Source: a virus. Taken from it: a DNA stretch of 43,118 nt. The position numbers and the translations under genes were made by a program. The stretch lies in IMG/VR virus record IMGVR_UViG_3300045988_069349, one strand, 5' to 3'. Below the pieces are notes generated by a model. That model did no database searches. It was not told where the DNA came from and was given only the letters and a program-made list of their open reading frames with translations. How positions within the stretch are numbered: position 1 is the first letter of the stretch; each line of letters starts with the position of its first letter. Positions 1-43,118 of this stretch are shown piece after piece.

Positions 1-99
1 GTCCACCTGTCCATTGTGGCCGCTCACTAGCTCCCGGAAAAATGCCTGTACATTGCCGTTATAGCTGTACGGTTTTTTCAGGCTGTCGAGCAAAAAAGA
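1..99. repeat. Terminal overlap, copy 1 (same sequence as the last ~99 nt of the window)
   Basis: gtccacctgtccattgtggccgctcactagctcccgg...ggctgtcgagcaaaaaaga occurs at both ends. The reading frame of the ORF track (TTG at 43112..43110 = TTG at 93..91) fixes the offset at 43019. Confidence 0.9.
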
Positions 100-375
100 G
101 CGGTCGCCCTCACAATAGACGCTCTTTTGATTGTAAAAGTCCCGCGTATCATCCATCACGCGCCCCCGGAAGATGATGTCGCCGTCTTCTTCCACGGTTA
201 TGATGGATTTCAGCTTTTTGATGCTGTTATAGAGCAGATTTCCCGGCGGCATGACGAAGGACAGCGAACCCGCGCCGTTCACATCCAGCTTCAGCTTGGG
301 CGTGAGAATGTCCGTTCCCGCGCTGTCCGCATTATCCGCCCAGAGCAGCGCACCGTCCACGTATATCTTGTACAT
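1..375 (-). CDS. Tail tip protein Tal-1 (prophage tail endopeptidase-like N-terminal domain), N-terminal segment; continues across the circular junction into 41625..43019
   Basis: Manual reverse translation from ATG 375..373 gives MYKIYVDGALLWADNADSAGTDILTPKLKLDVNGAGSLSFVMPPGNLLYNSIKKLKSIITVEEDGDIIFRGRVMDD...SFLLDSLKKPYSYNGNVQAFF. This joins the ORF 41625..43112 in frame through the overlap. It is homologous to the Tal-2 N-terminus. Its start overlaps the Dit-1 stop (ATGA). Confidence 0.85.
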   Translation of the reverse strand, partial: MYKIYVDGALLWADNADSAGTDILTPKLKLDVNGAGSLSFVMPPGNLLYNSIKKLKSIITVEEDGDIIFRGRVMDDTRDFYNQKSVYCEGDRSFLLDSLKKPYSYNGNVQAFFRELVSGHNGQVD

Positions 376-797
376 CACAACCGCCTCCCCGTGCCGAAGC
401 GCTCCCGCTTGTACGGTTCAACCTCTGCTGTGATGGTCAGCGTCGCGGCCTTCTTGTCTGCTTCCAAGTCGCCCACAGTGACGCGCCCTTCGTAGTAATA
501 ATTCGCGTCGTCGTCAAGCGTGATCTTGAGCCGCTTTCCATGCAACGCCGCGAGAATTGCCGAATAGGTGATAGGCCAGCGCTCCCGCTCATCAATCATC
601 AGAAATTCAAAGCTCATCTGGCGCAGTTCATAGTGAACAGCGCCCGTCAGGCTTTCCGTCAGGTCAATCACCCTGTCAGAGCCGGGAACCTGAATCAATT
701 TTGTTTTCGGGGTCGGAGGACTGATGACAGGGCGGCTTTTGAGCACAAGCCCCCAATCCCGATAGGAATGTTTTTCTCCGAAAATCACGCCCATCAT
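375..797 (-). CDS. Distal tail protein (Dit)-like, short form (N-terminal belt domain only), Dit-1
   Basis: ORF track 375..803. ATG 797 lies 8 nt after GGAGG (rc of 806-810). MMGVIFGEKHSYRDWGLVL...LHGKRLKITLDDD..YYEGRV parallels Dit-2 MKGIRFGNLHTYDDLNLIL...LHGKKLKIILDDE..YYVGRL. The protein ends right after EPYK, where Dit-2 continues for ~85 more aa. Confidence 0.65.
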   Translation of the reverse strand: MMGVIFGEKHSYRDWGLVLKSRPVISPPTPKTKLIQVPGSDRVIDLTESLTGAVHYELRQMSFEFLMIDERERWPITYSAILAALHGKRLKITLDDDANYYYEGRVTVGDLEADKKAATLTITAEVEPYKRERFGTGRRL

Positions 798-799
798 GG

Positions 800-2971
800 T
801 CAATTCCTCCTTCCTTTGCGTCCGCTGATGGTGCCGAGCTGCTCGTCCATGCGCGGCGCAAGCTGGCCAACCAGTACGCCGGAATCAAGGACGATTTGCT
901 GGCCGCCGCGCGTATTGGCGACCATCTGCTGCATCAGGCCGGAAAGAGCATTGATGGCCGTTTCAAGCCGCCCGACCTCCGCGCTGCCCATTGTGCCGCT
1001 TCTCCATGCGTCAGCGTTCGCCCGGTTGAGCACCGTTTCGCCGTAATGCAGCCGCGCCAGATAGCCATCGCGTGGAACGAAATCAAGGCCGTTGGCGTGT
1101 CCCGGAATTGATCTTCCGCCGCCTGTTCCCGTGGAGGAACCGCCGCCGAACGAATGGCTGACATTGGCGTTGATATTGAAAATTCCCGCAATGCTGCTCT
1201 TTACGCCGTTCCACCACGATGTGATGCCATCTGCGACTTCCGAAGCAGAAGGCAGTTTTACTTCAAATATGGATTTGAAAATGTCGCCCACCGTTTTCAG
1301 CACATCGTCCCACCATGCTTTGATATTGGCAGCAACCGTTCCGAAGTCTTGAAGTTCAATACCAAACGGTGCTTTGATAAAGCCCTGAATGGCTGGAAGG
1401 GCTTCATCTTCCCACCATTGCGCGGCTCTCAGCGCAAGATCATTCCAGTCAGGCAAATCAATTCCGAAGGTTGCCTTGAAATAATTCTGTATTTCCGGCC
1501 AGATCACATCATTCCAGCCGTTAGCGATTTTTGTAGCAAGATCGCTCCAATACGGAAGATTGAGTTCAAAAATCGCCTTGAAGAAATCGTGAATGGCTGG
1601 CCATATCACATTATTCCATCCATCAGAAATCTTTTGCGTCAAATCCGTCCAGCTCGGCAATTCAATTCCGAAGACTGTTTTGAAGAAATTCTGAATAGCT
1701 GGCCAAATAACGGTATTCCATCCTGTCGAGATATCCGTGGCAATTTGGCTCCAGTCAGGCAAATCAACGCCGAATATCGCCTTGAAATAGCCCTGAATCA
1801 GCGGCCAAACCACGCTTTGCCACGCCGTACTGATGGCATTAGCAACCGCCGAAAGGATGGAAGGAATATCATCAACCAGTTTCGATAGTGCCCCACGGAT
1901 TGCTTTGTTGAGATTGACGAACAGATTTCCGATGCTCTGCCCGATATTTTTGAAAAAATCACCATTGCCAACGGACAAGTTTTTAAGATAGGACACGATG
2001 TCCGTTCCCATTTTCTTGAACGCTTGCGGCAACGCCTTGAGGTTCAACCCGTCTTCAGTGAATACGTCCTTAAAATACCCGGCAACTTTATCAAGGCCGT
2101 TGGAAAATCCCGTCATAAAAGCCTCAGTCTTTTCCGTCAGCCCCGGCATGATCTTGTTCAGCGTCCGCATTGCCGGAAGAATGAGCTTTTCCAGAATGGG
2201 CTTGCCGATAACACCTTTAAGCTGGCGCATGTGCTCATTCAGGTTTGCAAGGACGTTTGCATATTCCCCGGATTCTTTCGCCGCCTGCCCCGTTGCGCCG
2301 GATTGCGCCATCATATCCTTGGCGTATTGCAAGCGCGTCGCCTGTTTGGTTGCTTCATCCAGTGCCGACCATGCCTTTGTTTCCGAAACGATGCCTTTTT
2401 TAACGGCATAGGCCGCCATCTGCGTATCGTTGGCAAACAGACCGATTGCCTCGCCGCCTTCATAGCTGCCGTTGATGAAGCTGTTCAAGTGGGACATAGA
2501 TTCATCAAGCGATTTGTCCCAGAAGGCCGACGCATCCGCAGCAATCGTCAAGCCCTCTTGTGCAAGGTTGGTCGCCTCATCCACGCCATAGCCCAAGCCC
2601 TTGAATTTCGCCGTCATGCTGGTCATGTAAGGCGTGAGTCGAGAAGATACCATGCCCGTCTCGCTGGCGACCTTATCCATCTTCTCCTGCGCCATATAGG
2701 CGTAGTCGCCCATAATCTGCTCAAAAGATGCCTGTTCCGCCGCGATGCTGGCGTAGGTTTCAGCACAATCTTTTCCAAAGTCCTTGATTTTGTCCACGGC
2801 AAAGGCCGCCACAACCGCCGTACCGACTTTCTTGGCCAGACCTCCAATTTTGCCGAAAGCGGCCTCCATCGTATTCGATAGGCCGCTCGCTTTGTTTCCC
2901 GTGTCAGATATCGCCTTATTTGCTTTTGCGTTGTCGATTGCAATGGTGCCGAAAAGTTCAAAAATGTTCAT
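800..2971 (-). CDS. Tail tape measure protein, second copy (TMP-2)
   Basis: ORF 800..2980. The likely ATG at 2971 is preceded by GGCGGTGAAGCCT, the same SD context as the portal start. The N-terminus NIFELFGTIAIDNAKANKAI...FGKIGGLAKKVG parallels TMP-1. There are 34-aa W/F repeats. The C-terminus IVLDSGVLVGQLAPRMDEQLG is typical of TMP ends. Confidence 0.8.
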   Translation of the reverse strand: MNIFELFGTIAIDNAKANKAISDTGNKASGLSNTMEAAFGKIGGLAKKVGTAVVAAFAVDKIKDFGKDCAETYASIAAEQASFEQIMGDYAYMAQEKMDKVASETGMVSSRLTPYMTSMTAKFKGLGYGVDEATNLAQEGLTIAADASAFWDKSLDESMSHLNSFINGSYEGGEAIGLFANDTQMAAYAVKKGIVSETKAWSALDEATKQATRLQYAKDMMAQSGATGQAAKESGEYANVLANLNEHMRQLKGVIGKPILEKLILPAMRTLNKIMPGLTEKTEAFMTGFSNGLDKVAGYFKDVFTEDGLNLKALPQAFKKMGTDIVSYLKNLSVGNGDFFKNIGQSIGNLFVNLNKAIRGALSKLVDDIPSILSAVANAISTAWQSVVWPLIQGYFKAIFGVDLPDWSQIATDISTGWNTVIWPAIQNFFKTVFGIELPSWTDLTQKISDGWNNVIWPAIHDFFKAIFELNLPYWSDLATKIANGWNDVIWPEIQNYFKATFGIDLPDWNDLALRAAQWWEDEALPAIQGFIKAPFGIELQDFGTVAANIKAWWDDVLKTVGDIFKSIFEVKLPSASEVADGITSWWNGVKSSIAGIFNINANVSHSFGGGSSTGTGGGRSIPGHANGLDFVPRDGYLARLHYGETVLNRANADAWRSGTMGSAEVGRLETAINALSGLMQQMVANTRGGQQIVLDSGVLVGQLAPRMDEQLGTISGRKGRRN
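1175..1864 (-). repeat. About 6.5 tandem 34-aa (102-nt) coding repeats inside TMP-2
   Basis: LPDWSQIATDISTGWNTVIWPAIQNFFKTVFGIE / LPSWTDLTQKISDGWNNVIWPAIHDFFKAIFELN / LPYWSDLATKIANGWNDVIWPEIQNYFKATFGID / LPDWNDLALRAAQWWEDEALPAIQGFIKAPFGIE, and further copies. Confidence 0.85.
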
Positions 2972-3004
2972 AGGCTTCACCGCCCATCTTCCATAAAAAA
3001 GTTA

Positions 3005-4744
3005 TTATCGTGTGTTTCCCCTCATCGTGTGCGTCAGCCTGTCGTTCATGCCCGCGTCAAGCAGGGGCAGAAGCTCGCCGACCAGCGCACCATTGGATAG
3101 CCTCACATCCTTCGGCATGATGCGCCGGAGAAAGTCCATCAGCAGCCCGTTTTGCTCAATGAGCGTTCGGATGATGGCCTCGTTATCCTGCCGCACCGCT
3201 TCCCGGATGTAGGTTTGCAGCGTGTCGATAGGGGCAATAGCTTCTTTTCCGGCCTCTCCGCCGCCGAGCAGCGTGTCGCCCGTCATGCCGAAAATGGTGG
3301 GCTTGTCAAGGATGCCGCCCTCGGCGTTCCACTTCACATTAAAATTCGGCAGCTTTCCCTTGCCAGCGATTCCGAAAGGTGCTTTTCCTCCGCTGACGGA
3401 AATCTTTGGAATTTTCAGGTTGCTGAAGATTTTCCCGACCTTCAGCGGGAAAAAGCCCTTGATTTTGTCAATCACGCTTTTCACTTTTTCCCGCGCATCG
3501 TCCATCTTGTCGGTGATGGCGCTTTTGATCTTCCCGAAGGAATCCTGAACGGTTTTCACCGCGCCTTTCAGATCGTTGAATTTGCTCTTAATCCACTTGG
3601 TGGCCGAACCACATGCAGATTTGATTTTATCCCACATCGAAATCCAGAAATTTCGGAAACCCTCGTTGTTTTTCCACAGGTACAGAAAACCAGCCACAAG
3701 AGCCGCAATCAGCGTGATGATAATGCCGATGACGTTGGCCTTCATGGCGACGTTCAGCGCCTTCATGGCCACGGTGACGAGCTTGATGGCCGCCGATGCT
3801 TTCTTCATCGCGCTGGAAAAACCCATCACGGCCACAAAGCCAGAAACCGCGACCGTCGCCGCGACAATGCCCGCCTTCATAATGTCCACCGTCGTCTTGT
3901 TCTCCTTCATCCATTTGCGCATGTCCTTGATTTTGCGGATGAAGGATTCGAGCTTTGGGACGGCAGCCTCAACCATGCCCGCAACCGCGTTTTTAACGGC
4001 TGTCAGGATAGGTTCACCCACGCGCCCAAGCTCGGCCATTGCGCCGTTGAGCCTTTCCTGTGCCCGGTTTGCATCCATCACGTCCTTGTTGGTCTGCTTG
4101 TACTGGTCGGATGCGCTCTTATAGGTATTGTTCAGCGTCTCCATGATGAGCTTCTGGCGTTCCTGCTCGGTGGAGCACTTGGCCAGCTTGTCGTTAAATT
4201 CATCCTCGGATATGCCCGCCCAGTTCAGCGCATCCGCGAGCGGTCCGGTCACTTCGCCGACCTTGGCCGTTTCGTTCGCCGCTTCCGTCAGCCCCTCAAT
4301 AGGGAGTGAATCGCCGAACGTCGCAAAAACGCCCGTACAGATATCCGTCCACGTCTGCAAATCCTTTTCGTTGTCCGTCATCACAGCCAGATGGTTCGCA
4401 GCCTCAACGGAAACGTCCGTTTCGCCGAGCACGGCTTGTAAATCCTGATAGGTTTTTTTCGCCGCGTCAGAGGAATGGCCGTTGGTTACGAAGGCCGTGT
4501 CCAGCTTGCCCATTTCCGTCCGATATTCCCGGCTGCCCTCAATGGCCGCAATCCACGCTGTTCCCAGCGTCACGCCCGCAGCGACAACGGCCTTTCCGAC
4601 CTTCAGCGCTGCGCCGCCAATCTTTGAGAAGGCGGATTCCGACTTTTTCCCAGCGCCGTCCGCTTTGGCCGTCGTTTCCTCCAGCGCCCGATTGGCCTGT
4701 TCGTTGTCAATCGCGATTGTCCCCAGAATCTTGAATAGCTCCAC
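3005..4744 (-). CDS. Tail tape measure protein, first copy (TMP-1)
   Basis: ORF 3005..4768. The probable GTG start at 4744 follows GGGGGTG. The N-terminus is ELFKILGTIAIDNEQANRAL...FSKIGGAALKVG. There is a TP901-type core (FGDSLPIEGLTEAANETAKVG), a hydrophobic TM block (IIITLIAALVAGFLYLW) and a C-terminus GGEAGKEAIAPI...ALVGELLPLLDAGMNDRL. Confidence 0.85.
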   Translation of the reverse strand: MELFKILGTIAIDNEQANRALEETTAKADGAGKKSESAFSKIGGAALKVGKAVVAAGVTLGTAWIAAIEGSREYRTEMGKLDTAFVTNGHSSDAAKKTYQDLQAVLGETDVSVEAANHLAVMTDNEKDLQTWTDICTGVFATFGDSLPIEGLTEAANETAKVGEVTGPLADALNWAGISEDEFNDKLAKCSTEQERQKLIMETLNNTYKSASDQYKQTNKDVMDANRAQERLNGAMAELGRVGEPILTAVKNAVAGMVEAAVPKLESFIRKIKDMRKWMKENKTTVDIMKAGIVAATVAVSGFVAVMGFSSAMKKASAAIKLVTVAMKALNVAMKANVIGIIITLIAALVAGFLYLWKNNEGFRNFWISMWDKIKSACGSATKWIKSKFNDLKGAVKTVQDSFGKIKSAITDKMDDAREKVKSVIDKIKGFFPLKVGKIFSNLKIPKISVSGGKAPFGIAGKGKLPNFNVKWNAEGGILDKPTIFGMTGDTLLGGGEAGKEAIAPIDTLQTYIREAVRQDNEAIIRTLIEQNGLLMDFLRRIMPKDVRLSNGALVGELLPLLDAGMNDRLTHTMRGNTR

Positions 4745-5087
4745 CTCTTGCACCCCCAGAAGGGTCAAAGCCCGTCAGCATGTTATACGATTGCGAGACG
4801 GTGCTCTTGATTTCTTCCTGCGTTGGTGCTGCTTTCGCGTCCGATTTGACAGACGCACGGAAATCTGCATAGGACTGGTCGAAAACCCGATGCAGCCAAA
4901 TCTTCCAGAGCGTTTCATCTTCCTGCTCTTTGTTGTATAGGCCGACAAATTCATTGACAAATTCCTCCAGCCGCCCGCCCCGTATCATCCCATCAAGCAG
5001 GGTGAGAGGGGAGGCATAGCGCCGGAAAATCAGGTCAAAGAATTGCACGTCGTTTATTTCAACAATCCGAGCACATCCGCGAAAAAA
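4707..5087 (-). CDS. Tail assembly chaperone gpT-like -1 frame extension (made as a G-T fusion by programmed frameshift)
   Basis: The -1 frame relative to the gpG-like ORF is open from exactly the slippery site (upstream TGA at 5090..5088) down to 4707. It reads FFRGCARIVEINDVQFFDLIFRRYASPLTLLDGMIRGG... . It sits in the canonical position between gpG and the TMP. Confidence 0.7.
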   Translation of the reverse strand, partial: FFRGCARIVEINDVQFFDLIFRRYASPLTLLDGMIRGGRLEEFVNEFVGLYNKEQEDETLWKIWLHRVFDQSYADFRASVKSDAKAAPTQEEIKSTVSQSYNMLTGFDPSGGARGGAIQDSGDNRD

Positions 5088-5461
5088 TCAGGGAACTCCT
5101 TTTTCCTGATGGTGTCCTTGACCATCGCCATGAACACGTGAGACGGAAGCGCGGCGATTTCATCCGCCTTCATGCCGGAGAGCGCCGCAAGCAGGGCATA
5201 GATTTCGGCTTTGCAATCCGGCAGATGGTCGATAATCACGCCCGCGACTTCCAGCATCACGGCCACGCCGACGCTCGCCATCTCGTTTTCTTCCGCCTTC
5301 TTCCCCTCGCCGTCCTGCATCGCGGCCTTGATAGCCTCACGCACCTCCGGCGTGGCAAAGCAGTTTTTCATTTCCTTGATGCCGATTTTGCGGATGACGT
5401 TGACGACCAGAAAGATATCGTCCGCAGTCAAATCGCGCAGCGTATACTCAACGTTTTCCAT
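5054..5461 (-). CDS. Tail assembly chaperone gpG-like
   Basis: 135-aa acidic ORF between the major tail gene and the TMP. It ends ...KEFPDFFADVLGLLK, with the slippery heptamer 8 codons before its stop. Confidence 0.75.
   Translation of the reverse strand: MENVEYTLRDLTADDIFLVVNVIRKIGIKEMKNCFATPEVREAIKAAMQDGEGKKAEENEMASVGVAVMLEVAGVIIDHLPDCKAEIYALLAALSGMKADEIAALPSHVFMAMVKDTIRKKEFPDFFADVLGLLK
5081..5087 (-). promoter_or_regulatory. Programmed -1 ribosomal frameshift slippery heptamer T_TTT_TTC
   Basis: The reverse complement of gaaaaaa (5081-5087) is TTTTTTC, read in the zero frame as GAT TTT TTC (D F F). This fits the X_XXY_YYZ pattern. Confidence 0.75.
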
Positions 5462-5479
5462 GTGCCTCTCTCCTTTTTA

Positions 5480-5511
5480 TAAAAATCGGGCAGGGAAGCA
5501 GCCCCCGCCCG
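5480..5511 (-). terminator. Intrinsic terminator/attenuator after the major tail protein gene
   Basis: Minus-strand RNA CGGGCGGGG-gcugcuu-CCCUGCCCG (9 bp, one G.U) followed by AUUUUUAU. It lies 13 nt after the stop at 5524. Confidence 0.6.
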
Positions 5512-5523
5512 GTTGGTTTCTGA

Positions 5524-6099
5524 TTAGGTTGCCTTGGGATAGTAGATGTGCCACGGCAGCGTTTCAAGGTCGCCGGAAAGCTCGGCATAGCACTCAAAGG
5601 TAAATTTGCCGACCGCGCCTTCCTTGTTTTTGCTCTCCGGCTCAAGACCGCTCGTGCAGAGCGCATTGTCGAGGATGGCGATGATCGGCTCGCCGTCAAG
5701 CGTTGCGCCGACAAAGGCGATGTTTTCCCAATAGTCGCCCTCCACGATGTCGGCCTTGCTCTCGATGAGATCATACTTTGTATCGGCAGACGTTCCAGCA
5801 TTGCCCAGCGTCGCCGCCGTGATGACCTCCTTGGACAGCTCCAGCAGATTGACCTCCATTGTGGCCGTTTCGCCCGTCTTCTTGTTCAGTCCCTTGGCGG
5901 AGACAAACACGCCGTCGGCCTCGACCTTCGTGATTTCCGGCACGATGGAGAGCTTGCTGCCGCCGCTCGTCGCGCCGATGATGCTCGCGTCAAAGTTCCA
6001 CTTGTCGCCCTCGTACTTCAGACCCTTGTGAATCGTGCCAGCACCGAAGAGGATATTCTTGGGCGTGTTTGCCGACACGCCATTGATACCCGTTTTCAT
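5524..6099 (-). CDS. Major tail (tube) protein
   Basis: 191 aa, MKTGINGVSANTPKNILFGAGTIHKGLKY...; beta-rich. Positioned between the tail-completion genes and the G/GT chaperones. Confidence 0.75.
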   Translation of the reverse strand: MKTGINGVSANTPKNILFGAGTIHKGLKYEGDKWNFDASIIGATSGGSKLSIVPEITKVEADGVFVSAKGLNKKTGETATMEVNLLELSKEVITAATLGNAGTSADTKYDLIESKADIVEGDYWENIAFVGATLDGEPIIAILDNALCTSGLEPESKNKEGAVGKFTFECYAELSGDLETLPWHIYYPKAT

Positions 6100-6100
6100 A

Positions 6101-6478
6101 TCAGTTCACCTTCCATTCCTGTATGGTCAGATTGATTTTAATGCTTTTCAGCTCCGCGTCGCCCGTCGGCACGGGATAACCGCCGCCGTAGAAGATGGCC
6201 AGCCCCGTCCCGTCCGGCAGGATGGTCGTAACCGCCACGCTCTTTTCGATGGCGGCCTTGTCCTTTTCCAGCAGCCCCCAGTCTCCACGCGTAAAGCCCC
6301 GGAGGATGAACGTTGTTTCCTGCCGCCCGTCCTCTTCAAGCGTCGCCATTTGGGGTTCGGTATACTCGCCGACGAAATAGCGGTCGCCCGGAGGCTTGCT
6401 TTTCCATTCCATGAAGGCGTATGGGATAGAAAGGCTGCCCATCAGGTTATTGATGTATTTCATCGTTTCAGTGGTCAT
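6101..6478 (-). CDS. Tail completion/terminator-like protein
   Basis: 125-aa ORF immediately upstream of the tube gene. It overlaps its upstream neighbour by 4 nt. The assignment is by synteny only. Confidence 0.5.
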   Translation of the reverse strand: MTTETMKYINNLMGSLSIPYAFMEWKSKPPGDRYFVGEYTEPQMATLEEDGRQETTFILRGFTRGDWGLLEKDKAAIEKSVAVTTILPDGTGLAIFYGGGYPVPTGDAELKSIKINLTIQEWKVN

Positions 6479-6981
6479 TCTTCCATCCTCTCCTTCAGCT
6501 TTTCTTCAAGGTCGGCTTTGGCCTTCGCCTGATTTCCCTTAAAGGCGTTTTCAAGCGTATGGCTCGGTCTGCGGCCATTGGTGACGATGGCCTCTTTCTT
6601 GTACCGTGCGCGGATATAAGCAGCCATCGCAAGCGCTTCTTCTTTTGTTGCGTATGTCTGGCCGCCTCCCATGGTAGGCTGTCCGGGGCAGTAAATCCAC
6701 CAGCCTTTTCGACCGTCGCCGTGAACCGCGTATTCGCCTGTTCCGAACTCTTCCCAATATCCGGCCTCAAGAGGTGTTCCGACTTGCGCCTTGCCCGCGC
6801 TGTCGTCCGTCTGGAAGCCATAGGAGCCTTTGAGCTGCTTTCCCGCGTCTTCATCCATCTGGCAGTTTCTCGCCGCCGTGGAGGCGATTTCCGCCGCCCA
6901 TGCGTTCAACCATGCGATAGTGGTTTCATCAAGCGCCGCCTCGACCTCCAAGCTCATATCGTTAAAGACGACATTCGCCAT
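6475..6981 (-). CDS. HK97 gp10-like neck/tail-completion protein
   Basis: Start at MANVVFNDMSLEVEAALDET (ATG 6981, 1 nt after the upstream stop). LEAGYWEEFGTGEY and the C-terminal RRPSHTLENAF resemble the gp10 family. Confidence 0.6.
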   Translation of the reverse strand: MANVVFNDMSLEVEAALDETTIAWLNAWAAEIASTAARNCQMDEDAGKQLKGSYGFQTDDSAGKAQVGTPLEAGYWEEFGTGEYAVHGDGRKGWWIYCPGQPTMGGGQTYATKEEALAMAAYIRARYKKEAIVTNGRRPSHTLENAFKGNQAKAKADLEEKLKERMEE

Positions 6982-6982
6982 A

Positions 6983-7327
6983 TCACTGTCCCCCAGTGTA
7001 TTTGAGATAGATTTCAAGCTGACTTCCCTCGCCCAGCTCCATCGGGTTGTCAATCAGCATCACGTCGTAACGCTTGCCCGCAATCGTCACCCGTGCATTT
7101 TCAGCCGTCACGTCATCCGGCAGCGGCTTATAATCCGCAATGAATACGTGCGTGGATTGCTGCACCTTGGCGGAAAATACCGTATAGCGGGAATCGCCGG
7201 AAGCAAGATCGAGCCAGCCGCGCAGCCTTGCCGCCTCCTGCCAGCTTTCAATATGCTCGCCGATTTCGTTCTTGGTCACTGTGTGCTTTTCGATGATGGC
7301 CGTCAGGTTGCCGCCGATGCCCTTCAT
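6983..7327 (-). CDS. Head-tail adaptor / head closure protein (SPP1 gp16-like)
   Basis: 114 aa; ...TVTKNEIGEHIESWQEAARLRGWLDLASGDSRY... pattern, plus synteny. Confidence 0.6.
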   Translation of the reverse strand: MKGIGGNLTAIIEKHTVTKNEIGEHIESWQEAARLRGWLDLASGDSRYTVFSAKVQQSTHVFIADYKPLPDDVTAENARVTIAGKRYDVMLIDNPMELGEGSQLEIYLKYTGGQ

Positions 7328-7869
7328 ACGCGCACCCCCTGACCGAATCGCGCCTTCATGTAGGGCTTTAGGAAGCCCAGCAGCGCCTTCGGAAATCCGG
7401 CAATGGAATTGTCGCCGGACATATCGAAATAAGACACAGAGTGCCGGGAGATGGTTTCAGAGCTGATACCCACCTTTTCCCGGTTATTCAGTTCCCATTT
7501 CATCATGTTGACCACGCCCATCTTGATATCGGCGGGATAGATGACGCGCGTCACGCGGACATCCTTTTCATCGTAGGTCTTTTCTTTGAGCGTGACGGTT
7601 GCGTCATCCGCTGCCGTGACCGTATAGAGGCCGTCGTTCAGCTCGGAATCGCTGATTTGCAGCGTGTCGCCGACATCAAAGGGTTGGAGCGCCTCCATGT
7701 AGAGAAAACCGCCCACAACGTCAGCCTCGCGCCGCGCCGCCCGCTGCTGGAAATTGTTGTTCGTATAAGCGCGAATCAACAGCTCCATCGCCCGCAGCTT
7801 TTCTTCCAGCACGTCGTCGGTTTCGTCGGTTTCGATGTGCTTTCGCAGTGCCTCGACCGTCAGAATCAT
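7324..7869 (-). CDS. Head-tail connector (gp6-like DNA-packaging/connector protein)
   Basis: MILTVEALRKHIETDETDDVLEEKLRAMELLIRAYTNNNF is a typical N-terminus for this family. Synteny after the capsid gene supports it. Confidence 0.55.
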   Translation of the reverse strand: MILTVEALRKHIETDETDDVLEEKLRAMELLIRAYTNNNFQQRAARREADVVGGFLYMEALQPFDVGDTLQISDSELNDGLYTVTAADDATVTLKEKTYDEKDVRVTRVIYPADIKMGVVNMMKWELNNREKVGISSETISRHSVSYFDMSGDNSIAGFPKALLGFLKPYMKARFGQGVRV

Positions 7870-8234
7870 TCCATCACGCCCTTAATCGCTTCGAGGATTT
7901 CCGCCTTTTTCTTGGCTTCACCGAGATCAAGGCCACGCTGCTCGGCAAATTCACGCAGCTCGGCGACCGTCAGCTCTTCCAATTTGGTTTCGTGGGCTTG
8001 CTGCTCATCCTGCTGCTCATCCTGCTGCTCGTCCTGTACCGCCGCGATGCTGTCAAGCCGTCCGGCGCATTTCGCCTTGACGGACAGCTCGGAAAACGTA
8101 AAAAAGGGAGAAGGGACGGAGAGCTGAACCTCCGCCCCAACCGTAAAGCCCTTTTCGTCCCAGCGCACCGTGTAGGTTTTGCCGTCGTCGGCGTACAGGT
8201 AAGGCAGCCCATCCACAATCACAAATCTGTTCAT
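7866..8234 (-). CDS. Capsid-module protein with a C-terminal HeH/SAP (Rho-N-like) motif
   Basis: C-terminus LTVAELREFAEQRGLDLGEAKKKAEILEAIKG. There is an internal (QDEQ)3 acidic repeat. Confidence 0.5.
   Translation of the reverse strand: MNRFVIVDGLPYLYADDGKTYTVRWDEKGFTVGAEVQLSVPSPFFTFSELSVKAKCAGRLDSIAAVQDEQQDEQQDEQQAHETKLEELTVAELREFAEQRGLDLGEAKKKAEILEAIKGVME
7999..8034 (-). repeat. 12-nt x3 tandem repeat encoding (QDEQ)3
   Basis: tgctgctcatcc tgctgctcatcc tgctgctcgtcc. Confidence 0.9.
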
Positions 8235-8252
8235 GTTTCGGGCACTCCCCTC

Positions 8253-9278
8253 TTAACCGTTGGACTTAATCAGGCCGATTTTGACGTTCTTGTGGTTGAA
8301 CTTCAGGCTGTAATTGGCCGCCGTGCCAAGCTCGGCGAACGTCGGGGATTCCTTGGCAATATTGTCCACCGCGAGGGAAAGGCCGTTCGGGTGGAGAACC
8401 TTGCCCTGCTTGGTATAGAACAGGTCAGTGCCCGCCGCCGTCTGCGGGTCGTAATTGGTCGTATACTGGTTCTCGTAGTTGGTCTTATCGGCAGAAAGGA
8501 AAGCACCTTCGCCGAAAAGATACGTCTTGTAGACCGGGAAGCCCGTCGTGGTTGCGTCCAGCGTGTAGTAATCCGTCACGAGGACGTGCTTGCCGCCGAT
8601 GGTCGGCAGGTTGATTTCCTGCTTGATAGCGCCATTGACAACGTACTTGTCATACTCGACGAGCGCCAGCTTCTTATACGCGGCGAAAATCTTGCTGTGC
8701 ATCACGATGAGGCCGAGGCCACCCGCCATATCGCCAAGCGCAGCCTGCTCCGCGTCAATGTGCGTCGTCTCGTTGATCTTGTTCGCGTCGGCGATGGTGC
8801 CCGTCGTGATGGAGAGGTCGGTCACATGGTCGGAGAGCGCGGAAACGCCCATGACCGCCTGTGCAACGTTCATCATCTCGTTTTCCCAGACCTGCTTATA
8901 GTAGCTCTGAACGCTGGCCTTGATGCGGGAAATCGGGTCAGCGCCCGTCAGTTCCTTGGTGAAATCCTTGGCTTTGAAAGCCTTCATGCGCTGAATCAGC
9001 ATCATCGTCTGCTTGCTGCCGGAAATCTCAACCGGGGTGTTATCGGTCATGCCGTCGTTGTTCAGAGCGCCCATGTTGCTGTCATGGATGTTCAGCGGGG
9101 TATAGATCGGCATGGTCGCGACGTTGCCCTTCGCGCCGATAGCGTCCATGATGCTCTGGTCATTGCGGATAACGCCGGAAGCCAGAATCGGGTTGCTCCA
9201 ATACTCGGCCTCGGCCATCATGTCGGTGAAAACTTCCTCGTCAAAGTAGAAGCCGCCGAAAAGTCCAGTCCTTGCCAT
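8253..9278 (-). CDS. Major capsid protein (SPP1 gp13-like)
   Basis: 341 aa directly after the scaffold gene. ...ATMPIYTPLN...LTGADPISRIKASVQSYYKQVWENEMMNVAQAVMGV parallels my recollection of SPP1 gp13 blocks (MPYW..., SG.DPM..I...va.YW). Confidence 0.75.
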   Translation of the reverse strand: MARTGLFGGFYFDEEVFTDMMAEAEYWSNPILASGVIRNDQSIMDAIGAKGNVATMPIYTPLNIHDSNMGALNNDGMTDNTPVEISGSKQTMMLIQRMKAFKAKDFTKELTGADPISRIKASVQSYYKQVWENEMMNVAQAVMGVSALSDHVTDLSITTGTIADANKINETTHIDAEQAALGDMAGGLGLIVMHSKIFAAYKKLALVEYDKYVVNGAIKQEINLPTIGGKHVLVTDYYTLDATTTGFPVYKTYLFGEGAFLSADKTNYENQYTTNYDPQTAAGTDLFYTKQGKVLHPNGLSLAVDNIAKESPTFAELGTAANYSLKFNHKNVKIGLIKSNG

Positions 9279-9300
9279 CTTATATCATCCTTTCTTGTCG

Positions 9301-9948
9301 TTACTTGGAGAGCTGCTTATAAAGCGTCTCGTTCTTCTGCTTCAAGGCCACGCGCTGCTCATAGCTCATGGTTTTGAAGCTCTCCTTCGTCGGGGTCGGT
9401 TCGCCTCCGTCACCGCTCTTGAGCTTGTTGGGCTGATAAATCTGATAGCCGTCGCCGTTCCCGCTGTCCGTCTCAAACATGGTCGGGAACTGGGTTTTCA
9501 GTCCTGCCAGCTTGTCGTCCCAGCCCTTGATTGCGCCGTTATCGTCAAGCGTCAGCGTTTCGCCGTCGTGCTTGAGCTTTTCGTTCAGCTTGTACGCGAG
9601 ATAATCCACGTCCTTCGCCTTGCTGGAAAGCAGCTCGACCTTGATGGCCGCTTCGAGCTTGGTCTTTTCAAGCTCCGCCTGAAGCTGCTGCACCTGCGTT
9701 TCATACGCCGTGATCTTCTGCTGCAAGCCTTCCTGCCCCTTGGTGCCCTTCTTCAGCTCTTCAATGAGCGCGTTTGCCTCGGTGAGCTGCTGCGCGGTCG
9801 CGTCATTCTGGGTTTTCAGCTTGCCGTATCGGATATCAAGGTTTTCCTCGCCCGCCGTGAAGATTTTGTTTTCCTTCATCGCTGCAAGAATGTCGGCCAC
9901 GGTTTCGTCAGAAATGCCCTTCGCCTTGAGAATTTCGTTGATCGTCAT
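9301..9948 (-). CDS. Scaffolding protein (GP20-like, coiled coil)
   Basis: 215 aa, MTINEILKAKGISDETVADILAAMKENKIFT..., with a long heptad-rich centre. Positioned before the capsid gene. Confidence 0.7.
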   Translation of the reverse strand: MTINEILKAKGISDETVADILAAMKENKIFTAGEENLDIRYGKLKTQNDATAQQLTEANALIEELKKGTKGQEGLQQKITAYETQVQQLQAELEKTKLEAAIKVELLSSKAKDVDYLAYKLNEKLKHDGETLTLDDNGAIKGWDDKLAGLKTQFPTMFETDSGNGDGYQIYQPNKLKSGDGGEPTPTKESFKTMSYEQRVALKQKNETLYKQLSK

Positions 9949-10041
9949 AGATGCCCCTATCCTTTCTGATATACGCTTTTAACGTGGGTCGTCCACGTTT
10001 TGAGACAGCGCCCTCTTTTACGTCCCGGCGCTGGACGATGC

Positions 10042-10062
10042 AAAAAAGGCGCGTTTCGCGCC
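10042..10062 (-). terminator. Intrinsic terminator after the endolysin gene
   Basis: Minus-strand GGCGCG-aaa-CGCGCC followed by TTTTTT, starting 2 nt after the stop at 10064. Confidence 0.8.
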
Positions 10063-10063
10063 G

Positions 10064-10834
10064 TTATGCCTTTTTCGGGATTTTGATGGTTTGCCCAGCG
10101 AGAATCTTGTCGCTCTGCATGCCGTTGAGCTGCTTGATCTCTTTGTATCGGTTGCCCCTGCCAAGCATCTTTTGAGCGATGCGCCAAAGCGTGTCGCCCT
10201 TCTTCACGGTGTAGAGCGTATAATCCGCGCTTTCTTCGGGTTCTTTGGGTTGTTCCTGTTTCGGCTCTGCCGCTGTCTGTACGCCATACGCCGGACGGCC
10301 ATAGCCACAGATTCGACCGTGGGAGAGGGGATAGCTCTTTTTGAAAACTCCGCCGCCGTTTGCGACCACGCCGCTCGCGCCGGATGTATTGCCTTCGACC
10401 GTATAGACGCGGCTGCCATCTACCTTGTAGACAAGGCCAGTATGGGTTTCGCTTCCGTAAGTGCCAAAGAAGATTTGGTCTCCAACCTGTGGGGAATGGA
10501 AGAACTGTCCCTTTTGCTCGTAGTATTTACGGCTCCACTTGACACCAGCGCCCGCGTTGTTCTTGCTCACCGTCGGCTGGAAGGTCATCTTCAGCGCCGC
10601 CAGCTTGCCGTATGCCTGTACAAAGCACCAGTCCACAAACACGTCGCACCATGCCACACCCTGTTTTCGGCCATTGTAGAAGCTGATAGCATCAAGGTCG
10701 CGCGCATATTTGGTGATATTCGCATCTCCGGCGTTGGCCGTCTTATCGTCCAGCGCGTTTTTGCTGGCCTTTTCCAGATAGCCGACCTCCGCGAGGGCGA
10801 TATTCAGCACCTTTTGTCGGTCATACATCTTCAT
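10064..10834 (-). CDS. Endolysin: N-terminal CHAP-type amidase/peptidase plus C-terminal LysM
   Basis: Start MKMYDRQKVLNIALAEVGYLEK. Catalytic-type blocks GVAWCDVFVDWCF and HTGLVYKVDGSRVYTVEGNTS. P/E/Q-rich linker. LysM YTVKKGDTLWRIAQKML...LNGMQSDKILAGQTIKIP. Confidence 0.8.
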   Translation of the reverse strand: MKMYDRQKVLNIALAEVGYLEKASKNALDDKTANAGDANITKYARDLDAISFYNGRKQGVAWCDVFVDWCFVQAYGKLAALKMTFQPTVSKNNAGAGVKWSRKYYEQKGQFFHSPQVGDQIFFGTYGSETHTGLVYKVDGSRVYTVEGNTSGASGVVANGGGVFKKSYPLSHGRICGYGRPAYGVQTAAEPKQEQPKEPEESADYTLYTVKKGDTLWRIAQKMLGRGNRYKEIKQLNGMQSDKILAGQTIKIPKKA

Positions 10835-11078
10835 CCGCCCCTTCGTCGAGCGTGTCCAGCTCTTCCGGCGTTTCCTTGTCGTCCTTGCACTCCGGCAGTC
10901 CGGCAACGGAGGTCAGCAGGGAAAGCACGCCCGCCAGCGCCGCAGAGGACGCGACAAGCGCCCAATTCACGTCTCCCATAGCGGCAGACGAGCCGATGGT
11001 TGCGATGGCCGCCTGCGCCACCGTCTTGATGGCACGGATTCCGGCAGCCTTAAACCAAACTTTGAAGCAGGGTTTCAT
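10821..11078 (-). CDS. Holin (LL-H/phi-LC3-like)
   Basis: 85 aa; IRAIKTVAQAAIATIGSSA plus a second hydrophobic helix ALVASSAALAGVLSLLTSVAG and an acidic C-terminal tail. SD AAGGAG lies 8 nt upstream. It overlaps the lysin start. Confidence 0.7.
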   Translation of the reverse strand: MKPCFKVWFKAAGIRAIKTVAQAAIATIGSSAAMGDVNWALVASSAALAGVLSLLTSVAGLPECKDDKETPEELDTLDEGADEDV

Positions 11079-11106
11079 GGTTCATATCTCCTTTCAAATC
11101 CAACAT

Positions 11107-11137
11107 AAAAAGACAGCCGCGTTTGACTGTCTTTTTT
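11107..11137. terminator. Bidirectional hairpin terminator
   Basis: aaaaAGACAGccgcgtttgaCTGTCTtttttt: a 6-bp stem flanked by A- and T-runs. Confidence 0.5.
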
Positions 11138-11142
11138 GCATG

Positions 11143-11170
11143 AAAAAAGCACCATTCGATTGAACGGTGC
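11143..11170 (-). terminator. Intrinsic terminator after the small MuF-partner ORF
   Basis: Minus strand: TAA GCACC-gttcaatcgaat-GGTGC TTTTTT, directly after the stop at 11171-11173. Confidence 0.65.
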
Positions 11171-11335
11171 TTACTTCAAAACCTTTTTGATATCATCAAT
11201 TTTGATTTCTTCCGTGTATGTGTCTCCGTCTTTATCTATATCGGCCAGAAACGCGCGGCCTTCGTCGAAAATCTCAACGATAGAAGCCCGGTTTCCATCC
11301 TTCAGGAGAACACGGTCATATTGTTCGATTTTCAT
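11171..11335 (-). CDS. 54-aa DUF4926-like small protein (candidate immunity/partner of the MuF C-terminal module); not in the ORF track
   Basis: Manual translation gives MKIEQYDRVLLKDGNRASIVEIFDEGRAFLADIDKDGDTYTEEIKIDDIKKVLK. ATG 11335..11333 overlaps the MuF stop (ATGA). SD AAAGGAGG lies 8 nt upstream. A terminator follows. Confidence 0.55.
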   Translation of the reverse strand: MKIEQYDRVLLKDGNRASIVEIFDEGRAFLADIDKDGDTYTEEIKIDDIKKVLK

Positions 11336-12618
11336 TCCTTCGGCCTCCTTTTCGTTACATAGATGCTCGTCATTCTCTTGCCGCCGTTCCCATCATCAAT
11401 CCACGCAGTCAGCACATTGGCCTGTTTTCCGTTCAGGCCAGTGAGCAAAAGGATTTGTTCGTATCTCATGCCGTGGCCAGCATCGCCTTTTTCGATAAAT
11501 GCCTCATCGTCAAGGTGATCGAGAACATCCTGTACAAGGGTTTCAGCATCGCGCAGCGTATAGCCCAGCGCCTTTTCAAAAGCAGCAGCTTTGTCAGGCG
11601 CTTTTTGCGGGTTCAGAGCATAGCCAGATAGTTTCATTTGGGGAATGGCGAGTTTGCGCTTTCCTTCGTATCTGATTATACCACTTTTTTCAGTATTTTC
11701 AACGGTTTCAGCGGCTTTCATGTACTTCTTTTTGAAGTCCTCGAAGCTCTCCGTCTTATCCAGCCCGAAGAACTCCGCCCGCTGCTTCAGCGTCGCCAGC
11801 TCATCCGCATCCAGCGCCGCCCGTGCGCGGGTCAGCGCCACGCAGCGGCAGTTGCAATCTTGCGACGGGTCGCCGAAAGCGCCCGGAATATTCACCTTTA
11901 TTCCGTTCACCTCGAAGGGTTCATCCGTCTCCCGGATTTGCCCATCAAGCGCCCGGTGCAGAGGCCGTGTCTTTCCGTCAAGGCTTGCGTCCCATTGCTT
12001 CACAACGTCCGCACCCTTGGCCTTTGCAGCCTGTCGCGCGTCCTCGGTGGAGGCTTGCTGAATCCTGTGGCCTTCCGTGCGGACAATGCGCTTTGCGTTG
12101 GCAAGCGGCAGCGTGGAAAACATGGACACGTTCCGCGCGATCTGGTCATAGGGCAGCGAAGAAGCAAGCCCTCGCGTGATTTCCTCGCGGACGTGTTTCT
12201 TCAGCTTGTCCATATCATAGCCCAGCGCCGCGTACAGGTTTGTGGATAGCTTGCTGTCCGTGACAACCGCTTTCACCGCCGCCCGCTGGTCAATGGGCGT
12301 TATGATGGGGATTCCCTGACCGTGCAAGCCGTACATCGTGCCGACATACGCTTCCGTGTAGCTGTGGGAAAGATAATCCTGAATGCTGCTGAACTCATCG
12401 CCTTGCAGCTTATCCAGAATAGCCTCGATTTGCGCCTTGAGCGCCTTCTGGTACTGGATTTGATAAGCCCGCGATTGCGTCAGCTCATCGCTTTGCAGCA
12501 TCCTGATTTTATCGTTGATGTCCCGCAGCGCCCGCGCATACTGGCGCTTGAGATCAAGCAGCACGGCCTTTTCGTTGTCAAGCTGGCTTTGGATGACCTC
12601 TTTTTCGGCTTTATTCAC
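11332..12618 (-). CDS. MuF/SPP1 gp7-family minor head protein with an extra C-terminal DUF6883-like module
   Basis: MuF blocks: AKRIVRTEGHRIQQ, VKQWDASLDGKTRPLHRALDGQ, PSQDCNCRCV. Residues ~318-428 form a separate module: KLSGYALNPQKAPDKAAAFEKALGYT...GMRYEQILLLTGLNGKQANVLTAWIDD...RMTSIYV. Confidence 0.85.
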   Translation of the reverse strand: MNKAEKEVIQSQLDNEKAVLLDLKRQYARALRDINDKIRMLQSDELTQSRAYQIQYQKALKAQIEAILDKLQGDEFSSIQDYLSHSYTEAYVGTMYGLHGQGIPIITPIDQRAAVKAVVTDSKLSTNLYAALGYDMDKLKKHVREEITRGLASSLPYDQIARNVSMFSTLPLANAKRIVRTEGHRIQQASTEDARQAAKAKGADVVKQWDASLDGKTRPLHRALDGQIRETDEPFEVNGIKVNIPGAFGDPSQDCNCRCVALTRARAALDADELATLKQRAEFFGLDKTESFEDFKKKYMKAAETVENTEKSGIIRYEGKRKLAIPQMKLSGYALNPQKAPDKAAAFEKALGYTLRDAETLVQDVLDHLDDEAFIEKGDAGHGMRYEQILLLTGLNGKQANVLTAWIDDGNGGKRMTSIYVTKRRPKE

Positions 12619-12817
12619 CGGAAATCACATCGCTCTGCTCGCCGTCCCCCGGTTGCTCCGTCTCTTCAGGCTTAACCAGCATTCCTGTCAGCTCGACATA
12701 ATCCTCATCGCTGATGCGACCCATCAAGAGGAAAAGGTCGAGCTTTGCATACATATCATCGTATGTATAGCGGCTCTTGGTAATCAGGATTTTGCAAAGT
12801 CTCGCGGTCGTGCTCAT
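12611..12817 (-). CDS. XkdX-like small phage protein
   Basis: Start MSTTARLCKILITKSRYTYDDMYAKLDLFLLMGRISDEDYVELTGML (ATG 12817, GGAGG 6 nt upstream). The ...YT.dd...V..G.I(T/S).e.Y.elTG pattern is typical of XkdX. Confidence 0.5.
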   Translation of the reverse strand: MSTTARLCKILITKSRYTYDDMYAKLDLFLLMGRISDEDYVELTGMLVKPEETEQPGDGEQSDVISGE

Positions 12818-12818
12818 G

Positions 12819-14327
12819 TTATGCCTCCAATTCTGCCGTAAGTTCGGCGTACAGGTCATTGATGGTCTTTTCGGCTTTTCTCACGTTGCATTTGTAAGTT
12901 GCTTCCAGCCCCGCACCATCCGTGGCTTGCAAGACGGTCGTCGGCGCGTAGGTAGTCAGTGATTTGTATGCGGCGATTTCAGCCGGGGTGAGCGGGGTCT
13001 CGACGGGGGTGGCGAGACAGTAAAAGATAAAGGATTTCACATTCGTTAGTAACTGCTTAAAGGCTTCAAGCGATGAATACTCAGAACTTGGCGGGAAACT
13101 AACAGTGATTTCCTGATTGTTGGCGTATATCTTCGGGAGGTTCTGAATGTTGTCATTCCAGGTAACATTCTTAAAAGGTAGTATGTTGCAAATAGACGGA
13201 AAAGAATTTTTACTAGCATCTTCACCATATACACGCGTTTGAAAATTGTTGTTTCCGCTGGCTAACTTTTGATACGCCCACTTGTCATCAGGGCTTAACT
13301 CTTTCACTTTCACCCTCTGCACTCGTACCCCTCTCTCCAAGTCCACCTCATCGCACACCCACTGCTGGCCGCTTTGGTCAGTGTAGTTGCCGCCGGAGGT
13401 GACGGGGATGCCGGGTAAACCATTGGGAGTAGAGAGCGTGAGGAGCTGTTCACGGTAGGGTTCATAAGATGTAGCTTTTGAACCCATTTCCAGCTGGACA
13501 TCATATACTTTATCTCCCGCAACGGTGTCATATAAAATAAAACCTACGTTTTCCACATCTCTTTTGGGAACAAAATTAACAAAACCAATATTTGCAAGTA
13601 TAATGTTGTTGATTTCACCATTCGTGTATTTTAAACATACAAATTTATTTCTTGAACTACTGGCTGTGGTTTTTAATGAAAATGTGTAAGTATTACCCGC
13701 TTTTAAACGCAACGGTCTAGCACCAACAGAAGTAGGGTCTATGTCTATTTGCATAGTAGATGCTGTTGCTATATATGTTCCTTCTTTTTGCTCGACGTTT
13801 CCTACTGATAATGTTTTAAAATTATCCCATAAATTTCTACCTGATACTTTCACCGTCACATTTCCGCCGTCACCAGCGCTCACGATAGGCACAGGCGCAT
13901 CCGGCGTGGGCGTGCCGTCCTGCGTACTCTTGCCGTAGACGTGTAACGCTTTTAGTGCCTTCCCACCGATGCAGTTCTCCAGTATGAGGGGATTTCCGGA
14001 AAGCGTCACATCCTCGCCGGATGCAGCCTCGAAAAGAATCTTATCCTCTCTTGTGATGGGTTCGGGCAGTTCGTCATCCCATACGCCCGCCATTGCCGCC
14101 ACGTACTTTTCAAGGCGCGTGTTGGGCTTTGGCGGCACGATGGACTTATCGCGCACGGATGCAATCAGCTTTTCGAGGGTCGTGTGCAGCTCTGGTCGGG
14201 TGTCCAGATGTCCGCACGCATAGCAGCAGCATTTTTCCAAATTTCTCAACGGTTCCGGCATATCTGCCGAGCTATCCGCCAGCACCCGCAGAAATCTTTG
14301 TAATCTTGTAATCGGTTCAATGCTCAT
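12819..14327 (-). CDS. Fibre/receptor-binding-like structural protein (lectin/jelly-roll-like repeats), located in the head module
   Basis: 502 aa. N-terminal repeated P.(T/N)RLEK motifs; TLSGNPLILENCIGGKALKALHVYGKSTQDGTPTPDAPVPI; QLEMGSKATSYEPY is a fibre-type block. The centre is AT-rich. Confidence 0.5.
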   Translation of the reverse strand: MSIEPITRLQRFLRVLADSSADMPEPLRNLEKCCCYACGHLDTRPELHTTLEKLIASVRDKSIVPPKPNTRLEKYVAAMAGVWDDELPEPITREDKILFEAASGEDVTLSGNPLILENCIGGKALKALHVYGKSTQDGTPTPDAPVPIVSAGDGGNVTVKVSGRNLWDNFKTLSVGNVEQKEGTYIATASTMQIDIDPTSVGARPLRLKAGNTYTFSLKTTASSSRNKFVCLKYTNGEINNIILANIGFVNFVPKRDVENVGFILYDTVAGDKVYDVQLEMGSKATSYEPYREQLLTLSTPNGLPGIPVTSGGNYTDQSGQQWVCDEVDLERGVRVQRVKVKELSPDDKWAYQKLASGNNNFQTRVYGEDASKNSFPSICNILPFKNVTWNDNIQNLPKIYANNQEITVSFPPSSEYSSLEAFKQLLTNVKSFIFYCLATPVETPLTPAEIAAYKSLTTYAPTTVLQATDGAGLEATYKCNVRKAEKTINDLYAELTAELEA

Positions 14328-14339
14328 GGTTCATCACGC

Positions 14340-15788
14340 CTATTCTTCCAGATTTGCGTTGTCAAGCTCTTTTTGCACCTGATAGAGCGGCAGCCCGGTT
14401 TCGTCCTCCTTCGGCACTTTGTCCTTGATCTCGTCATAGTCGATTTCAAGCTGCTCGCAGATGAGCTTCAGCCGGGTTTCGTCGTCGATGGTAGAGGCAA
14501 GGCTCAAAATGGTGTTGATCTCTGCCGCCCGCCGCTGGGCTTTGGTCAGCTCAATGGTCGCCTGTTCCGCTTCGTTGACGATGGTTTCACGCTTAAAACA
14601 GAAGTAAACGTCCGATTGCTGATAGTCCGTGCCGTTATCATGGTTAATTTCCGCAAGCACGATTTTCAGCATCCGGCGCATGAATTGCTTCAAGCGGATT
14701 TCGAGCATGTTGCACTTGAGATCGAGCAGCGAATAGGCCGCCTTGATGGCGATGCTCACCGTCGCCCCCGTGTCCTTCAGGCTTTCCATGTTCACGCCCA
14801 TGCCAAAGCGGAAAATGTTCTTTTCGTCGGTTTCCATCTTGGCCTTTCGCGCCTCGATGGGAATGTCCACCGTCTGCACGTTGACGTTTCCGCCTTCGCC
14901 AACGCCGACAACCTTTTTCGCCCGGATGTTCTGCATCAGCTCGTCGAGGTTGTCCCCATCGAAGCCCGTGACGACATATAGTGCCTCGTTTGTGTCCTCG
15001 ATATTGTTGGAGAGGCCACAGTTCATCACATCGTAATCGTCAATCATGGCTTTGATGGTGGCAATGTCGCTGCGCTGCTTGCGGTTGTTATCCAGCCGGA
15101 TAAAGGGAATTTCGCCATAATTGCCCATATAGAGCTTTTCGCCCTTTTGATAGAGAATGTGCGGCCTTGGGTTGTCCTTTTCCGATTCATCCAGTTCAAT
15201 TTCGCCGTCCTCGATCTGGGTATAAAACCACGTCTGCGTTTTGTCCCACACCTGAATCCGCTTGATAGCACGGGAATCCTTATCGAATCGGTCAATGTAC
15301 CAGTAAATCAGATAACCGCACTGGTCAGCCGTTTCTTTGGCTCGTACTTCGACCACGCCGAGGCTGTCCGCTGCTTGAAAGTGCGTCTTCCCGTCCTCAC
15401 CCTTGAAGGCATAGGCATATTCAAAGCCCTTGACGATGCTCCCCGTCAGGATTTCGTTCAGCTCTGCGATGAAATCCTCGTTCTCGTTGAAGTAATCGTC
15501 AAGCTCGTTTTGCAAATCCGGGTCATCCGAGCGGATAAATCCATCATTGCAGGATAGCAGGTATTGAACCGCTTGGTCTGCCAGCTCTTTGAAGAAGGGA
15601 TGCGGAATTTTCGTGTTCACCTTGGTTTTATCTTCTTCCAAAACGCCGTCGGCATTGAAAAAGAAAATCCTCTTTTTCAGAATGTCGTGCTGGCCTTCAT
15701 AATACCGCTGGCCAACCATCGCAAGCTGCTTTTTCTTGCTGCACTTGTCAGCCTCGATAAATGTTCTGATTTCCTCGACCGTCAGCAT
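14340..15788 (-). CDS. Portal protein (SPP1 Gp6-like)
   Basis: ORF 14340..15797. ATG 15788 follows AAAGGCGGTGAAACCG. MLTVEEIRTFIEADKCSKKKQLAMVGQRYYEGQHDIL is a typical portal N-terminus. 482 aa, directly after terL. Confidence 0.9.
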   Translation of the reverse strand: MLTVEEIRTFIEADKCSKKKQLAMVGQRYYEGQHDILKKRIFFFNADGVLEEDKTKVNTKIPHPFFKELADQAVQYLLSCNDGFIRSDDPDLQNELDDYFNENEDFIAELNEILTGSIVKGFEYAYAFKGEDGKTHFQAADSLGVVEVRAKETADQCGYLIYWYIDRFDKDSRAIKRIQVWDKTQTWFYTQIEDGEIELDESEKDNPRPHILYQKGEKLYMGNYGEIPFIRLDNNRKQRSDIATIKAMIDDYDVMNCGLSNNIEDTNEALYVVTGFDGDNLDELMQNIRAKKVVGVGEGGNVNVQTVDIPIEARKAKMETDEKNIFRFGMGVNMESLKDTGATVSIAIKAAYSLLDLKCNMLEIRLKQFMRRMLKIVLAEINHDNGTDYQQSDVYFCFKRETIVNEAEQATIELTKAQRRAAEINTILSLASTIDDETRLKLICEQLEIDYDEIKDKVPKEDETGLPLYQVQKELDNANLEE

Positions 15789-15813
15789 CGGTTTCACCGC
15801 CTTTCGCTCTTTC

Positions 15814-17046
15814 TCATGTCATCCAGCCCCGCGCCTTCCGCCATGATTCCACGCCGTACCGCAGCGCGGCCATCGCGTCATCCTGAAAGGCGACGGGTTC
15901 ATCCAGATACTCGCCTGTTTGCTCGTTCTTCTGCCATTTCCATTGTTGCAGCTCTTTGATCGTATTCACGCATGACGGGTGAACGTATATGTGACGCTGC
16001 TTGAGCCAGTCGATTTGCGCCTTGATAGAGCCTTTCGCGCCGCCCTTGTCAACGCCCTTGGCACGATATCCGGCTTTCTTCCACATGCGGATTCTGTCCG
16101 GCTCTGCGCTGTCACACCACATCATCTTGTTTTTCGGAACATCCGTATCTTCCGCCATCTGGATGATTTCGGACGTGTCCTTCTCAAAGACGTATATCTC
16201 CCGCATGATGTAGATATCGTCATCCTTCTCGCCGAGCGTCAAGATAACGTTGGCATGATTGAAACCGAAGTCTTGGCCAATGGCAACATCGTGATAATCC
16301 TTCATGTCTTGGGAAATCTCGCTGACCTCCCAGTTGTGAAGAATCAGACCGCCAATTTCGCCCCACTCACCGAGGCCGTATATGGTATAACCTTCCGGGT
16401 CTACGATCTTTCGGCGCTCCATACGCGCCCGGTATGCGTCATCAATGAAGCGGTTATTCAGATAGGTGCTATGATGGCAAAGCACATTGTCATCGTGCAT
16501 GTCAAAATAGACACGCTTTATCCAGTGGTTCTTATTGACCGGGTTGAAGGTCATGCGAATCTGGTAGAATTGTCCCGGCGGCAGCTCGCCGCGCAGACGG
16601 TCGTCGATGATTTCAACGTCCGCTTGTGTCAGCTCCGTGGCCTCTTCGCACCAAACGTCTGTCAGCTTGCCGCGCTGGAATGTGATGGATTTCAGCTTCT
16701 CACGCTGGCGCTCGTCGTTCATTCCTCGGAAGATGATCTGATTTCCATTGTGGCGGCAGGTCAGCTTCAGCGGAGACATTGTAATCGCCCAATACTGGTC
16801 GGCTTTATCGCCAAACATGCGATAAATCGCGCCCGTCAGCTCGGCAAAGGTACTGTCGCGGTTGGTGATATCCGACTTGCGGATACAGACCAGATTCCGC
16901 CCAGCGTCGCGCATCAGGCGGAGGATGTAGTTTTGCGCCGTGTCAACGCTTTTTCCAGAGCCAGCCGAGCCTTTCATTATGATGTACCGCTTCCGGCTTT
17001 GGTCAACTTCGCGGAAGATGGGGTTGGCTTTAACCGTTATGTTCAC
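15814..17046 (-). CDS. terL: Terminase large subunit (PBSX/Terminase_3 type)
   Basis: Walker A IIMKGSAGSGKS, Walker B-like LTDVWCEEATE, and a C-terminal nuclease-type region. The GTG start overlaps the upstream stop (GTGA). Confidence 0.9.
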   Translation of the reverse strand: MNITVKANPIFREVDQSRKRYIIMKGSAGSGKSVDTAQNYILRLMRDAGRNLVCIRKSDITNRDSTFAELTGAIYRMFGDKADQYWAITMSPLKLTCRHNGNQIIFRGMNDERQREKLKSITFQRGKLTDVWCEEATELTQADVEIIDDRLRGELPPGQFYQIRMTFNPVNKNHWIKRVYFDMHDDNVLCHHSTYLNNRFIDDAYRARMERRKIVDPEGYTIYGLGEWGEIGGLILHNWEVSEISQDMKDYHDVAIGQDFGFNHANVILTLGEKDDDIYIMREIYVFEKDTSEIIQMAEDTDVPKNKMMWCDSAEPDRIRMWKKAGYRAKGVDKGGAKGSIKAQIDWLKQRHIYVHPSCVNTIKELQQWKWQKNEQTGEYLDEPVAFQDDAMAALRYGVESWRKARGWMT

Positions 17047-17411
17047 AACGCATCAACGCTTTCAAATGCTTTCATCATCTTTGGAAACTGTAAAGCAATC
17101 CAGTCAACCATTTCTTCGTTCTGCGCCCATGCGCCGCCAAATTCAAATGAGCTTGAGCAGAGGCCGCTTTCATTGAAATAGGCGTGAACGATTTCATGCC
17201 GCAGGGTTGCTTTTTCGATCATTCTGCAATATTCAGGCGTTTTATCCTCATATCTCGGATATGTCTGCATATTGCACATGACGATTTCCTTGGTCACGCT
17301 GTCGCAATAACCGTCTATCCCATGTTTCTTGAAATACGGCTTTTCGTCGTAGTCAAAAAACTCAATACTATATGACGTCCCCAGAACGTCAACCGTCATT
17401 TTCTTCTCCAT
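17043..17411 (-). CDS. Small HExxH metallopeptidase-like protein (ImmA/IrrE-like)
   Basis: ATLRHEIVHAYFNESGL contains HEIVH. The upstream block GTSYSIEF...GYCDSVTKEIVM resembles ImmA-type domains. It overlaps both terS and terL. An alternative start at 17399 has a better SD spacing. Confidence 0.6.
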   Translation of the reverse strand: MEKKMTVDVLGTSYSIEFFDYDEKPYFKKHGIDGYCDSVTKEIVMCNMQTYPRYEDKTPEYCRMIEKATLRHEIVHAYFNESGLCSSSFEFGGAWAQNEEMVDWIALQFPKMMKAFESVDAL

Positions 17412-17886
17412 AATCCACCTTGATATTCAGATTCATGTCCACATCCGCGTCCACTTTGTCGGTATAAATGCCGTATGCCTTGCCCAGCAGCTCCGCCGCC
17501 TTGTTGCTGTCCTGCAATCTGGCAGGGATTTCGACAATTTGCGGCGTTTCCTTCTTCACCGTTTGCTTGCGCATCTTGCCTTCCGCATCCGGCACATAGG
17601 AGGATGTTTCTTCCGTGCAGGTGACGACGACATGCTCCGCCTTTTCCCGGCGCATGACCGCCGTTAAATACTTCATAACCTCATCTTGGTCGGCGATGAG
17701 CGCCGCTTCCTTTTCGGCCATCCGTTTGTCGATGTATTCGCGCAAGTAAGGTTTGGATAGGTTTTCAGTTGCAATTTGCTTTGCGGTTTTCTTTGAATAT
17801 CCGGCTCGGATTGCAGCTTGAGCGCCGTTCATGTCAATCAGATATTCGTCGCAGAATCTTTTTTGCTTGTCGGTCATCTTCACCAC
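17389..17886 (-). CDS. terS: Terminase small subunit (Terminase_2 type)
   Basis: MTDKQKRFCDEYLIDMNGAQAAIRAGYSKKTAKQIATENLSKPYLREYI is a classical TerS HTH N-terminus. Confidence 0.85.
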   Translation of the reverse strand: MVKMTDKQKRFCDEYLIDMNGAQAAIRAGYSKKTAKQIATENLSKPYLREYIDKRMAEKEAALIADQDEVMKYLTAVMRREKAEHVVVTCTEETSSYVPDAEGKMRKQTVKKETPQIVEIPARLQDSNKAAELLGKAYGIYTDKVDADVDMNLNIKVDYGEENDG

Positions 17887-17901
17887 AATCCTCGCCTCCT
17901 T

Positions 17902-18897
17902 TCATGTCAAAAAACGTTCAAGCGGTGCTTTTTTGAACTCATTTTTGAATGTTTCCTTGATTTTCTTCATGTCGCCCTTGTAAAAGACAAGCACGTTTTG
18001 ATGAACCTTCGTCACCTTCCGGCTTGCGGAAAACGCGCCCCCGGCTCGCATCGGTGCCGTTAAATACTGGTTGAGCAGGATGGATTCGTTATACAGATAC
18101 AAGCCGTTTTTGATGAAAAGCCGCTTTGTCAGGCCGAGAAAATCCCGATATGCGCCCTTGCTGTCCCGGATATCCCCGACGACAAACACCGCAAAGCGGT
18201 TATCCTTGAGCTTCCGGCAGCTTTTCCCGATGATATCGCTGTACGCCATGCAGAAATCCGCATAAGACATATTGGAGAGGTCGAGCGGATGGTCGCTGTA
18301 TTTCTCCAAATTGTGATAAGGAGGACATGAAAAAACCAGATCGGCGCTGCCGTCTGGTATGTAGTCACTCATATTCCTGCTATCATCGCAATGCCACGCC
18401 GGACATACGCCCAGCGCGTCCGCGTTCATCTGGTTTGCGTCCACCTGCCGCTGTGATAGGTCTATCCCGATATAGTGCCGTCCCAGCAGCTCGGCCACAA
18501 CACCGCGCACAGAGCCGCCCGCGAACGGGTCAAAGATCAATCCGCCCTCGTTGCTGTACCAGTTATAGACGATTTCGCAAAGCACCGGGTCAAAGATTGA
18601 CGTTCCCGTGAGGTTCATGCCTTTCTTTTGCGCCAGCTCCTTGAGGCCACCACGCAGTAAGTGGTCGTCCCGGCCAACGTCGCTATGCAGCCCGATGTCC
18701 TTCCATTCCTTTTTCCGTTTCTGCCAGTACCCTTGACGCGTATCAAATACAGATACAGGTGGGGCAGAGGTAAAGCTCCTGCAATTTACCCATGATGCAC
18801 CGCCTTTCGGTTCCACGCAAAAAGCCCGGCAGGAAATGGTGCTTCCCGTCGGGCTTATCGCTTTGTTCTCTTTGTTCGCTTCGCGCATTATAATCAT
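17902..18897 (-). CDS. Orphan DNA amino-methyltransferase (N6-A/N4-C type)
   Basis: Motif I LIFDPFAGGSVRGVVAELLGRHYIGIDL. Motif IV DLVFSCPPYHNLEKYS. An N-terminal SVFDTRQGYWQKRKKEW block is typical of phage MTases. No REase is nearby. Confidence 0.8.
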   Translation of the reverse strand: MIIMREANKENKAISPTGSTISCRAFCVEPKGGASWVNCRSFTSAPPVSVFDTRQGYWQKRKKEWKDIGLHSDVGRDDHLLRGGLKELAQKKGMNLTGTSIFDPVLCEIVYNWYSNEGGLIFDPFAGGSVRGVVAELLGRHYIGIDLSQRQVDANQMNADALGVCPAWHCDDSRNMSDYIPDGSADLVFSCPPYHNLEKYSDHPLDLSNMSYADFCMAYSDIIGKSCRKLKDNRFAVFVVGDIRDSKGAYRDFLGLTKRLFIKNGLYLYNESILLNQYLTAPMRAGGAFSASRKVTKVHQNVLVFYKGDMKKIKETFKNEFKKAPLERFLT

Positions 18898-18953
18898 ATC
18901 ATAGACGCAATGTGCAATACTATGAAATTATGTGAAAGTGTATGCAAACTTTT

Positions 18954-18985
18954 CAAAAAAAGAGCGCCCGGATGCTGGGCGCTCT
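18954..18985 (-). terminator. Intrinsic terminator after the 129-aa gene
   Basis: Minus strand AGAGCGCCC-agcaucc-GGGCGCUCU (9 bp) followed by TTTTTTT. Confidence 0.8.
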
Positions 18986-18992
18986 GAAAACC

Positions 18993-19382
18993 TTAGTCTT
19001 TCACTTCCTTGAACCGTCTGATGTACATGTGGGACTTGATCTCATCGGCATTGTCCCTTGTGAGCTGCCACAGGTCGGACAGATATACGCCTGCGATAAT
19101 AAAACTGCTACGATACTCACTAAATGCGGTAAATTCGATCCATACGTCAATGTCACGCGTCTCAGCATCGAAAGCATCCCAAACGCGATGATTCTTTGCA
19201 ATCCTTGCCCTTGCTTCAATTATCATTGCGGCGTTATCGTCAAAAACTAACCGAGCGGCGACTCTCGCCCAATCTGTAGCTGTATATTCCTCTTCATTCG
19301 CGCACCGCATAACCTTCTTCACGGCAGGCATTTCCGCGACGGTGACGATATCCTTCATGGTATCGGTAAACTTGACTTTCAT
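18993..19382 (-). CDS. Hypothetical 129-aa protein (cargo of the RHH-controlled cassette)
   Basis: ATG 19382 with GGAGG 8 nt upstream. MKVKFTDTMKDIVTVAEMPAVKK...VWDAFDAETRDIDVWIEFTAFSEYRSSF. I recognise no family. Confidence 0.6.
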   Translation of the reverse strand: MKVKFTDTMKDIVTVAEMPAVKKVMRCANEEEYTATDWARVAARLVFDDNAAMIIEARARIAKNHRVWDAFDAETRDIDVWIEFTAFSEYRSSFIIAGVYLSDLWQLTRDNADEIKSHMYIRRFKEVKD

Positions 19383-19436
19383 TTTCGTTTCCTCCTGTTT
19401 TGTTCGGTCGGTGTTCTGTTCCTTTTCTATGGTCTT

Positions 19437-19465
19437 ATTATACTACATGTTGCCATGTAAATCTA
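19437..19465 (-). promoter_or_regulatory. Promoter for the 129-aa gene (perfect -10)
   Basis: rc of 19437-19442 = TATAAT. The -35 is weak (TAGATT) with a 17-nt spacer. Operator copy 1 fills the spacer. Confidence 0.5.
19445..19458. promoter_or_regulatory. Operator copy 1, ACATG-N4-CATGT
   Basis: ACATGTTGCCATGT. Confidence 0.6.
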
Positions 19466-19478
19466 TTGACTATTTGCA

Positions 19479-19492
19479 ACATGTTTCCATGT
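19479..19492. promoter_or_regulatory. Operator copy 2, ACATG-N4-CATGT
   Basis: ACATGTTTCCATGT, 34 bp from copy 1. Confidence 0.6.
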
Positions 19493-19509
19493 GTTTTTTG
19501 TTTATTTTT

Positions 19510-19523
19510 ACATGTTGCCATGT
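19510..19523. promoter_or_regulatory. Operator copy 3, ACATG-N4-CATGT
   Basis: ACATGTTGCCATGT, identical to copy 1 and 31 bp from copy 2. It contains the -35 of the RHH promoter. Confidence 0.6.
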
Positions 19524-19544
19524 TTGCAAGACCAGTGGTATCAT
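19515..19544 (+). promoter_or_regulatory. Promoter of the RHH gene
   Basis: -35 TTGCCA (19515-19520), 18-nt spacer, -10 TATCAT (19539-19544). Confidence 0.45.
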
Positions 19545-19569
19545 GTATGTCAGAAGGGAGTGCATCGCC

Positions 19570-19779
19570 ATGACAAAGGGGTATGAGCAGCGCAAGCAGG
19601 CAAATGAAAAATATCTTTCTACCCAAGACAGAATTACAATTCGTGTGCCGAAGGAGAGCTGCATGAAGGAAACCATCCAGATACACGCAGAAAAATGCGG
19701 TGAATCCGTACAGGCTTTCATCCTTCGCGCCATCTTGGCACAAATAGAACGGGACGAACAAGAAAGCGGCGCAGAATGA
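19570..19779 (+). CDS. Ribbon-helix-helix (Arc/Mnt/CopG-like) DNA-binding protein
   Basis: MTKGYEQRKQANEKYLSTQDRITIRVPKESCMKETIQIHAEKCGESVQAFILRAILAQIERDE shows the beta-strand/helix/helix pattern of RHH proteins. SD AAGGGAG lies 10 nt upstream of ATG 19570. It is the only plus-strand gene outside the lysogeny block. Confidence 0.65.
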   Translation: MTKGYEQRKQANEKYLSTQDRITIRVPKESCMKETIQIHAEKCGESVQAFILRAILAQIERDEQESGAE

Positions 19780-19796
19780 TGCGCCGCCCTTTTTAT
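19766..19796. terminator. Bidirectional terminator between convergent genes
   Basis: GCGGCGCA-gaatga-TGCGCCGC followed by CCTTTTTATTT. The stop codon of the RHH gene lies in the loop. Confidence 0.7.
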
Positions 19797-20209
19797 TTCT
19801 TTGCTTTCAGTACCTTCTCGAAGGCTTGCAGCGCCCGCCCATGCAGATTCAAAACGGTTCTGTATGAATAGCCCATATCGTTTGAAATTCTCTCGAAGGT
19901 TTGAAACAATACATAACGTTTATGTAACACATGATAATATTCAGGCTGCTTGATCTGCTCCATCATAGCGGAGGCTTCACTTTTCAGATTGACAAAATCG
20001 TCAATGTTTCGGTTGATTTCGTCCTGCAAATCCACAATTTTCGCAACGGTATCGCCGAGCTTGTCCCCGTTTCCGCCGCCAGCGGCTCCGCTCATGCTGG
20101 GCGTTATTCGGCGGACAAGATCGTTCAGCCGTTCCATTTCCTCCAGCTTGCTGTCAATCAGCACGTCGTACCATTTGATTCTGTTCAAGTAATCCTTGAC
20201 CTCGCTCAT
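19793..20209 (-). CDS. DUF1492 / sigma-70 region-4-like phage transcriptional regulator (late activator candidate)
   Basis: MSEVKDYLNRIKWYDVLIDSKLEEMERLNDL...; C-terminal HTH YHVLHKRYVLFQTFERISNDMGYSYRTVLNLHGRALQAFEKVL. Confidence 0.65.
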   Translation of the reverse strand: MSEVKDYLNRIKWYDVLIDSKLEEMERLNDLVRRITPSMSGAAGGGNGDKLGDTVAKIVDLQDEINRNIDDFVNLKSEASAMMEQIKQPEYYHVLHKRYVLFQTFERISNDMGYSYRTVLNLHGRALQAFEKVLKAKK

Positions 20210-20387
20210 CTTTCACGCCCTCCCGTATGCAGACAAAGGTGAAAACCCCGCCCGGATTGATTTTCTGAATGAAATCCCATGCCGCGATGATATCCTTGCA
20301 CTGGTGCTCCGTGTAGACGCGCAGCCAGTTCCCGAAAGCGTCGCGCCCGACGGCCTCCACCAGCCAGACCTTTTCTTTATCCATGCG
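20154..20387 (-). CDS. Hypothetical small protein
   Basis: Internal start MDKEKVWLVEAVGRDAFGNWLRVYTEHQCKDIIAAWDFIQKINPGG of ORF 20154..20564. Its 3' end overlaps the next gene by 56 nt. Confidence 0.4.
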   Translation of the reverse strand, partial: RMDKEKVWLVEAVGRDAFGNWLRVYTEHQCKDIIAAWDFIQKINPGGVFTFVCIREGVKDERGQGLLEQNQMVRRAD

Positions 20388-20910
20388 CATCCCCGCTTTC
20401 GAGCTTGAAGCGGAACTCACCCTGAATCTCTGCAATGGTTTCCTGTAATCCAAGCGGGAGCTGATAGCGCATCTGTTCCCGCTTGGCTTCCGTCTCAAAG
20501 ATTTGCTGAAATCGCCGCGTGTAGTAGCCGATGTCCTCCGTGTCGCAGAGGTTTTGAAAGCCAAGATTCTTCACGGCCTTCCGCGTGATGGGGTCGAGGC
20601 TCTCCATTGCCTCCGCTGGCCTGTATCGGCCATAGCGTTTGATGGCGAGATTGACCTTCATCCAACCCTCTGACCAGTCCGGCGCATCGCCGCGCTTGAC
20701 ATCGACGGCCATTTCGCGGATGTCGGCGATGGTGGGCGACCACTTGCTTGTCGATACCCACTTCCGCAGCGCCGCTTGCGCGATCTGCATGGGGATATCC
20801 GCAAGCTCCTGATACCATAGCTCTATGGCCTGTTCGTTCGGGAGAAGCTGCTCGCGCGGATAGTAGGTTTTCAACGCGCTGGCAAACGCCGCAAATTCCT
20901 GTTTCGTCAT
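20377..20910 (-). CDS. G39P-like replicative helicase loader
   Basis: MTKQEFAAFASALKTYYPREQLLPNEQAIELWYQELADIPMQIAQAALRKWVSTSKWSPTIADIRE parallels SPP1 G39P (..YP.f....e....WY..L.D......AL..h..tSKfpPTIAeI). Confidence 0.6.
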   Translation of the reverse strand: MTKQEFAAFASALKTYYPREQLLPNEQAIELWYQELADIPMQIAQAALRKWVSTSKWSPTIADIREMAVDVKRGDAPDWSEGWMKVNLAIKRYGRYRPAEAMESLDPITRKAVKNLGFQNLCDTEDIGYYTRRFQQIFETEAKREQMRYQLPLGLQETIAEIQGEFRFKLESGDAHG

Positions 20911-21467
20911 TCCCGCGCACCGCCTTTCTCCACGTTCATGTCCTCCAGCACTTTAATTTTCGCTTTGAGGGTCGTGTACTCGTCAATCATCTTTTGGCTG
21001 ATTTTCGCGTTCAGCTTGTCCCGCTCATCGACCAGCTTTTCAAAATCATCCGAGATAGGGCTGTTTTCGTCCGTGTGCGCTTCCGGCGCATGTGCTTGAC
21101 CGTTTGCCTTATCCGGCACATGAGAGAGCCCCAGCGCCATTTTGACGGCTTTCTGCACTTCCAGAAATTCCGTGTCCGGCATGGTCTTGACGTATGCCTC
21201 CAGCACCTCGTCGAAACAATAGCCGACCATGATGGGATTCGTCCACATCATCGTCTTGCCGCGCACCATGATTTTGTTTATCGCCGGCTTTTCTCCGAGC
21301 TTCAGGCAGGCGCACACATGTTCATCCCGGTTGAGCACCAGCATCAGGCCGTCGCTCACCTTGTGCGTCCAGATTTCACCCGGTTGCGGCTTCATGCCGC
21401 TGATGGCCTTAAAGGCCGTTTCGTCATAGTAGCCGCTGCCGTTCCTCCTGATGTCTTTGTTTTTCAT
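20907..21467 (-). CDS. Hypothetical replication-module protein
   Basis: 186-aa ORF with 4-nt overlaps on both sides. N-terminal GSGYYDETAFKAI motif and a C-terminal coiled coil. Confidence 0.55.
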   Translation of the reverse strand: MKNKDIRRNGSGYYDETAFKAISGMKPQPGEIWTHKVSDGLMLVLNRDEHVCACLKLGEKPAINKIMVRGKTMMWTNPIMVGYCFDEVLEAYVKTMPDTEFLEVQKAVKMALGLSHVPDKANGQAHAPEAHTDENSPISDDFEKLVDERDKLNAKISQKMIDEYTTLKAKIKVLEDMNVEKGGARE

Positions 21468-22324
21468 CCGTTTTCCCCGCCTTCCGCCGCCCAGTTGGCG
21501 GCCATGTCGTAGAAATCATTCAGCTCTTCGGCCTTTGTCGGCTTCCGGCTGTAAGATGCGCCCTCCGCCCGCCGTGTGACGGGTTGCGCCTGTGCATCCT
21601 TCCGCGCCCAGTTGCGGATGGTGGCATAATGGCTTTTATACGCCTTTCCCGTGCTGGCGATGTAGCCGGAAAGCCGCTCAATCCGTTCTTCCCAGTCGGA
21701 AAACGCCTCTTTCAGCTTTTCAAGCTCGTCGTCTGTGAGCAGCACGTTTGCGTATTCCCCGTATTTGTGTTTCACAGGCTTCTTCGGCTTGTGGGAGGGG
21801 GAGGGATTGGGCGCGGATGCGCCCATATCCCTATATTCTTTTTCTTTCTCTTTATCTATATCTATATCTTCTTCTGTTGCGTTACTTTGCGTTACTGTAA
21901 CGTTACATGTAACGTTACTCTGTGCAGCAGCCGCAAGCGCCTTCTGTTTCTGGCGATGAGCGGTCACGCGTTGGCGCGTCTGTTCCCGGATTTTCTCCAT
22001 GCCTTCAATGTTCTGGTACTCGTTCCACCCGGCAATGGAGAAAAAGCCGTTATCGGTGCAGACCATGTTGAGCTGTTCCAGCGCGGTGATGGCGAGCTTG
22101 ACCGTGTTTTCCTCAAAGCCCAGTTCGTCGGCGAGCATCTTGGGCGTGTAAGGGATGTTTTCGGTCAGGAAGATCATGCCTCCAGCATTGCAGCGCCCCG
22201 CCATCGTCAGCAGCATCACCCAGATGAGGACGATATTGTTTCCGTCCGGCAGCTTGCGCAAGTGCTTGATTTTTCGGTTGTCGAACATGTCCGTCGTGAT
22301 TTTCACCCACTTTACAGCGGCCAT
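21464..22324 (-). CDS. Phage replisome organizer (Phage_rep_org_N plus DnaD-like C-terminus)
   Basis: MAAVKWVKITTDMFDNRKIKHLRKLPDGNNIVLIWVMLLTMAGRCNAGGMIFL is the classical N-terminal domain. Iterons lie in the linker. Confidence 0.75.
   Translation of the reverse strand: MAAVKWVKITTDMFDNRKIKHLRKLPDGNNIVLIWVMLLTMAGRCNAGGMIFLTENIPYTPKMLADELGFEENTVKLAITALEQLNMVCTDNGFFSIAGWNEYQNIEGMEKIREQTRQRVTAHRQKQKALAAAAQSNVTCNVTVTQSNATEEDIDIDKEKEKEYRDMGASAPNPSPSHKPKKPVKHKYGEYANVLLTDDELEKLKEAFSDWEERIERLSGYIASTGKAYKSHYATIRNWARKDAQAQPVTRRAEGASYSRKPTKAEELNDFYDMAANWAAEGGENG
21878..21919. repeat. Putative origin iterons (GTTAC-containing repeats) inside the organizer gene
   Basis: tgcgttact ttgcgttac tgtaacgttaca tgtaacgttac, preceded by an AT-rich tract tctttatctatatctatatcttc (21849-21872). 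Confidence 0.6.
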
Positions 22325-22360
22325 AAAATCACCTCCGTTTGCGCTGTATCGTTTGTGCGC

Positions 22361-22531
22361 TTATTTTTTCATCATTTTGTAGATTTCCGCGACATGAAAG
22401 GGAAGGCTAACGAGCTTGATGAGGTAGACGGTGGCAACAAAGGCGATGAATAGCCCGCCGCATTTGCTGGCGAAATTCCCGTCCATGAGGTACACGGCAA
22501 GCTCCATAAGCTCCTTGTAAATCTCAAACAT
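22361..22531 (-). CDS. 56-aa small membrane protein (not in the ORF track)
   Basis: Manual translation: MFEIYKELMELAVYLMDGNFASKCGGLFIAFVATVYLIKLVSLPFHVAEIYKMMKK. SD GGAGAA lies 6 nt upstream of ATG 22531. Confidence 0.45.
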   Translation of the reverse strand: MFEIYKELMELAVYLMDGNFASKCGGLFIAFVATVYLIKLVSLPFHVAEIYKMMKK

Positions 22532-22850
22532 TGTTATTCTCCTTCTCGTCGGCTTCCCCGGCGTACTCCCAATTTGGGCGCTCCCATTCCATCACGCAAT
22601 CCCCGCAAGTCGTCCCCGCGAGGCCGTGAACGTTCCGATGCTTACATGCGCCGCAATCGCCGTGCATATAGTCGAGCATGTGGTCGATCTGGCCTTCGAG
22701 CTGTTTGATGTAGGCAAGCGCATCCCCACACACATACATGATGCACGGTTCAGTATGGCCGTCATTATAAGGGCAATCCGTGTGCTGCCCGTGACACTCA
22801 TCCGTGCCGCAAGCGTCCAGCCCTTTCTTAATCTCTTCAGGTGTTTTCAT
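22524..22850 (-). CDS. Cys/His-rich hypothetical protein
   Basis: MKTPEEIKKGLDACGTDECHGQHTDCPYNDGH...ALAYIKQLEGQ...GDCGACKH. This is a common Firmicutes-phage early-gene pattern. Confidence 0.55.
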   Translation of the reverse strand: MKTPEEIKKGLDACGTDECHGQHTDCPYNDGHTEPCIMYVCGDALAYIKQLEGQIDHMLDYMHGDCGACKHRNVHGLAGTTCGDCVMEWERPNWEYAGEADEKENNNV

Positions 22851-23023
22851 GGCTTGTCCTCCGTTTCCCACGCATCAATATAATCTCGTGGAATTCTCAC
22901 AACGAAGTTTTGACCGCACTTCACGCAAACGTGAGTAAAAATGTAGTATTCTTCATCATGCTCCGTTTTGATCTGTGCCATCGCGAAGCAATGTCGGCAT
23001 AACTTCTGCCGAATTTTAGTCAT
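22847..23023 (-). CDS. Small zinc-ribbon protein
   Basis: MTKIRQKLCRHCFAMAQIKTEHDEEYYIFTHVCVKCGQNF (CxxC...CxxC). The start overlaps the upstream stop (TGATG). Confidence 0.5.
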   Translation of the reverse strand: MTKIRQKLCRHCFAMAQIKTEHDEEYYIFTHVCVKCGQNFVVRIPRDYIDAWETEDKP

Positions 23024-23490
23024 CAGTTTTCCCACAGTGTCACCTTCATCTCTTTCGTGGTCGGCTTCTTCAGCCAACAGCGCCACGTCTTGCCGTAAAG
23101 CTCGACCTCTTTTTCTGTGCTCGCAAAGAAAGCGTATATATTGACAAGCACATCCGTCGGGTCAATAGGCGCAACATACGCCGGGAAAACGATAGGCGAT
23201 TCATGCCGGAAAGGCTCATACCATGTGATTCTATCTTCTTGGCACTTCTTTTGCGCTTCCGCCAGCGTCAGCACCCGGTTTTCCGGCTCGATGCGGCGCA
23301 TCACAGATGCACGAGCTTTCGCCTCAATCTGGCTGTCCGTGCTATCTGCGGGAATCTCAAGCTGCGGAGAGGTGCTATCGCACACCACGCACTGATACCA
23401 TACGGTATAGGTTTCTTTCCCAAACTCAGGCGTTATGATTTGCAGTTCCATCCTATCCCCGCAATATGGGCATTTCGGCGTTTCACTCAT
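23023..23490 (-). CDS. Zinc-ribbon protein with a Lar-like N-terminus, paralogue A
   Basis: MSETPKCPYCGDRMEL...CVVCDS...MRRIEPENRVLTL...YGKTWRCWLKKPTTKE. Confidence 0.55.
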   Translation of the reverse strand: MSETPKCPYCGDRMELQIITPEFGKETYTVWYQCVVCDSTSPQLEIPADSTDSQIEAKARASVMRRIEPENRVLTLAEAQKKCQEDRITWYEPFRHESPIVFPAYVAPIDPTDVLVNIYAFFASTEKEVELYGKTWRCWLKKPTTKEMKVTLWEN

Positions 23491-23935
23491 GGCTTTCTTC
23501 CTCCCAAGGCGTTTTTTTCGTTTCTTCCGCCGTCGGTTTTCTCAACCAGCAGCGCCAGCGGCTACCGTAATCTTCTGGCGGGAAATTATGCTTATCTGTA
23601 TATAACCGCGCACCATTCGGATAAAGAAATTGCACAAGCTCACCGTTGAAACCAATGGGAATTTCCTGAAAAATGTCGCTTTCTTTCGCAAATTTTACTT
23701 CCACCCACATCAACGTCATTTCTGGAAGGTCAGCGTATGTGGCAACCTCGTCGAAGGTCAGCACGCGGTTCTCCGGCTCTGCGCGGCGCATCGCCATTCG
23801 GAACGCCGATTCAGAATCAATGCCGATTGGCGAATCCCAGCCGCATTTCGTGCAGGCGTAGCAAAATGCGGCTTTACACAAATGCATCAACTCCATGTCA
23901 GCCCCGCATCCGGGGCACTTCGGTGTTTCACTCAT
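23483..23935 (-). CDS. Zinc-ribbon protein with a Lar-like N-terminus, paralogue B
   Basis: Internal start MSETPKCPGCGADMEL...CTKCGW...MRRAEPENRVLTF...YGSRWRCWLRKPTAEE. It has the same 8-nt ATGAGTGA overlap junction as paralogue A. Confidence 0.55.
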   Translation of the reverse strand: MSETPKCPGCGADMELMHLCKAAFCYACTKCGWDSPIGIDSESAFRMAMRRAEPENRVLTFDEVATYADLPEMTLMWVEVKFAKESDIFQEIPIGFNGELVQFLYPNGARLYTDKHNFPPEDYGSRWRCWLRKPTAEETKKTPWEEESHE

Positions 23936-24431
23936 GGCTCTCTTCCTCCATAAAACGCGGGTACTTATGTATGGGACATTCATTAACTGCAATGCAGCAC
24001 GCGGCAGAATCATCATTTTTGCATTTCAAACAAATGCACAACGGCTCATCTTCCAAACAGCGTTCGCTATGCTCAGCATCAAACGTGATTTCCAGACCCT
24101 TGAAATAATTTCCTTTCAGCGCACTGGCGCGGTTCAGGGCATTAAGGAAATCGCGCGTCTCCGGCAAATCCTTCACGGCCTCGAACATGGAAGATGCCCA
24201 GCCCTCCTGCAGCTCGTTATATTCGCGGATGTCCGCCTCTTCCTCTTTCAGCAGAGAAAGAATGTCGTTCTCGTTGAAAACCACATGAAATATGGCTGCA
24301 ATCCACGCACGGAAAGGCTTTTCCTGCCTAATCTGAAGATCATACTTCGATTTCGGAACGACAGCCGGATTATCCGCGTCCATCTGCACCAGCAGCATGT
24401 CGTTCTGCTTCAAATCACTAAACTTTTTCAT
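23928..24431 (-). CDS. Hypothetical protein
   Basis: 167-aa ORF with a Cys-rich C-terminus (CICLKCKNDDSAACCIAVNECPIH), ending EEESHE like paralogue B. Confidence 0.5.
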   Translation of the reverse strand: MKKFSDLKQNDMLLVQMDADNPAVVPKSKYDLQIRQEKPFRAWIAAIFHVVFNENDILSLLKEEEADIREYNELQEGWASSMFEAVKDLPETRDFLNALNRASALKGNYFKGLEITFDAEHSERCLEDEPLCICLKCKNDDSAACCIAVNECPIHKYPRFMEEESHE

Positions 24432-24663
24432 GTTCTTCCTCCATCATTCGGGCAAGCATTTCCCGCCCGTCAGTAGCCGTCAGCCGCGCGAAGTGGGCGG
24501 AGCAGAAGAAACTTTCACAATCGACAATCCTGCAATTTGCCGTATAATTATACGGCTCTTTTTTCAGTTTTCGATATGACCGCCGCCAATCTGCCGCCGC
24601 CAGCTTCACAATTCCGACGATAAGCCGCTTTGCGCCTTCGTCGCATATCTTCACGGCTTGCAT
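24418..24663 (-). CDS. Hypothetical protein
   Basis: 81-aa ORF. ATG 24663 follows the conserved GGAGGCGTGAAATG junction. Confidence 0.5.
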   Translation of the reverse strand: MQAVKICDEGAKRLIVGIVKLAAADWRRSYRKLKKEPYNYTANCRIVDCESFFCSAHFARLTATDGREMLARMMEEEHEKV

Positions 24664-24664
24664 T

Positions 24665-25054
24665 TCACGCCTCCATCTTCATCGGCAAAATAGACATATC
24701 ATAGCCGGATAGAATGAAGCGTCGCGTCTTTTCGTGATTGCGTGCGTTTCCAAGATGGGTGTATATATCGTCAAAATCCGCCTGAGAAAACTCGGTTTCC
24801 AAATAGCGATTAACCCCGTCCTGCATAAACCTTTGAAACGCCAGATTTGACTTGGCGGTTCGATACGGTTCTCCCTTGCTGGCCGCTCTTGATAGCCATT
24901 CAAGCACCTTGCACTTCACATCAAGCTCATCTCCGCAGGTGGATAAAGAGAAATACTCGTTTGCCTTTTCATGTGCAATAAATTCTCCGTTGTGATTGAT
25001 AAAGCTGCCCGGAAAGCAGTTCATCAGTCGAATGGCAACGTTTAGATCGAACAT
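24665..25054 (-). CDS. Hypothetical protein
   Basis: 129-aa ORF with the same conserved junction at its start. Confidence 0.55.
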   Translation of the reverse strand: MFDLNVAIRLMNCFPGSFINHNGEFIAHEKANEYFSLSTCGDELDVKCKVLEWLSRAASKGEPYRTAKSNLAFQRFMQDGVNRYLETEFSQADFDDIYTHLGNARNHEKTRRFILSGYDMSILPMKMEA

Positions 25055-25055
25055 T

Positions 25056-25328
25056 TCACGCCTCCATCATCATCTGCTGAAACCCCTTCTGTTCGGCTTT
25101 ACGCTCCGGCGGCTTGTCCGCTGCCTTCGGGAGTTCCGGCTTTTCCATCCAGAAGAGGACGTTGGTTTCGTCGATGATCGTGCTATAGAGGGCGGAGCGC
25201 CACGTCCCGCGCATCCGCTCCGCCTCCAGCGCATAACCCCAGCGGGTTTGAATAATCACCCGCTTGCCGTATGGCGGCAGGGTCTTCTTGTCTGCCGTGC
25301 TTGTCCACGGCGATTTCTCAACGGTCAT
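25056..25328 (-). CDS. Hypothetical protein
   Basis: 90-aa ORF, W-rich, ending MMMEA. Confidence 0.5.
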   Translation of the reverse strand: MTVEKSPWTSTADKKTLPPYGKRVIIQTRWGYALEAERMRGTWRSALYSTIIDETNVLFWMEKPELPKAADKPPERKAEQKGFQQMMMEA

Positions 25329-25467
25329 GCTTGCTGTCCGCCTCCATCCGTTCCCAATCCTTCAGATAAACCGCGCCCACGATGAAGGCGACCACGCCGA
25401 GGATGATGCCGCCAGCCAACAGGAAGCAAAAGCCAGTCAGCAGGATGTTCCAAATGCTCAAAATCAT
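25318..25467 (-). CDS. Small two-helix membrane protein
   Basis: MILSIWNILLTGFCFLLAGGIILGVVAFIVGAVYLKDWERME. The start overlaps the upstream stop (ATGA). Confidence 0.4.
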   Translation of the reverse strand: MILSIWNILLTGFCFLLAGGIILGVVAFIVGAVYLKDWERMEADSKHDR

Positions 25468-25601
25468 GTTTTCCCGTCCTTTCTTTGCTTGCGTGGGTCT
25501 TCGCAATAGATAACCTTGCCCTTGGCCGTACAGAGGGCGACGATTCGCCCCGGCCTTTTGTTGATCGTGTTTTTCCGCTCTTGGGGGGGCTTTTTCTTCA
25601 T
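25464..25601 (-). CDS. 45-aa basic protein (not in the ORF track)
   Basis: Manual translation: MKKKPPQERKNTINKRPGRIVALCTAKGKVIYCEDPRKQRKDGKT. SD GGGGGAAGG is upstream. Confidence 0.35.
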   Translation of the reverse strand: MKKKPPQERKNTINKRPGRIVALCTAKGKVIYCEDPRKQRKDGKT

Positions 25602-25614
25602 GCCGCCTTCCCCC

Positions 25615-25992
25615 TTAAACCTCCCGGATGCGGAGCTTGTGGAAATAAAGCATCATTTTCCGCTTGAGGATGTATTCTTTTGTCTTAAAGCCCTTCACGT
25701 CCTCGACCACATATTCGCCCGTGCGGTGGTCAATATAGGTAAAATCCGCAATGTAGGAAACAGGCGCTTCCACGCGCTTTCCCCTGTATTCTTGAGCAGG
25801 GAGCAGGGGAAACTTGACCTGACGTTGCAGCTCGCAGATTTCGCCGCTGCGCTCCAGAAGCTGCAATTCCTTCCATCGGATATATTCTTTCGAGGAATCA
25901 AAGGTCACGCCATCCACGACGACCTTCCTTGCCCCGTACTTGCTGGGCTTTGTGTCCTGCCCGTAATAAGCCTCCCATTCGTTTTTCTTCAT
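25615..25992 (-). CDS. DUF1064-like (VSR/Holliday-junction-resolvase-like nuclease fold) protein
   Basis: KYGARKVVVDGVTFDSSKEYIRWKELQLLERSGEICELQRQVKFPL... matches the DUF1064 pattern as I recall it. Confidence 0.6.
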   Translation of the reverse strand: MKKNEWEAYYGQDTKPSKYGARKVVVDGVTFDSSKEYIRWKELQLLERSGEICELQRQVKFPLLPAQEYRGKRVEAPVSYIADFTYIDHRTGEYVVEDVKGFKTKEYILKRKMMLYFHKLRIREV

Positions 25993-26915
25993 CCGTTATC
26001 ACCTTCCGTATAGAGATTTTTGATTTGCTCGACGGCTCGTTTGGCCGCAAAGCGCCCGTTTTCCGTGAGCTGACGCTGCCACGCGCCTTGAGACGGTGCC
26101 CAGCAAAAGCCCTCGGCCTTGAGGATGTCGCGCACGTCTGCATCCGGCTTATAAGAAAAGGAAAGCTGAATCCGCATGATGTCCGTATTCTCGACCACGA
26201 GCAGCCCGTCCACGCCCTCGACCGTGCTTTCCTTTGTGCCTTCTTCCTTGATGGCACTGATAGCCTCAATGCGCTTTTCAATCCGCCGAATTTCTGCGCC
26301 GTTGTTTTGCAGCTGATAGGGGGCAAAAGGCGCGGAGTTTGTACGCCACGGGCTGGTCATGGCCACCTTGAGCTTTTCAATTTGTTCCGTCGTAAGAAGA
26401 TCGCAGCCCTCCAGCGTCTTATGCTTGCGATAGAAGGCGTTCACGGCCTTCATGGTTTCCTGCGCTTCCCGCAGGTCTGCGAGCTTGCTTTCCAGCTTCA
26501 CCAGCACACCAGCGTCCCCGGCCTTGATGCCACCCGTTCCGATTTTGCAAATCTTGTCGAGCAGTTTGTCGATTTCCGCGCGTTTCTTCATGTGCGCATC
26601 CATCCGTGCGTTCTGCTTGGCCTTGCGTTTGGCGGAAACGCCATCTCCTCCGGCAATGAAAACGGAGGGGCAAAGCGTCCCGATTCGGCTCTCCGTGTTC
26701 ATCCATTCCGCCAGCTTCCGCGCGTATCTGTCCAGCAGCGCGTCGATGGCCTCAGCGTAATCCGGCTTGCGCTTCTTTTCACGCTCGGCCATTTCGGCGG
26801 CGAAATCGCACAGGCCGCGATATTCAAGGGTTTTCTCGCCCTTCTGATAGTCGCTCATCGACATCATTTCATGAGAGAGCCGCGCCGCGCTCTCGTCGAT
26901 AGAATAGTAATTCAT
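25989..26915 (-). CDS. Hypothetical protein with a DUF3560-like C-terminus
   Basis: 308 aa. The C-terminal VRDILKAEGFCWAPSQGAWQRQLTENG resembles the DUF3560 signature. Confidence 0.45.
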   Translation of the reverse strand: MNYYSIDESAARLSHEMMSMSDYQKGEKTLEYRGLCDFAAEMAEREKKRKPDYAEAIDALLDRYARKLAEWMNTESRIGTLCPSVFIAGGDGVSAKRKAKQNARMDAHMKKRAEIDKLLDKICKIGTGGIKAGDAGVLVKLESKLADLREAQETMKAVNAFYRKHKTLEGCDLLTTEQIEKLKVAMTSPWRTNSAPFAPYQLQNNGAEIRRIEKRIEAISAIKEEGTKESTVEGVDGLLVVENTDIMRIQLSFSYKPDADVRDILKAEGFCWAPSQGAWQRQLTENGRFAAKRAVEQIKNLYTEGDNG

Positions 26916-26922
26916 GCTTTCC

Positions 26923-27732
26923 TCACTTTCTCAGGTTGCAGCAGTCGCTTTTGTCGTGGTTCACGCACTCCCGCCAGTAGGCATAATGCTCGGTCACGTC
27001 CTCGCAGACGCTCACCTCGTCAAAGCCCGTCACGCGGGATAGATACTCAATCTTCTTTTCAAGCGGGAGATGGAGATATCCGGCATGCTTGACCGTCCAT
27101 TCCGAATAGTCGAGCGGCAGCCATTTCTTTATCCAGTGGTTCACCCGCAGGAACTCCACGATGATTTTGGGGCATTTGATGGCGTTCAGCCGCTCAAAAT
27201 CCACGAATTGGGGGAGATAAGGCGAAAGCCTCACGGCCACGTCATAGCCCGCCGCATGTAGCGCCTCGATGGCCGCGATGCGCCGTTCCGTGCTCACGGC
27301 CTTCTCGCAGGGAATCCACGTCGTCGTGATCTGGATGTGCGCCTTTTCCCTGTCGAGAATGTCCATGTACTCGCGAATCAGGTCGGATTTCGTCACAATC
27401 AGATAGCCGATGCCGTAGGCGTTGAGCAGCCGGAGGGTTTCGCGCGTCACCCGCGCCCGCTCCTCCAGCGGTTGGAAGCAATCGGTCATCCCGCCGAGGC
27501 GGATGATGGTGTCTTTCGGAATCTTCGCCATTTTCCGCTCAATCTTCCCGATATCCGCGACGGACGGCTCCACGCTGTTCCAAAGGTTTCGGAAGCTCAA
27601 AAGCGATTTGGCATAGCAGTATGAACAATCATGCTGGCAGCCGCAGCCGTATGTGTCCAGCCGCACGTTGTAACGGCACTTGCCGCCCTCGTTTCCGGCG
27701 ACTTCCTTGTAAAAACTCTTGAACTCTTTCAT
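26923..27732 (-). CDS. Radical SAM enzyme (SplB/COG1533-like)
   Basis: Start MKEFKSFYKEV. The CX3CX2C cluster motif is in LDTYGCGCQHDCSYCYAKS, compared with the YRGC.H.C.YCYAR type. TIM-barrel-like length of 269 aa. Confidence 0.7.
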   Translation of the reverse strand: MKEFKSFYKEVAGNEGGKCRYNVRLDTYGCGCQHDCSYCYAKSLLSFRNLWNSVEPSVADIGKIERKMAKIPKDTIIRLGGMTDCFQPLEERARVTRETLRLLNAYGIGYLIVTKSDLIREYMDILDREKAHIQITTTWIPCEKAVSTERRIAAIEALHAAGYDVAVRLSPYLPQFVDFERLNAIKCPKIIVEFLRVNHWIKKWLPLDYSEWTVKHAGYLHLPLEKKIEYLSRVTGFDEVSVCEDVTEHYAYWRECVNHDKSDCCNLRK

Positions 27733-27781
27733 GCGTCTTGACCCCTTTCTTTTTCTTGGGGTCAAAACGGTTATCTTCCAT

Positions 27782-28420
27782 TCACGGGTTTTCGCAGATA
27801 TCCACGATGTGCTCACATAGCGCCGCAGGAATGACGCTTCTTTCCTTGCTGCCCTTCAGCCCTTGGGTGCCTGTCCGGCTGCCCCTCGGCGCTCTTTCGT
27901 GGCAGGATGCGCCATTCTTGCATGGCGGCCTGAATCGTGGGGCAGGATGATTCGTCCAGATATCAGTCGGCTTCATTCGCTTGTCGCCATATTGGCAATA
28001 GGTGACGGTATATCGGGGGATGCCCTTCATCCATACCATTTTTCGCATCCCGCCGCGCGGGTTCTCGATGAACCAGAAGCGCGGCTTGAGCGCCCGTATC
28101 AGGTTGAGCACATGCTGGTCAACCTCATCGCAGAATTTCGCGTAATCGCTCACCGGGTCGAGGTTGCCCGTCTCCGGATTCTTCCGCCTGTGATGGCTGA
28201 TGGCGGCGATGCTGAACGTTGTACAGTCTGGACTTGCCCAAATCACATCAGGCCGCCCGAACCGCTCCAGAATCATGTCCGCCGTCACCGTGCTCACGTC
28301 GGCGCGGAGGCTGATGTTTTCAAAATTTTCTGACCATTCAATGCTGAACGTCTCATGTCCCCGCGCCTCAAATGCCTTGCTGATGCTTCGTGTCCCTGCA
28401 AATAGCTCCAATACTTTCAT
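27782..28420 (-). CDS. Minimal DNA cytosine-5 methyltransferase-like protein
   Basis: Start MKVLELFAGTRSISKAFEARG (motif I). DVIWASPDCTTFS (motif IV with P-D-C instead of P-C). FWFIENPRG (motif VI). QYGDKRMKPT (motif VIII-like). SVIPAALCEHI (motif X-like). Only ~45 aa lie where a TRD would be. Confidence 0.65.
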   Translation of the reverse strand: MKVLELFAGTRSISKAFEARGHETFSIEWSENFENISLRADVSTVTADMILERFGRPDVIWASPDCTTFSIAAISHHRRKNPETGNLDPVSDYAKFCDEVDQHVLNLIRALKPRFWFIENPRGGMRKMVWMKGIPRYTVTYCQYGDKRMKPTDIWTNHPAPRFRPPCKNGASCHERAPRGSRTGTQGLKGSKERSVIPAALCEHIVDICENP

Positions 28421-28471
28421 GGTTTCCGGCCTCCCTGTATGGTTTCCGGCCTCCCTGTATGGTTTCCGGCC
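28419..28471. repeat. 20-bp tandem repeat, 2.6 copies, at the 5' end of the MTase-like gene
   Basis: atggtttccggcctccctgt x2 plus atggtttccggcc. On the coding strand each unit carries GGGAGG-N10-AT(A/G). Only the last unit has ATG. Confidence 0.9.
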
Positions 28472-28502
28472 AGAAACGCCTATCTTCCAGCGCTGTCTGG
28501 TT

Positions 28503-28634
28503 TTAGCCCTCCAGCACATCCCGTCTGTAAGTTTCCATACATCCCTCACACACCCACTCGCCTTCAATGTAGAAGGCCGATTCATCCGTAATCATGCGGT
28601 CACACTCCACGCATACAGGCTTGTCCACGTTCAT
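28503..28634 (-). CDS. 43-aa zinc-ribbon ORF (not in the ORF track)
   Basis: Manual translation: MNVDKPVCVECDRMITDESAFYIEGEWVCEGCMETYRRDVLEG. The SD GGAGGG is too close to the ATG, so GTG at 28628 is possible. Confidence 0.35.
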   Translation of the reverse strand: MNVDKPVCVECDRMITDESAFYIEGEWVCEGCMETYRRDVLEG

Positions 28635-29109
28635 CCCTCCTTTCTTTTAGCCGCCGATGTCCTCCGATTTTCATGTTGCCGGAAATCGCCGCGAATCCGC
28701 ATACTTCCGAATCGCCGCGAACCCACACTTTTCCAGATACCGACGCGTGTTCATATACTCTGGCGTTACCGTGAATCCACGCAGTCCCGAAAATGTTCGC
28801 ATGCCCATAGCACCGTGCATGATCACAAACCCACGCCTCGCCGAACACCTGCGCCTCTCCGCTGACAATCGCGTTGTCGCACACAAGTCCGCTCTGATAG
28901 CACCGCGCGTTGTCGCAGACAATCGCTTCGTTGGTAATCCACGCGTTGCTCTCCTGCGCCAGATTCAGCTCATTTTCAACCCATCCGCCCAAATCACCCG
29001 GCTTGACGGTTTCGCCTGTGTCTAGCTCAAGCTCGATGAGCGCCCGGATGCGGTGTAGCGTCCGGCCTTCCCAGACGCGGGTTTCGTCTGTCAGCTCATA
29101 CTTTTTCAT
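28600..29109 (-). CDS. YdcK-like left-handed beta-helix (hexapeptide-repeat) protein
   Basis: MKKYELTDETRVWEGRTLHRIRAL...VKPGDLGGWVENELNLAQESNAWI followed by repeated A.V.G.A.V units. Confidence 0.55.
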   Translation of the reverse strand: MKKYELTDETRVWEGRTLHRIRALIELELDTGETVKPGDLGGWVENELNLAQESNAWITNEAIVCDNARCYQSGLVCDNAIVSGEAQVFGEAWVCDHARCYGHANIFGTAWIHGNARVYEHASVSGKVWVRGDSEVCGFAAISGNMKIGGHRRLKERRDERGQACMRGV

Positions 29110-29242
29110 ACATCGGCTTCCTTTCTTTTTCGTCCACGGTCTTGATGGTGAAATCCACCTTCACGCCCATCTGGTCGGCGTACAGGTTAGCCAGCACCGT
29201 CAAAATCTTTACCGCCAGTTGTTCTTTCCCGTTCCCGTCCAT
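29096..29242 (-). CDS. 48-aa hypothetical ORF (not in the ORF track)
   Basis: Manual translation: MDGNGKEQLAVKILTVLANLYADQMGVKVDFTIKTVDEKERKPMYEKV. SD AAAGGAG lies 7 nt upstream. Confidence 0.35.
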   Translation of the reverse strand: MDGNGKEQLAVKILTVLANLYADQMGVKVDFTIKTVDEKERKPMYEKV

Positions 29243-29262
29243 CTGGACGCTCCTTTCTGCCG

Positions 29263-30051
29263 TCAGCTCTTGCCAACAAACTTGTTGATGAAATAAACCT
29301 GCCCCTTGCCCGTCACCTTTGCCGTGCGGTTGATGGTGATGTGGCCGTCGGCGTGGGTGATGGTCGTTTCCTTGACCTCGAAGAGCTTCATTTCCATGCT
29401 CCGCTGGGTGGGGCTGTTATACGACGCGCCCTTCTGGCTGATGAGGTACTTGTTTTCCCGCAGCCATTGGAAAAGCCGCTTCTGGCCGATATCCACGCCG
29501 TTCTGTTTCAGCAGCTTGGCGAGGTCTCCGATGAGGATTGACGTTTTGCTCGCGCTGACCGCATCCGCGAAAAGTGCCTTCGGGTGCATGGCCTCGATTT
29601 GCTTCTCCTGCACCTCGATCTGCTTATCCCGCGCCGCAATCTTCCGCTGGGCGACCATCAAGGCGTTGGCCAGCAGCTCGTCGTCCGTCATGGTTTCCTG
29701 CCCGACGATGTAGCCGCCATTTTTGCGGATGCTGGGGATAACTTCGTGGGTAATCCAGCGCTTGAAGGCTTTCGCCTCCGGCTTCCGGCTGCCGAGTACC
29801 AAACTGTAAAGCCCCGGTTCATTGATAATGGAAACTTGGTCATTGCCTCTGCTGATGCCCTTAATTGAAATAAGGGCTTTTTCATCATCATCAAGGCGAC
29901 GGATTGTATTTGTCACCTGTCCGAGGTCAAGCGCTCTGCATACGTCAGCCGCCACAAACCACGGCTGGCCTTCCTTTGCAACCGTCCGCACCTGCCCAAA
30001 CTGGGCATTTTCAAAAACCTGCAATCCTTCCAAACTGTTCGCCTCCTGCAT
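29263..30051 (-). CDS. Antirepressor (BRO-N plus KilAC/ANT domains)
   Basis: LQVFENAQFGQVRTVAKEGQPWFVAADVCRALDL (BRO-N). C-terminal LIGDLAKLLKQNGVDIGQKRLFQWLRENKYL (KilAC). ATG 30051 lacks an SD. TTG at 30033 after GGAGG is an alternative start. Confidence 0.8.
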   Translation of the reverse strand: MQEANSLEGLQVFENAQFGQVRTVAKEGQPWFVAADVCRALDLGQVTNTIRRLDDDEKALISIKGISRGNDQVSIINEPGLYSLVLGSRKPEAKAFKRWITHEVIPSIRKNGGYIVGQETMTDDELLANALMVAQRKIAARDKQIEVQEKQIEAMHPKALFADAVSASKTSILIGDLAKLLKQNGVDIGQKRLFQWLRENKYLISQKGASYNSPTQRSMEMKLFEVKETTITHADGHITINRTAKVTGKGQVYFINKFVGKS

Positions 30052-30052
30052 T

Positions 30053-30067
30053 TTGCTTAAAGCACAA
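30053..30067. promoter_or_regulatory. Switch operator copy (between the cro-like and antirepressor genes)
   Basis: TTGCTTAAAGCACAA, a reverse-oriented near copy of TGTGCTTTAAGCACA. Confidence 0.45.
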
Positions 30068-30262
30068 TCAGTGTCTAAAAAAAATTAGATCGTTCACCGT
30101 GCAGCCATACAGGTCAGCGATGCGCTTGGACATCTCAATATCAGGCTTTGTCTTGTAATTTTCATAATTGGACAAGGTATTTCGATTGATATTGAGCGCC
30201 TTTGCCGCATCAGCCATTGTCATCTCGGCATTTACCCGAGCGGCTTTCAAAGTTACTTCCAT
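30068..30262 (-). CDS. Cro-like XRE-family HTH regulator
   Basis: MEVTLKAARVNAEMTMADAAKALNINRNTLSNYENYKTKPDIEMSKRIADLYGCTVNDLIF. SD AAGGAG lies 9 nt upstream of ATG 30262. The ORF-track start 30307 lies upstream of the predicted transcription start. Confidence 0.75.
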   Translation of the reverse strand: MEVTLKAARVNAEMTMADAAKALNINRNTLSNYENYKTKPDIEMSKRIADLYGCTVNDLIFFRH

Positions 30263-30287
30263 TTCTCTCATCTCCTTTTTGTGATTC

Positions 30288-30302
30288 TGTGCTTTAAGCA
30301 CA
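30288..30302. promoter_or_regulatory. Switch operator, best copy TGTGC-N5-GCACA
   Basis: TGTGCTTTAAGCACA, just downstream of the -10 of the leftward promoter. Confidence 0.6.
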
Positions 30303-30307
30303 ATCAC

Positions 30308-30336
30308 ATAATACTATTCTGAAATAATTTTGTCAA
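30308..30336 (-). promoter_or_regulatory. Early lytic promoter (cro-like operon)
   Basis: On the minus strand: TTGACA (rc 30331-30336), 17 nt, TATTAT (rc 30308-30313). Confidence 0.7.
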
Positions 30337-30338
30337 TA

Positions 30339-30349
30339 CTTTAAGCACA
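30339..30349. promoter_or_regulatory. Switch operator half/degenerate copy
   Basis: CTTTAAGCACA, with a degenerate left half. Confidence 0.4.
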
Positions 30350-30367
30350 ACTTTTTCGGCTTTTTTA

Positions 30368-30395
30368 TTGCTTTATTGTGCTTTAGGTGTATAAT
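30368..30395 (+). promoter_or_regulatory. Repressor-gene promoter
   Basis: TTGCTT (30368-30373), 16 nt, TATAAT (30390-30395). Confidence 0.65.
30376..30390. promoter_or_regulatory. Switch operator copy overlapping the repressor promoter
   Basis: TTGTGCTTTAGGTGT, with a degenerate right half. Confidence 0.45.
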
Positions 30396-30417
30396 ATTAG
30401 GTGAAGGAGGTGAACAC

Positions 30418-30774
30418 ATGGATAACAAAGACGTTTTCGCCCGAAATTTGAGAGAGTATATGCAGATCAAAAAAAAGAGCCGCCGGGAGGTATGCGACGA
30501 TCTCGGTTTCAGCTATTACACGTTTTCGGACTGGGTGAACGGGAAGAAATATCCGAGGATGGACAAGGTGGAAATGCTCGCCAATTATTTCGGAATCCAG
30601 AAATCCGACCTGATAGAAGAAAAGCCGCCGGAAGAGCAGCAAAAAAAGCCCGACGCAGACGAGGGGCTTTCCGACAATATGCGTGAGCTTATGGATTTTG
30701 TGCGGACTGTCCCGGAAGACAAGGCGGCGATGATTCTATCAGTAATTCGGACAATCGTGGAATCTGGAAAATAA
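30418..30774 (+). CDS. CI-like XRE-family repressor (no S24 peptidase domain)
   Basis: ATG 30418 after GAAGGAGG. MDNKDVFARNLREYMQIKKKSRREVCDDLGFSYYTFSDWVNGKKYPRMDKVEMLANYFGIQKSDLIEEK, followed by a short C-terminal helix domain. Confidence 0.75.
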   Translation: MDNKDVFARNLREYMQIKKKSRREVCDDLGFSYYTFSDWVNGKKYPRMDKVEMLANYFGIQKSDLIEEKPPEEQQKKPDADEGLSDNMRELMDFVRTVPEDKAAMILSVIRTIVESGK

Positions 30775-30878
30775 CCTTTTCCACCTGTTCGGGGGTTAGG
30801 GTTTGTATGTAAGATATAAGCTGGTCAATAGCGCTCATTTTGGGCTTGCCCCTTTCCGCTTGATTTTAGATAAAAAAT

Positions 30879-30907
30879 ATGATACACGCATAATTTTTGT
30901 CTTGCAA
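30879..30907 (-). promoter_or_regulatory. Candidate promoter firing toward the 3' end of the repressor gene
   Basis: On the minus strand: TTGCAA (30902-30907), 17 nt, TATCAT (rc 30879-30884). Confidence 0.4.
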
Positions 30908-30947
30908 TACGATTTCCTACATTCGTAATTTTCAGTTTTTGGGAAAA

Positions 30948-30990
30948 ATGCGGGAGCGCAGCAGCACCACCCGAACGCCCCCGCATTTCT
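30948..30990. terminator. Hairpin, possible bidirectional terminator downstream of the repressor gene
   Basis: ATGCGGGAGCG-17 nt-CGCCCCCGCAT (one A/C mismatch), with AAAAA on the 5' side and TTTCT on the 3' side. Confidence 0.4.
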
Positions 30991-31179
30991 GGAAGATAGG
31001 CCGTTTCGACCCTGATTCAAGCCTATCACCATACGCGGATAATCGCAACGAGCAAAGGCGATGTATTCACATCGTATGTGATTTTTTATACCCAGTCATA
31101 AAAATGTATACGAATCGAATATGATGTAACGGGAAGAATTGCACATGAAAGGACGGGTTTACAGAAAGAAGGCTTTGCC

Positions 31180-31803
31180 GTGTACTCGAAATGTCTGAAT
31201 TGCCAAAACCCCGGCAGGGAATGTCTCAAACGTTTGCTGACCATGACAGGCGACGAGCTGCTGATCTGGTGCAAGGCCAGAAAGAAGAGCCTCGGCTTAT
31301 CCAATGCGGATATCGCCGCCGCAACGAATGTGCCGAAAGGCACGGTTGACAGGCTGCTTTCGTCCTCCGGGTCGGATGTCCGCTTCTCAACCATCCAGCC
31401 CATTATCCGCCTGCTCTCCGGCTGCACGGACGCGGAGCTTGATTGTTCCCCATCGCCGGAGGCAGACGACGCGCTGACCATACACGCCCACGACCTCGAA
31501 ACCGAGGTTAAGCACGAGAAGGACATCACGCGACGGCTCGAAGAATCCATTGCCGCGTGGAGGCGTGTTTCACAGTGCCTCATTGCGCTTTGCGTGCTTC
31601 TGGTTGTGGCGCTGATGTTTTACATCGCCATGGATGCCAGCAACGAAGACATTGGCCTCATCAGAGGCAGCAGCGTTTCGCCCTTGGCGATGTTGCTTTG
31701 CGTTTTCGCGCTGGCCTCCACCGCCGCCCTGATTATCTTGCAGGGCAGATTGATAGATAGTAAGAAGGAGAAACCGATAAACGACAAAAGGGATGAATCG
31801 TAA
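31180..31803 (+). CDS. Membrane-anchored XRE-type HTH protein
   Basis: GTG start after AGAAAGAAGG. LSNADIAAATNVPKGTVDRLLS is the HTH. A coiled segment follows. Two hydrophobic helices: CLIALCVLLVVALMFYIAM and PLAMLLCVFALASTAALIILQG. The stop abuts the int ATG. Confidence 0.6.
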   Translation: MYSKCLNCQNPGRECLKRLLTMTGDELLIWCKARKKSLGLSNADIAAATNVPKGTVDRLLSSSGSDVRFSTIQPIIRLLSGCTDAELDCSPSPEADDALTIHAHDLETEVKHEKDITRRLEESIAAWRRVSQCLIALCVLLVVALMFYIAMDASNEDIGLIRGSSVSPLAMLLCVFALASTAALIILQGRLIDSKKEKPINDKRDES

Positions 31804-33237
31804 ATGTCAATCATAGAAGAGCAAGTCAAAAGAAATCAGTATATCGAGGAAGTCGCCGCCTATATCCGCGTGTCCACGCAGGAGCAAAAGCTACACGGCA
31901 TATCCATTGAGGCGCAAATTGAGAAGCTGACGGAATACGCCGAAAAGCACGGCATGAAGATCGTCGAGTGGTACAAGGATGAAGGTGTGTCTGGCCGCAA
32001 GCTCATCAAAAAGCGCCCTGAATTGCAACGCATGATACAGGACGCAGAAAAAGGAAAATTCAAGCGCATCATCTTTATTAAACTCGACCGCTTCTTCCGC
32101 TCCGTCGCCGAGTATCACGAGTGCATGAAGCGCTTGGCTGTCGGCGGCGTGATCTGGACGGCCACCGAGGAAAAATACGACCTTTCCACTCCGTCCGGCG
32201 AGGCTTTCGTCAATATGAAGCTCACGATGGCGCAATTTGAGGCCGACCAAGCCGGAGAACGTATCCGCATGGTCAATGAATACAAGATCAAATCCGGCCA
32301 GCCGCTCTTTGGCGCGCAGTGCTTGCCGTTCGGGTATACGGTTTCCGCCCCGGAAAATGGCGAGCGTCACAAGTACATCGCCAAAGAGCACGAAGAAATC
32401 GCGATGGACTTAATCAACCACGCTCTGACACATGGAGCAATCAGGGGCGCGATGTCCTATGTAAATAACAAATACGGTATGAGTTTGAGCTATAACGCGT
32501 GTATAAACATGCTCAAAAACGAAATGATTTGCGGAGAATACAAGGGAAATCCGAATTACTGTGAGCCGTACATCAGCCGCGAAGAATTTGACCGCTTGCA
32601 AAAGCTCATTTCCAGAACGCCAAGGGACACAGGCGAAAAAAGAACCTATATTTTTTCCGGGTTGATTCTCTGCCCAAATTGCGGAAGGCGGCTTACAGGT
32701 GGGACGCACAGTCCAAACAAAGGGATAAGAAACGTCACATATAAGACATATAGATGCAACTCAAAACTCCGCGATAAAAAATGTGATTATGGGAATACCG
32801 TGTTTGAAGAAACCCTTGAAAAAGTCCTCCTTGATAAAATCGAAAGCATTGTTGACAGAAAAATGATTGAAGTAAATGCTATCGAAGCGGAAAGCGAAAA
32901 AACAAGCAAATATAATGTCGCCGAGTTACAGGCCGAGCTAGACCGCCTCAATTACTCATGGCAGAAAAATCGCATCAAATCCGCCGAGGAATATGATCGG
33001 AAATATGATGCCATCGTGGAGAAAATCGAAGCGGCACAAGCCGAGCAGCAGCAAATGGGTCATGTCGATTATGAACGGATTCAATGCCTTTTTCAATCCG
33101 GCTGGCGTGATCTGTATAACTCGCTGGACGATGAACACAAGCGCTCTTTCTGGCGTTCCTTCATCGAAGAAATTGAAATCGACTGGGGCAAAGGCAGATA
33201 CGGAAAAAGGGATATCAAAGACATTACTTTTTTTTGA
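31804..33237 (+). CDS. int: Large serine recombinase (phage integrase)
   Basis: AAYIRVSTQEQ carries the catalytic Ser, followed by a resolvase domain (GVSGRKLIKKRPELQRMI), a recombinase domain, a zinc ribbon CPNCGRRL...YRCNSKLRDKKCDY and a C-terminal coiled coil. Confidence 0.9.
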   Translation: MSIIEEQVKRNQYIEEVAAYIRVSTQEQKLHGISIEAQIEKLTEYAEKHGMKIVEWYKDEGVSGRKLIKKRPELQRMIQDAEKGKFKRIIFIKLDRFFRSVAEYHECMKRLAVGGVIWTATEEKYDLSTPSGEAFVNMKLTMAQFEADQAGERIRMVNEYKIKSGQPLFGAQCLPFGYTVSAPENGERHKYIAKEHEEIAMDLINHALTHGAIRGAMSYVNNKYGMSLSYNACINMLKNEMICGEYKGNPNYCEPYISREEFDRLQKLISRTPRDTGEKRTYIFSGLILCPNCGRRLTGGTHSPNKGIRNVTYKTYRCNSKLRDKKCDYGNTVFEETLEKVLLDKIESIVDRKMIEVNAIEAESEKTSKYNVAELQAELDRLNYSWQKNRIKSAEEYDRKYDAIVEKIEAAQAEQQQMGHVDYERIQCLFQSGWRDLYNSLDDEHKRSFWRSFIEEIEIDWGKGRYGKRDIKDITFF

Positions 33238-33241
33238 CCTC

Positions 33242-33291
33242 TGTTTGTGGTTAATTCTAGCACCGAACGGCGCAAGAATTAACTACAAGCA
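33242..33291. promoter_or_regulatory. Candidate attP core (50-bp imperfect palindrome)
   Basis: tgtttgtggttaattct-N16-agaattaactacaagca. The arms match at 15/17 positions as an inverted repeat. It starts 5 nt after the int stop. Confidence 0.5.
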
Positions 33292-33299
33292 AAAATAGA

Positions 33300-33330
33300 G
33301 GCGTGCATCCATTGGGTGCGCGTCTTTTTT
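33300..33330 (+). terminator. Intrinsic terminator after int/attP
   Basis: GGCGUGCA-uccauuggg-UGCGCGUC (8 bp, 2 G.U) followed by TTTTTT. Confidence 0.65.
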
Positions 33331-33357
33331 ACATTTTCGTCATAATTGCCGATTCTA

Positions 33358-33388
33358 TTGACAATCATTTGGATTTGTGCAATATAAA
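33358..33388 (+). promoter_or_regulatory. Promoter of the AT-rich moron
   Basis: TTGACA (33358-33363), 17-19 nt spacer, AATATAAA (TG at 33378-33379 gives an extended -10-like context). Confidence 0.6.
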
Positions 33389-33420
33389 GATATCAAATCT
33401 TGTGTGAAGGTGGTCTTAAT

Positions 33421-34101
33421 ATGTCTGCGCTCATCTTAATTGTTGTCGCTATCTTGATTCTTCTCAAGTTTCACAAGAAAAAGATTCCATCGCAGAACCA
33501 GACAAACGATGTCACTGAAAACAAACGCCAGAAATACAAGGATTTGATTAGCAAAGAAAGAGATATGAGCAAGCTCACACCGGAAGGTGAGTTGCCCGTT
33601 GGTTGGGTGTTTGTGCATGAGGATTTCATCAAAAACGCAGAAAAAGAAGTCATGTATTTTTATGGAGAATACTATAAATATCAATATGGGGAACCGGCAA
33701 AAAAATATGCCGCCTTAAAATCCCTTTTGCAATATTTCGAAGATGCGAAGAGAATTTATAAAAAGAAAGGTGAATGTTATCTTTATTGGTTTGAAAGCTC
33801 GTGGGCAAAATCTGATAAGGTGGAGCAACTGCAATCTGAATTGCATTATCTTGAAGAACATTTTGACGAAATAGAAGAAAACTATAAAAAAAGACAATAT
33901 ATAGAAAACATATTGATTCCTGATTTGAAAAAGCAAGTTATCGAAATCGTAAAAAATAACCCCGGTATTGTCCAGACAGAGCTTTATGCACACTTTAACC
34001 CGAAAGTAAAAGATTATGTTCAGGATGTTTGCAGAACGTTATTCAAAGAAAATAAGATTAAAAGAGAAAAATATGGTCGTACATTCAAATTGACCATATA
34101 A
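33421..34101 (+). CDS. Moron protein: N-terminal TM anchor, central Y/K/E-rich domain, C-terminal winged-helix-like domain
   Basis: ATG 33421 after GAAGGTGG. MSALILIVVAILILLKFHKKK... C-terminus VIEIVKNNPGIVQTELYAHFNPKVKDYVQDVCRTLFKENKIKREKYGRTFKLTI. It has its own promoter and terminator. I recognise no family. Confidence 0.6.
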   Translation: MSALILIVVAILILLKFHKKKIPSQNQTNDVTENKRQKYKDLISKERDMSKLTPEGELPVGWVFVHEDFIKNAEKEVMYFYGEYYKYQYGEPAKKYAALKSLLQYFEDAKRIYKKKGECYLYWFESSWAKSDKVEQLQSELHYLEEHFDEIEENYKKRQYIENILIPDLKKQVIEIVKNNPGIVQTELYAHFNPKVKDYVQDVCRTLFKENKIKREKYGRTFKLTI

Positions 34102-34106
34102 AAAAT

Positions 34107-34136
34107 AAGGCCGAGGCAAACGCCCCGGCCTTTTCT
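34107..34136. terminator. Bidirectional terminator between the moron and the end of the tail operon
   Basis: AAGGCCG-aggcaaacgccc-CGGCCTT flanked by AAAAA and TTTT. Confidence 0.7.
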
Positions 34137-34137
34137 C

Positions 34138-34365
34138 TTATCCCTGTTGGTGGATATCTTCCCGCAATTCATCAATTCGGATGAACGCTTTTTCCACGTC
34201 TTTTTCCAGCTTATACGTCCGCTCAACAACGGAATTGTGCTTTTCAACCTTCTTTTCAAGCTGCTCCATTCGGTAGGATAGCAGGGCGGTCGTTTTGCTG
34301 TTTGAAAAATAACTGCCCATCAAAGTCCCTGCCAAAGAGATAACCGCAACAATGATCGTGTCCAT
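34138..34365 (-). CDS. Small membrane-anchored coiled-coil protein (last gene of the tail operon)
   Basis: MDTIIVAVISLAGTLMGSYF is the TM helix, followed by LSYRMEQLEKKVEKHNSVVERTYKLEKDVEKAFIRIDELRED. SD GGAAGAAGG is upstream. Confidence 0.55.
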   Translation of the reverse strand: MDTIIVAVISLAGTLMGSYFSNSKTTALLSYRMEQLEKKVEKHNSVVERTYKLEKDVEKAFIRIDELREDIHQQG

Positions 34366-34392
34366 AGGTCTTGACCTTCTTCCAGATTTTTG

Positions 34393-36432
34393 TCATTCGA
34401 GGATAAAGGAAATATCAATCGGGAGCCAAGTATTCGCCACCGCATCCGCCCACGCGCTTCCGTTCCTGTACCGCGCAAAGCGCACCAATCCGGCGGCTGT
34501 GACGGTGCAAAGCCAGACGGCAGCCCCGCTTCCCTGACATACGAAATTCCATTGATTTTGTGGCCTATATCCGGCGGGGAGCGTCGTGATGGTATAAGTC
34601 GTCGTTCCGCCCGTCAATGTGGCTTTCGGCGTGACCACGCCCTTCACATGCACCACGCCGCCGCGCCGACGATATTGCAGCGTATTTTCCGCGTTTCCGG
34701 CGTAGGTTTCGAAGTCGCTTGTCAGCGTTGCCTTTTTCCAGCCCGTATCAAAGCCGCTCAACTCTGTCCACGAATGCCATTTGGATGAGTAGTATGTCCT
34801 TTGCCATAGCTCAAAGCCTGTTTCCGAGCAGCGGACGGCAAACTGGATGCGTTGCCCATCCGCGCCCATGTCAAGGACGATGATGCAACCGGACGCGCCG
34901 GATGTGATCGGACAGTTCTTCATTGTCGCCAGTGTCGCCGAACTGAAGCTGTAAAAGCCGCTTTCCCGCAGGTTGTCCAGATCAACGCCGGAATCCATCG
35001 CTTTTGCGCCTCCCGGCGTTTCACCATGACGGAAAAGCGCCGGAAGCCCGAACTCGACATATCCGGCCAGCTCGGAAACCTTGCCAAACGCAAGCCCCCG
35101 GCCTGACGAATGAAAATCAATCAACGTGAAGGCCGTCGGGATTTCCACCGTTTTCCGCACGGTGGCGAAGAAGTCTGTCACAGATAGCCGCACATCATAG
35201 GCAGAATCAACGTCCATCACGTCGTCGGTGATAAGTGAACCTGACGCGATATAGTCGCTCCCGCTCTTGAGCGGAATCCACGTTGTGGCCGATTTGGCTT
35301 TGTATTCCAGCGTATACTTGGCCGTATTTTTGCTTGAGACAGGCGAAATGACGAGGGAAAAGCCGATTTTGCCGTGTGTCCCCTCGTAGTTTTCCGTTCC
35401 GTCCTCCAGCGTTCGGACGGCCACAAGCGTCTTGATGAGCGGCGCGGAATAGGCGACGACCACAAGCGTCTTGGTTGTCTTCGCCGTCCGTCCCCGGCTG
35501 TCCGTCACCGTCACCGTGACCGTCTTGGTGCCGCTTGAAAGTGTCCCGGTCGTAGGTGATGCGCCGCCGTAGGTCTTGCCGTCCACGACCGTCTTATAGG
35601 CCGTGATGGTTGAGCCGTAAGCGCCAGCCGCCTTGATGGTGATTTTGACCTTTGATTTGCTCTGAACGAATACGCCGAATTGCGCCGCCAGCCCCGCAAC
35701 CGCCTCCGCCATGCTGACATCCGAAATCGTCGGCACGACGGCAGCGGGAACGCTGGCCTTGAAAGATACCGTCTTTGTGCCGATTAAGGCGCTTCCGTTG
35801 TATGTCTTGCATGTGATGGTGCATGTGCCGGATGTGCCGGAAGGGATTTGATTGGCCAGCGTAAGAGGAACCGTCCACGCCTTGCTTGTTCCCAAGCCCG
35901 TCCCGATTGTCCCAGAGGCTTTTCCGAAGGTATATGTCAGCGTGTGGTCAAAGCTGCCGGACGCTCGTGGCATGTTAATCGTGATGGAGCTGCCCATGTT
36001 GACGCTTGACGCGGAAAGCGTGGGCGTTGTCGCCCTCGGAATGGTGTCAAATGTGCCGCTCCCGCTTGCCGTCACGTCGCCGTAGTATGTGCCGCCCAGC
36101 GTGACCTTGATGCCGATGGTCGAGGCAAAGGTGCAAGTCTTCGAGCCGTTCGCGTTGTGAGCAACCGTAACCGTCTTGGTATAGATTGTTTTGACCTGAT
36201 TGCCGGAGAGGGCAGCGGAAAACGTGAAGCTGTACTTCGTGCCGTTGATCGTCACCGTGCCGCTCTTGCTGGCAGATGAATTGATTGTGTAGCTGCTGCC
36301 CTTGGAAACAAGCTGCACCTGTACCGTGACGGATGACGTGTTATTGGCGACGGACTGGCTGCCGACCTTCCAAACGAGGCGCATTTCATAGCCAGTCCGT
36401 ATGGCTTTGGTGATTGTCCCGGATGCCGCCAT
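34393..36432 (-). CDS. Receptor-binding tail protein, set 2 (DUF859-like N-terminus, Ig-like middle, pyocin-knob-like C-terminus)
   Basis: MAASGTITKAIRTGYEMRLVWKVGSQSVANNTSSVTVQVQLVS... (DUF859-type). C-terminal DLDNLRESGFYSFSS...NCPITSGASGCIIVLD...WQRTYYSSKWHSWTEL (knob-type). Confidence 0.7.
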   Translation of the reverse strand: MAASGTITKAIRTGYEMRLVWKVGSQSVANNTSSVTVQVQLVSKGSSYTINSSASKSGTVTINGTKYSFTFSAALSGNQVKTIYTKTVTVAHNANGSKTCTFASTIGIKVTLGGTYYGDVTASGSGTFDTIPRATTPTLSASSVNMGSSITINMPRASGSFDHTLTYTFGKASGTIGTGLGTSKAWTVPLTLANQIPSGTSGTCTITCKTYNGSALIGTKTVSFKASVPAAVVPTISDVSMAEAVAGLAAQFGVFVQSKSKVKITIKAAGAYGSTITAYKTVVDGKTYGGASPTTGTLSSGTKTVTVTVTDSRGRTAKTTKTLVVVAYSAPLIKTLVAVRTLEDGTENYEGTHGKIGFSLVISPVSSKNTAKYTLEYKAKSATTWIPLKSGSDYIASGSLITDDVMDVDSAYDVRLSVTDFFATVRKTVEIPTAFTLIDFHSSGRGLAFGKVSELAGYVEFGLPALFRHGETPGGAKAMDSGVDLDNLRESGFYSFSSATLATMKNCPITSGASGCIIVLDMGADGQRIQFAVRCSETGFELWQRTYYSSKWHSWTELSGFDTGWKKATLTSDFETYAGNAENTLQYRRRGGVVHVKGVVTPKATLTGGTTTYTITTLPAGYRPQNQWNFVCQGSGAAVWLCTVTAAGLVRFARYRNGSAWADAVANTWLPIDISFILE

Positions 36433-36444
36433 ACTCTCACCGCC

Positions 36445-36852
36445 TTATTCAAACGCGTGGATGCTGTATGGAATCAGCTTCTCGTTGTAATTGATGCCGT
36501 GCTTGCAGTCTGAAAAGCCGATTTTGTCATCATATACGGAGAAGGTGCGCTCATAATTGCCATATTTCACGAGGCCATGCCATGCGCCACCGTGCTGATA
36601 GGCTCGCCGCTTGTCGATCTCTGCGCTGATGTTGACATACTTCCCGCCGACCTCTTGGATGAAGCAGACCTCGACCACGCAGAAATCGGCCAGATCGAGG
36701 GCGATTTCCTGCGCTGCAAATTCCGCTTCCGGGTTTTGGTTTGTCCATAGGTTGCTGCAATTCGCGAGGCAATCCACGCCGCGCTCGATGCAATTCAGTT
36801 TCTCCGCCGTGATAACCTCGCCGCTCTTCCAGACGTGCTTTGTGTATGCCAT
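36445..36852 (-). CDS. Baseplate/fibre-associated hypothetical protein
   Basis: 135 aa. The N-terminal KHVWKSGEVITAEKLNCIERG motif is typical of fibre N-termini. Confidence 0.5.
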   Translation of the reverse strand: MAYTKHVWKSGEVITAEKLNCIERGVDCLANCSNLWTNQNPEAEFAAQEIALDLADFCVVEVCFIQEVGGKYVNISAEIDKRRAYQHGGAWHGLVKYGNYERTFSVYDDKIGFSDCKHGINYNEKLIPYSIHAFE

Positions 36853-36864
36853 GATAAGCCCTCC

Positions 36865-38529
36865 TCACATGACTTTCGTCGCGTCGATGGTTGCATATCC
36901 GACGATGCTGCCGTTGTTCCTCGCATCCAGCCGCTTGAAAGACAGGTTCCCGTTAGCGCGGGGAATGAAGGCGAAATCACCGATTTGCAACGCGTTGATG
37001 AAATGCCCGTCCGTCACATAGAGCTTATTGTCCGAGAAATAGGCAACTTCCGTGTCATCCTGCAAGAAAGAAATGCGGTCGTTGCTGATTTTCAGCTCCA
37101 ATTCGTTCCCGACCTGCCCCAGCAGAATTGAGCCATCCACAAAACGAATGTATTTGCGGATTTCCTCAAATTCCGCATCCGCACCGTTGGCAACCGCTTC
37201 AAGGTCGGCGTTAAATTGGGTAAACTGGATTTCCACGCTTTCCTTCGTCTGCTCAATGGTCGTGCTGACGGAGGAAACAAGCGCGTCCGTTTCGTCCTTC
37301 AGATAGTAGCTCTCCGCGACGGTCGCCTTGATGTTTTCTTCGGATTGCCTGATGGATGATTCAAGATTCTGTTCGACGTTGTAGACGGCTTCAGAAGCCT
37401 TTCTGACGCTTTCGGATATTTCATTGATGATTTTCTCTTGCGTATCGGTCAAGCCCTTCAGGGAGGCCGCCAGCCCCTCAAATACGCCGCCAAGCGTCAG
37501 TTTGTTGGCCGCAGGGTCGAGAAGGTTGATAGACAGCTTGCGGACGAGGAATTTCTGATTCAGCCCGTGCGGCTTGCTGACAACATCGACGTATGTTCCC
37601 AGATGGAAGGATGAAAAGGACGTGCTCACCGTCGCCAGATCGGCCGCCGTCAGTTCGATGGATTCAGGCAGCTTGACAAGGCTTGAAAGATAGGCTTGCC
37701 CCTTGGCCTTCAGGTTTTCCGCGATGGTCACATCGTCGAAAATAACCGTTTTGACAATCGTGCCATATTGTGATATAGCCGCTGCATCTTCGATGAAATC
37801 CGCGCCGCCGTTCACGCTTTCGATGGTCAGGCGTTTGTCCGTGTCCTTGCCTTCCGCATCCTTGAGCTTTGCGCCAAGCGGAATGACAACCGTTGCCACG
37901 TCTGCGCCCTTGATAATCCGCTTCTGGTCGAGCAGGTTCTTTCCAAATTCGATTTTTTGCGGAGAGAGCAGCGCGAAATCTGCGAGATAATCCAGATAGG
38001 CCACGCCGTCCGCATGCCGGACTGAAAGAAAGCCGCCGAGCAAGGTCAGCAGCTTGTCGTTCATTTCCTTCCATGTGTCGGTATAGTCGATATTTGACCG
38101 CACGATATAATCATTTGGGTCTGTCACCGTCACATTGCCGAGGGTGAAGCGCTTGGTTTCGTCCACTTGCGCGTTGTGACTATCCAGCAGCAGCGCCAGA
38201 TATTCCGCCACGCTACCCGTGAAATCATAGGGTCGCTTGATGCTGTCAAGTAAGAAAGCCAGTTCTCCTTCACATGTGACTTCCCGCTCGTTGTAAAAGC
38301 CGATTTCATCATCCAGCACACGCCCACGGAAAAGCAGATAATCCTCTTGATAGACCGTGATAATACTCTTGAGTTTTTGAATGCTGCCATAGTAAGGATG
38401 ATCGGGGTAGAGTGTGAAGGAAAAGCTCCCCGTTTTGTTCAGCTCAAGATCAAGAGAGGGGCTGAAAATCTTCAGCCCCTCCAGCTTGTCATTGTAGATT
38501 GGCAGCCCGTCACAATAAACGCGATACAT
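36865..38529 (-). CDS. Tail tip protein Tal-2 (prophage tail endopeptidase-like N-terminal domain plus coiled-coil/fibre C-terminus)
   Basis: MYRVYCDGLPIYNDKLEGLKIFSPSLDLELNKTGSFSFTLYP...LKSIITVYQEDYLLFRGRVLDD...KRFTLGNVTV...ESVNGGADFIEDAA. The start shares its A with the Dit-2 stop (TGATG). Confidence 0.8.
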   Translation of the reverse strand: MYRVYCDGLPIYNDKLEGLKIFSPSLDLELNKTGSFSFTLYPDHPYYGSIQKLKSIITVYQEDYLLFRGRVLDDEIGFYNEREVTCEGELAFLLDSIKRPYDFTGSVAEYLALLLDSHNAQVDETKRFTLGNVTVTDPNDYIVRSNIDYTDTWKEMNDKLLTLLGGFLSVRHADGVAYLDYLADFALLSPQKIEFGKNLLDQKRIIKGADVATVVIPLGAKLKDAEGKDTDKRLTIESVNGGADFIEDAAAISQYGTIVKTVIFDDVTIAENLKAKGQAYLSSLVKLPESIELTAADLATVSTSFSSFHLGTYVDVVSKPHGLNQKFLVRKLSINLLDPAANKLTLGGVFEGLAASLKGLTDTQEKIINEISESVRKASEAVYNVEQNLESSIRQSEENIKATVAESYYLKDETDALVSSVSTTIEQTKESVEIQFTQFNADLEAVANGADAEFEEIRKYIRFVDGSILLGQVGNELELKISNDRISFLQDDTEVAYFSDNKLYVTDGHFINALQIGDFAFIPRANGNLSFKRLDARNNGSIVGYATIDATKVM

Positions 38530-39173
38530 CACAAATCACCTTCCTGATAGGTGAACGTAATCGTCCCCGCTCCCGTGACCTCGACCACGTTCTCGCCAGC
38601 CACAAGTTCCAGTTCCGGCAGGGTATAGCTTCCCGCGCCCAAATCCCAGACGTTGAAACCGAAAGTAATCCGCAGCTTGTCATCCGTTTCAATCCGTACT
38701 TCCGGCACGGCTCGCTTTCGTGCGTTGGCCAGCGTGATTGTCGCGGCCTCCGTAATGGTCTGTCTGATAACCGTCAGCGCGGCTTTGTATTTCCACGGTT
38801 CGCAATCCGCCTCAATCGTGACTTTCCCGATGCCTTTTTCATCGGTGAAGCTGGAGACAAAGAGCCGCCCCACATAGTAAGCGCCGGGTTCATCGTCGAG
38901 GATGATTTTCAGCTTTTTTCCATGCAGGGCGTTTTTGATGGCCGAGAATCTGGTTATGAACATGGCCTGTGGAATAATTGTGGAAAACTCGAATTTGTGC
39001 CGCACATTTTCATATTTCGGTTCGCCGAAAAATTCCGTCAAATCGAGTTCCCCGTCCGCGCCCTCAACGTCAATCTTTTTGGTTTTCACGGCAGGGGAAC
39101 CGATTTCTTTTTTGCTCAAAATCAGATTCAGGTCATCATAAGTATGCAGGTTTCCGAATCGGATGCCTTTCAT
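38529..39173 (-). CDS. Distal tail protein Dit-2 (full length: belt plus C-terminal domain)
   Basis: MKGIRFGNLHTYDDLNLILSKKEIGSPAVKTKKIDVEGADGELDL...; 214 aa. SD AAAGGGG is upstream. Confidence 0.8.
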   Translation of the reverse strand: MKGIRFGNLHTYDDLNLILSKKEIGSPAVKTKKIDVEGADGELDLTEFFGEPKYENVRHKFEFSTIIPQAMFITRFSAIKNALHGKKLKIILDDEPGAYYVGRLFVSSFTDEKGIGKVTIEADCEPWKYKAALTVIRQTITEAATITLANARKRAVPEVRIETDDKLRITFGFNVWDLGAGSYTLPELELVAGENVVEVTGAGTITFTYQEGDL

Positions 39174-39223
39174 ATCCGCCCCTTTCTGTGGCGCTGCTGT
39201 TGGTTAATAAAAGCGTCCTTTCG

Positions 39224-39355
39224 TCACTCCGTCACGAGGTCTTCGCAACCGCTGTCGATCAGGACTTCCCTGACCTTCTCCTTGAGCAGTCGCGGCACCT
39301 GCGCAAAAGTCTTCTTCCCAAGCATAATCTGCTGTGCCCAAATCATAGCCATCAT
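39224..39355 (-). CDS. XkdX-like small protein (end of tail-tip set 1)
   Basis: Internal start MMAMIWAQQIMLGKKTFAQVPRLLKEKVREVLIDSGCEDLV after AAAGGAAG. Confidence 0.5.
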   Translation of the reverse strand: MMAMIWAQQIMLGKKTFAQVPRLLKEKVREVLIDSGCEDLVTE

Positions 39356-39395
39356 ATCTTCTTCCTTTCCGCTCATCACGAGCAATCCAAAAATT

Positions 39396-43118: not shown

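Follow-up and report, generated by a model that had tools for sequence, protein, structure and literature searches.

Two tape measure genes and two tail-tip sets beside a single tail-tube gene in a gut siphophage lineage

The window, by which we mean the whole 43,118-nt stretch of DNA analysed, is the circular genome (43,019 bp; bases 1–99 are identical to bases 43020–43118) of a temperate siphophage from the gut, in which one tail-tube gene stands beside two complete tape measure protein (TMP) genes and two complete Dit–Tal tip sets. We propose that these constitute two parallel tail-initiation modules, served by one set of head, tube, G/GT chaperone and neck genes, and that they yield tails of two lengths and two specificities. 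There are no particle data, and we regard the proposal as evenly balanced between right and wrong. Two tail types are the reading that we favour; sequence cannot decide between two tail lengths and one TMP that is not a ruler. The wider inference, that a widespread temperate siphophage lineage of gut Clostridia always builds two tails, with the B module as a plug-in cassette bringing its own tape measure and with host-range bet-hedging that needs no genetic switch, is tentative and falls somewhat short of that balance. The hosts belong to uncultured or rarely cultured Oscillospiraceae or Acutalibacteraceae.

Module A comprises TMP-1 (TMP-A), Dit-2, Tal-2, a 135-aa protein and a DUF859 protein. 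Module B comprises TMP-2 (TMP-B), Dit-1, Tal-1 and three further proteins, and forms a cassette inserted between TMP-1 and Dit-2. The tube gene occurs once in the structural region that was scanned, and the head and neck genes are present in one copy each. The genes and signals upstream of the TMP genes are as follows.

5524–6099, minus strand: major tail (tube) protein (phrog_885, E = 1.5e-55)
5487–5511, minus strand: terminator-like hairpin directly 3′ of the tube gene (10-bp stem with 8 GC pairs, then a T tract)
5054–5461, minus strand: tail assembly chaperone G, 3′ of the tube gene and 5′ of the TMP genes (phrog_1021, E = 5e-26)
4707–5089, minus strand: chaperone T extension (GT) in the −1 frame, from sequence and translation (phrog_1294)

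The slippery heptamer of GT, T_TTT_TTC, lies at about 5083–5089. TMP-1 directly follows the G/GT pair, and the T frame overlaps its start; TMP-2 is placed after TMP-1 and not after the chaperone, and in sister phages its orthologue type directly follows G/T. No terminator was found between modules A and B in the window, and the genes of both are predicted to be co-transcribed as one operon. A megablast search of the genome against cultured phages gave no match, and the sole close INPHARED record is an unannotated faecal contig.

An earlier note on this DNA had described two full-length TMP genes in tandem, and we confirm both. They lie head to tail on the minus strand, with likely products of 579 and 723 aa.

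3005–4744, minus strand: TMP-1, 579 aa (PHROG matches, N motif, class I C-terminal end)
2972–3004, minus strand: TMP-1/TMP-2 spacer (second TAA, T run, then the SD, GGCGGTGA)
800–2971, minus strand: TMP-2, 723 aa (PHROG matches, N motif, class I C-terminal end)
1213–1822, minus strand: six 34-aa repeats inside TMP-2, aa 387–590 in 726-aa numbering (W/F about 11 residues apart)

The TMP-1 reading frame is open over 3005–4768 (587 aa counted from a TTG), but its likely start is the GTG at 4744, which has GGGGGTG 5′ of it and gives a product beginning MELFKILGTIAIDN; the resulting 579 aa is the length of nearly all TMP-1 orthologues. Similarly, the TMP-2 frame (800–2980) would encode 726 aa from the GTG at 2980, and the likely start is the ATG at 2971 with GGCGGTGA upstream, from which the 723 aa agrees with public TMP-2 gene calls. 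The 24-nt separation with an SD that had been reported is correct up to this GTG and becomes 33 nt up to the ATG. TMP-1 ends in TAA TAA, and no terminator hairpin was found in the spacer of the window. The two open reading frames are in the same frame, a relation absent from the earlier note and not conserved among relatives.

Both proteins match several PHROG families annotated as ‘tail length tape measure protein’ (TMP-1: phrog_58, 1.4e-31, phrog_991 and others; TMP-2: phrog_1535, 9e-22, and phrog_58, 1.2e-19), and both match annotated TMPs of cultured phages by tblastn; neither reached the cutoff of any Pfam or NCBIfam model. Pairwise BLASTP returned a single significant match (residues 6–64 of TMP-1 with 1–59 of TMP-2, 53% identity, E = 1e-13), which bears out the N-terminal signature that the two had been said to share; the same motif begins the sole TMPs of phiFL4A, TPWB-10, L213 and L365. 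The typical TMP C-terminal ends attributed to them are also present, as the motif ..LD(S/T)G(A/V)LVG..P..D..LG.., which many sole TMPs possess. These first 59 aa and this short motif are all that the pair has in common. Calling them complete paralogues, as the earlier note did, is thus apt for two complete and separate genes but not for their full length: paralogy seems limited to the ends, and the bodies are best described as mosaics of different TMP lineages, with parts of one phiFL4A-type TMP spread over TMP-1 and TMP-2. The within-genome similarity of TMP-A and TMP-B N-termini gave no evidence of gene conversion or co-adaptation (0.360 versus 0.354, p = 0.12).

TMP-1 consists of the N motif, a core domain (aa 77–283), two hydrophobic helices (approximately aa 299–364 in 587-aa numbering; Kyte–Doolittle 2.07 and 2.71), a C domain and the class I end. 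TMP-2 consists of the N motif, a phiFL4A-like N domain, the 34-aa W/F repeats and the class I end, and it has no hydrophobic helix above a Kyte–Doolittle value of 1.7. A hydrophobic segment is also frequently missing from the sole TMPs of sister phages and is therefore not universal in TMPs. Each TMP-2 repeat follows a pattern of about 11+12+11 residues, and the TMP-2 proteins of close relatives, at 689 and 655 aa, are shorter by exactly one or two 34-aa units; such a change of length by whole repeats would be ruler-like behaviour. No tandem repeats were found at the DNA level in the TMP genes, the repetition being visible in the protein only. Solved structures gave only weak local matches, to 80alpha gp57 (in the hydrophobic region) and to the C. 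difficile tape measure protein CD1366, entry 8v3w (in the C-terminal motif).

Because the two frames coincide in the window, with only TAA TAA and 10 sense codons between them, and because most close relatives have a single TAA, read-through could in principle give one TMP of about 1,310 aa, or the separation could be an artefact of assembly or sequencing. We consider either version very improbable. An identical stop, spacing and start recur at the junction in 10 other contigs from separate assemblies, which excludes a sequencing error at 2981–3004, one of the two findings that the earlier note had named as refuting its reading. Of 50 distinct short spacers, no more than 24 leave the two genes in frame and just 9 contain a single stop, and a further 21 spacers contain antisense ORFs (with signal peptides) or an HNH gene. 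Downstream of TMP-A, a terminator hairpin is present in 39 of the 49 distinct short spacers of relatives, which suggests unequal dosage of TMP-A and tip A. TMP-2 also possesses an SD of its own and the complete N-terminal motif. A single TMP split by a frameshift, which the earlier note had already dismissed, is likewise rejected: each reading frame has its own N- and C-terminal motifs, about 100 diverged relatives carry the pair, some with intervening genes or hairpins, and dN/dS in the two genes is 0.03–0.13.

The two tip sets continue on the minus strand across the circular junction, which the Tal-1 gene crosses because bases 1–99 repeat bases 43020–43118.

375–803, minus strand: Dit-1, a 142-aa ‘mini-Dit’ (phrog_33, E = 1.7e-14)
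100–375, minus strand: N-terminal part of Tal-1 (the gene spans the circular junction)
41625–43118, minus strand: remainder of Tal-1, 589 aa in all (phrog_3558, E = 2e-77)
41196–41483, minus strand: 96-aa protein of the B cassette (found again 3′ of Tal-B in relatives)
39792–41189, minus strand: 465-aa protein of the B cassette (phrog_19280)
39396–39749, minus strand: 117-aa protein, last gene of the B cassette
38529–39173, minus strand: Dit-2 (Dit-A), 214 aa (phrog_33, E = 4e-12)
36865–38532, minus strand: Tal-2 (Tal-A), 555 aa (phrog_3558, E = 3e-134; PF06605)
36445–36852, minus strand: 135-aa protein of the A tip set
34393–36432, minus strand: DUF859 tail protein, 679 aa (phrog_372, E = 2e-107; PF05895)
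34107–34132, minus strand: strong terminator at the end of the late operon (11-bp stem with 8 GC pairs, then a T tract)

Both Dit genes hold the expected place between a TMP and a Tal gene, and both Tal genes follow a Dit gene. Dit-1, which overlaps both the TMP-2 stop and the Tal-1 start, corresponds to the ring domain only, without the C-terminal (galectin-type) domain; TIGR01633 covers it over the whole profile (E = 4e-4, below cutoff). Dit-2 is conserved throughout the lineage (60–67% identity in relatives). Tal-2 scores 51 bits against PF06605 (Prophage_tail; cutoff 31), and precomputed calls place PF06605 in Tal-1 orthologues. In the B cassette, the 96-aa protein has no PHROG match and the 465-aa protein, which varies between close relatives (82–91% identity, versus 97–100% for its neighbours), is likely to be a fibre or receptor-binding protein. 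The DUF859 protein is the likely receptor-binding protein of tip A.

The dual arrangement defines a whole lineage and is not peculiar to the window genome. The order tube, G/GT, TMP-A, TMP-B with its own tip, and then tip A recurs in about 100 non-redundant contigs of uncultured gut phages. A second TMP lies directly 3′ of nearly all TMP-A genes (about 95 non-redundant loci), and at the few exceptions TMP-B is split or has been assigned a wrong start; wherever the sequence extends far enough, the B cassette is followed by tip A. Two loci that seemed to hold two TMPs and a B tip without an A tip proved to be artefacts of locus or contig ends, with tip A just beyond. The short Dit-1 and the division of TMP-B into two frames at two loci might be taken to mean that one module is a decaying, functionless leftover of a recent recombination between two phages, but we find this barely credible. 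Estimates of dN/dS lie far below 1 for all six genes, indicating purifying selection (TMP-1, 0.03–0.045; TMP-2, 0.11–0.13; Dit-1, 0–0.04; Tal-1, 0.16–0.25; Dit-2, 0.12–0.22; Tal-2, 0.06), the dual state persists down to 41–55% TMP-A identity in both human and ruminant gut samples, and mini-Dits of 139–143 aa form a conserved family with orthologues in many relatives.

TMP-B and tip B are exchanged between genomes as one unit, which supports the earlier assignment of TMP-2 to tip set 1 (Dit-1 and Tal-1). Sister phages that share these tube, G and T genes have a ‘TMP(712)-Dit(233)-Tal’ module as their sole tail module, and its TMP has 84% identity with a TMP-B from a dual genome. Enterococcus phage phiFL4A and TPWB-10 likewise each have a TMP-2-like protein as their sole TMP. 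Conversely, tip A is the only tip at three loci, and a TMP-A-like protein of 578 aa is the sole TMP of a distant phage, L365.

The C-terminal class of TMP-B always fits the tip that follows it: there are 32 loci that pair class I with a PF06605-type tip and 25 that pair class II with the other type of tip, with no cross cases. TMP-A is of class I, matching tip A, at 67 of 77 loci. From this pairing it follows that in at least 25 genomes only TMP-A has a class that fits tip A. Moreover, the two TMPs of L366 are paralogous (46% identity over 536 aa) and differ in their last 40 or so residues, in step with its two tips. In the window itself both TMPs are of class I, and cross-docking therefore cannot be excluded. 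The N- and C-terminal motifs that the pair share, together with the predicted co-transcription, would also be compatible with a mixed oligomer of both TMPs in every tail and a single composite tip built from both tip sets. This seems improbable to us, as TMP-A and TMP-B lengths are unrelated across genomes (579 aa versus 411–1207 aa), so that both ends could not be anchored in one tail, at least 25 genomes have two C-termini that differ in class, and each tip set works alone in sister phages. Furthermore, the tube end of siphophage tips is closed by a Tal trimer, which leaves no obvious site for a second Dit–Tal complex.

A more serious contender, although still unlikely in our judgement, is that TMP-A is a TMP-derived accessory that is not a ruler and travels with tip A, the second TMP setting a single tail length. 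TMP-A would be loaded into tails or ejected through them, and its two hydrophobic helices could form a membrane channel. Two strongly hydrophobic helices are found in all TMP-A proteins (121 of 121) and not in the TMP-2 of the window, and the sole TMPs of phiFL4A and TPWB-10 have a TMP-1-like hydrophobic region and C domain, both of which TMP-2 lacks; the first hydrophobic region of the TP901-1 TMP is needed for infectivity (PMC5099701). Several further observations fit an accessory and count against two tails. The length of TMP-A is nearly constant (565–605 aa in most loci), and TMP-A was never found as the only TMP within the lineage, although loss of the B cassette would take one deletion. 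Two diverged genomes (L320/L338 and L332) have TMP-A with a regular TMP of 938–942 aa and, in the sequence examined, only one tip (tip A), and two TMPs are therefore retained even without two tips. The frequent hairpin after TMP-A, with the different dosage that it suggests, and the class I ends of both window TMPs weigh in the same direction, the latter against two tails only.

Set against the accessory reading, a TMP-A-like protein does serve as the sole TMP of L365, and TMP-A keeps the full N- and C-terminal assembly motifs of a ruler. Hydrophobic segments are no rarer in TMP-B than in the sole TMPs of single-TMP sister phages (17% versus 18%, p = 0.36), and a general division of labour by hydrophobic helices is unsupported. 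Without the docking of TMP-A, tip A would have no class-matching TMP in at least 25 genomes, and phages that combine an A-like tip with just one TMP manage without TMP-A. In favour of two tails, TMP-A covaries less strongly with its neighbours G (r = 0.57) and tube (0.49) than with the genes of tip A at a distance of 4–7 kb, Dit-A (0.76) and Tal-A (0.70).

Under the favoured two-tail proposal, the C-terminus of each TMP would dock into its own Dit–Tal complex, the shared N-terminal motif would engage the common chaperone, tube and terminator, and the tube would polymerise along whichever ruler the initiator contains. Infected cells would thus yield a mixed population of virions. At 1.5 Å per residue, the A tail is estimated at about 87 nm (579 aa), with a conserved tip, and the B tail at about 108 nm (723 aa), with a variable tip. 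For an L072-type relative, whose TMP-B has 1207 aa, the two lengths expected would be about 87 and about 180 nm. The outcome would be two receptor specificities from one genome with no genetic switch. What the comparisons show is that both TMPs are intact, under selection and homologous to sole TMPs elsewhere, that each tip set can serve as the sole tip of a sister phage, and that the C-terminal end of each TMP belongs to the class found with one tip type. A large and abundant group of human and ruminant gut phages maintains two rulers and two tip complexes under selection. Entire tail tips, each accompanied by the ruler that matches it, behave as exchangeable cassettes. A single burst may hold two kinds of virion aimed at different receptors, and for such phages both the annotation pipelines and the prediction of host range are incomplete. 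The system also provides a naturally occurring test of tip selection by the TMP C-terminus, L366 being close to a natural domain swap, and bears on how tail length is set where one tube protein is contested by two rulers.

Textbooks present the tape measure as the example of a single protein that sets a single length, and the tail modules of siphophages are taken to contain TMP, Dit and Tal once each. Like the canonical modules of lambda (gpG/GT–gpH) and TP901-1 (TMP–Dit–Tal), the window has a tube gene, G, T by a −1 frameshift, TMP, Dit, Tal and receptor-binding proteins; unlike them, it has two full TMP genes after one chaperone pair, and then two Dit–Tal sets. The nearest cultured relative of TMP-2 is found in phiFL4A (gp46–gp50), which, like TPWB-10, shares the TMP N motif and has the phrog_1294 T family directly 5′ of TMP. 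The N- and C-terminal regions of the TP901-1 TMP are needed (PMC5099701), and both window TMPs have regions that correspond to them. The work of Belcaid et al. 2011 (PMC3271669) on the evolution of TMP length by repeat units deals with single TMPs and describes no phage with two TMP genes. The W/F-marked 34-aa units of TMP-2, by whole numbers of which relatives differ, resemble those repeats. Our literature search found no published account of a second or duplicated TMP, of paired Dit proteins, or of a phage with two tail modules or two tail lengths.

Partial parallels exist for single genomes that yield more than one virion type. In Tuc2009 and TP901-1, one gene gives full-length and processed Tal, on tails that are otherwise identical and differ in infection properties. 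A title on Tuc2009/TP901-1 virions with two alternate forms of Tal is cited in PMC5099701 and PMC4493119. As in those phages, one genome would here give mixed virions with differing tail tips, but it would do so by complete alternative sets of genes, a separate ruler being part of each. The G segment of Mu and the C segment of P1 undergo site-specific DNA inversion, so that one set is expressed per cell and only the fibres change. The window likewise has two alternative host-recognition gene sets in one genome, and two virion types are proposed, but its sets lie in one operon and the duplication takes in TMP, Dit and Tal. No inverted repeats flank either module (only four weak pairs of 20–27 nt with 76–80% complementarity were found), and the recombinase at 31804–33237 is a 477-aa integrase-type serine recombinase (phrog_95); inversion of this type was rejected. 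Finally, phages of the phi92, CBA120 and K1-5 type attach every adhesin to one and the same baseplate and have one TMP or tail. Host range is broadened there, as it would be here, by more than one adhesin system, whereas in the window it is the central tip complex and the ruler themselves that are duplicated.

Bases 1–99 are identical to 43020–43118; the window is therefore a contig closed into a circle of 43,019 bp, and one gene (Tal-1) spans the junction. The minus strand carries every structural gene. The genome encodes two tape-measure proteins (TMPs) and two complete Dit–Tal tip sets, together with a single tube gene, a single chaperone pair (G and T) and a single set of neck genes in the structural region scanned.

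Late genes of the window in transcription order, and the integrase beyond them
First in order (−): head and neck genes (terminase, SPP1-type portal, MuF-like protein, endolysin, scaffold, major capsid protein, adaptors, tail completion proteins)
5524–6099 (−): tube
5054–5461 (−): G chaperone
−1 frame after G (−): T chaperone extension, slippery T_TTT_TTC
3005–4744 (−): TMP-1
800–2971 (−): TMP-2
375–803 (−): Dit-1
Across the circular junction (−): Tal-1
After Tal-1 (−): three proteins of 96, 465 and 117 aa
38529–39173 (−): Dit-2
36865–38532 (−): Tal-2
After Tal-2 (−): 135-aa protein
34393–36432 (−): DUF859 protein, then a terminator
31804–33237 (+): serine integrase, beyond the late-operon terminator

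The slippery heptamer, of the classical −1 type, lies at about 5083–5089 (−) near the end of the G gene; the T frame is open from there and shares about 38 nt with the start of TMP-1. The endolysin (10064–10906 (−), phrog_9589) does not follow the tail genes but is embedded in the head module, with the MuF-like protein on one side and the scaffold on the other. An insertion-like ORF of 502 aa separating portal from MuF (12819–14327 (−); G+C 0.44 versus about 0.55) has only a weak ‘virion structural protein’ match. A small protein between the capsid and connector genes (7866–8234 (−)) carries an acidic (QDEQ)n repeat, and its C-terminal part matches phrog_3281 (‘endonuclease VII’) and related families. 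Directly past the late-operon terminator is a lysogeny/moron region of low G+C (30000–34400; 0.38–0.47), which contains a Cro/CI-type HTH gene, the integrase and unannotated ORFs at 33400–34101 (+) and 31086–31583 (−).

The earlier note had claimed two tandem tape-measure genes with a common N-terminal signature and typical TMP C-terminal ends, and all three points hold. The stop, spacing, Shine–Dalgarno sequence (SD) and start of the junction recur identically in 10 other contigs from separate assemblies, which makes the tandem robust. The pairwise alignment that the note had proposed gives one significant match, the N-terminal signature (TMP-1 residues 6–64 versus TMP-2 1–59; 53% identity, E=1e-13). 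Both proteins match several PHROG tape-measure families and end in the motif ..LD(S/T)G(A/V)LVG..P..D..LG.., as do many TMPs that are the only tape measure of their phage (sole TMPs). The likely start of TMP-1 is GTG 4744, giving 579 aa, as in nearly all orthologues; that of TMP-2 is ATG 2971, giving 723 aa, in agreement with public gene calls. Although the two ORFs share a frame in the window, separated by TAA TAA, a read-through fusion is not conserved, because, of 50 distinct short spacers from relatives, just 24 keep the frame and just 9 have a single stop. Values of dN/dS against close relatives (TMP-1, 0.03–0.045; TMP-2, 0.11–0.13; Dit-1, ≤0.04; Tal-1, 0.16–0.25; Dit-2, 0.12–0.22; Tal-2, 0.06) indicate that all six genes are functional. 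TMP-2 contains six 34-aa W/F repeats, the number of which differs among close relatives by exactly one or two; length change by whole repeats is the behaviour described for rulers (PMC3271669).

The two-TMP arrangement is much broader than could be seen from one sequence. Viral, genome and metagenome collections were scanned with TMP-1, TMP-2, the tube protein and Tal-2 orthologues (Tal-A) as anchors, yielding several hundred loci (L numbers), the genes of which were classified with profiles built in this analysis. Of about 95 non-redundant loci that encode an orthologue of TMP-1 (TMP-A), nearly all have a second TMP (TMP-B) directly after it; in the few exceptions TMP-B is split or mis-called. 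TMP-A is mostly 565–605 aa and TMP-B 411–1207 aa, with the same N-terminal motif on both. TMP-B is followed by its own tip set (tip B), and next comes tip A, made up of the Dit-2, Tal-2 and DUF859 orthologues. Unlike the conserved TMP-A and tip A, the intervening TMP-B–tip B cassette is hypervariable, with at least two unrelated tip types. The arrangement, which persists down to 41–55% TMP-A identity in human and ruminant gut samples, defines a lineage. Bins point to Clostridia hosts (Oscillospiraceae, Acutalibacteraceae), although binning is unreliable. Two apparent exceptions without tip A proved to be artefacts of a locus or contig end.

Several features vary among these loci. TMP-B occupies two reading frames in L041 (11749–13418) and L051 (11752–13643), reflecting a frameshift or an assembly error. 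The endolysin position of the window recurs in L087 and L090; in L023 and L253 lysis genes separate the B cassette from tip A. A B-cassette fibre in L253 (7252–8802; also L076, 19414–20961) bears a GDSL/SGNH esterase domain that may modify or destroy the receptor, and the adjoining fibre has collagen repeats. Many relatives carry an antisense ORF of 150–410 aa, with a signal-peptide or lipoprotein-like start, between TMP-A and TMP-B (L021, L022, L030, L038, L042, L045, L072, L088/L089; one with Big_2). These ORFs look like morons and are possibly expressed from the prophage. The gap in L073 (12349–12990) instead holds an HNH-like endonuclease ORF.

Each module also occurs alone. Among genomes sharing the same tube, G and T genes, a tube-anchored scan, unbiased towards any TMP, recovered 24 dual genomes and 29 with a single TMP. 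Many single-TMP genomes read ‘TMP(712)-Dit(233)-Tal..’, with a TMP that shares 84% identity with TMP-B from a dual genome; in others tip A directly follows a single TMP (L198, L231, L335, L082). A distant phage (L365) has a single TMP, a 578-aa protein with the TMP-A body plan. The N-terminal domain and repeats of TMP-2 resemble those of two sole TMPs, from Enterococcus phage phiFL4A and from TPWB-10, which in their C-terminal parts resemble TMP-1; both window proteins are therefore mosaics of ordinary, self-sufficient tape measures. On this sequence evidence, each tail module can stand alone.

TMP ends also match their tips. The extreme C-termini fall into two classes: in non-redundant dual loci, class I TMP-B precedes a PF06605-type Dit/Tal (32 cases) and class II TMP-B the other tip type (25 cases), with no cross cases among them. 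The TMP-A end belongs to class I in 67 of 77 loci, agreeing with the PF06605-type tip A; thus, in at least 25 genomes only the TMP-A end suits the class of tip A. The two TMPs of L366 are paralogous (46% identity over 536 aa) and diverge in the last ~40 aa, in step with its two tip types. TMP-A distances correlate with those of Dit-A (r=0.76) and Tal-A (0.70), both beyond the variable cassette, and less with those of the adjacent G (0.57) and tube (0.49).

In siphophage tails, the TMP is bound by G/GT, docks its C-terminus in the Dit–Tal initiator and nucleates tube polymerization up to its N-terminus. Under this logic, two TMPs, each with a matching initiator, would produce two tail populations on the same heads, predicted at ~87 nm for tails bearing tip A and ~108 nm for those bearing tip B. 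The modules would be expressed together, as no strong terminator separates them in the window. Two tail populations from one genome are thus the most likely outcome, inferred rather than shown.

Some evidence does not fit, and keeps alive a rival in which TMP-A serves not as a ruler but as a channel-forming accessory protein. L320/L338 and L332, two diverged genomes that share 61% TMP-A identity, have TMP-A plus a regular 938–942-aa TMP, 42–66% identical to sole TMPs elsewhere, and only tip A. Within the lineage TMP-A is never the only TMP; its length is almost fixed, and it always has two strong hydrophobic helices, with none in TMP-2 of the window. Of 49 distinct short spacers in relatives, 39 have a canonical terminator hairpin, of varied stem, directly after the TMP-A stop. 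Against the rival, hydrophobic segments are no scarcer in TMP-B proteins than in the sole TMPs of sister phages (p=0.36).

The spacer hairpins (for example, L040, L087, L018 and L007) have a 7–9-bp GC stem and a T tract, often preceded by an A tract, with a strong TMP-B SD after them; in the window (2972–3004) and its close relatives the hairpin has disappeared. In L338 (1681–3552) and at the start of L332, both two-TMP, one-tip genomes, and of the single-TMP relative L335, the head module contains an additional receptor-binding-like DUF859 gene just before the holin/lysin genes.

The two-tail mechanism, our preferred reading, is open to a simple electron microscopy measurement. Full-text literature searches gave no description of two TMP genes in one phage. 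Functionally, the arrangement comes closest to Tuc2009/TP901-1 with its two forms of Tal, to Mu and P1 with their invertible fibre genes, and to phages with several receptor-binding proteins; in none of these are the tape measure and the central tip duplicated. Taken singly, the parts described here are ordinary TMP, Dit and Tal family members; the unusual feature is that the whole initiation module is duplicated, ruler included.

What the first reader, a model, noticed from the sequence alone, without database searches (positions are those of the whole stretch)
11171..12618. MuF head protein fused to a DUF6883-like C-terminal module, plus a coupled 54-aa DUF4926-like ORF: candidate capsid-delivered toxin/immunity pair
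The MuF core (RTEGHR, W.A..DGKTRP.H..LDG, CNCRC) ends near residue 262. After a linker, residues ~318-428 (nt ~11335-11667) form an independent module: KLSGYALNPQKAPDKAAAFEKALGYT...GMRYEQILLLTGLNGKQANVLTAWIDD...RMTSIYV. From memory this fits the DUF6883 signature. A 54-aa ORF absent from the ORF track starts in an ATGA overlap with the MuF stop. It has a strong SD and is followed by two terminators. Its sequence (YDRVLLKDGNRASIVEIFDEGRAFLADIDKDGDTYTEEI) looks like the SH3-like DUF4926 family. As I recall, that family is often the genomic neighbour of DUF6883 proteins. MuF/gp7 proteins are packaged in capsids and ejected with the DNA. MuF proteins carrying C-terminal polymorphic toxin domains with downstream immunity genes have been described for temperate Firmicutes phages. 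As far as I know, this particular domain pair has no assigned activity.
Basis: partly seen in the sequence, partly recalled or inferred. Interest (0 to 1): 0.7.

Follow-up and report, generated by a model that had tools for sequence, protein, structure and literature searches.

The report
Phage head-protein toxin with immunity gene
A temperate gut-bacterial phage carries a swappable predicted RNase toxin on the end of a capsid protein, followed by its own small antidote gene; this kind of system is already known, but here the cassette appears to carry its own promoter and terminators, which could explain how lysogens stay immune.

Summary
A 428-aa MuF minor head protein (11332-12618, minus strand) has Phage_Mu_F at residues 141-261 and DUF6883 at residues 322-423, the latter above Pfam's cut-off. 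A 54-aa ORF (11171-11335) overlaps its stop codon as ATGA and is followed by two hairpin terminators.

The toxin/immunity reading is supported by computation only:
- MuF proteins at least 98% identical over their first 300 residues carry unrelated C-termini (DUF6883, Ntox50, two unknown types, or none).
- DNA homology with these sibling phages breaks at 11675 and resumes at the 54-aa ORF's stop codon, and the small downstream ORF changes with the C-terminus.
- The C-terminal model resembles BECR-fold CdiA tRNase toxins.
- The 54-aa protein models as an SH3/KOW-like barrel and is a remote DUF4926 relative, although it is below Pfam's own threshold.

This is a member of the known MuF polymorphic toxin class (Jamet 2017). 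A 2026 preprint already reports the MuF/DUF6883/DUF4926 association.

One feature appears to be new. A near-consensus sigma-A promoter (TTGAAA-N16-TGgTATAAT, 11702-11675) lies inside the coding linker, exactly at the left cassette boundary. It is conserved in front of at least 9 unrelated toxin classes. With the terminators, it probably forms a separate transcription unit for the immunity gene.

The parts
11332..12618 (-). MuF-family minor head protein gene, 428 aa. It consists of the SPP1 gp7-like core, a linker, and a C-terminal toxin domain.
   Evidence: ORF. Pfam Phage_Mu_F E 8.8e-19. PHROG head and packaging families. About 40% identical to SPP1 gp7 over the core. Lies downstream of the portal gene (14340-15797), with two ORFs in between, in a packaging and head module.
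11836..12198 (-). Phage_Mu_F domain, residues 141-261.
11675..11702 (-). Sigma-A/sigma-70-type promoter-like element inside the MuF reading frame. The -35 is TTGAAA (11702-11697), the spacer is 16 nt, and the extended -10 is TGgTATAAT (ending at 11675). It is encoded by the linker peptide V-E-N-T-E-K-S-G-I-I.
   Evidence: It is the only site in the 43-kb window, on either strand, with 11 of 12 hexamer matches plus the TG. It is conserved at the same position in relatives. Homology with sibling phages ends at 11675.
11173..11674 (-). Swappable toxin-immunity cassette: the DNA that is replaced as a block in sibling phages.
   Evidence: blastn against L012, L013, L014 and L016 gives 96-98% identity up to 11675, which then resumes at 11172, 11171 or 11156. 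GC is 45-50% in the cassette against 54-63% in the flanks.
11350..11655 (-). DUF6883 / 'BECR-Tox3' domain (MuF residues 322-423), a predicted BECR-fold ribonuclease toxin.
   Evidence: Pfam 44.8-48.3 bits against a cut-off of 27. AlphaFold2 model pLDDT 86.8. Foldseek top PDB hits are the CdiA-CT tRNases 6vek/6cp8/6cp9, TM 0.49-0.60, probability 1.0. Invariant residues: K329-x3-Y333, K343, K377, K398, R415, Y420.
11171..11335 (-). 54-aa cognate immunity candidate: an SH3/KOW-like beta-barrel, remotely related to DUF4926, translationally coupled to MuF by the ATGA overlap and with its own AGGAGG Shine-Dalgarno sequence at 11349-11344.
   Evidence: 129 homologue clusters. (pLDDT 94.9, five strands). 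(NusG KOW and Tudor domains, TM 0.7-0.8). (link to DUF4926). (a partner found in 40 DUF6883 loci; Mantel r 0.49, 0 of 2000 permutations reach it).
11147..11172 (-). Intrinsic terminator 1 (an 11-bp stem, AAGCACCGTTC/GAATGGTGCTT, then a U-tract), starting inside the stop codon of the 54-aa ORF. It is the conserved right-hand boundary of the cassette.
   Evidence: The same AAGCACC...GGTGCTT-TTTT stem follows the small ORF behind different cassettes in relatives.
11101..11142 (-). Second hairpin, flanked by an A-tract and a U-tract (terminator 2, possibly bidirectional), upstream of the holin gene.
   Evidence: In L013 a 70-aa ORF is inserted between the two hairpins, at window position 11138/11137.

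Best explanation
This is a MuF-family polymorphic toxin cassette in a temperate siphophage of gut Clostridia.

The MuF protein is a homologue of SPP1 gp7. It is inferred to sit at the portal in a few copies per capsid and to leave the capsid with the DNA. Its last ~113 residues are an exchangeable BECR-fold ribonuclease domain (DUF6883 / BECR-Tox3). The closest solved folds are the CdiA-CT tRNases of E. coli 3006 and K. pneumoniae 342, so the most likely activity is tRNA or other RNA cleavage in the newly infected cell (inferred).

The overlapping 54-aa gene encodes the cognate immunity protein, a small SH3/KOW-like barrel related to DUF4926. It is inferred to bind and block the toxin.

Shown here: the toxin domain and the immunity gene are replaced together as one ~0.5-kb block among otherwise 96-98% identical phages.

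The block is bounded on the left by a near-consensus sigma-A promoter written into the codons of the conserved linker. It is bounded on the right by tandem intrinsic terminators.

Inferred mechanism:
- In lysogens, where the late operon is silent, host RNA polymerase starts at about 11668. It transcribes the toxin-coding segment as an untranslated leader, because that segment has no start codon with a Shine-Dalgarno sequence.
- Ribosomes translate only the immunity gene, using its own AGGAGG.
- Transcription stops before the holin and endolysin genes that lie directly downstream.
- During lytic growth, the immunity gene is translated by coupling to MuF, which protects the producing cell.

The expected result is that lysogens are immune to the toxin delivered by sibling virions, while non-lysogens are not.
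For: Identity of the parts: Pfam Phage_Mu_F and DUF6883, both above their cut-offs.

Fold of the toxin domain:
- The model has pLDDT 86.8.
- Its best PDB matches are the CdiA-CT EC3006 and Kp342 toxins (E 6e-4 to 3e-3, TM 0.49-0.60), followed by BrnT and HigB.
- Those toxins use K, Y, H, R and T active sites and cleave tRNA-Ile (PMC9086364).
- The DUF6883 family keeps an invariant K-x3-Y on the first helix and R-x-T/S...Y on the last strand.

Polymorphism:
- Searches show different C-termini on MuF N-termini that are at least 98% identical.
- The breakpoints fall at 11675 and 11172/11171.
- The downstream ORFs of the alternative cassettes (79, 65 and 65 aa) are unrelated to the 54-aa family, with E > 0.07.
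- An orphan MuF 3' fragment with its own toxin and immunity pair sits behind the cassette in L002.
- GC content dips across the cassette.

Partnership between toxin and small ORF:
- 40 DUF6883 loci, including non-MuF and distant-MuF contexts, have a member of the small-ORF family directly downstream.
- The pairwise distances of toxin and partner are correlated: r 0.49, with 0 of 2000 Mantel permutations reaching it. The partial r controlling for the MuF core is 0.51.

Promoter:
- It is the best promoter match in the window.
- In loci chosen only by DUF6883 homology, a score of at least 11 of 13 occurs in most of the 210-nt upstream windows, against 1.5% of 2806 background windows.
- In loci chosen only by MuF N-terminal homology, 17 of 23 proteins with a 90-190 aa extension carry it, against 4 of 30 others (Fisher p = 1e-5). 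It precedes 9 unrelated toxin classes.
- The hexamers and the TG are conserved while the spacers vary. The -35 occurs in two codon phases (V-E-N with a 16-nt spacer, L-K-K with a 17-nt spacer), which argues for selection on the DNA rather than on the peptide.
- Genuinely standalone DUF6883 genes have the same kind of promoter in the intergenic region upstream.

Terminators.

Temperate lifestyle.

Literature: the MuF toxin class and the model of delivery by injection come from PMC5576092 and PMC5512222. The DUF6883/DUF4926/MuF association comes from the preprint read.
Against: Nothing here is experimental. RNase activity, toxicity, neutralisation, virion incorporation and injection are all inferred.

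- The fold match is moderate (TM about 0.5-0.6, about 12% identity). The family has no invariant histidine, unlike EC3006, Kp342 and colicin D, so the chemistry may differ or the domain may only bind RNA.
- The 54-aa protein itself fails Pfam's DUF4926 cut-off.
- The promoter is a consensus match only. The junction is also a likely recombination site, so part of its DNA conservation (for example the invariant ACC and AAA codons outside the hexamers) may come from recombinational homogenisation. That synonymous-site test was also biased, because the loci were selected for an exact -10.
- Outside this MuF clade (phiFL4A, IPP27) the motif is weaker or is not at the domain junction.
- Scaffold and capsid genes lie downstream of the terminators, so late transcription must read through them by a mechanism not identified here.
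Confidence: 0.75

Rival explanations
1. The domain is an injected effector used for host takeover or anti-defence, not a weapon between bacteria. The MuF-borne RNase would cleave host tRNA, mRNA or defence RNAs (for example CRISPR RNAs) immediately after injection, for the phage's own benefit. The small protein would only protect the producing cell during virion assembly and switch the effector off after infection.
For: Iyer et al. 2017 propose this for MuF- and portal-fused PBECR RNases (PMC5512222). Jamet et al. 2017 also consider an influence on the lysis-lysogeny decision (PMC5576092). A host sigma-A promoter in front of the immunity gene would also fire early from incoming DNA, which would limit the toxin to a short pulse (inference).
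Against: Cassette swapping among 96-98% identical phages, with matched immunity genes and an orphan module, is the pattern expected for kin discrimination and competition. It is less expected for a conserved takeover function. Siblings with no C-terminal extension (299-311 aa MuF) exist on backbones that are otherwise the same or closely related, so the domain is dispensable for infection.
Confidence: 0.2
2. The promoter-like junction is not a promoter. It would be a conserved linker peptide (for example a processing or flexibility motif, analogous to VENN in CdiA) or a DNA homology handle for cassette recombination. The immunity gene would then be expressed only from late transcripts.
For: The motif lies exactly at the recombination breakpoint. 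Codons just outside the hexamers (ACC, AAA) are also invariant. The linker is rich in Lys, Asn, Glu and Ile, and so A/T-rich, which favours chance promoter-like strings. In distant MuF toxins the motif is not at the junction.
Against: Conservation is bipartite, with variable spacers. The -35 is kept in two different codon phases, with a Glu-to-Lys change in the peptide. The wobble base before the G of the TG is T across 7 different codons. The peptide varies (SGII, SDII, SAII, DDIM, ADII, LSII, CII) while TATAAT does not. Truly standalone DUF6883 genes carry an equivalent intergenic promoter. A strong terminator pair directly after the immunity gene is best explained by transcription that has to be stopped there.
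Confidence: 0.3
3. The cassette acts inside the lysogen as a type II toxin-antitoxin, abortive-infection or addiction module. The internal promoter would express a free toxin domain together with the antitoxin.
For: Standalone DUF6883 plus small-ORF pairs with their own promoter exist outside phage head modules. One example is L018, next to cellular genes. The BECR fold is shared with the RelE, HigB and BrnT toxins.
Against: In the window, the predicted transcript starts at about the codons for R316 and Y317. That is downstream of where standalone proteins start, and there is no start codon with a Shine-Dalgarno sequence for the domain. The only in-frame ATG (M325) has no Shine-Dalgarno sequence, and a product starting there would lack the first beta-hairpin of the model. 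Several apparently standalone hits were MuF fusions split by gene calling or by assembly gaps (L017 and L020).
Confidence: 0.08
4. The C-terminal module and the small ORF are structural or assembly accessories of the head, with no toxic activity.
For: MuF proteins are morphogenesis factors. Phage Mu's own MuF C-terminal domain is described as an inactive BECR domain (PMC5512222). DUF6883 has no invariant histidine.
Against: Siblings with at least 98% identical MuF N-termini replace the module with the known toxin domain Ntox50, or lack it altogether. The small ORF co-varies strictly with the module. Invariant K, Y, R and T/S residues occupy positions on the helix and strand that are typical of BECR active sites.
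Confidence: 0.05

Closest known systems
MuF polymorphic toxins of temperate phages (Jamet et al. 2017, PMC5576092)
   Same: An N-terminal Phage_Mu_F domain in the packaging and head module next to the portal. A variable C-terminal toxin domain. A small downstream ORF of under 150 aa as the presumed immunity gene. A temperate Bacillota phage.
   Different: The DUF6883 domain did not exist as a family at that time. That paper contains no occurrence of the word 'promoter' and does not say how immunity is expressed in lysogens. Here the cassette has an embedded promoter and flanking terminators.
BECR-Tox3 / DUF6883 with downstream DUF4926 (bioRxiv 10.64898/2026.08.28.747851, 2026)
   Same: The same triad is described: DUF6883 reclassified as a Colicin-like BECR RNase family, commonly followed by DUF4926, and often fused C-terminally to Phage_Mu_F.
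   Different: The preprint's evidence comes from profiles and gene neighbourhoods only. In the passages read it reports no cassette breakpoints, no promoter or terminator, and no experiment. The window's small protein is a shortened relative that falls below the DUF4926 threshold.
CdiA-CT EC3006 and CdiA-CT Kp342 tRNase toxins with their CdiI immunity proteins (PDB 6CP8/6VEK and 6CP9)
   Same: These are the best structural matches to the model. They have the BECR fold with a K...Y pair on the N-terminal helix and R and T residues near the C-terminal strands. Each is encoded with a cognate immunity gene directly downstream, as a polymorphic C-terminal cassette.
   Different: About 12% identity. 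They are delivered by type V secretion in Proteobacteria. Their active sites include a histidine that is not conserved in DUF6883. Their CdiI proteins are unrelated to the SH3-like 54-aa protein.
PBECR domains fused to MuF or portal proteins, and the Mu F C-terminal domain (Iyer et al. 2017, PMC5512222)
   Same: Phage BECR RNase domains attached to MuF and predicted to be packaged and injected. There is a weak fold match to a 'Phage MuF C-terminal domain' protein in BFVD (probability 0.96, TM 0.42).
   Different: [quoted passage not shown] They were interpreted as anti-host effectors. The passages read mention no dedicated immunity gene for them.
Apk2 (MuF-(p)ppApp synthetase) with the immunity proteins IapK and Aph1 in a Streptococcus pneumoniae prophage (PMC12226406)
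   Same: An experimentally validated MuF toxin whose C-terminal domain is toxic and is neutralised by the products of downstream genes.
   Different: A different toxin chemistry (nucleotide pyrophosphokinase) and two immunity genes. In the passages read, 'promoter' refers only to the vector promoters PBAD and PTET.
Nuclease colicin operons (for example E3 and E9), in which the immunity gene has a constitutive promoter inside the colicin structural gene (own knowledge; Cascales et al. 2007, Colicin Biology)
   Same: The same regulatory logic is proposed here. The toxin is made only on induction, while immunity is made constitutively from a promoter embedded in the toxin's coding sequence.
   Different: A plasmid-borne bacteriocin under SOS control in Enterobacteria. 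The proteins are not homologous. This is an analogy, not membership.

Membership tests
MuF polymorphic toxin (Jamet 2017) | N-terminal Phage_Mu_F (PF04233) domain | tested here: met
   68.8 bits against a cut-off of 29.6, residues 141-261. About 40% identity to SPP1 gp7.
MuF polymorphic toxin (Jamet 2017) | Gene lies in the DNA-packaging and head module of a temperate tailed phage | tested here: met
   Gene order is TerS, TerL, portal, two ORFs, MuF ... scaffold, capsid. Serine integrase, repressor and Ant are present.
MuF polymorphic toxin (Jamet 2017) | The C-terminal domain is variable among orthologues and is drawn from a toxin repertoire | tested here: met
   N-termini at least 98% identical carry DUF6883, Ntox50 (82.5 bits), two unknown C-termini, or none. 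At least 9 unrelated classes occur in the clade.
MuF polymorphic toxin (Jamet 2017) | A small cognate ORF lies immediately downstream and changes with the toxin | tested here: met
   The 54-aa ORF overlaps the stop codon. The alternative cassettes have unrelated 79-, 65- and 65-aa ORFs. 40 DUF6883 loci keep the same partner family.
MuF polymorphic toxin (Jamet 2017) | The C-terminal domain is toxic and is neutralised by the downstream protein; the protein is present in virions | not testable with these tools
   Requires expression, binding and virion proteomics experiments.
DUF6883 / BECR-Tox3 | Match to PF21814 above the gathering score | tested here: met
   44.8 bits for the whole protein and 48.3 bits for the module alone, against a cut-off of 27. 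Profile positions 7-110 of 110 are covered.
DUF6883 / BECR-Tox3 | BECR fold (N-terminal helices packed on a 4-stranded antiparallel sheet) | tested here: met
   The model (pLDDT 86.8) has a beta-hairpin, three helices and four strands. The top PDB hits are BECR toxins 6vek/6cp8/6cp9 at probability 1.0 and TM 0.49-0.60, followed by BrnT and HigB.
DUF6883 / BECR-Tox3 | A catalytic constellation typical of Colicin-like BECR RNases (His/Lys on the pre-alpha helix, His/Thr/Ser on the last strand) and RNase activity | tested here: inconclusive
   K329-x3-Y333 on the first helix and R415, T417/S418 and Y420 on the last strand are invariant or nearly so, resembling the K/Y/R/T residues of EC3006 and Kp342. 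No invariant His is present. No structural superposition of the residues could be done. Activity was not tested.
DUF4926 | Match to PF16277 above the gathering score | tested here: not met
   15.8 bits against a cut-off of 29.1, E 0.009. None of the 129 close homologues has a precomputed Pfam hit.
DUF4926 | Homology shown by profile comparison or through intermediates | tested here: met
   16 of 71 and 9 of 21 relatives hit DUF4926 at E <= 0.01. The partner of the DUF6883 gene in L054 scores 42.3 bits. hhalign of A3 against A5 gives 99.1% probability, E 6.6e-19.
DUF4926 | Small SH3-like beta-barrel | tested here: met
   The model has pLDDT 94.9 and five strands. It matches NusG KOW and Tudor domains at TM 0.7-0.8.
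Type II toxin-antitoxin module | An autonomous operon from which both the free toxin and the antitoxin are translated in the host cell | tested here: not met
   In the window the toxin domain has no start codon or Shine-Dalgarno sequence of its own downstream of the internal promoter. Standalone relatives such as L018 do have this organisation.

The most novel reading that the evidence does not exclude
In this MuF clade, every swappable toxin cassette would be a self-contained immunity-expression unit. A host sigma-A promoter is written into the codons of the conserved pre-toxin linker. The toxin-coding segment then serves as an untranslated leader, the immunity gene has its own Shine-Dalgarno sequence, and a conserved terminator pair stops transcription before the adjacent lysis genes. 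This would explain how lysogens stay immune while the late operon is silent. It would also explain why the cassette boundaries are so sharp: the two homology arms are the promoter and the terminator themselves. I found no description of this for MuF toxins in the papers read.
Probability: 0.55. Interest if true: 0.6.

Novelty: new member of a known kind. Interest (0 to 1): 0.45.

Why it matters
MuF toxins are a large class of phage-borne polymorphic toxins in gut Bacillota, and few of them have been tested experimentally. This locus, together with its near-identical siblings, forms a natural swap series. The same phage backbone carries DUF6883, Ntox50, two unknown C-termini, or none. That makes it a clean system for testing whether capsid-delivered toxins act in competition between lysogens and non-lysogens.

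The embedded promoter and terminator architecture, if real, addresses a question the original description left open: how is an immunity gene that sits in a late structural operon expressed in a lysogen? It also gives a simple sequence signature (TTGAAA-N16/17-TGnTATAAT in frame as x-I-I/M, ~90-150 codons before the stop codon) for finding toxin domains of unknown family in MuF genes. The predicted RNase and its SH3-like inhibitor have no solved or characterised relatives.

Tried and rejected
1. Sequence search of solved structures with profiles of both proteins found only chance-level hits: a chemokine and telomere factor for the toxin, NOP53 for the small protein.

2. A tblastn search with the DUF6883 module found no match in 50,697 GenBank phage records. 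No cultured phage carrying this module was found.

3. An Rfam scan of 10900-11800 found only sub-threshold sRNA matches that lie on the terminators. I treat these as chance.

4. NCBIfam added nothing beyond a sub-threshold gp7 domain hit.

5. The many short 'standalone' DUF6883 proteins first suggested a free toxin family. On inspection, several are fragments of MuF fusions: L017 has a continuous frame and L020 has a 100-N assembly gap. Only some are truly standalone (L018, L035, L040, L043, L049, L051).

6. I tried to extend the junction promoter to distant MuF toxins. Flavonifractor phage Chenonceau has TGaTATAAT 100 codons before the stop codon but a weak -35. In phiFL4A (MuF fused to an ADP-ribosyltransferase domain, annotated VIP2) and IPP27, the best matches are weaker or lie inside the domain. 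I therefore restrict the claim to this clade and to DUF6883 loci.

7. The synonymous-codon test is partly circular, because the loci were chosen for an exact -10. I use it only as a supporting observation.

8. I considered an internal translation start for a free toxin and rejected it, because there is no Shine-Dalgarno sequence and the product would be truncated.

9. Prediction of the toxin-immunity complex was not possible.

10. The ORFs on the plus strand that overlap the region (for example 11638-12249) are shadows of the minus-strand genes and were not pursued.
Full report
**Observation**

On the minus strand, a 428-aa ORF (11332-12618) is followed by a 54-aa ORF (11171-11335). The small ORF's ATG overlaps the upstream TGA, giving ATGA, and an AGGAGG sequence lies 8 nt upstream of it.

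Pfam places Phage_Mu_F at residues 141-261 (E 8.8e-19) and DUF6883 at residues 322-423. The DUF6883 match scores 44.8 bits, or 48.3 bits for the module alone, against a cut-off of 27. PHROGs assigns the large protein to head and packaging families. The 54-aa protein reaches only 15.8 bits on DUF4926 (cut-off 29.1, E 0.009). It does match an uncharacterised PHROG at E 6.5e-7.

The sequence downstream of the small ORF folds into two tandem hairpins with U-tracts (dG -32.7 kcal/mol, z = -7.0).

**Is the small ORF a gene, and is it the partner of DUF6883?**

The small ORF has 129 homologue clusters at 63-98% identity, and one of them is recorded in 405 blocks of the assembly collection. In every context inspected, it overlaps the stop codon of a MuF-DUF6883 gene. 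That gene sits in a module ordered portal, MuF, small ORF, holin, endolysin, scaffold, capsid.

I then scanned one genome per species with a profile of the toxin module. This returned 38 loci, nearly all from Clostridia (Oscillospiraceae, Lachnospiraceae, Acutalibacteraceae, Defluviitaleaceae) plus a few Bacilli. Across these and earlier loci, 40 DUF6883 genes have a member of the same small-protein family directly downstream. Pairwise distances of toxin and partner are correlated (r 0.49, with 0 of 2000 Mantel permutations reaching it). The partial correlation controlling for the MuF core is 0.51.

The link to DUF4926 is real but remote:
- 16 of 71 relatives from an exhaustive profile search hit DUF4926, and no other family recurs to that extent.
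- 9 of 21 divergent DUF6883-linked partners also hit it.
- The partner in a Syntrophomonadaceae locus passes the curated cut-off at 42.3 bits.
- hhalign between the window's family and the divergent partner set gives 99.1% probability.

The model of the 54-aa protein (pLDDT 94.9) is a five-stranded barrel. It superposes on NusG KOW and Tudor domains at TM 0.7-0.8.

**Is the C-terminal module polymorphic?**

Yes, and this is the strongest evidence for a toxin cassette. I searched with the first 300 MuF residues alone. Among proteins 98-100% identical over that stretch, five types appear:
- 428-aa proteins with DUF6883;
- 436-aa proteins with Ntox50 (82.5 bits);
- 413-aa proteins with an unknown C-terminus;
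- 404-aa proteins with another unknown C-terminus, which has a weak DUF4258 hit;
- 299-311-aa proteins with no extension.

All of the longer types diverge right after the shared linker ...KAAETVENTGKSGII.

At the DNA level, the window is 96-98% identical to four such sibling phages up to position 11675. Identity resumes at 11172, 11171 or 11156, which is at or just downstream of the stop codon of the 54-aa ORF. The replaced block, 11173-11674, therefore contains exactly the toxin domain and the small gene.

The small ORFs behind the other C-termini (79, 65 and 65 aa) are unrelated to the 54-aa family. The cassette has 45-50% GC, against 54-63% in its flanks.

One relative (L002) carries an orphan module directly behind its DUF6883 cassette. 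It is a MuF 3' fragment starting at residue ~221, fused to a JAB-like domain and followed by a 110-aa ORF. Orphan modules of this kind are known from CDI and Rhs loci.

**What is the toxin?**

The AlphaFold2 model of residues 307-428 (pLDDT 86.8) has a beta-hairpin, three helices and a four-stranded antiparallel sheet. Its only PDB matches with Foldseek probability 1.0 are the CdiA-CT toxins of E. coli 3006 and K. pneumoniae 342 (E 6e-4 to 1e-2, TM 0.49-0.60). BrnT and HigB follow at lower scores.

Those two CDI toxins are BECR-fold tRNases that cleave uncharged tRNA-Ile. Their active sites are K204/Y208/H256/R260/T330 and K157/Y160/H170/R252/T255 (PMC9086364).

The DUF6883 alignment keeps K329-x3-Y333 invariant on the first helix. 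R415 and Y420 are invariant on the last strand. K343, K377 and K398 are also invariant. There is no invariant histidine.

An RNase, probably a tRNase, is therefore the best inference. The chemistry is not settled. Neither protein has a sequence relative among solved structures.

In BFVD, the same domain occurs in gut-phage 'minor capsid proteins' and once behind a metallopeptidase-annotated N-terminus. There is only a weak match to the Mu F C-terminal domain.

The consensus scan found one promoter-like site in the region: TTGAAA, 16 nt, TGgTATAAT, on the minus strand at 11702-11675. It lies inside the MuF reading frame and is encoded by V-E-N-T-E-K-S-G-I-I. It is the only site in the whole window, on either strand, with 11 of 12 hexamer matches plus the extended -10 TG. 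Its last base is also the last base of homology with the sibling phages.

Two unbiased surveys support it:
- **Loci chosen only by DUF6883 homology.** The best score in the 210 nt upstream of the domain (12 hexamer positions plus 1 for the TG) is at least 11 in most loci. Only 1.5% of 2806 background windows reach that score. In MuF fusions the motif sits 53-63 nt before the domain core, inside the ORF.
- **80 viral contigs chosen only by MuF N-terminal homology (52-99% identity).** 17 of 23 distinct proteins with a 90-190 aa extension score at least 11 at the junction, against 4 of 30 with short or long extensions (Fisher p = 1e-5). Nine mutually unrelated toxin classes sit behind the same motif.

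Among 31 distinct junction DNAs, the hexamers and the TG are constant while the spacers vary. The -35 occurs in two codon phases: GTT GAA AAx (V-E-N/K, 16-nt spacer) and TTG AAA (L-K/N, 17-nt spacer). The base before the G of the TG is T in seven different codons. The encoded peptide varies (SGII, SDII, SAII, DDIM, ADII, LSII, CII) while TATAAT does not. Truly standalone DUF6883 genes have an equivalent promoter in their upstream intergenic region.

The rest of the architecture is also constant. After the motif come ~90-150 codons of toxin domain, then a small ORF that mostly overlaps the MuF stop codon (by 4, 8, 11 or 14 nt). In most loci the small ORF is followed by a terminator whose stem, AAGCACC...GGTGCTT-TTTT, is conserved behind different cassettes.

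**Proposed mechanism**

What is shown:
- the MuF fusion;
- the matched exchange of toxin domain and small gene;
- the promoter-like and terminator elements at the two cassette boundaries;
- the temperate gene set: serine integrase at 31804-33237, HTH repressor at 30376-30774, Ant at 29263-30051.

What is inferred from the literature on MuF proteins and SPP1 gp7 (PMC5576092, PMC5512222): the protein is packaged in a few copies at the portal and enters the next host with the DNA. There, the RNase domain would act unless the cell already makes the cognate inhibitor.

What is inferred from the anatomy:
- In a lysogen the late operon is off, but host RNA polymerase can start at the embedded promoter.
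- The transcript begins at about the codons for R316 and Y317, so the toxin segment has no start codon with a Shine-Dalgarno sequence. The only in-frame ATG, M325, has no Shine-Dalgarno sequence and would give a product that lacks the first hairpin.
- Only the immunity gene is translated.
- The tandem terminators stop this constitutive transcription before the holin (10821-11078) and endolysin genes directly downstream.
- During lytic growth, the immunity gene is translated by coupling to MuF.

This logic parallels the constitutive immunity promoter inside nuclease colicin genes (own knowledge).

**Weak points**

- The promoter is a consensus match. The junction is also a likely recombination site, which could homogenise its DNA. 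My synonymous-codon test was biased by how the loci were selected.
- Outside this clade the motif is weaker or is not at the junction.
- Late transcripts must somehow pass the terminators to reach the scaffold and capsid genes.

**Comparison with what is known, and novelty**

The locus meets every computationally testable criterion of the MuF polymorphic toxin family of Jamet et al. 2017. A preprint from August 2026 already states three things. DUF6883 is a Colicin-like BECR family ('BECR-Tox3'). It is commonly followed by DUF4926. It is often fused to Phage_Mu_F. Iyer et al. 2017 had earlier predicted that MuF-fused BECR RNases are injected.

The finding is therefore a correct identification of a new member of a known kind. 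No characterised or cultured representative was found: the module has no match in GenBank phage records.

Three things seem to be new:
- the precise cassette boundaries;
- the natural swap series on one backbone;
- the embedded promoter plus terminator design. Jamet et al. never mention a promoter. In the Apk2 paper, the passages read mention only vector promoters.

**Verdict**

Interest is moderate. The class is known and the domain pairing has been published as a prediction. The immunity-transcription-unit hypothesis is testable and would answer an open question about how MuF toxin systems work in lysogens.

Noticed in passing
window 12819-14327 (-), especially 13016-13846: The 502-aa ORF between the portal and MuF genes has conserved ends and a hypervariable centre. 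The centre does not align with sibling phages that are otherwise 94-98% identical; in them the ORF is 470, 497, 519 or 363 aa, or is split into 185 + 228 aa. GC in the centre falls to 32-46%. The only family hit is a weak PHROG 'virion structural protein' match (E 2e-7), with no Pfam hit. This may be a second exchangeable module in the head region.
   Followed up: partly
window 10064-11078 (-), with terminators at 11147-11172 and 10048-10062: A holin (r1t-like) and a CHAP-LysM endolysin sit inside the head-morphogenesis module, between the MuF/immunity genes and the scaffold gene. They are bracketed by intrinsic terminators, and no strong promoter of their own was found. The position is conserved in relatives even where the holin and endolysin types differ (Phage_holin_5_2 with NlpC/P60-PG_binding_1). 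How late transcription passes these terminators to reach the scaffold and capsid genes is unexplained.
   Followed up: partly
L002 5205-6386: An orphan cassette lies directly after the DUF6883/immunity pair. It is a MuF 3' fragment (matching residues 221-307, 69% identical) fused to a domain with a JAB/RadC-like HNHPGS motif (called as a 242-aa ORF), followed by a 110-aa ORF.
   Followed up: partly
L001 1-1185: A second MuF-type gene (429 aa, followed by 66- and 65-aa ORFs) lies upstream of the portal region, where related contigs have the large terminase. Its DNA matches the window's MuF up to the same junction at 11675.
   Followed up: no
L013 4536-4748; L014 4443-4793: Extra small genes are inserted at the right edge of the cassette. 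In L013 a 70-aa ORF lies between the two terminator hairpins (window position 11138/11137). In L014 a 116-aa YjcQ-family ORF follows the presumed immunity gene of the 404-aa MuF type. The terminator region looks like an insertion hot-spot.
   Followed up: no
BFVD entry A0A8S5MSY7: The DUF6883-type domain (61% identical, TM 0.79) also occurs at the end of a 316-aa viral protein annotated as a zinc-binding metallopeptidase. The domain is therefore not confined to MuF carriers.
   Followed up: no
window 30336 (-), 24521 (+), 13576 (+): These are the other three sites in the window with 11 of 12 promoter hexamer matches. The site at 30336 lies between the divergent repressor (30376-30774, +) and anti-repressor (29263-30051, -) genes and is probably the early or lytic switch promoter. 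The site at 13576 lies antisense inside the low-GC variable part of the 502-aa ORF.
   Followed up: no
L142 (Flavonifractor phage Chenonceau) about 3512-3540; L141 (Streptococcus phage IPP27) about 4002-4031: Two cultured phages with distant MuF proteins also have an in-frame extended -10 (TGaTATAAT as S-D-I-I; TGcTATAAT as N-A-I-I). It lies 100 and 52 codons before the MuF stop codon, with weak -35 elements. The C-terminus of the Chenonceau protein resembles the 404-aa sibling type (...NPDTG..VT.WKTG). Chenonceau could serve as an experimental system.
   Followed up: partly
L059 (IMGVR_UViG_3300045988_064444, 43117 bp): This sibling genome is 99% identical over the first 300 MuF residues and differs in length from the window by a single base pair. 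It carries the Ntox50-type cassette instead of DUF6883, which makes the two a natural isogenic-like pair.
   Followed up: no
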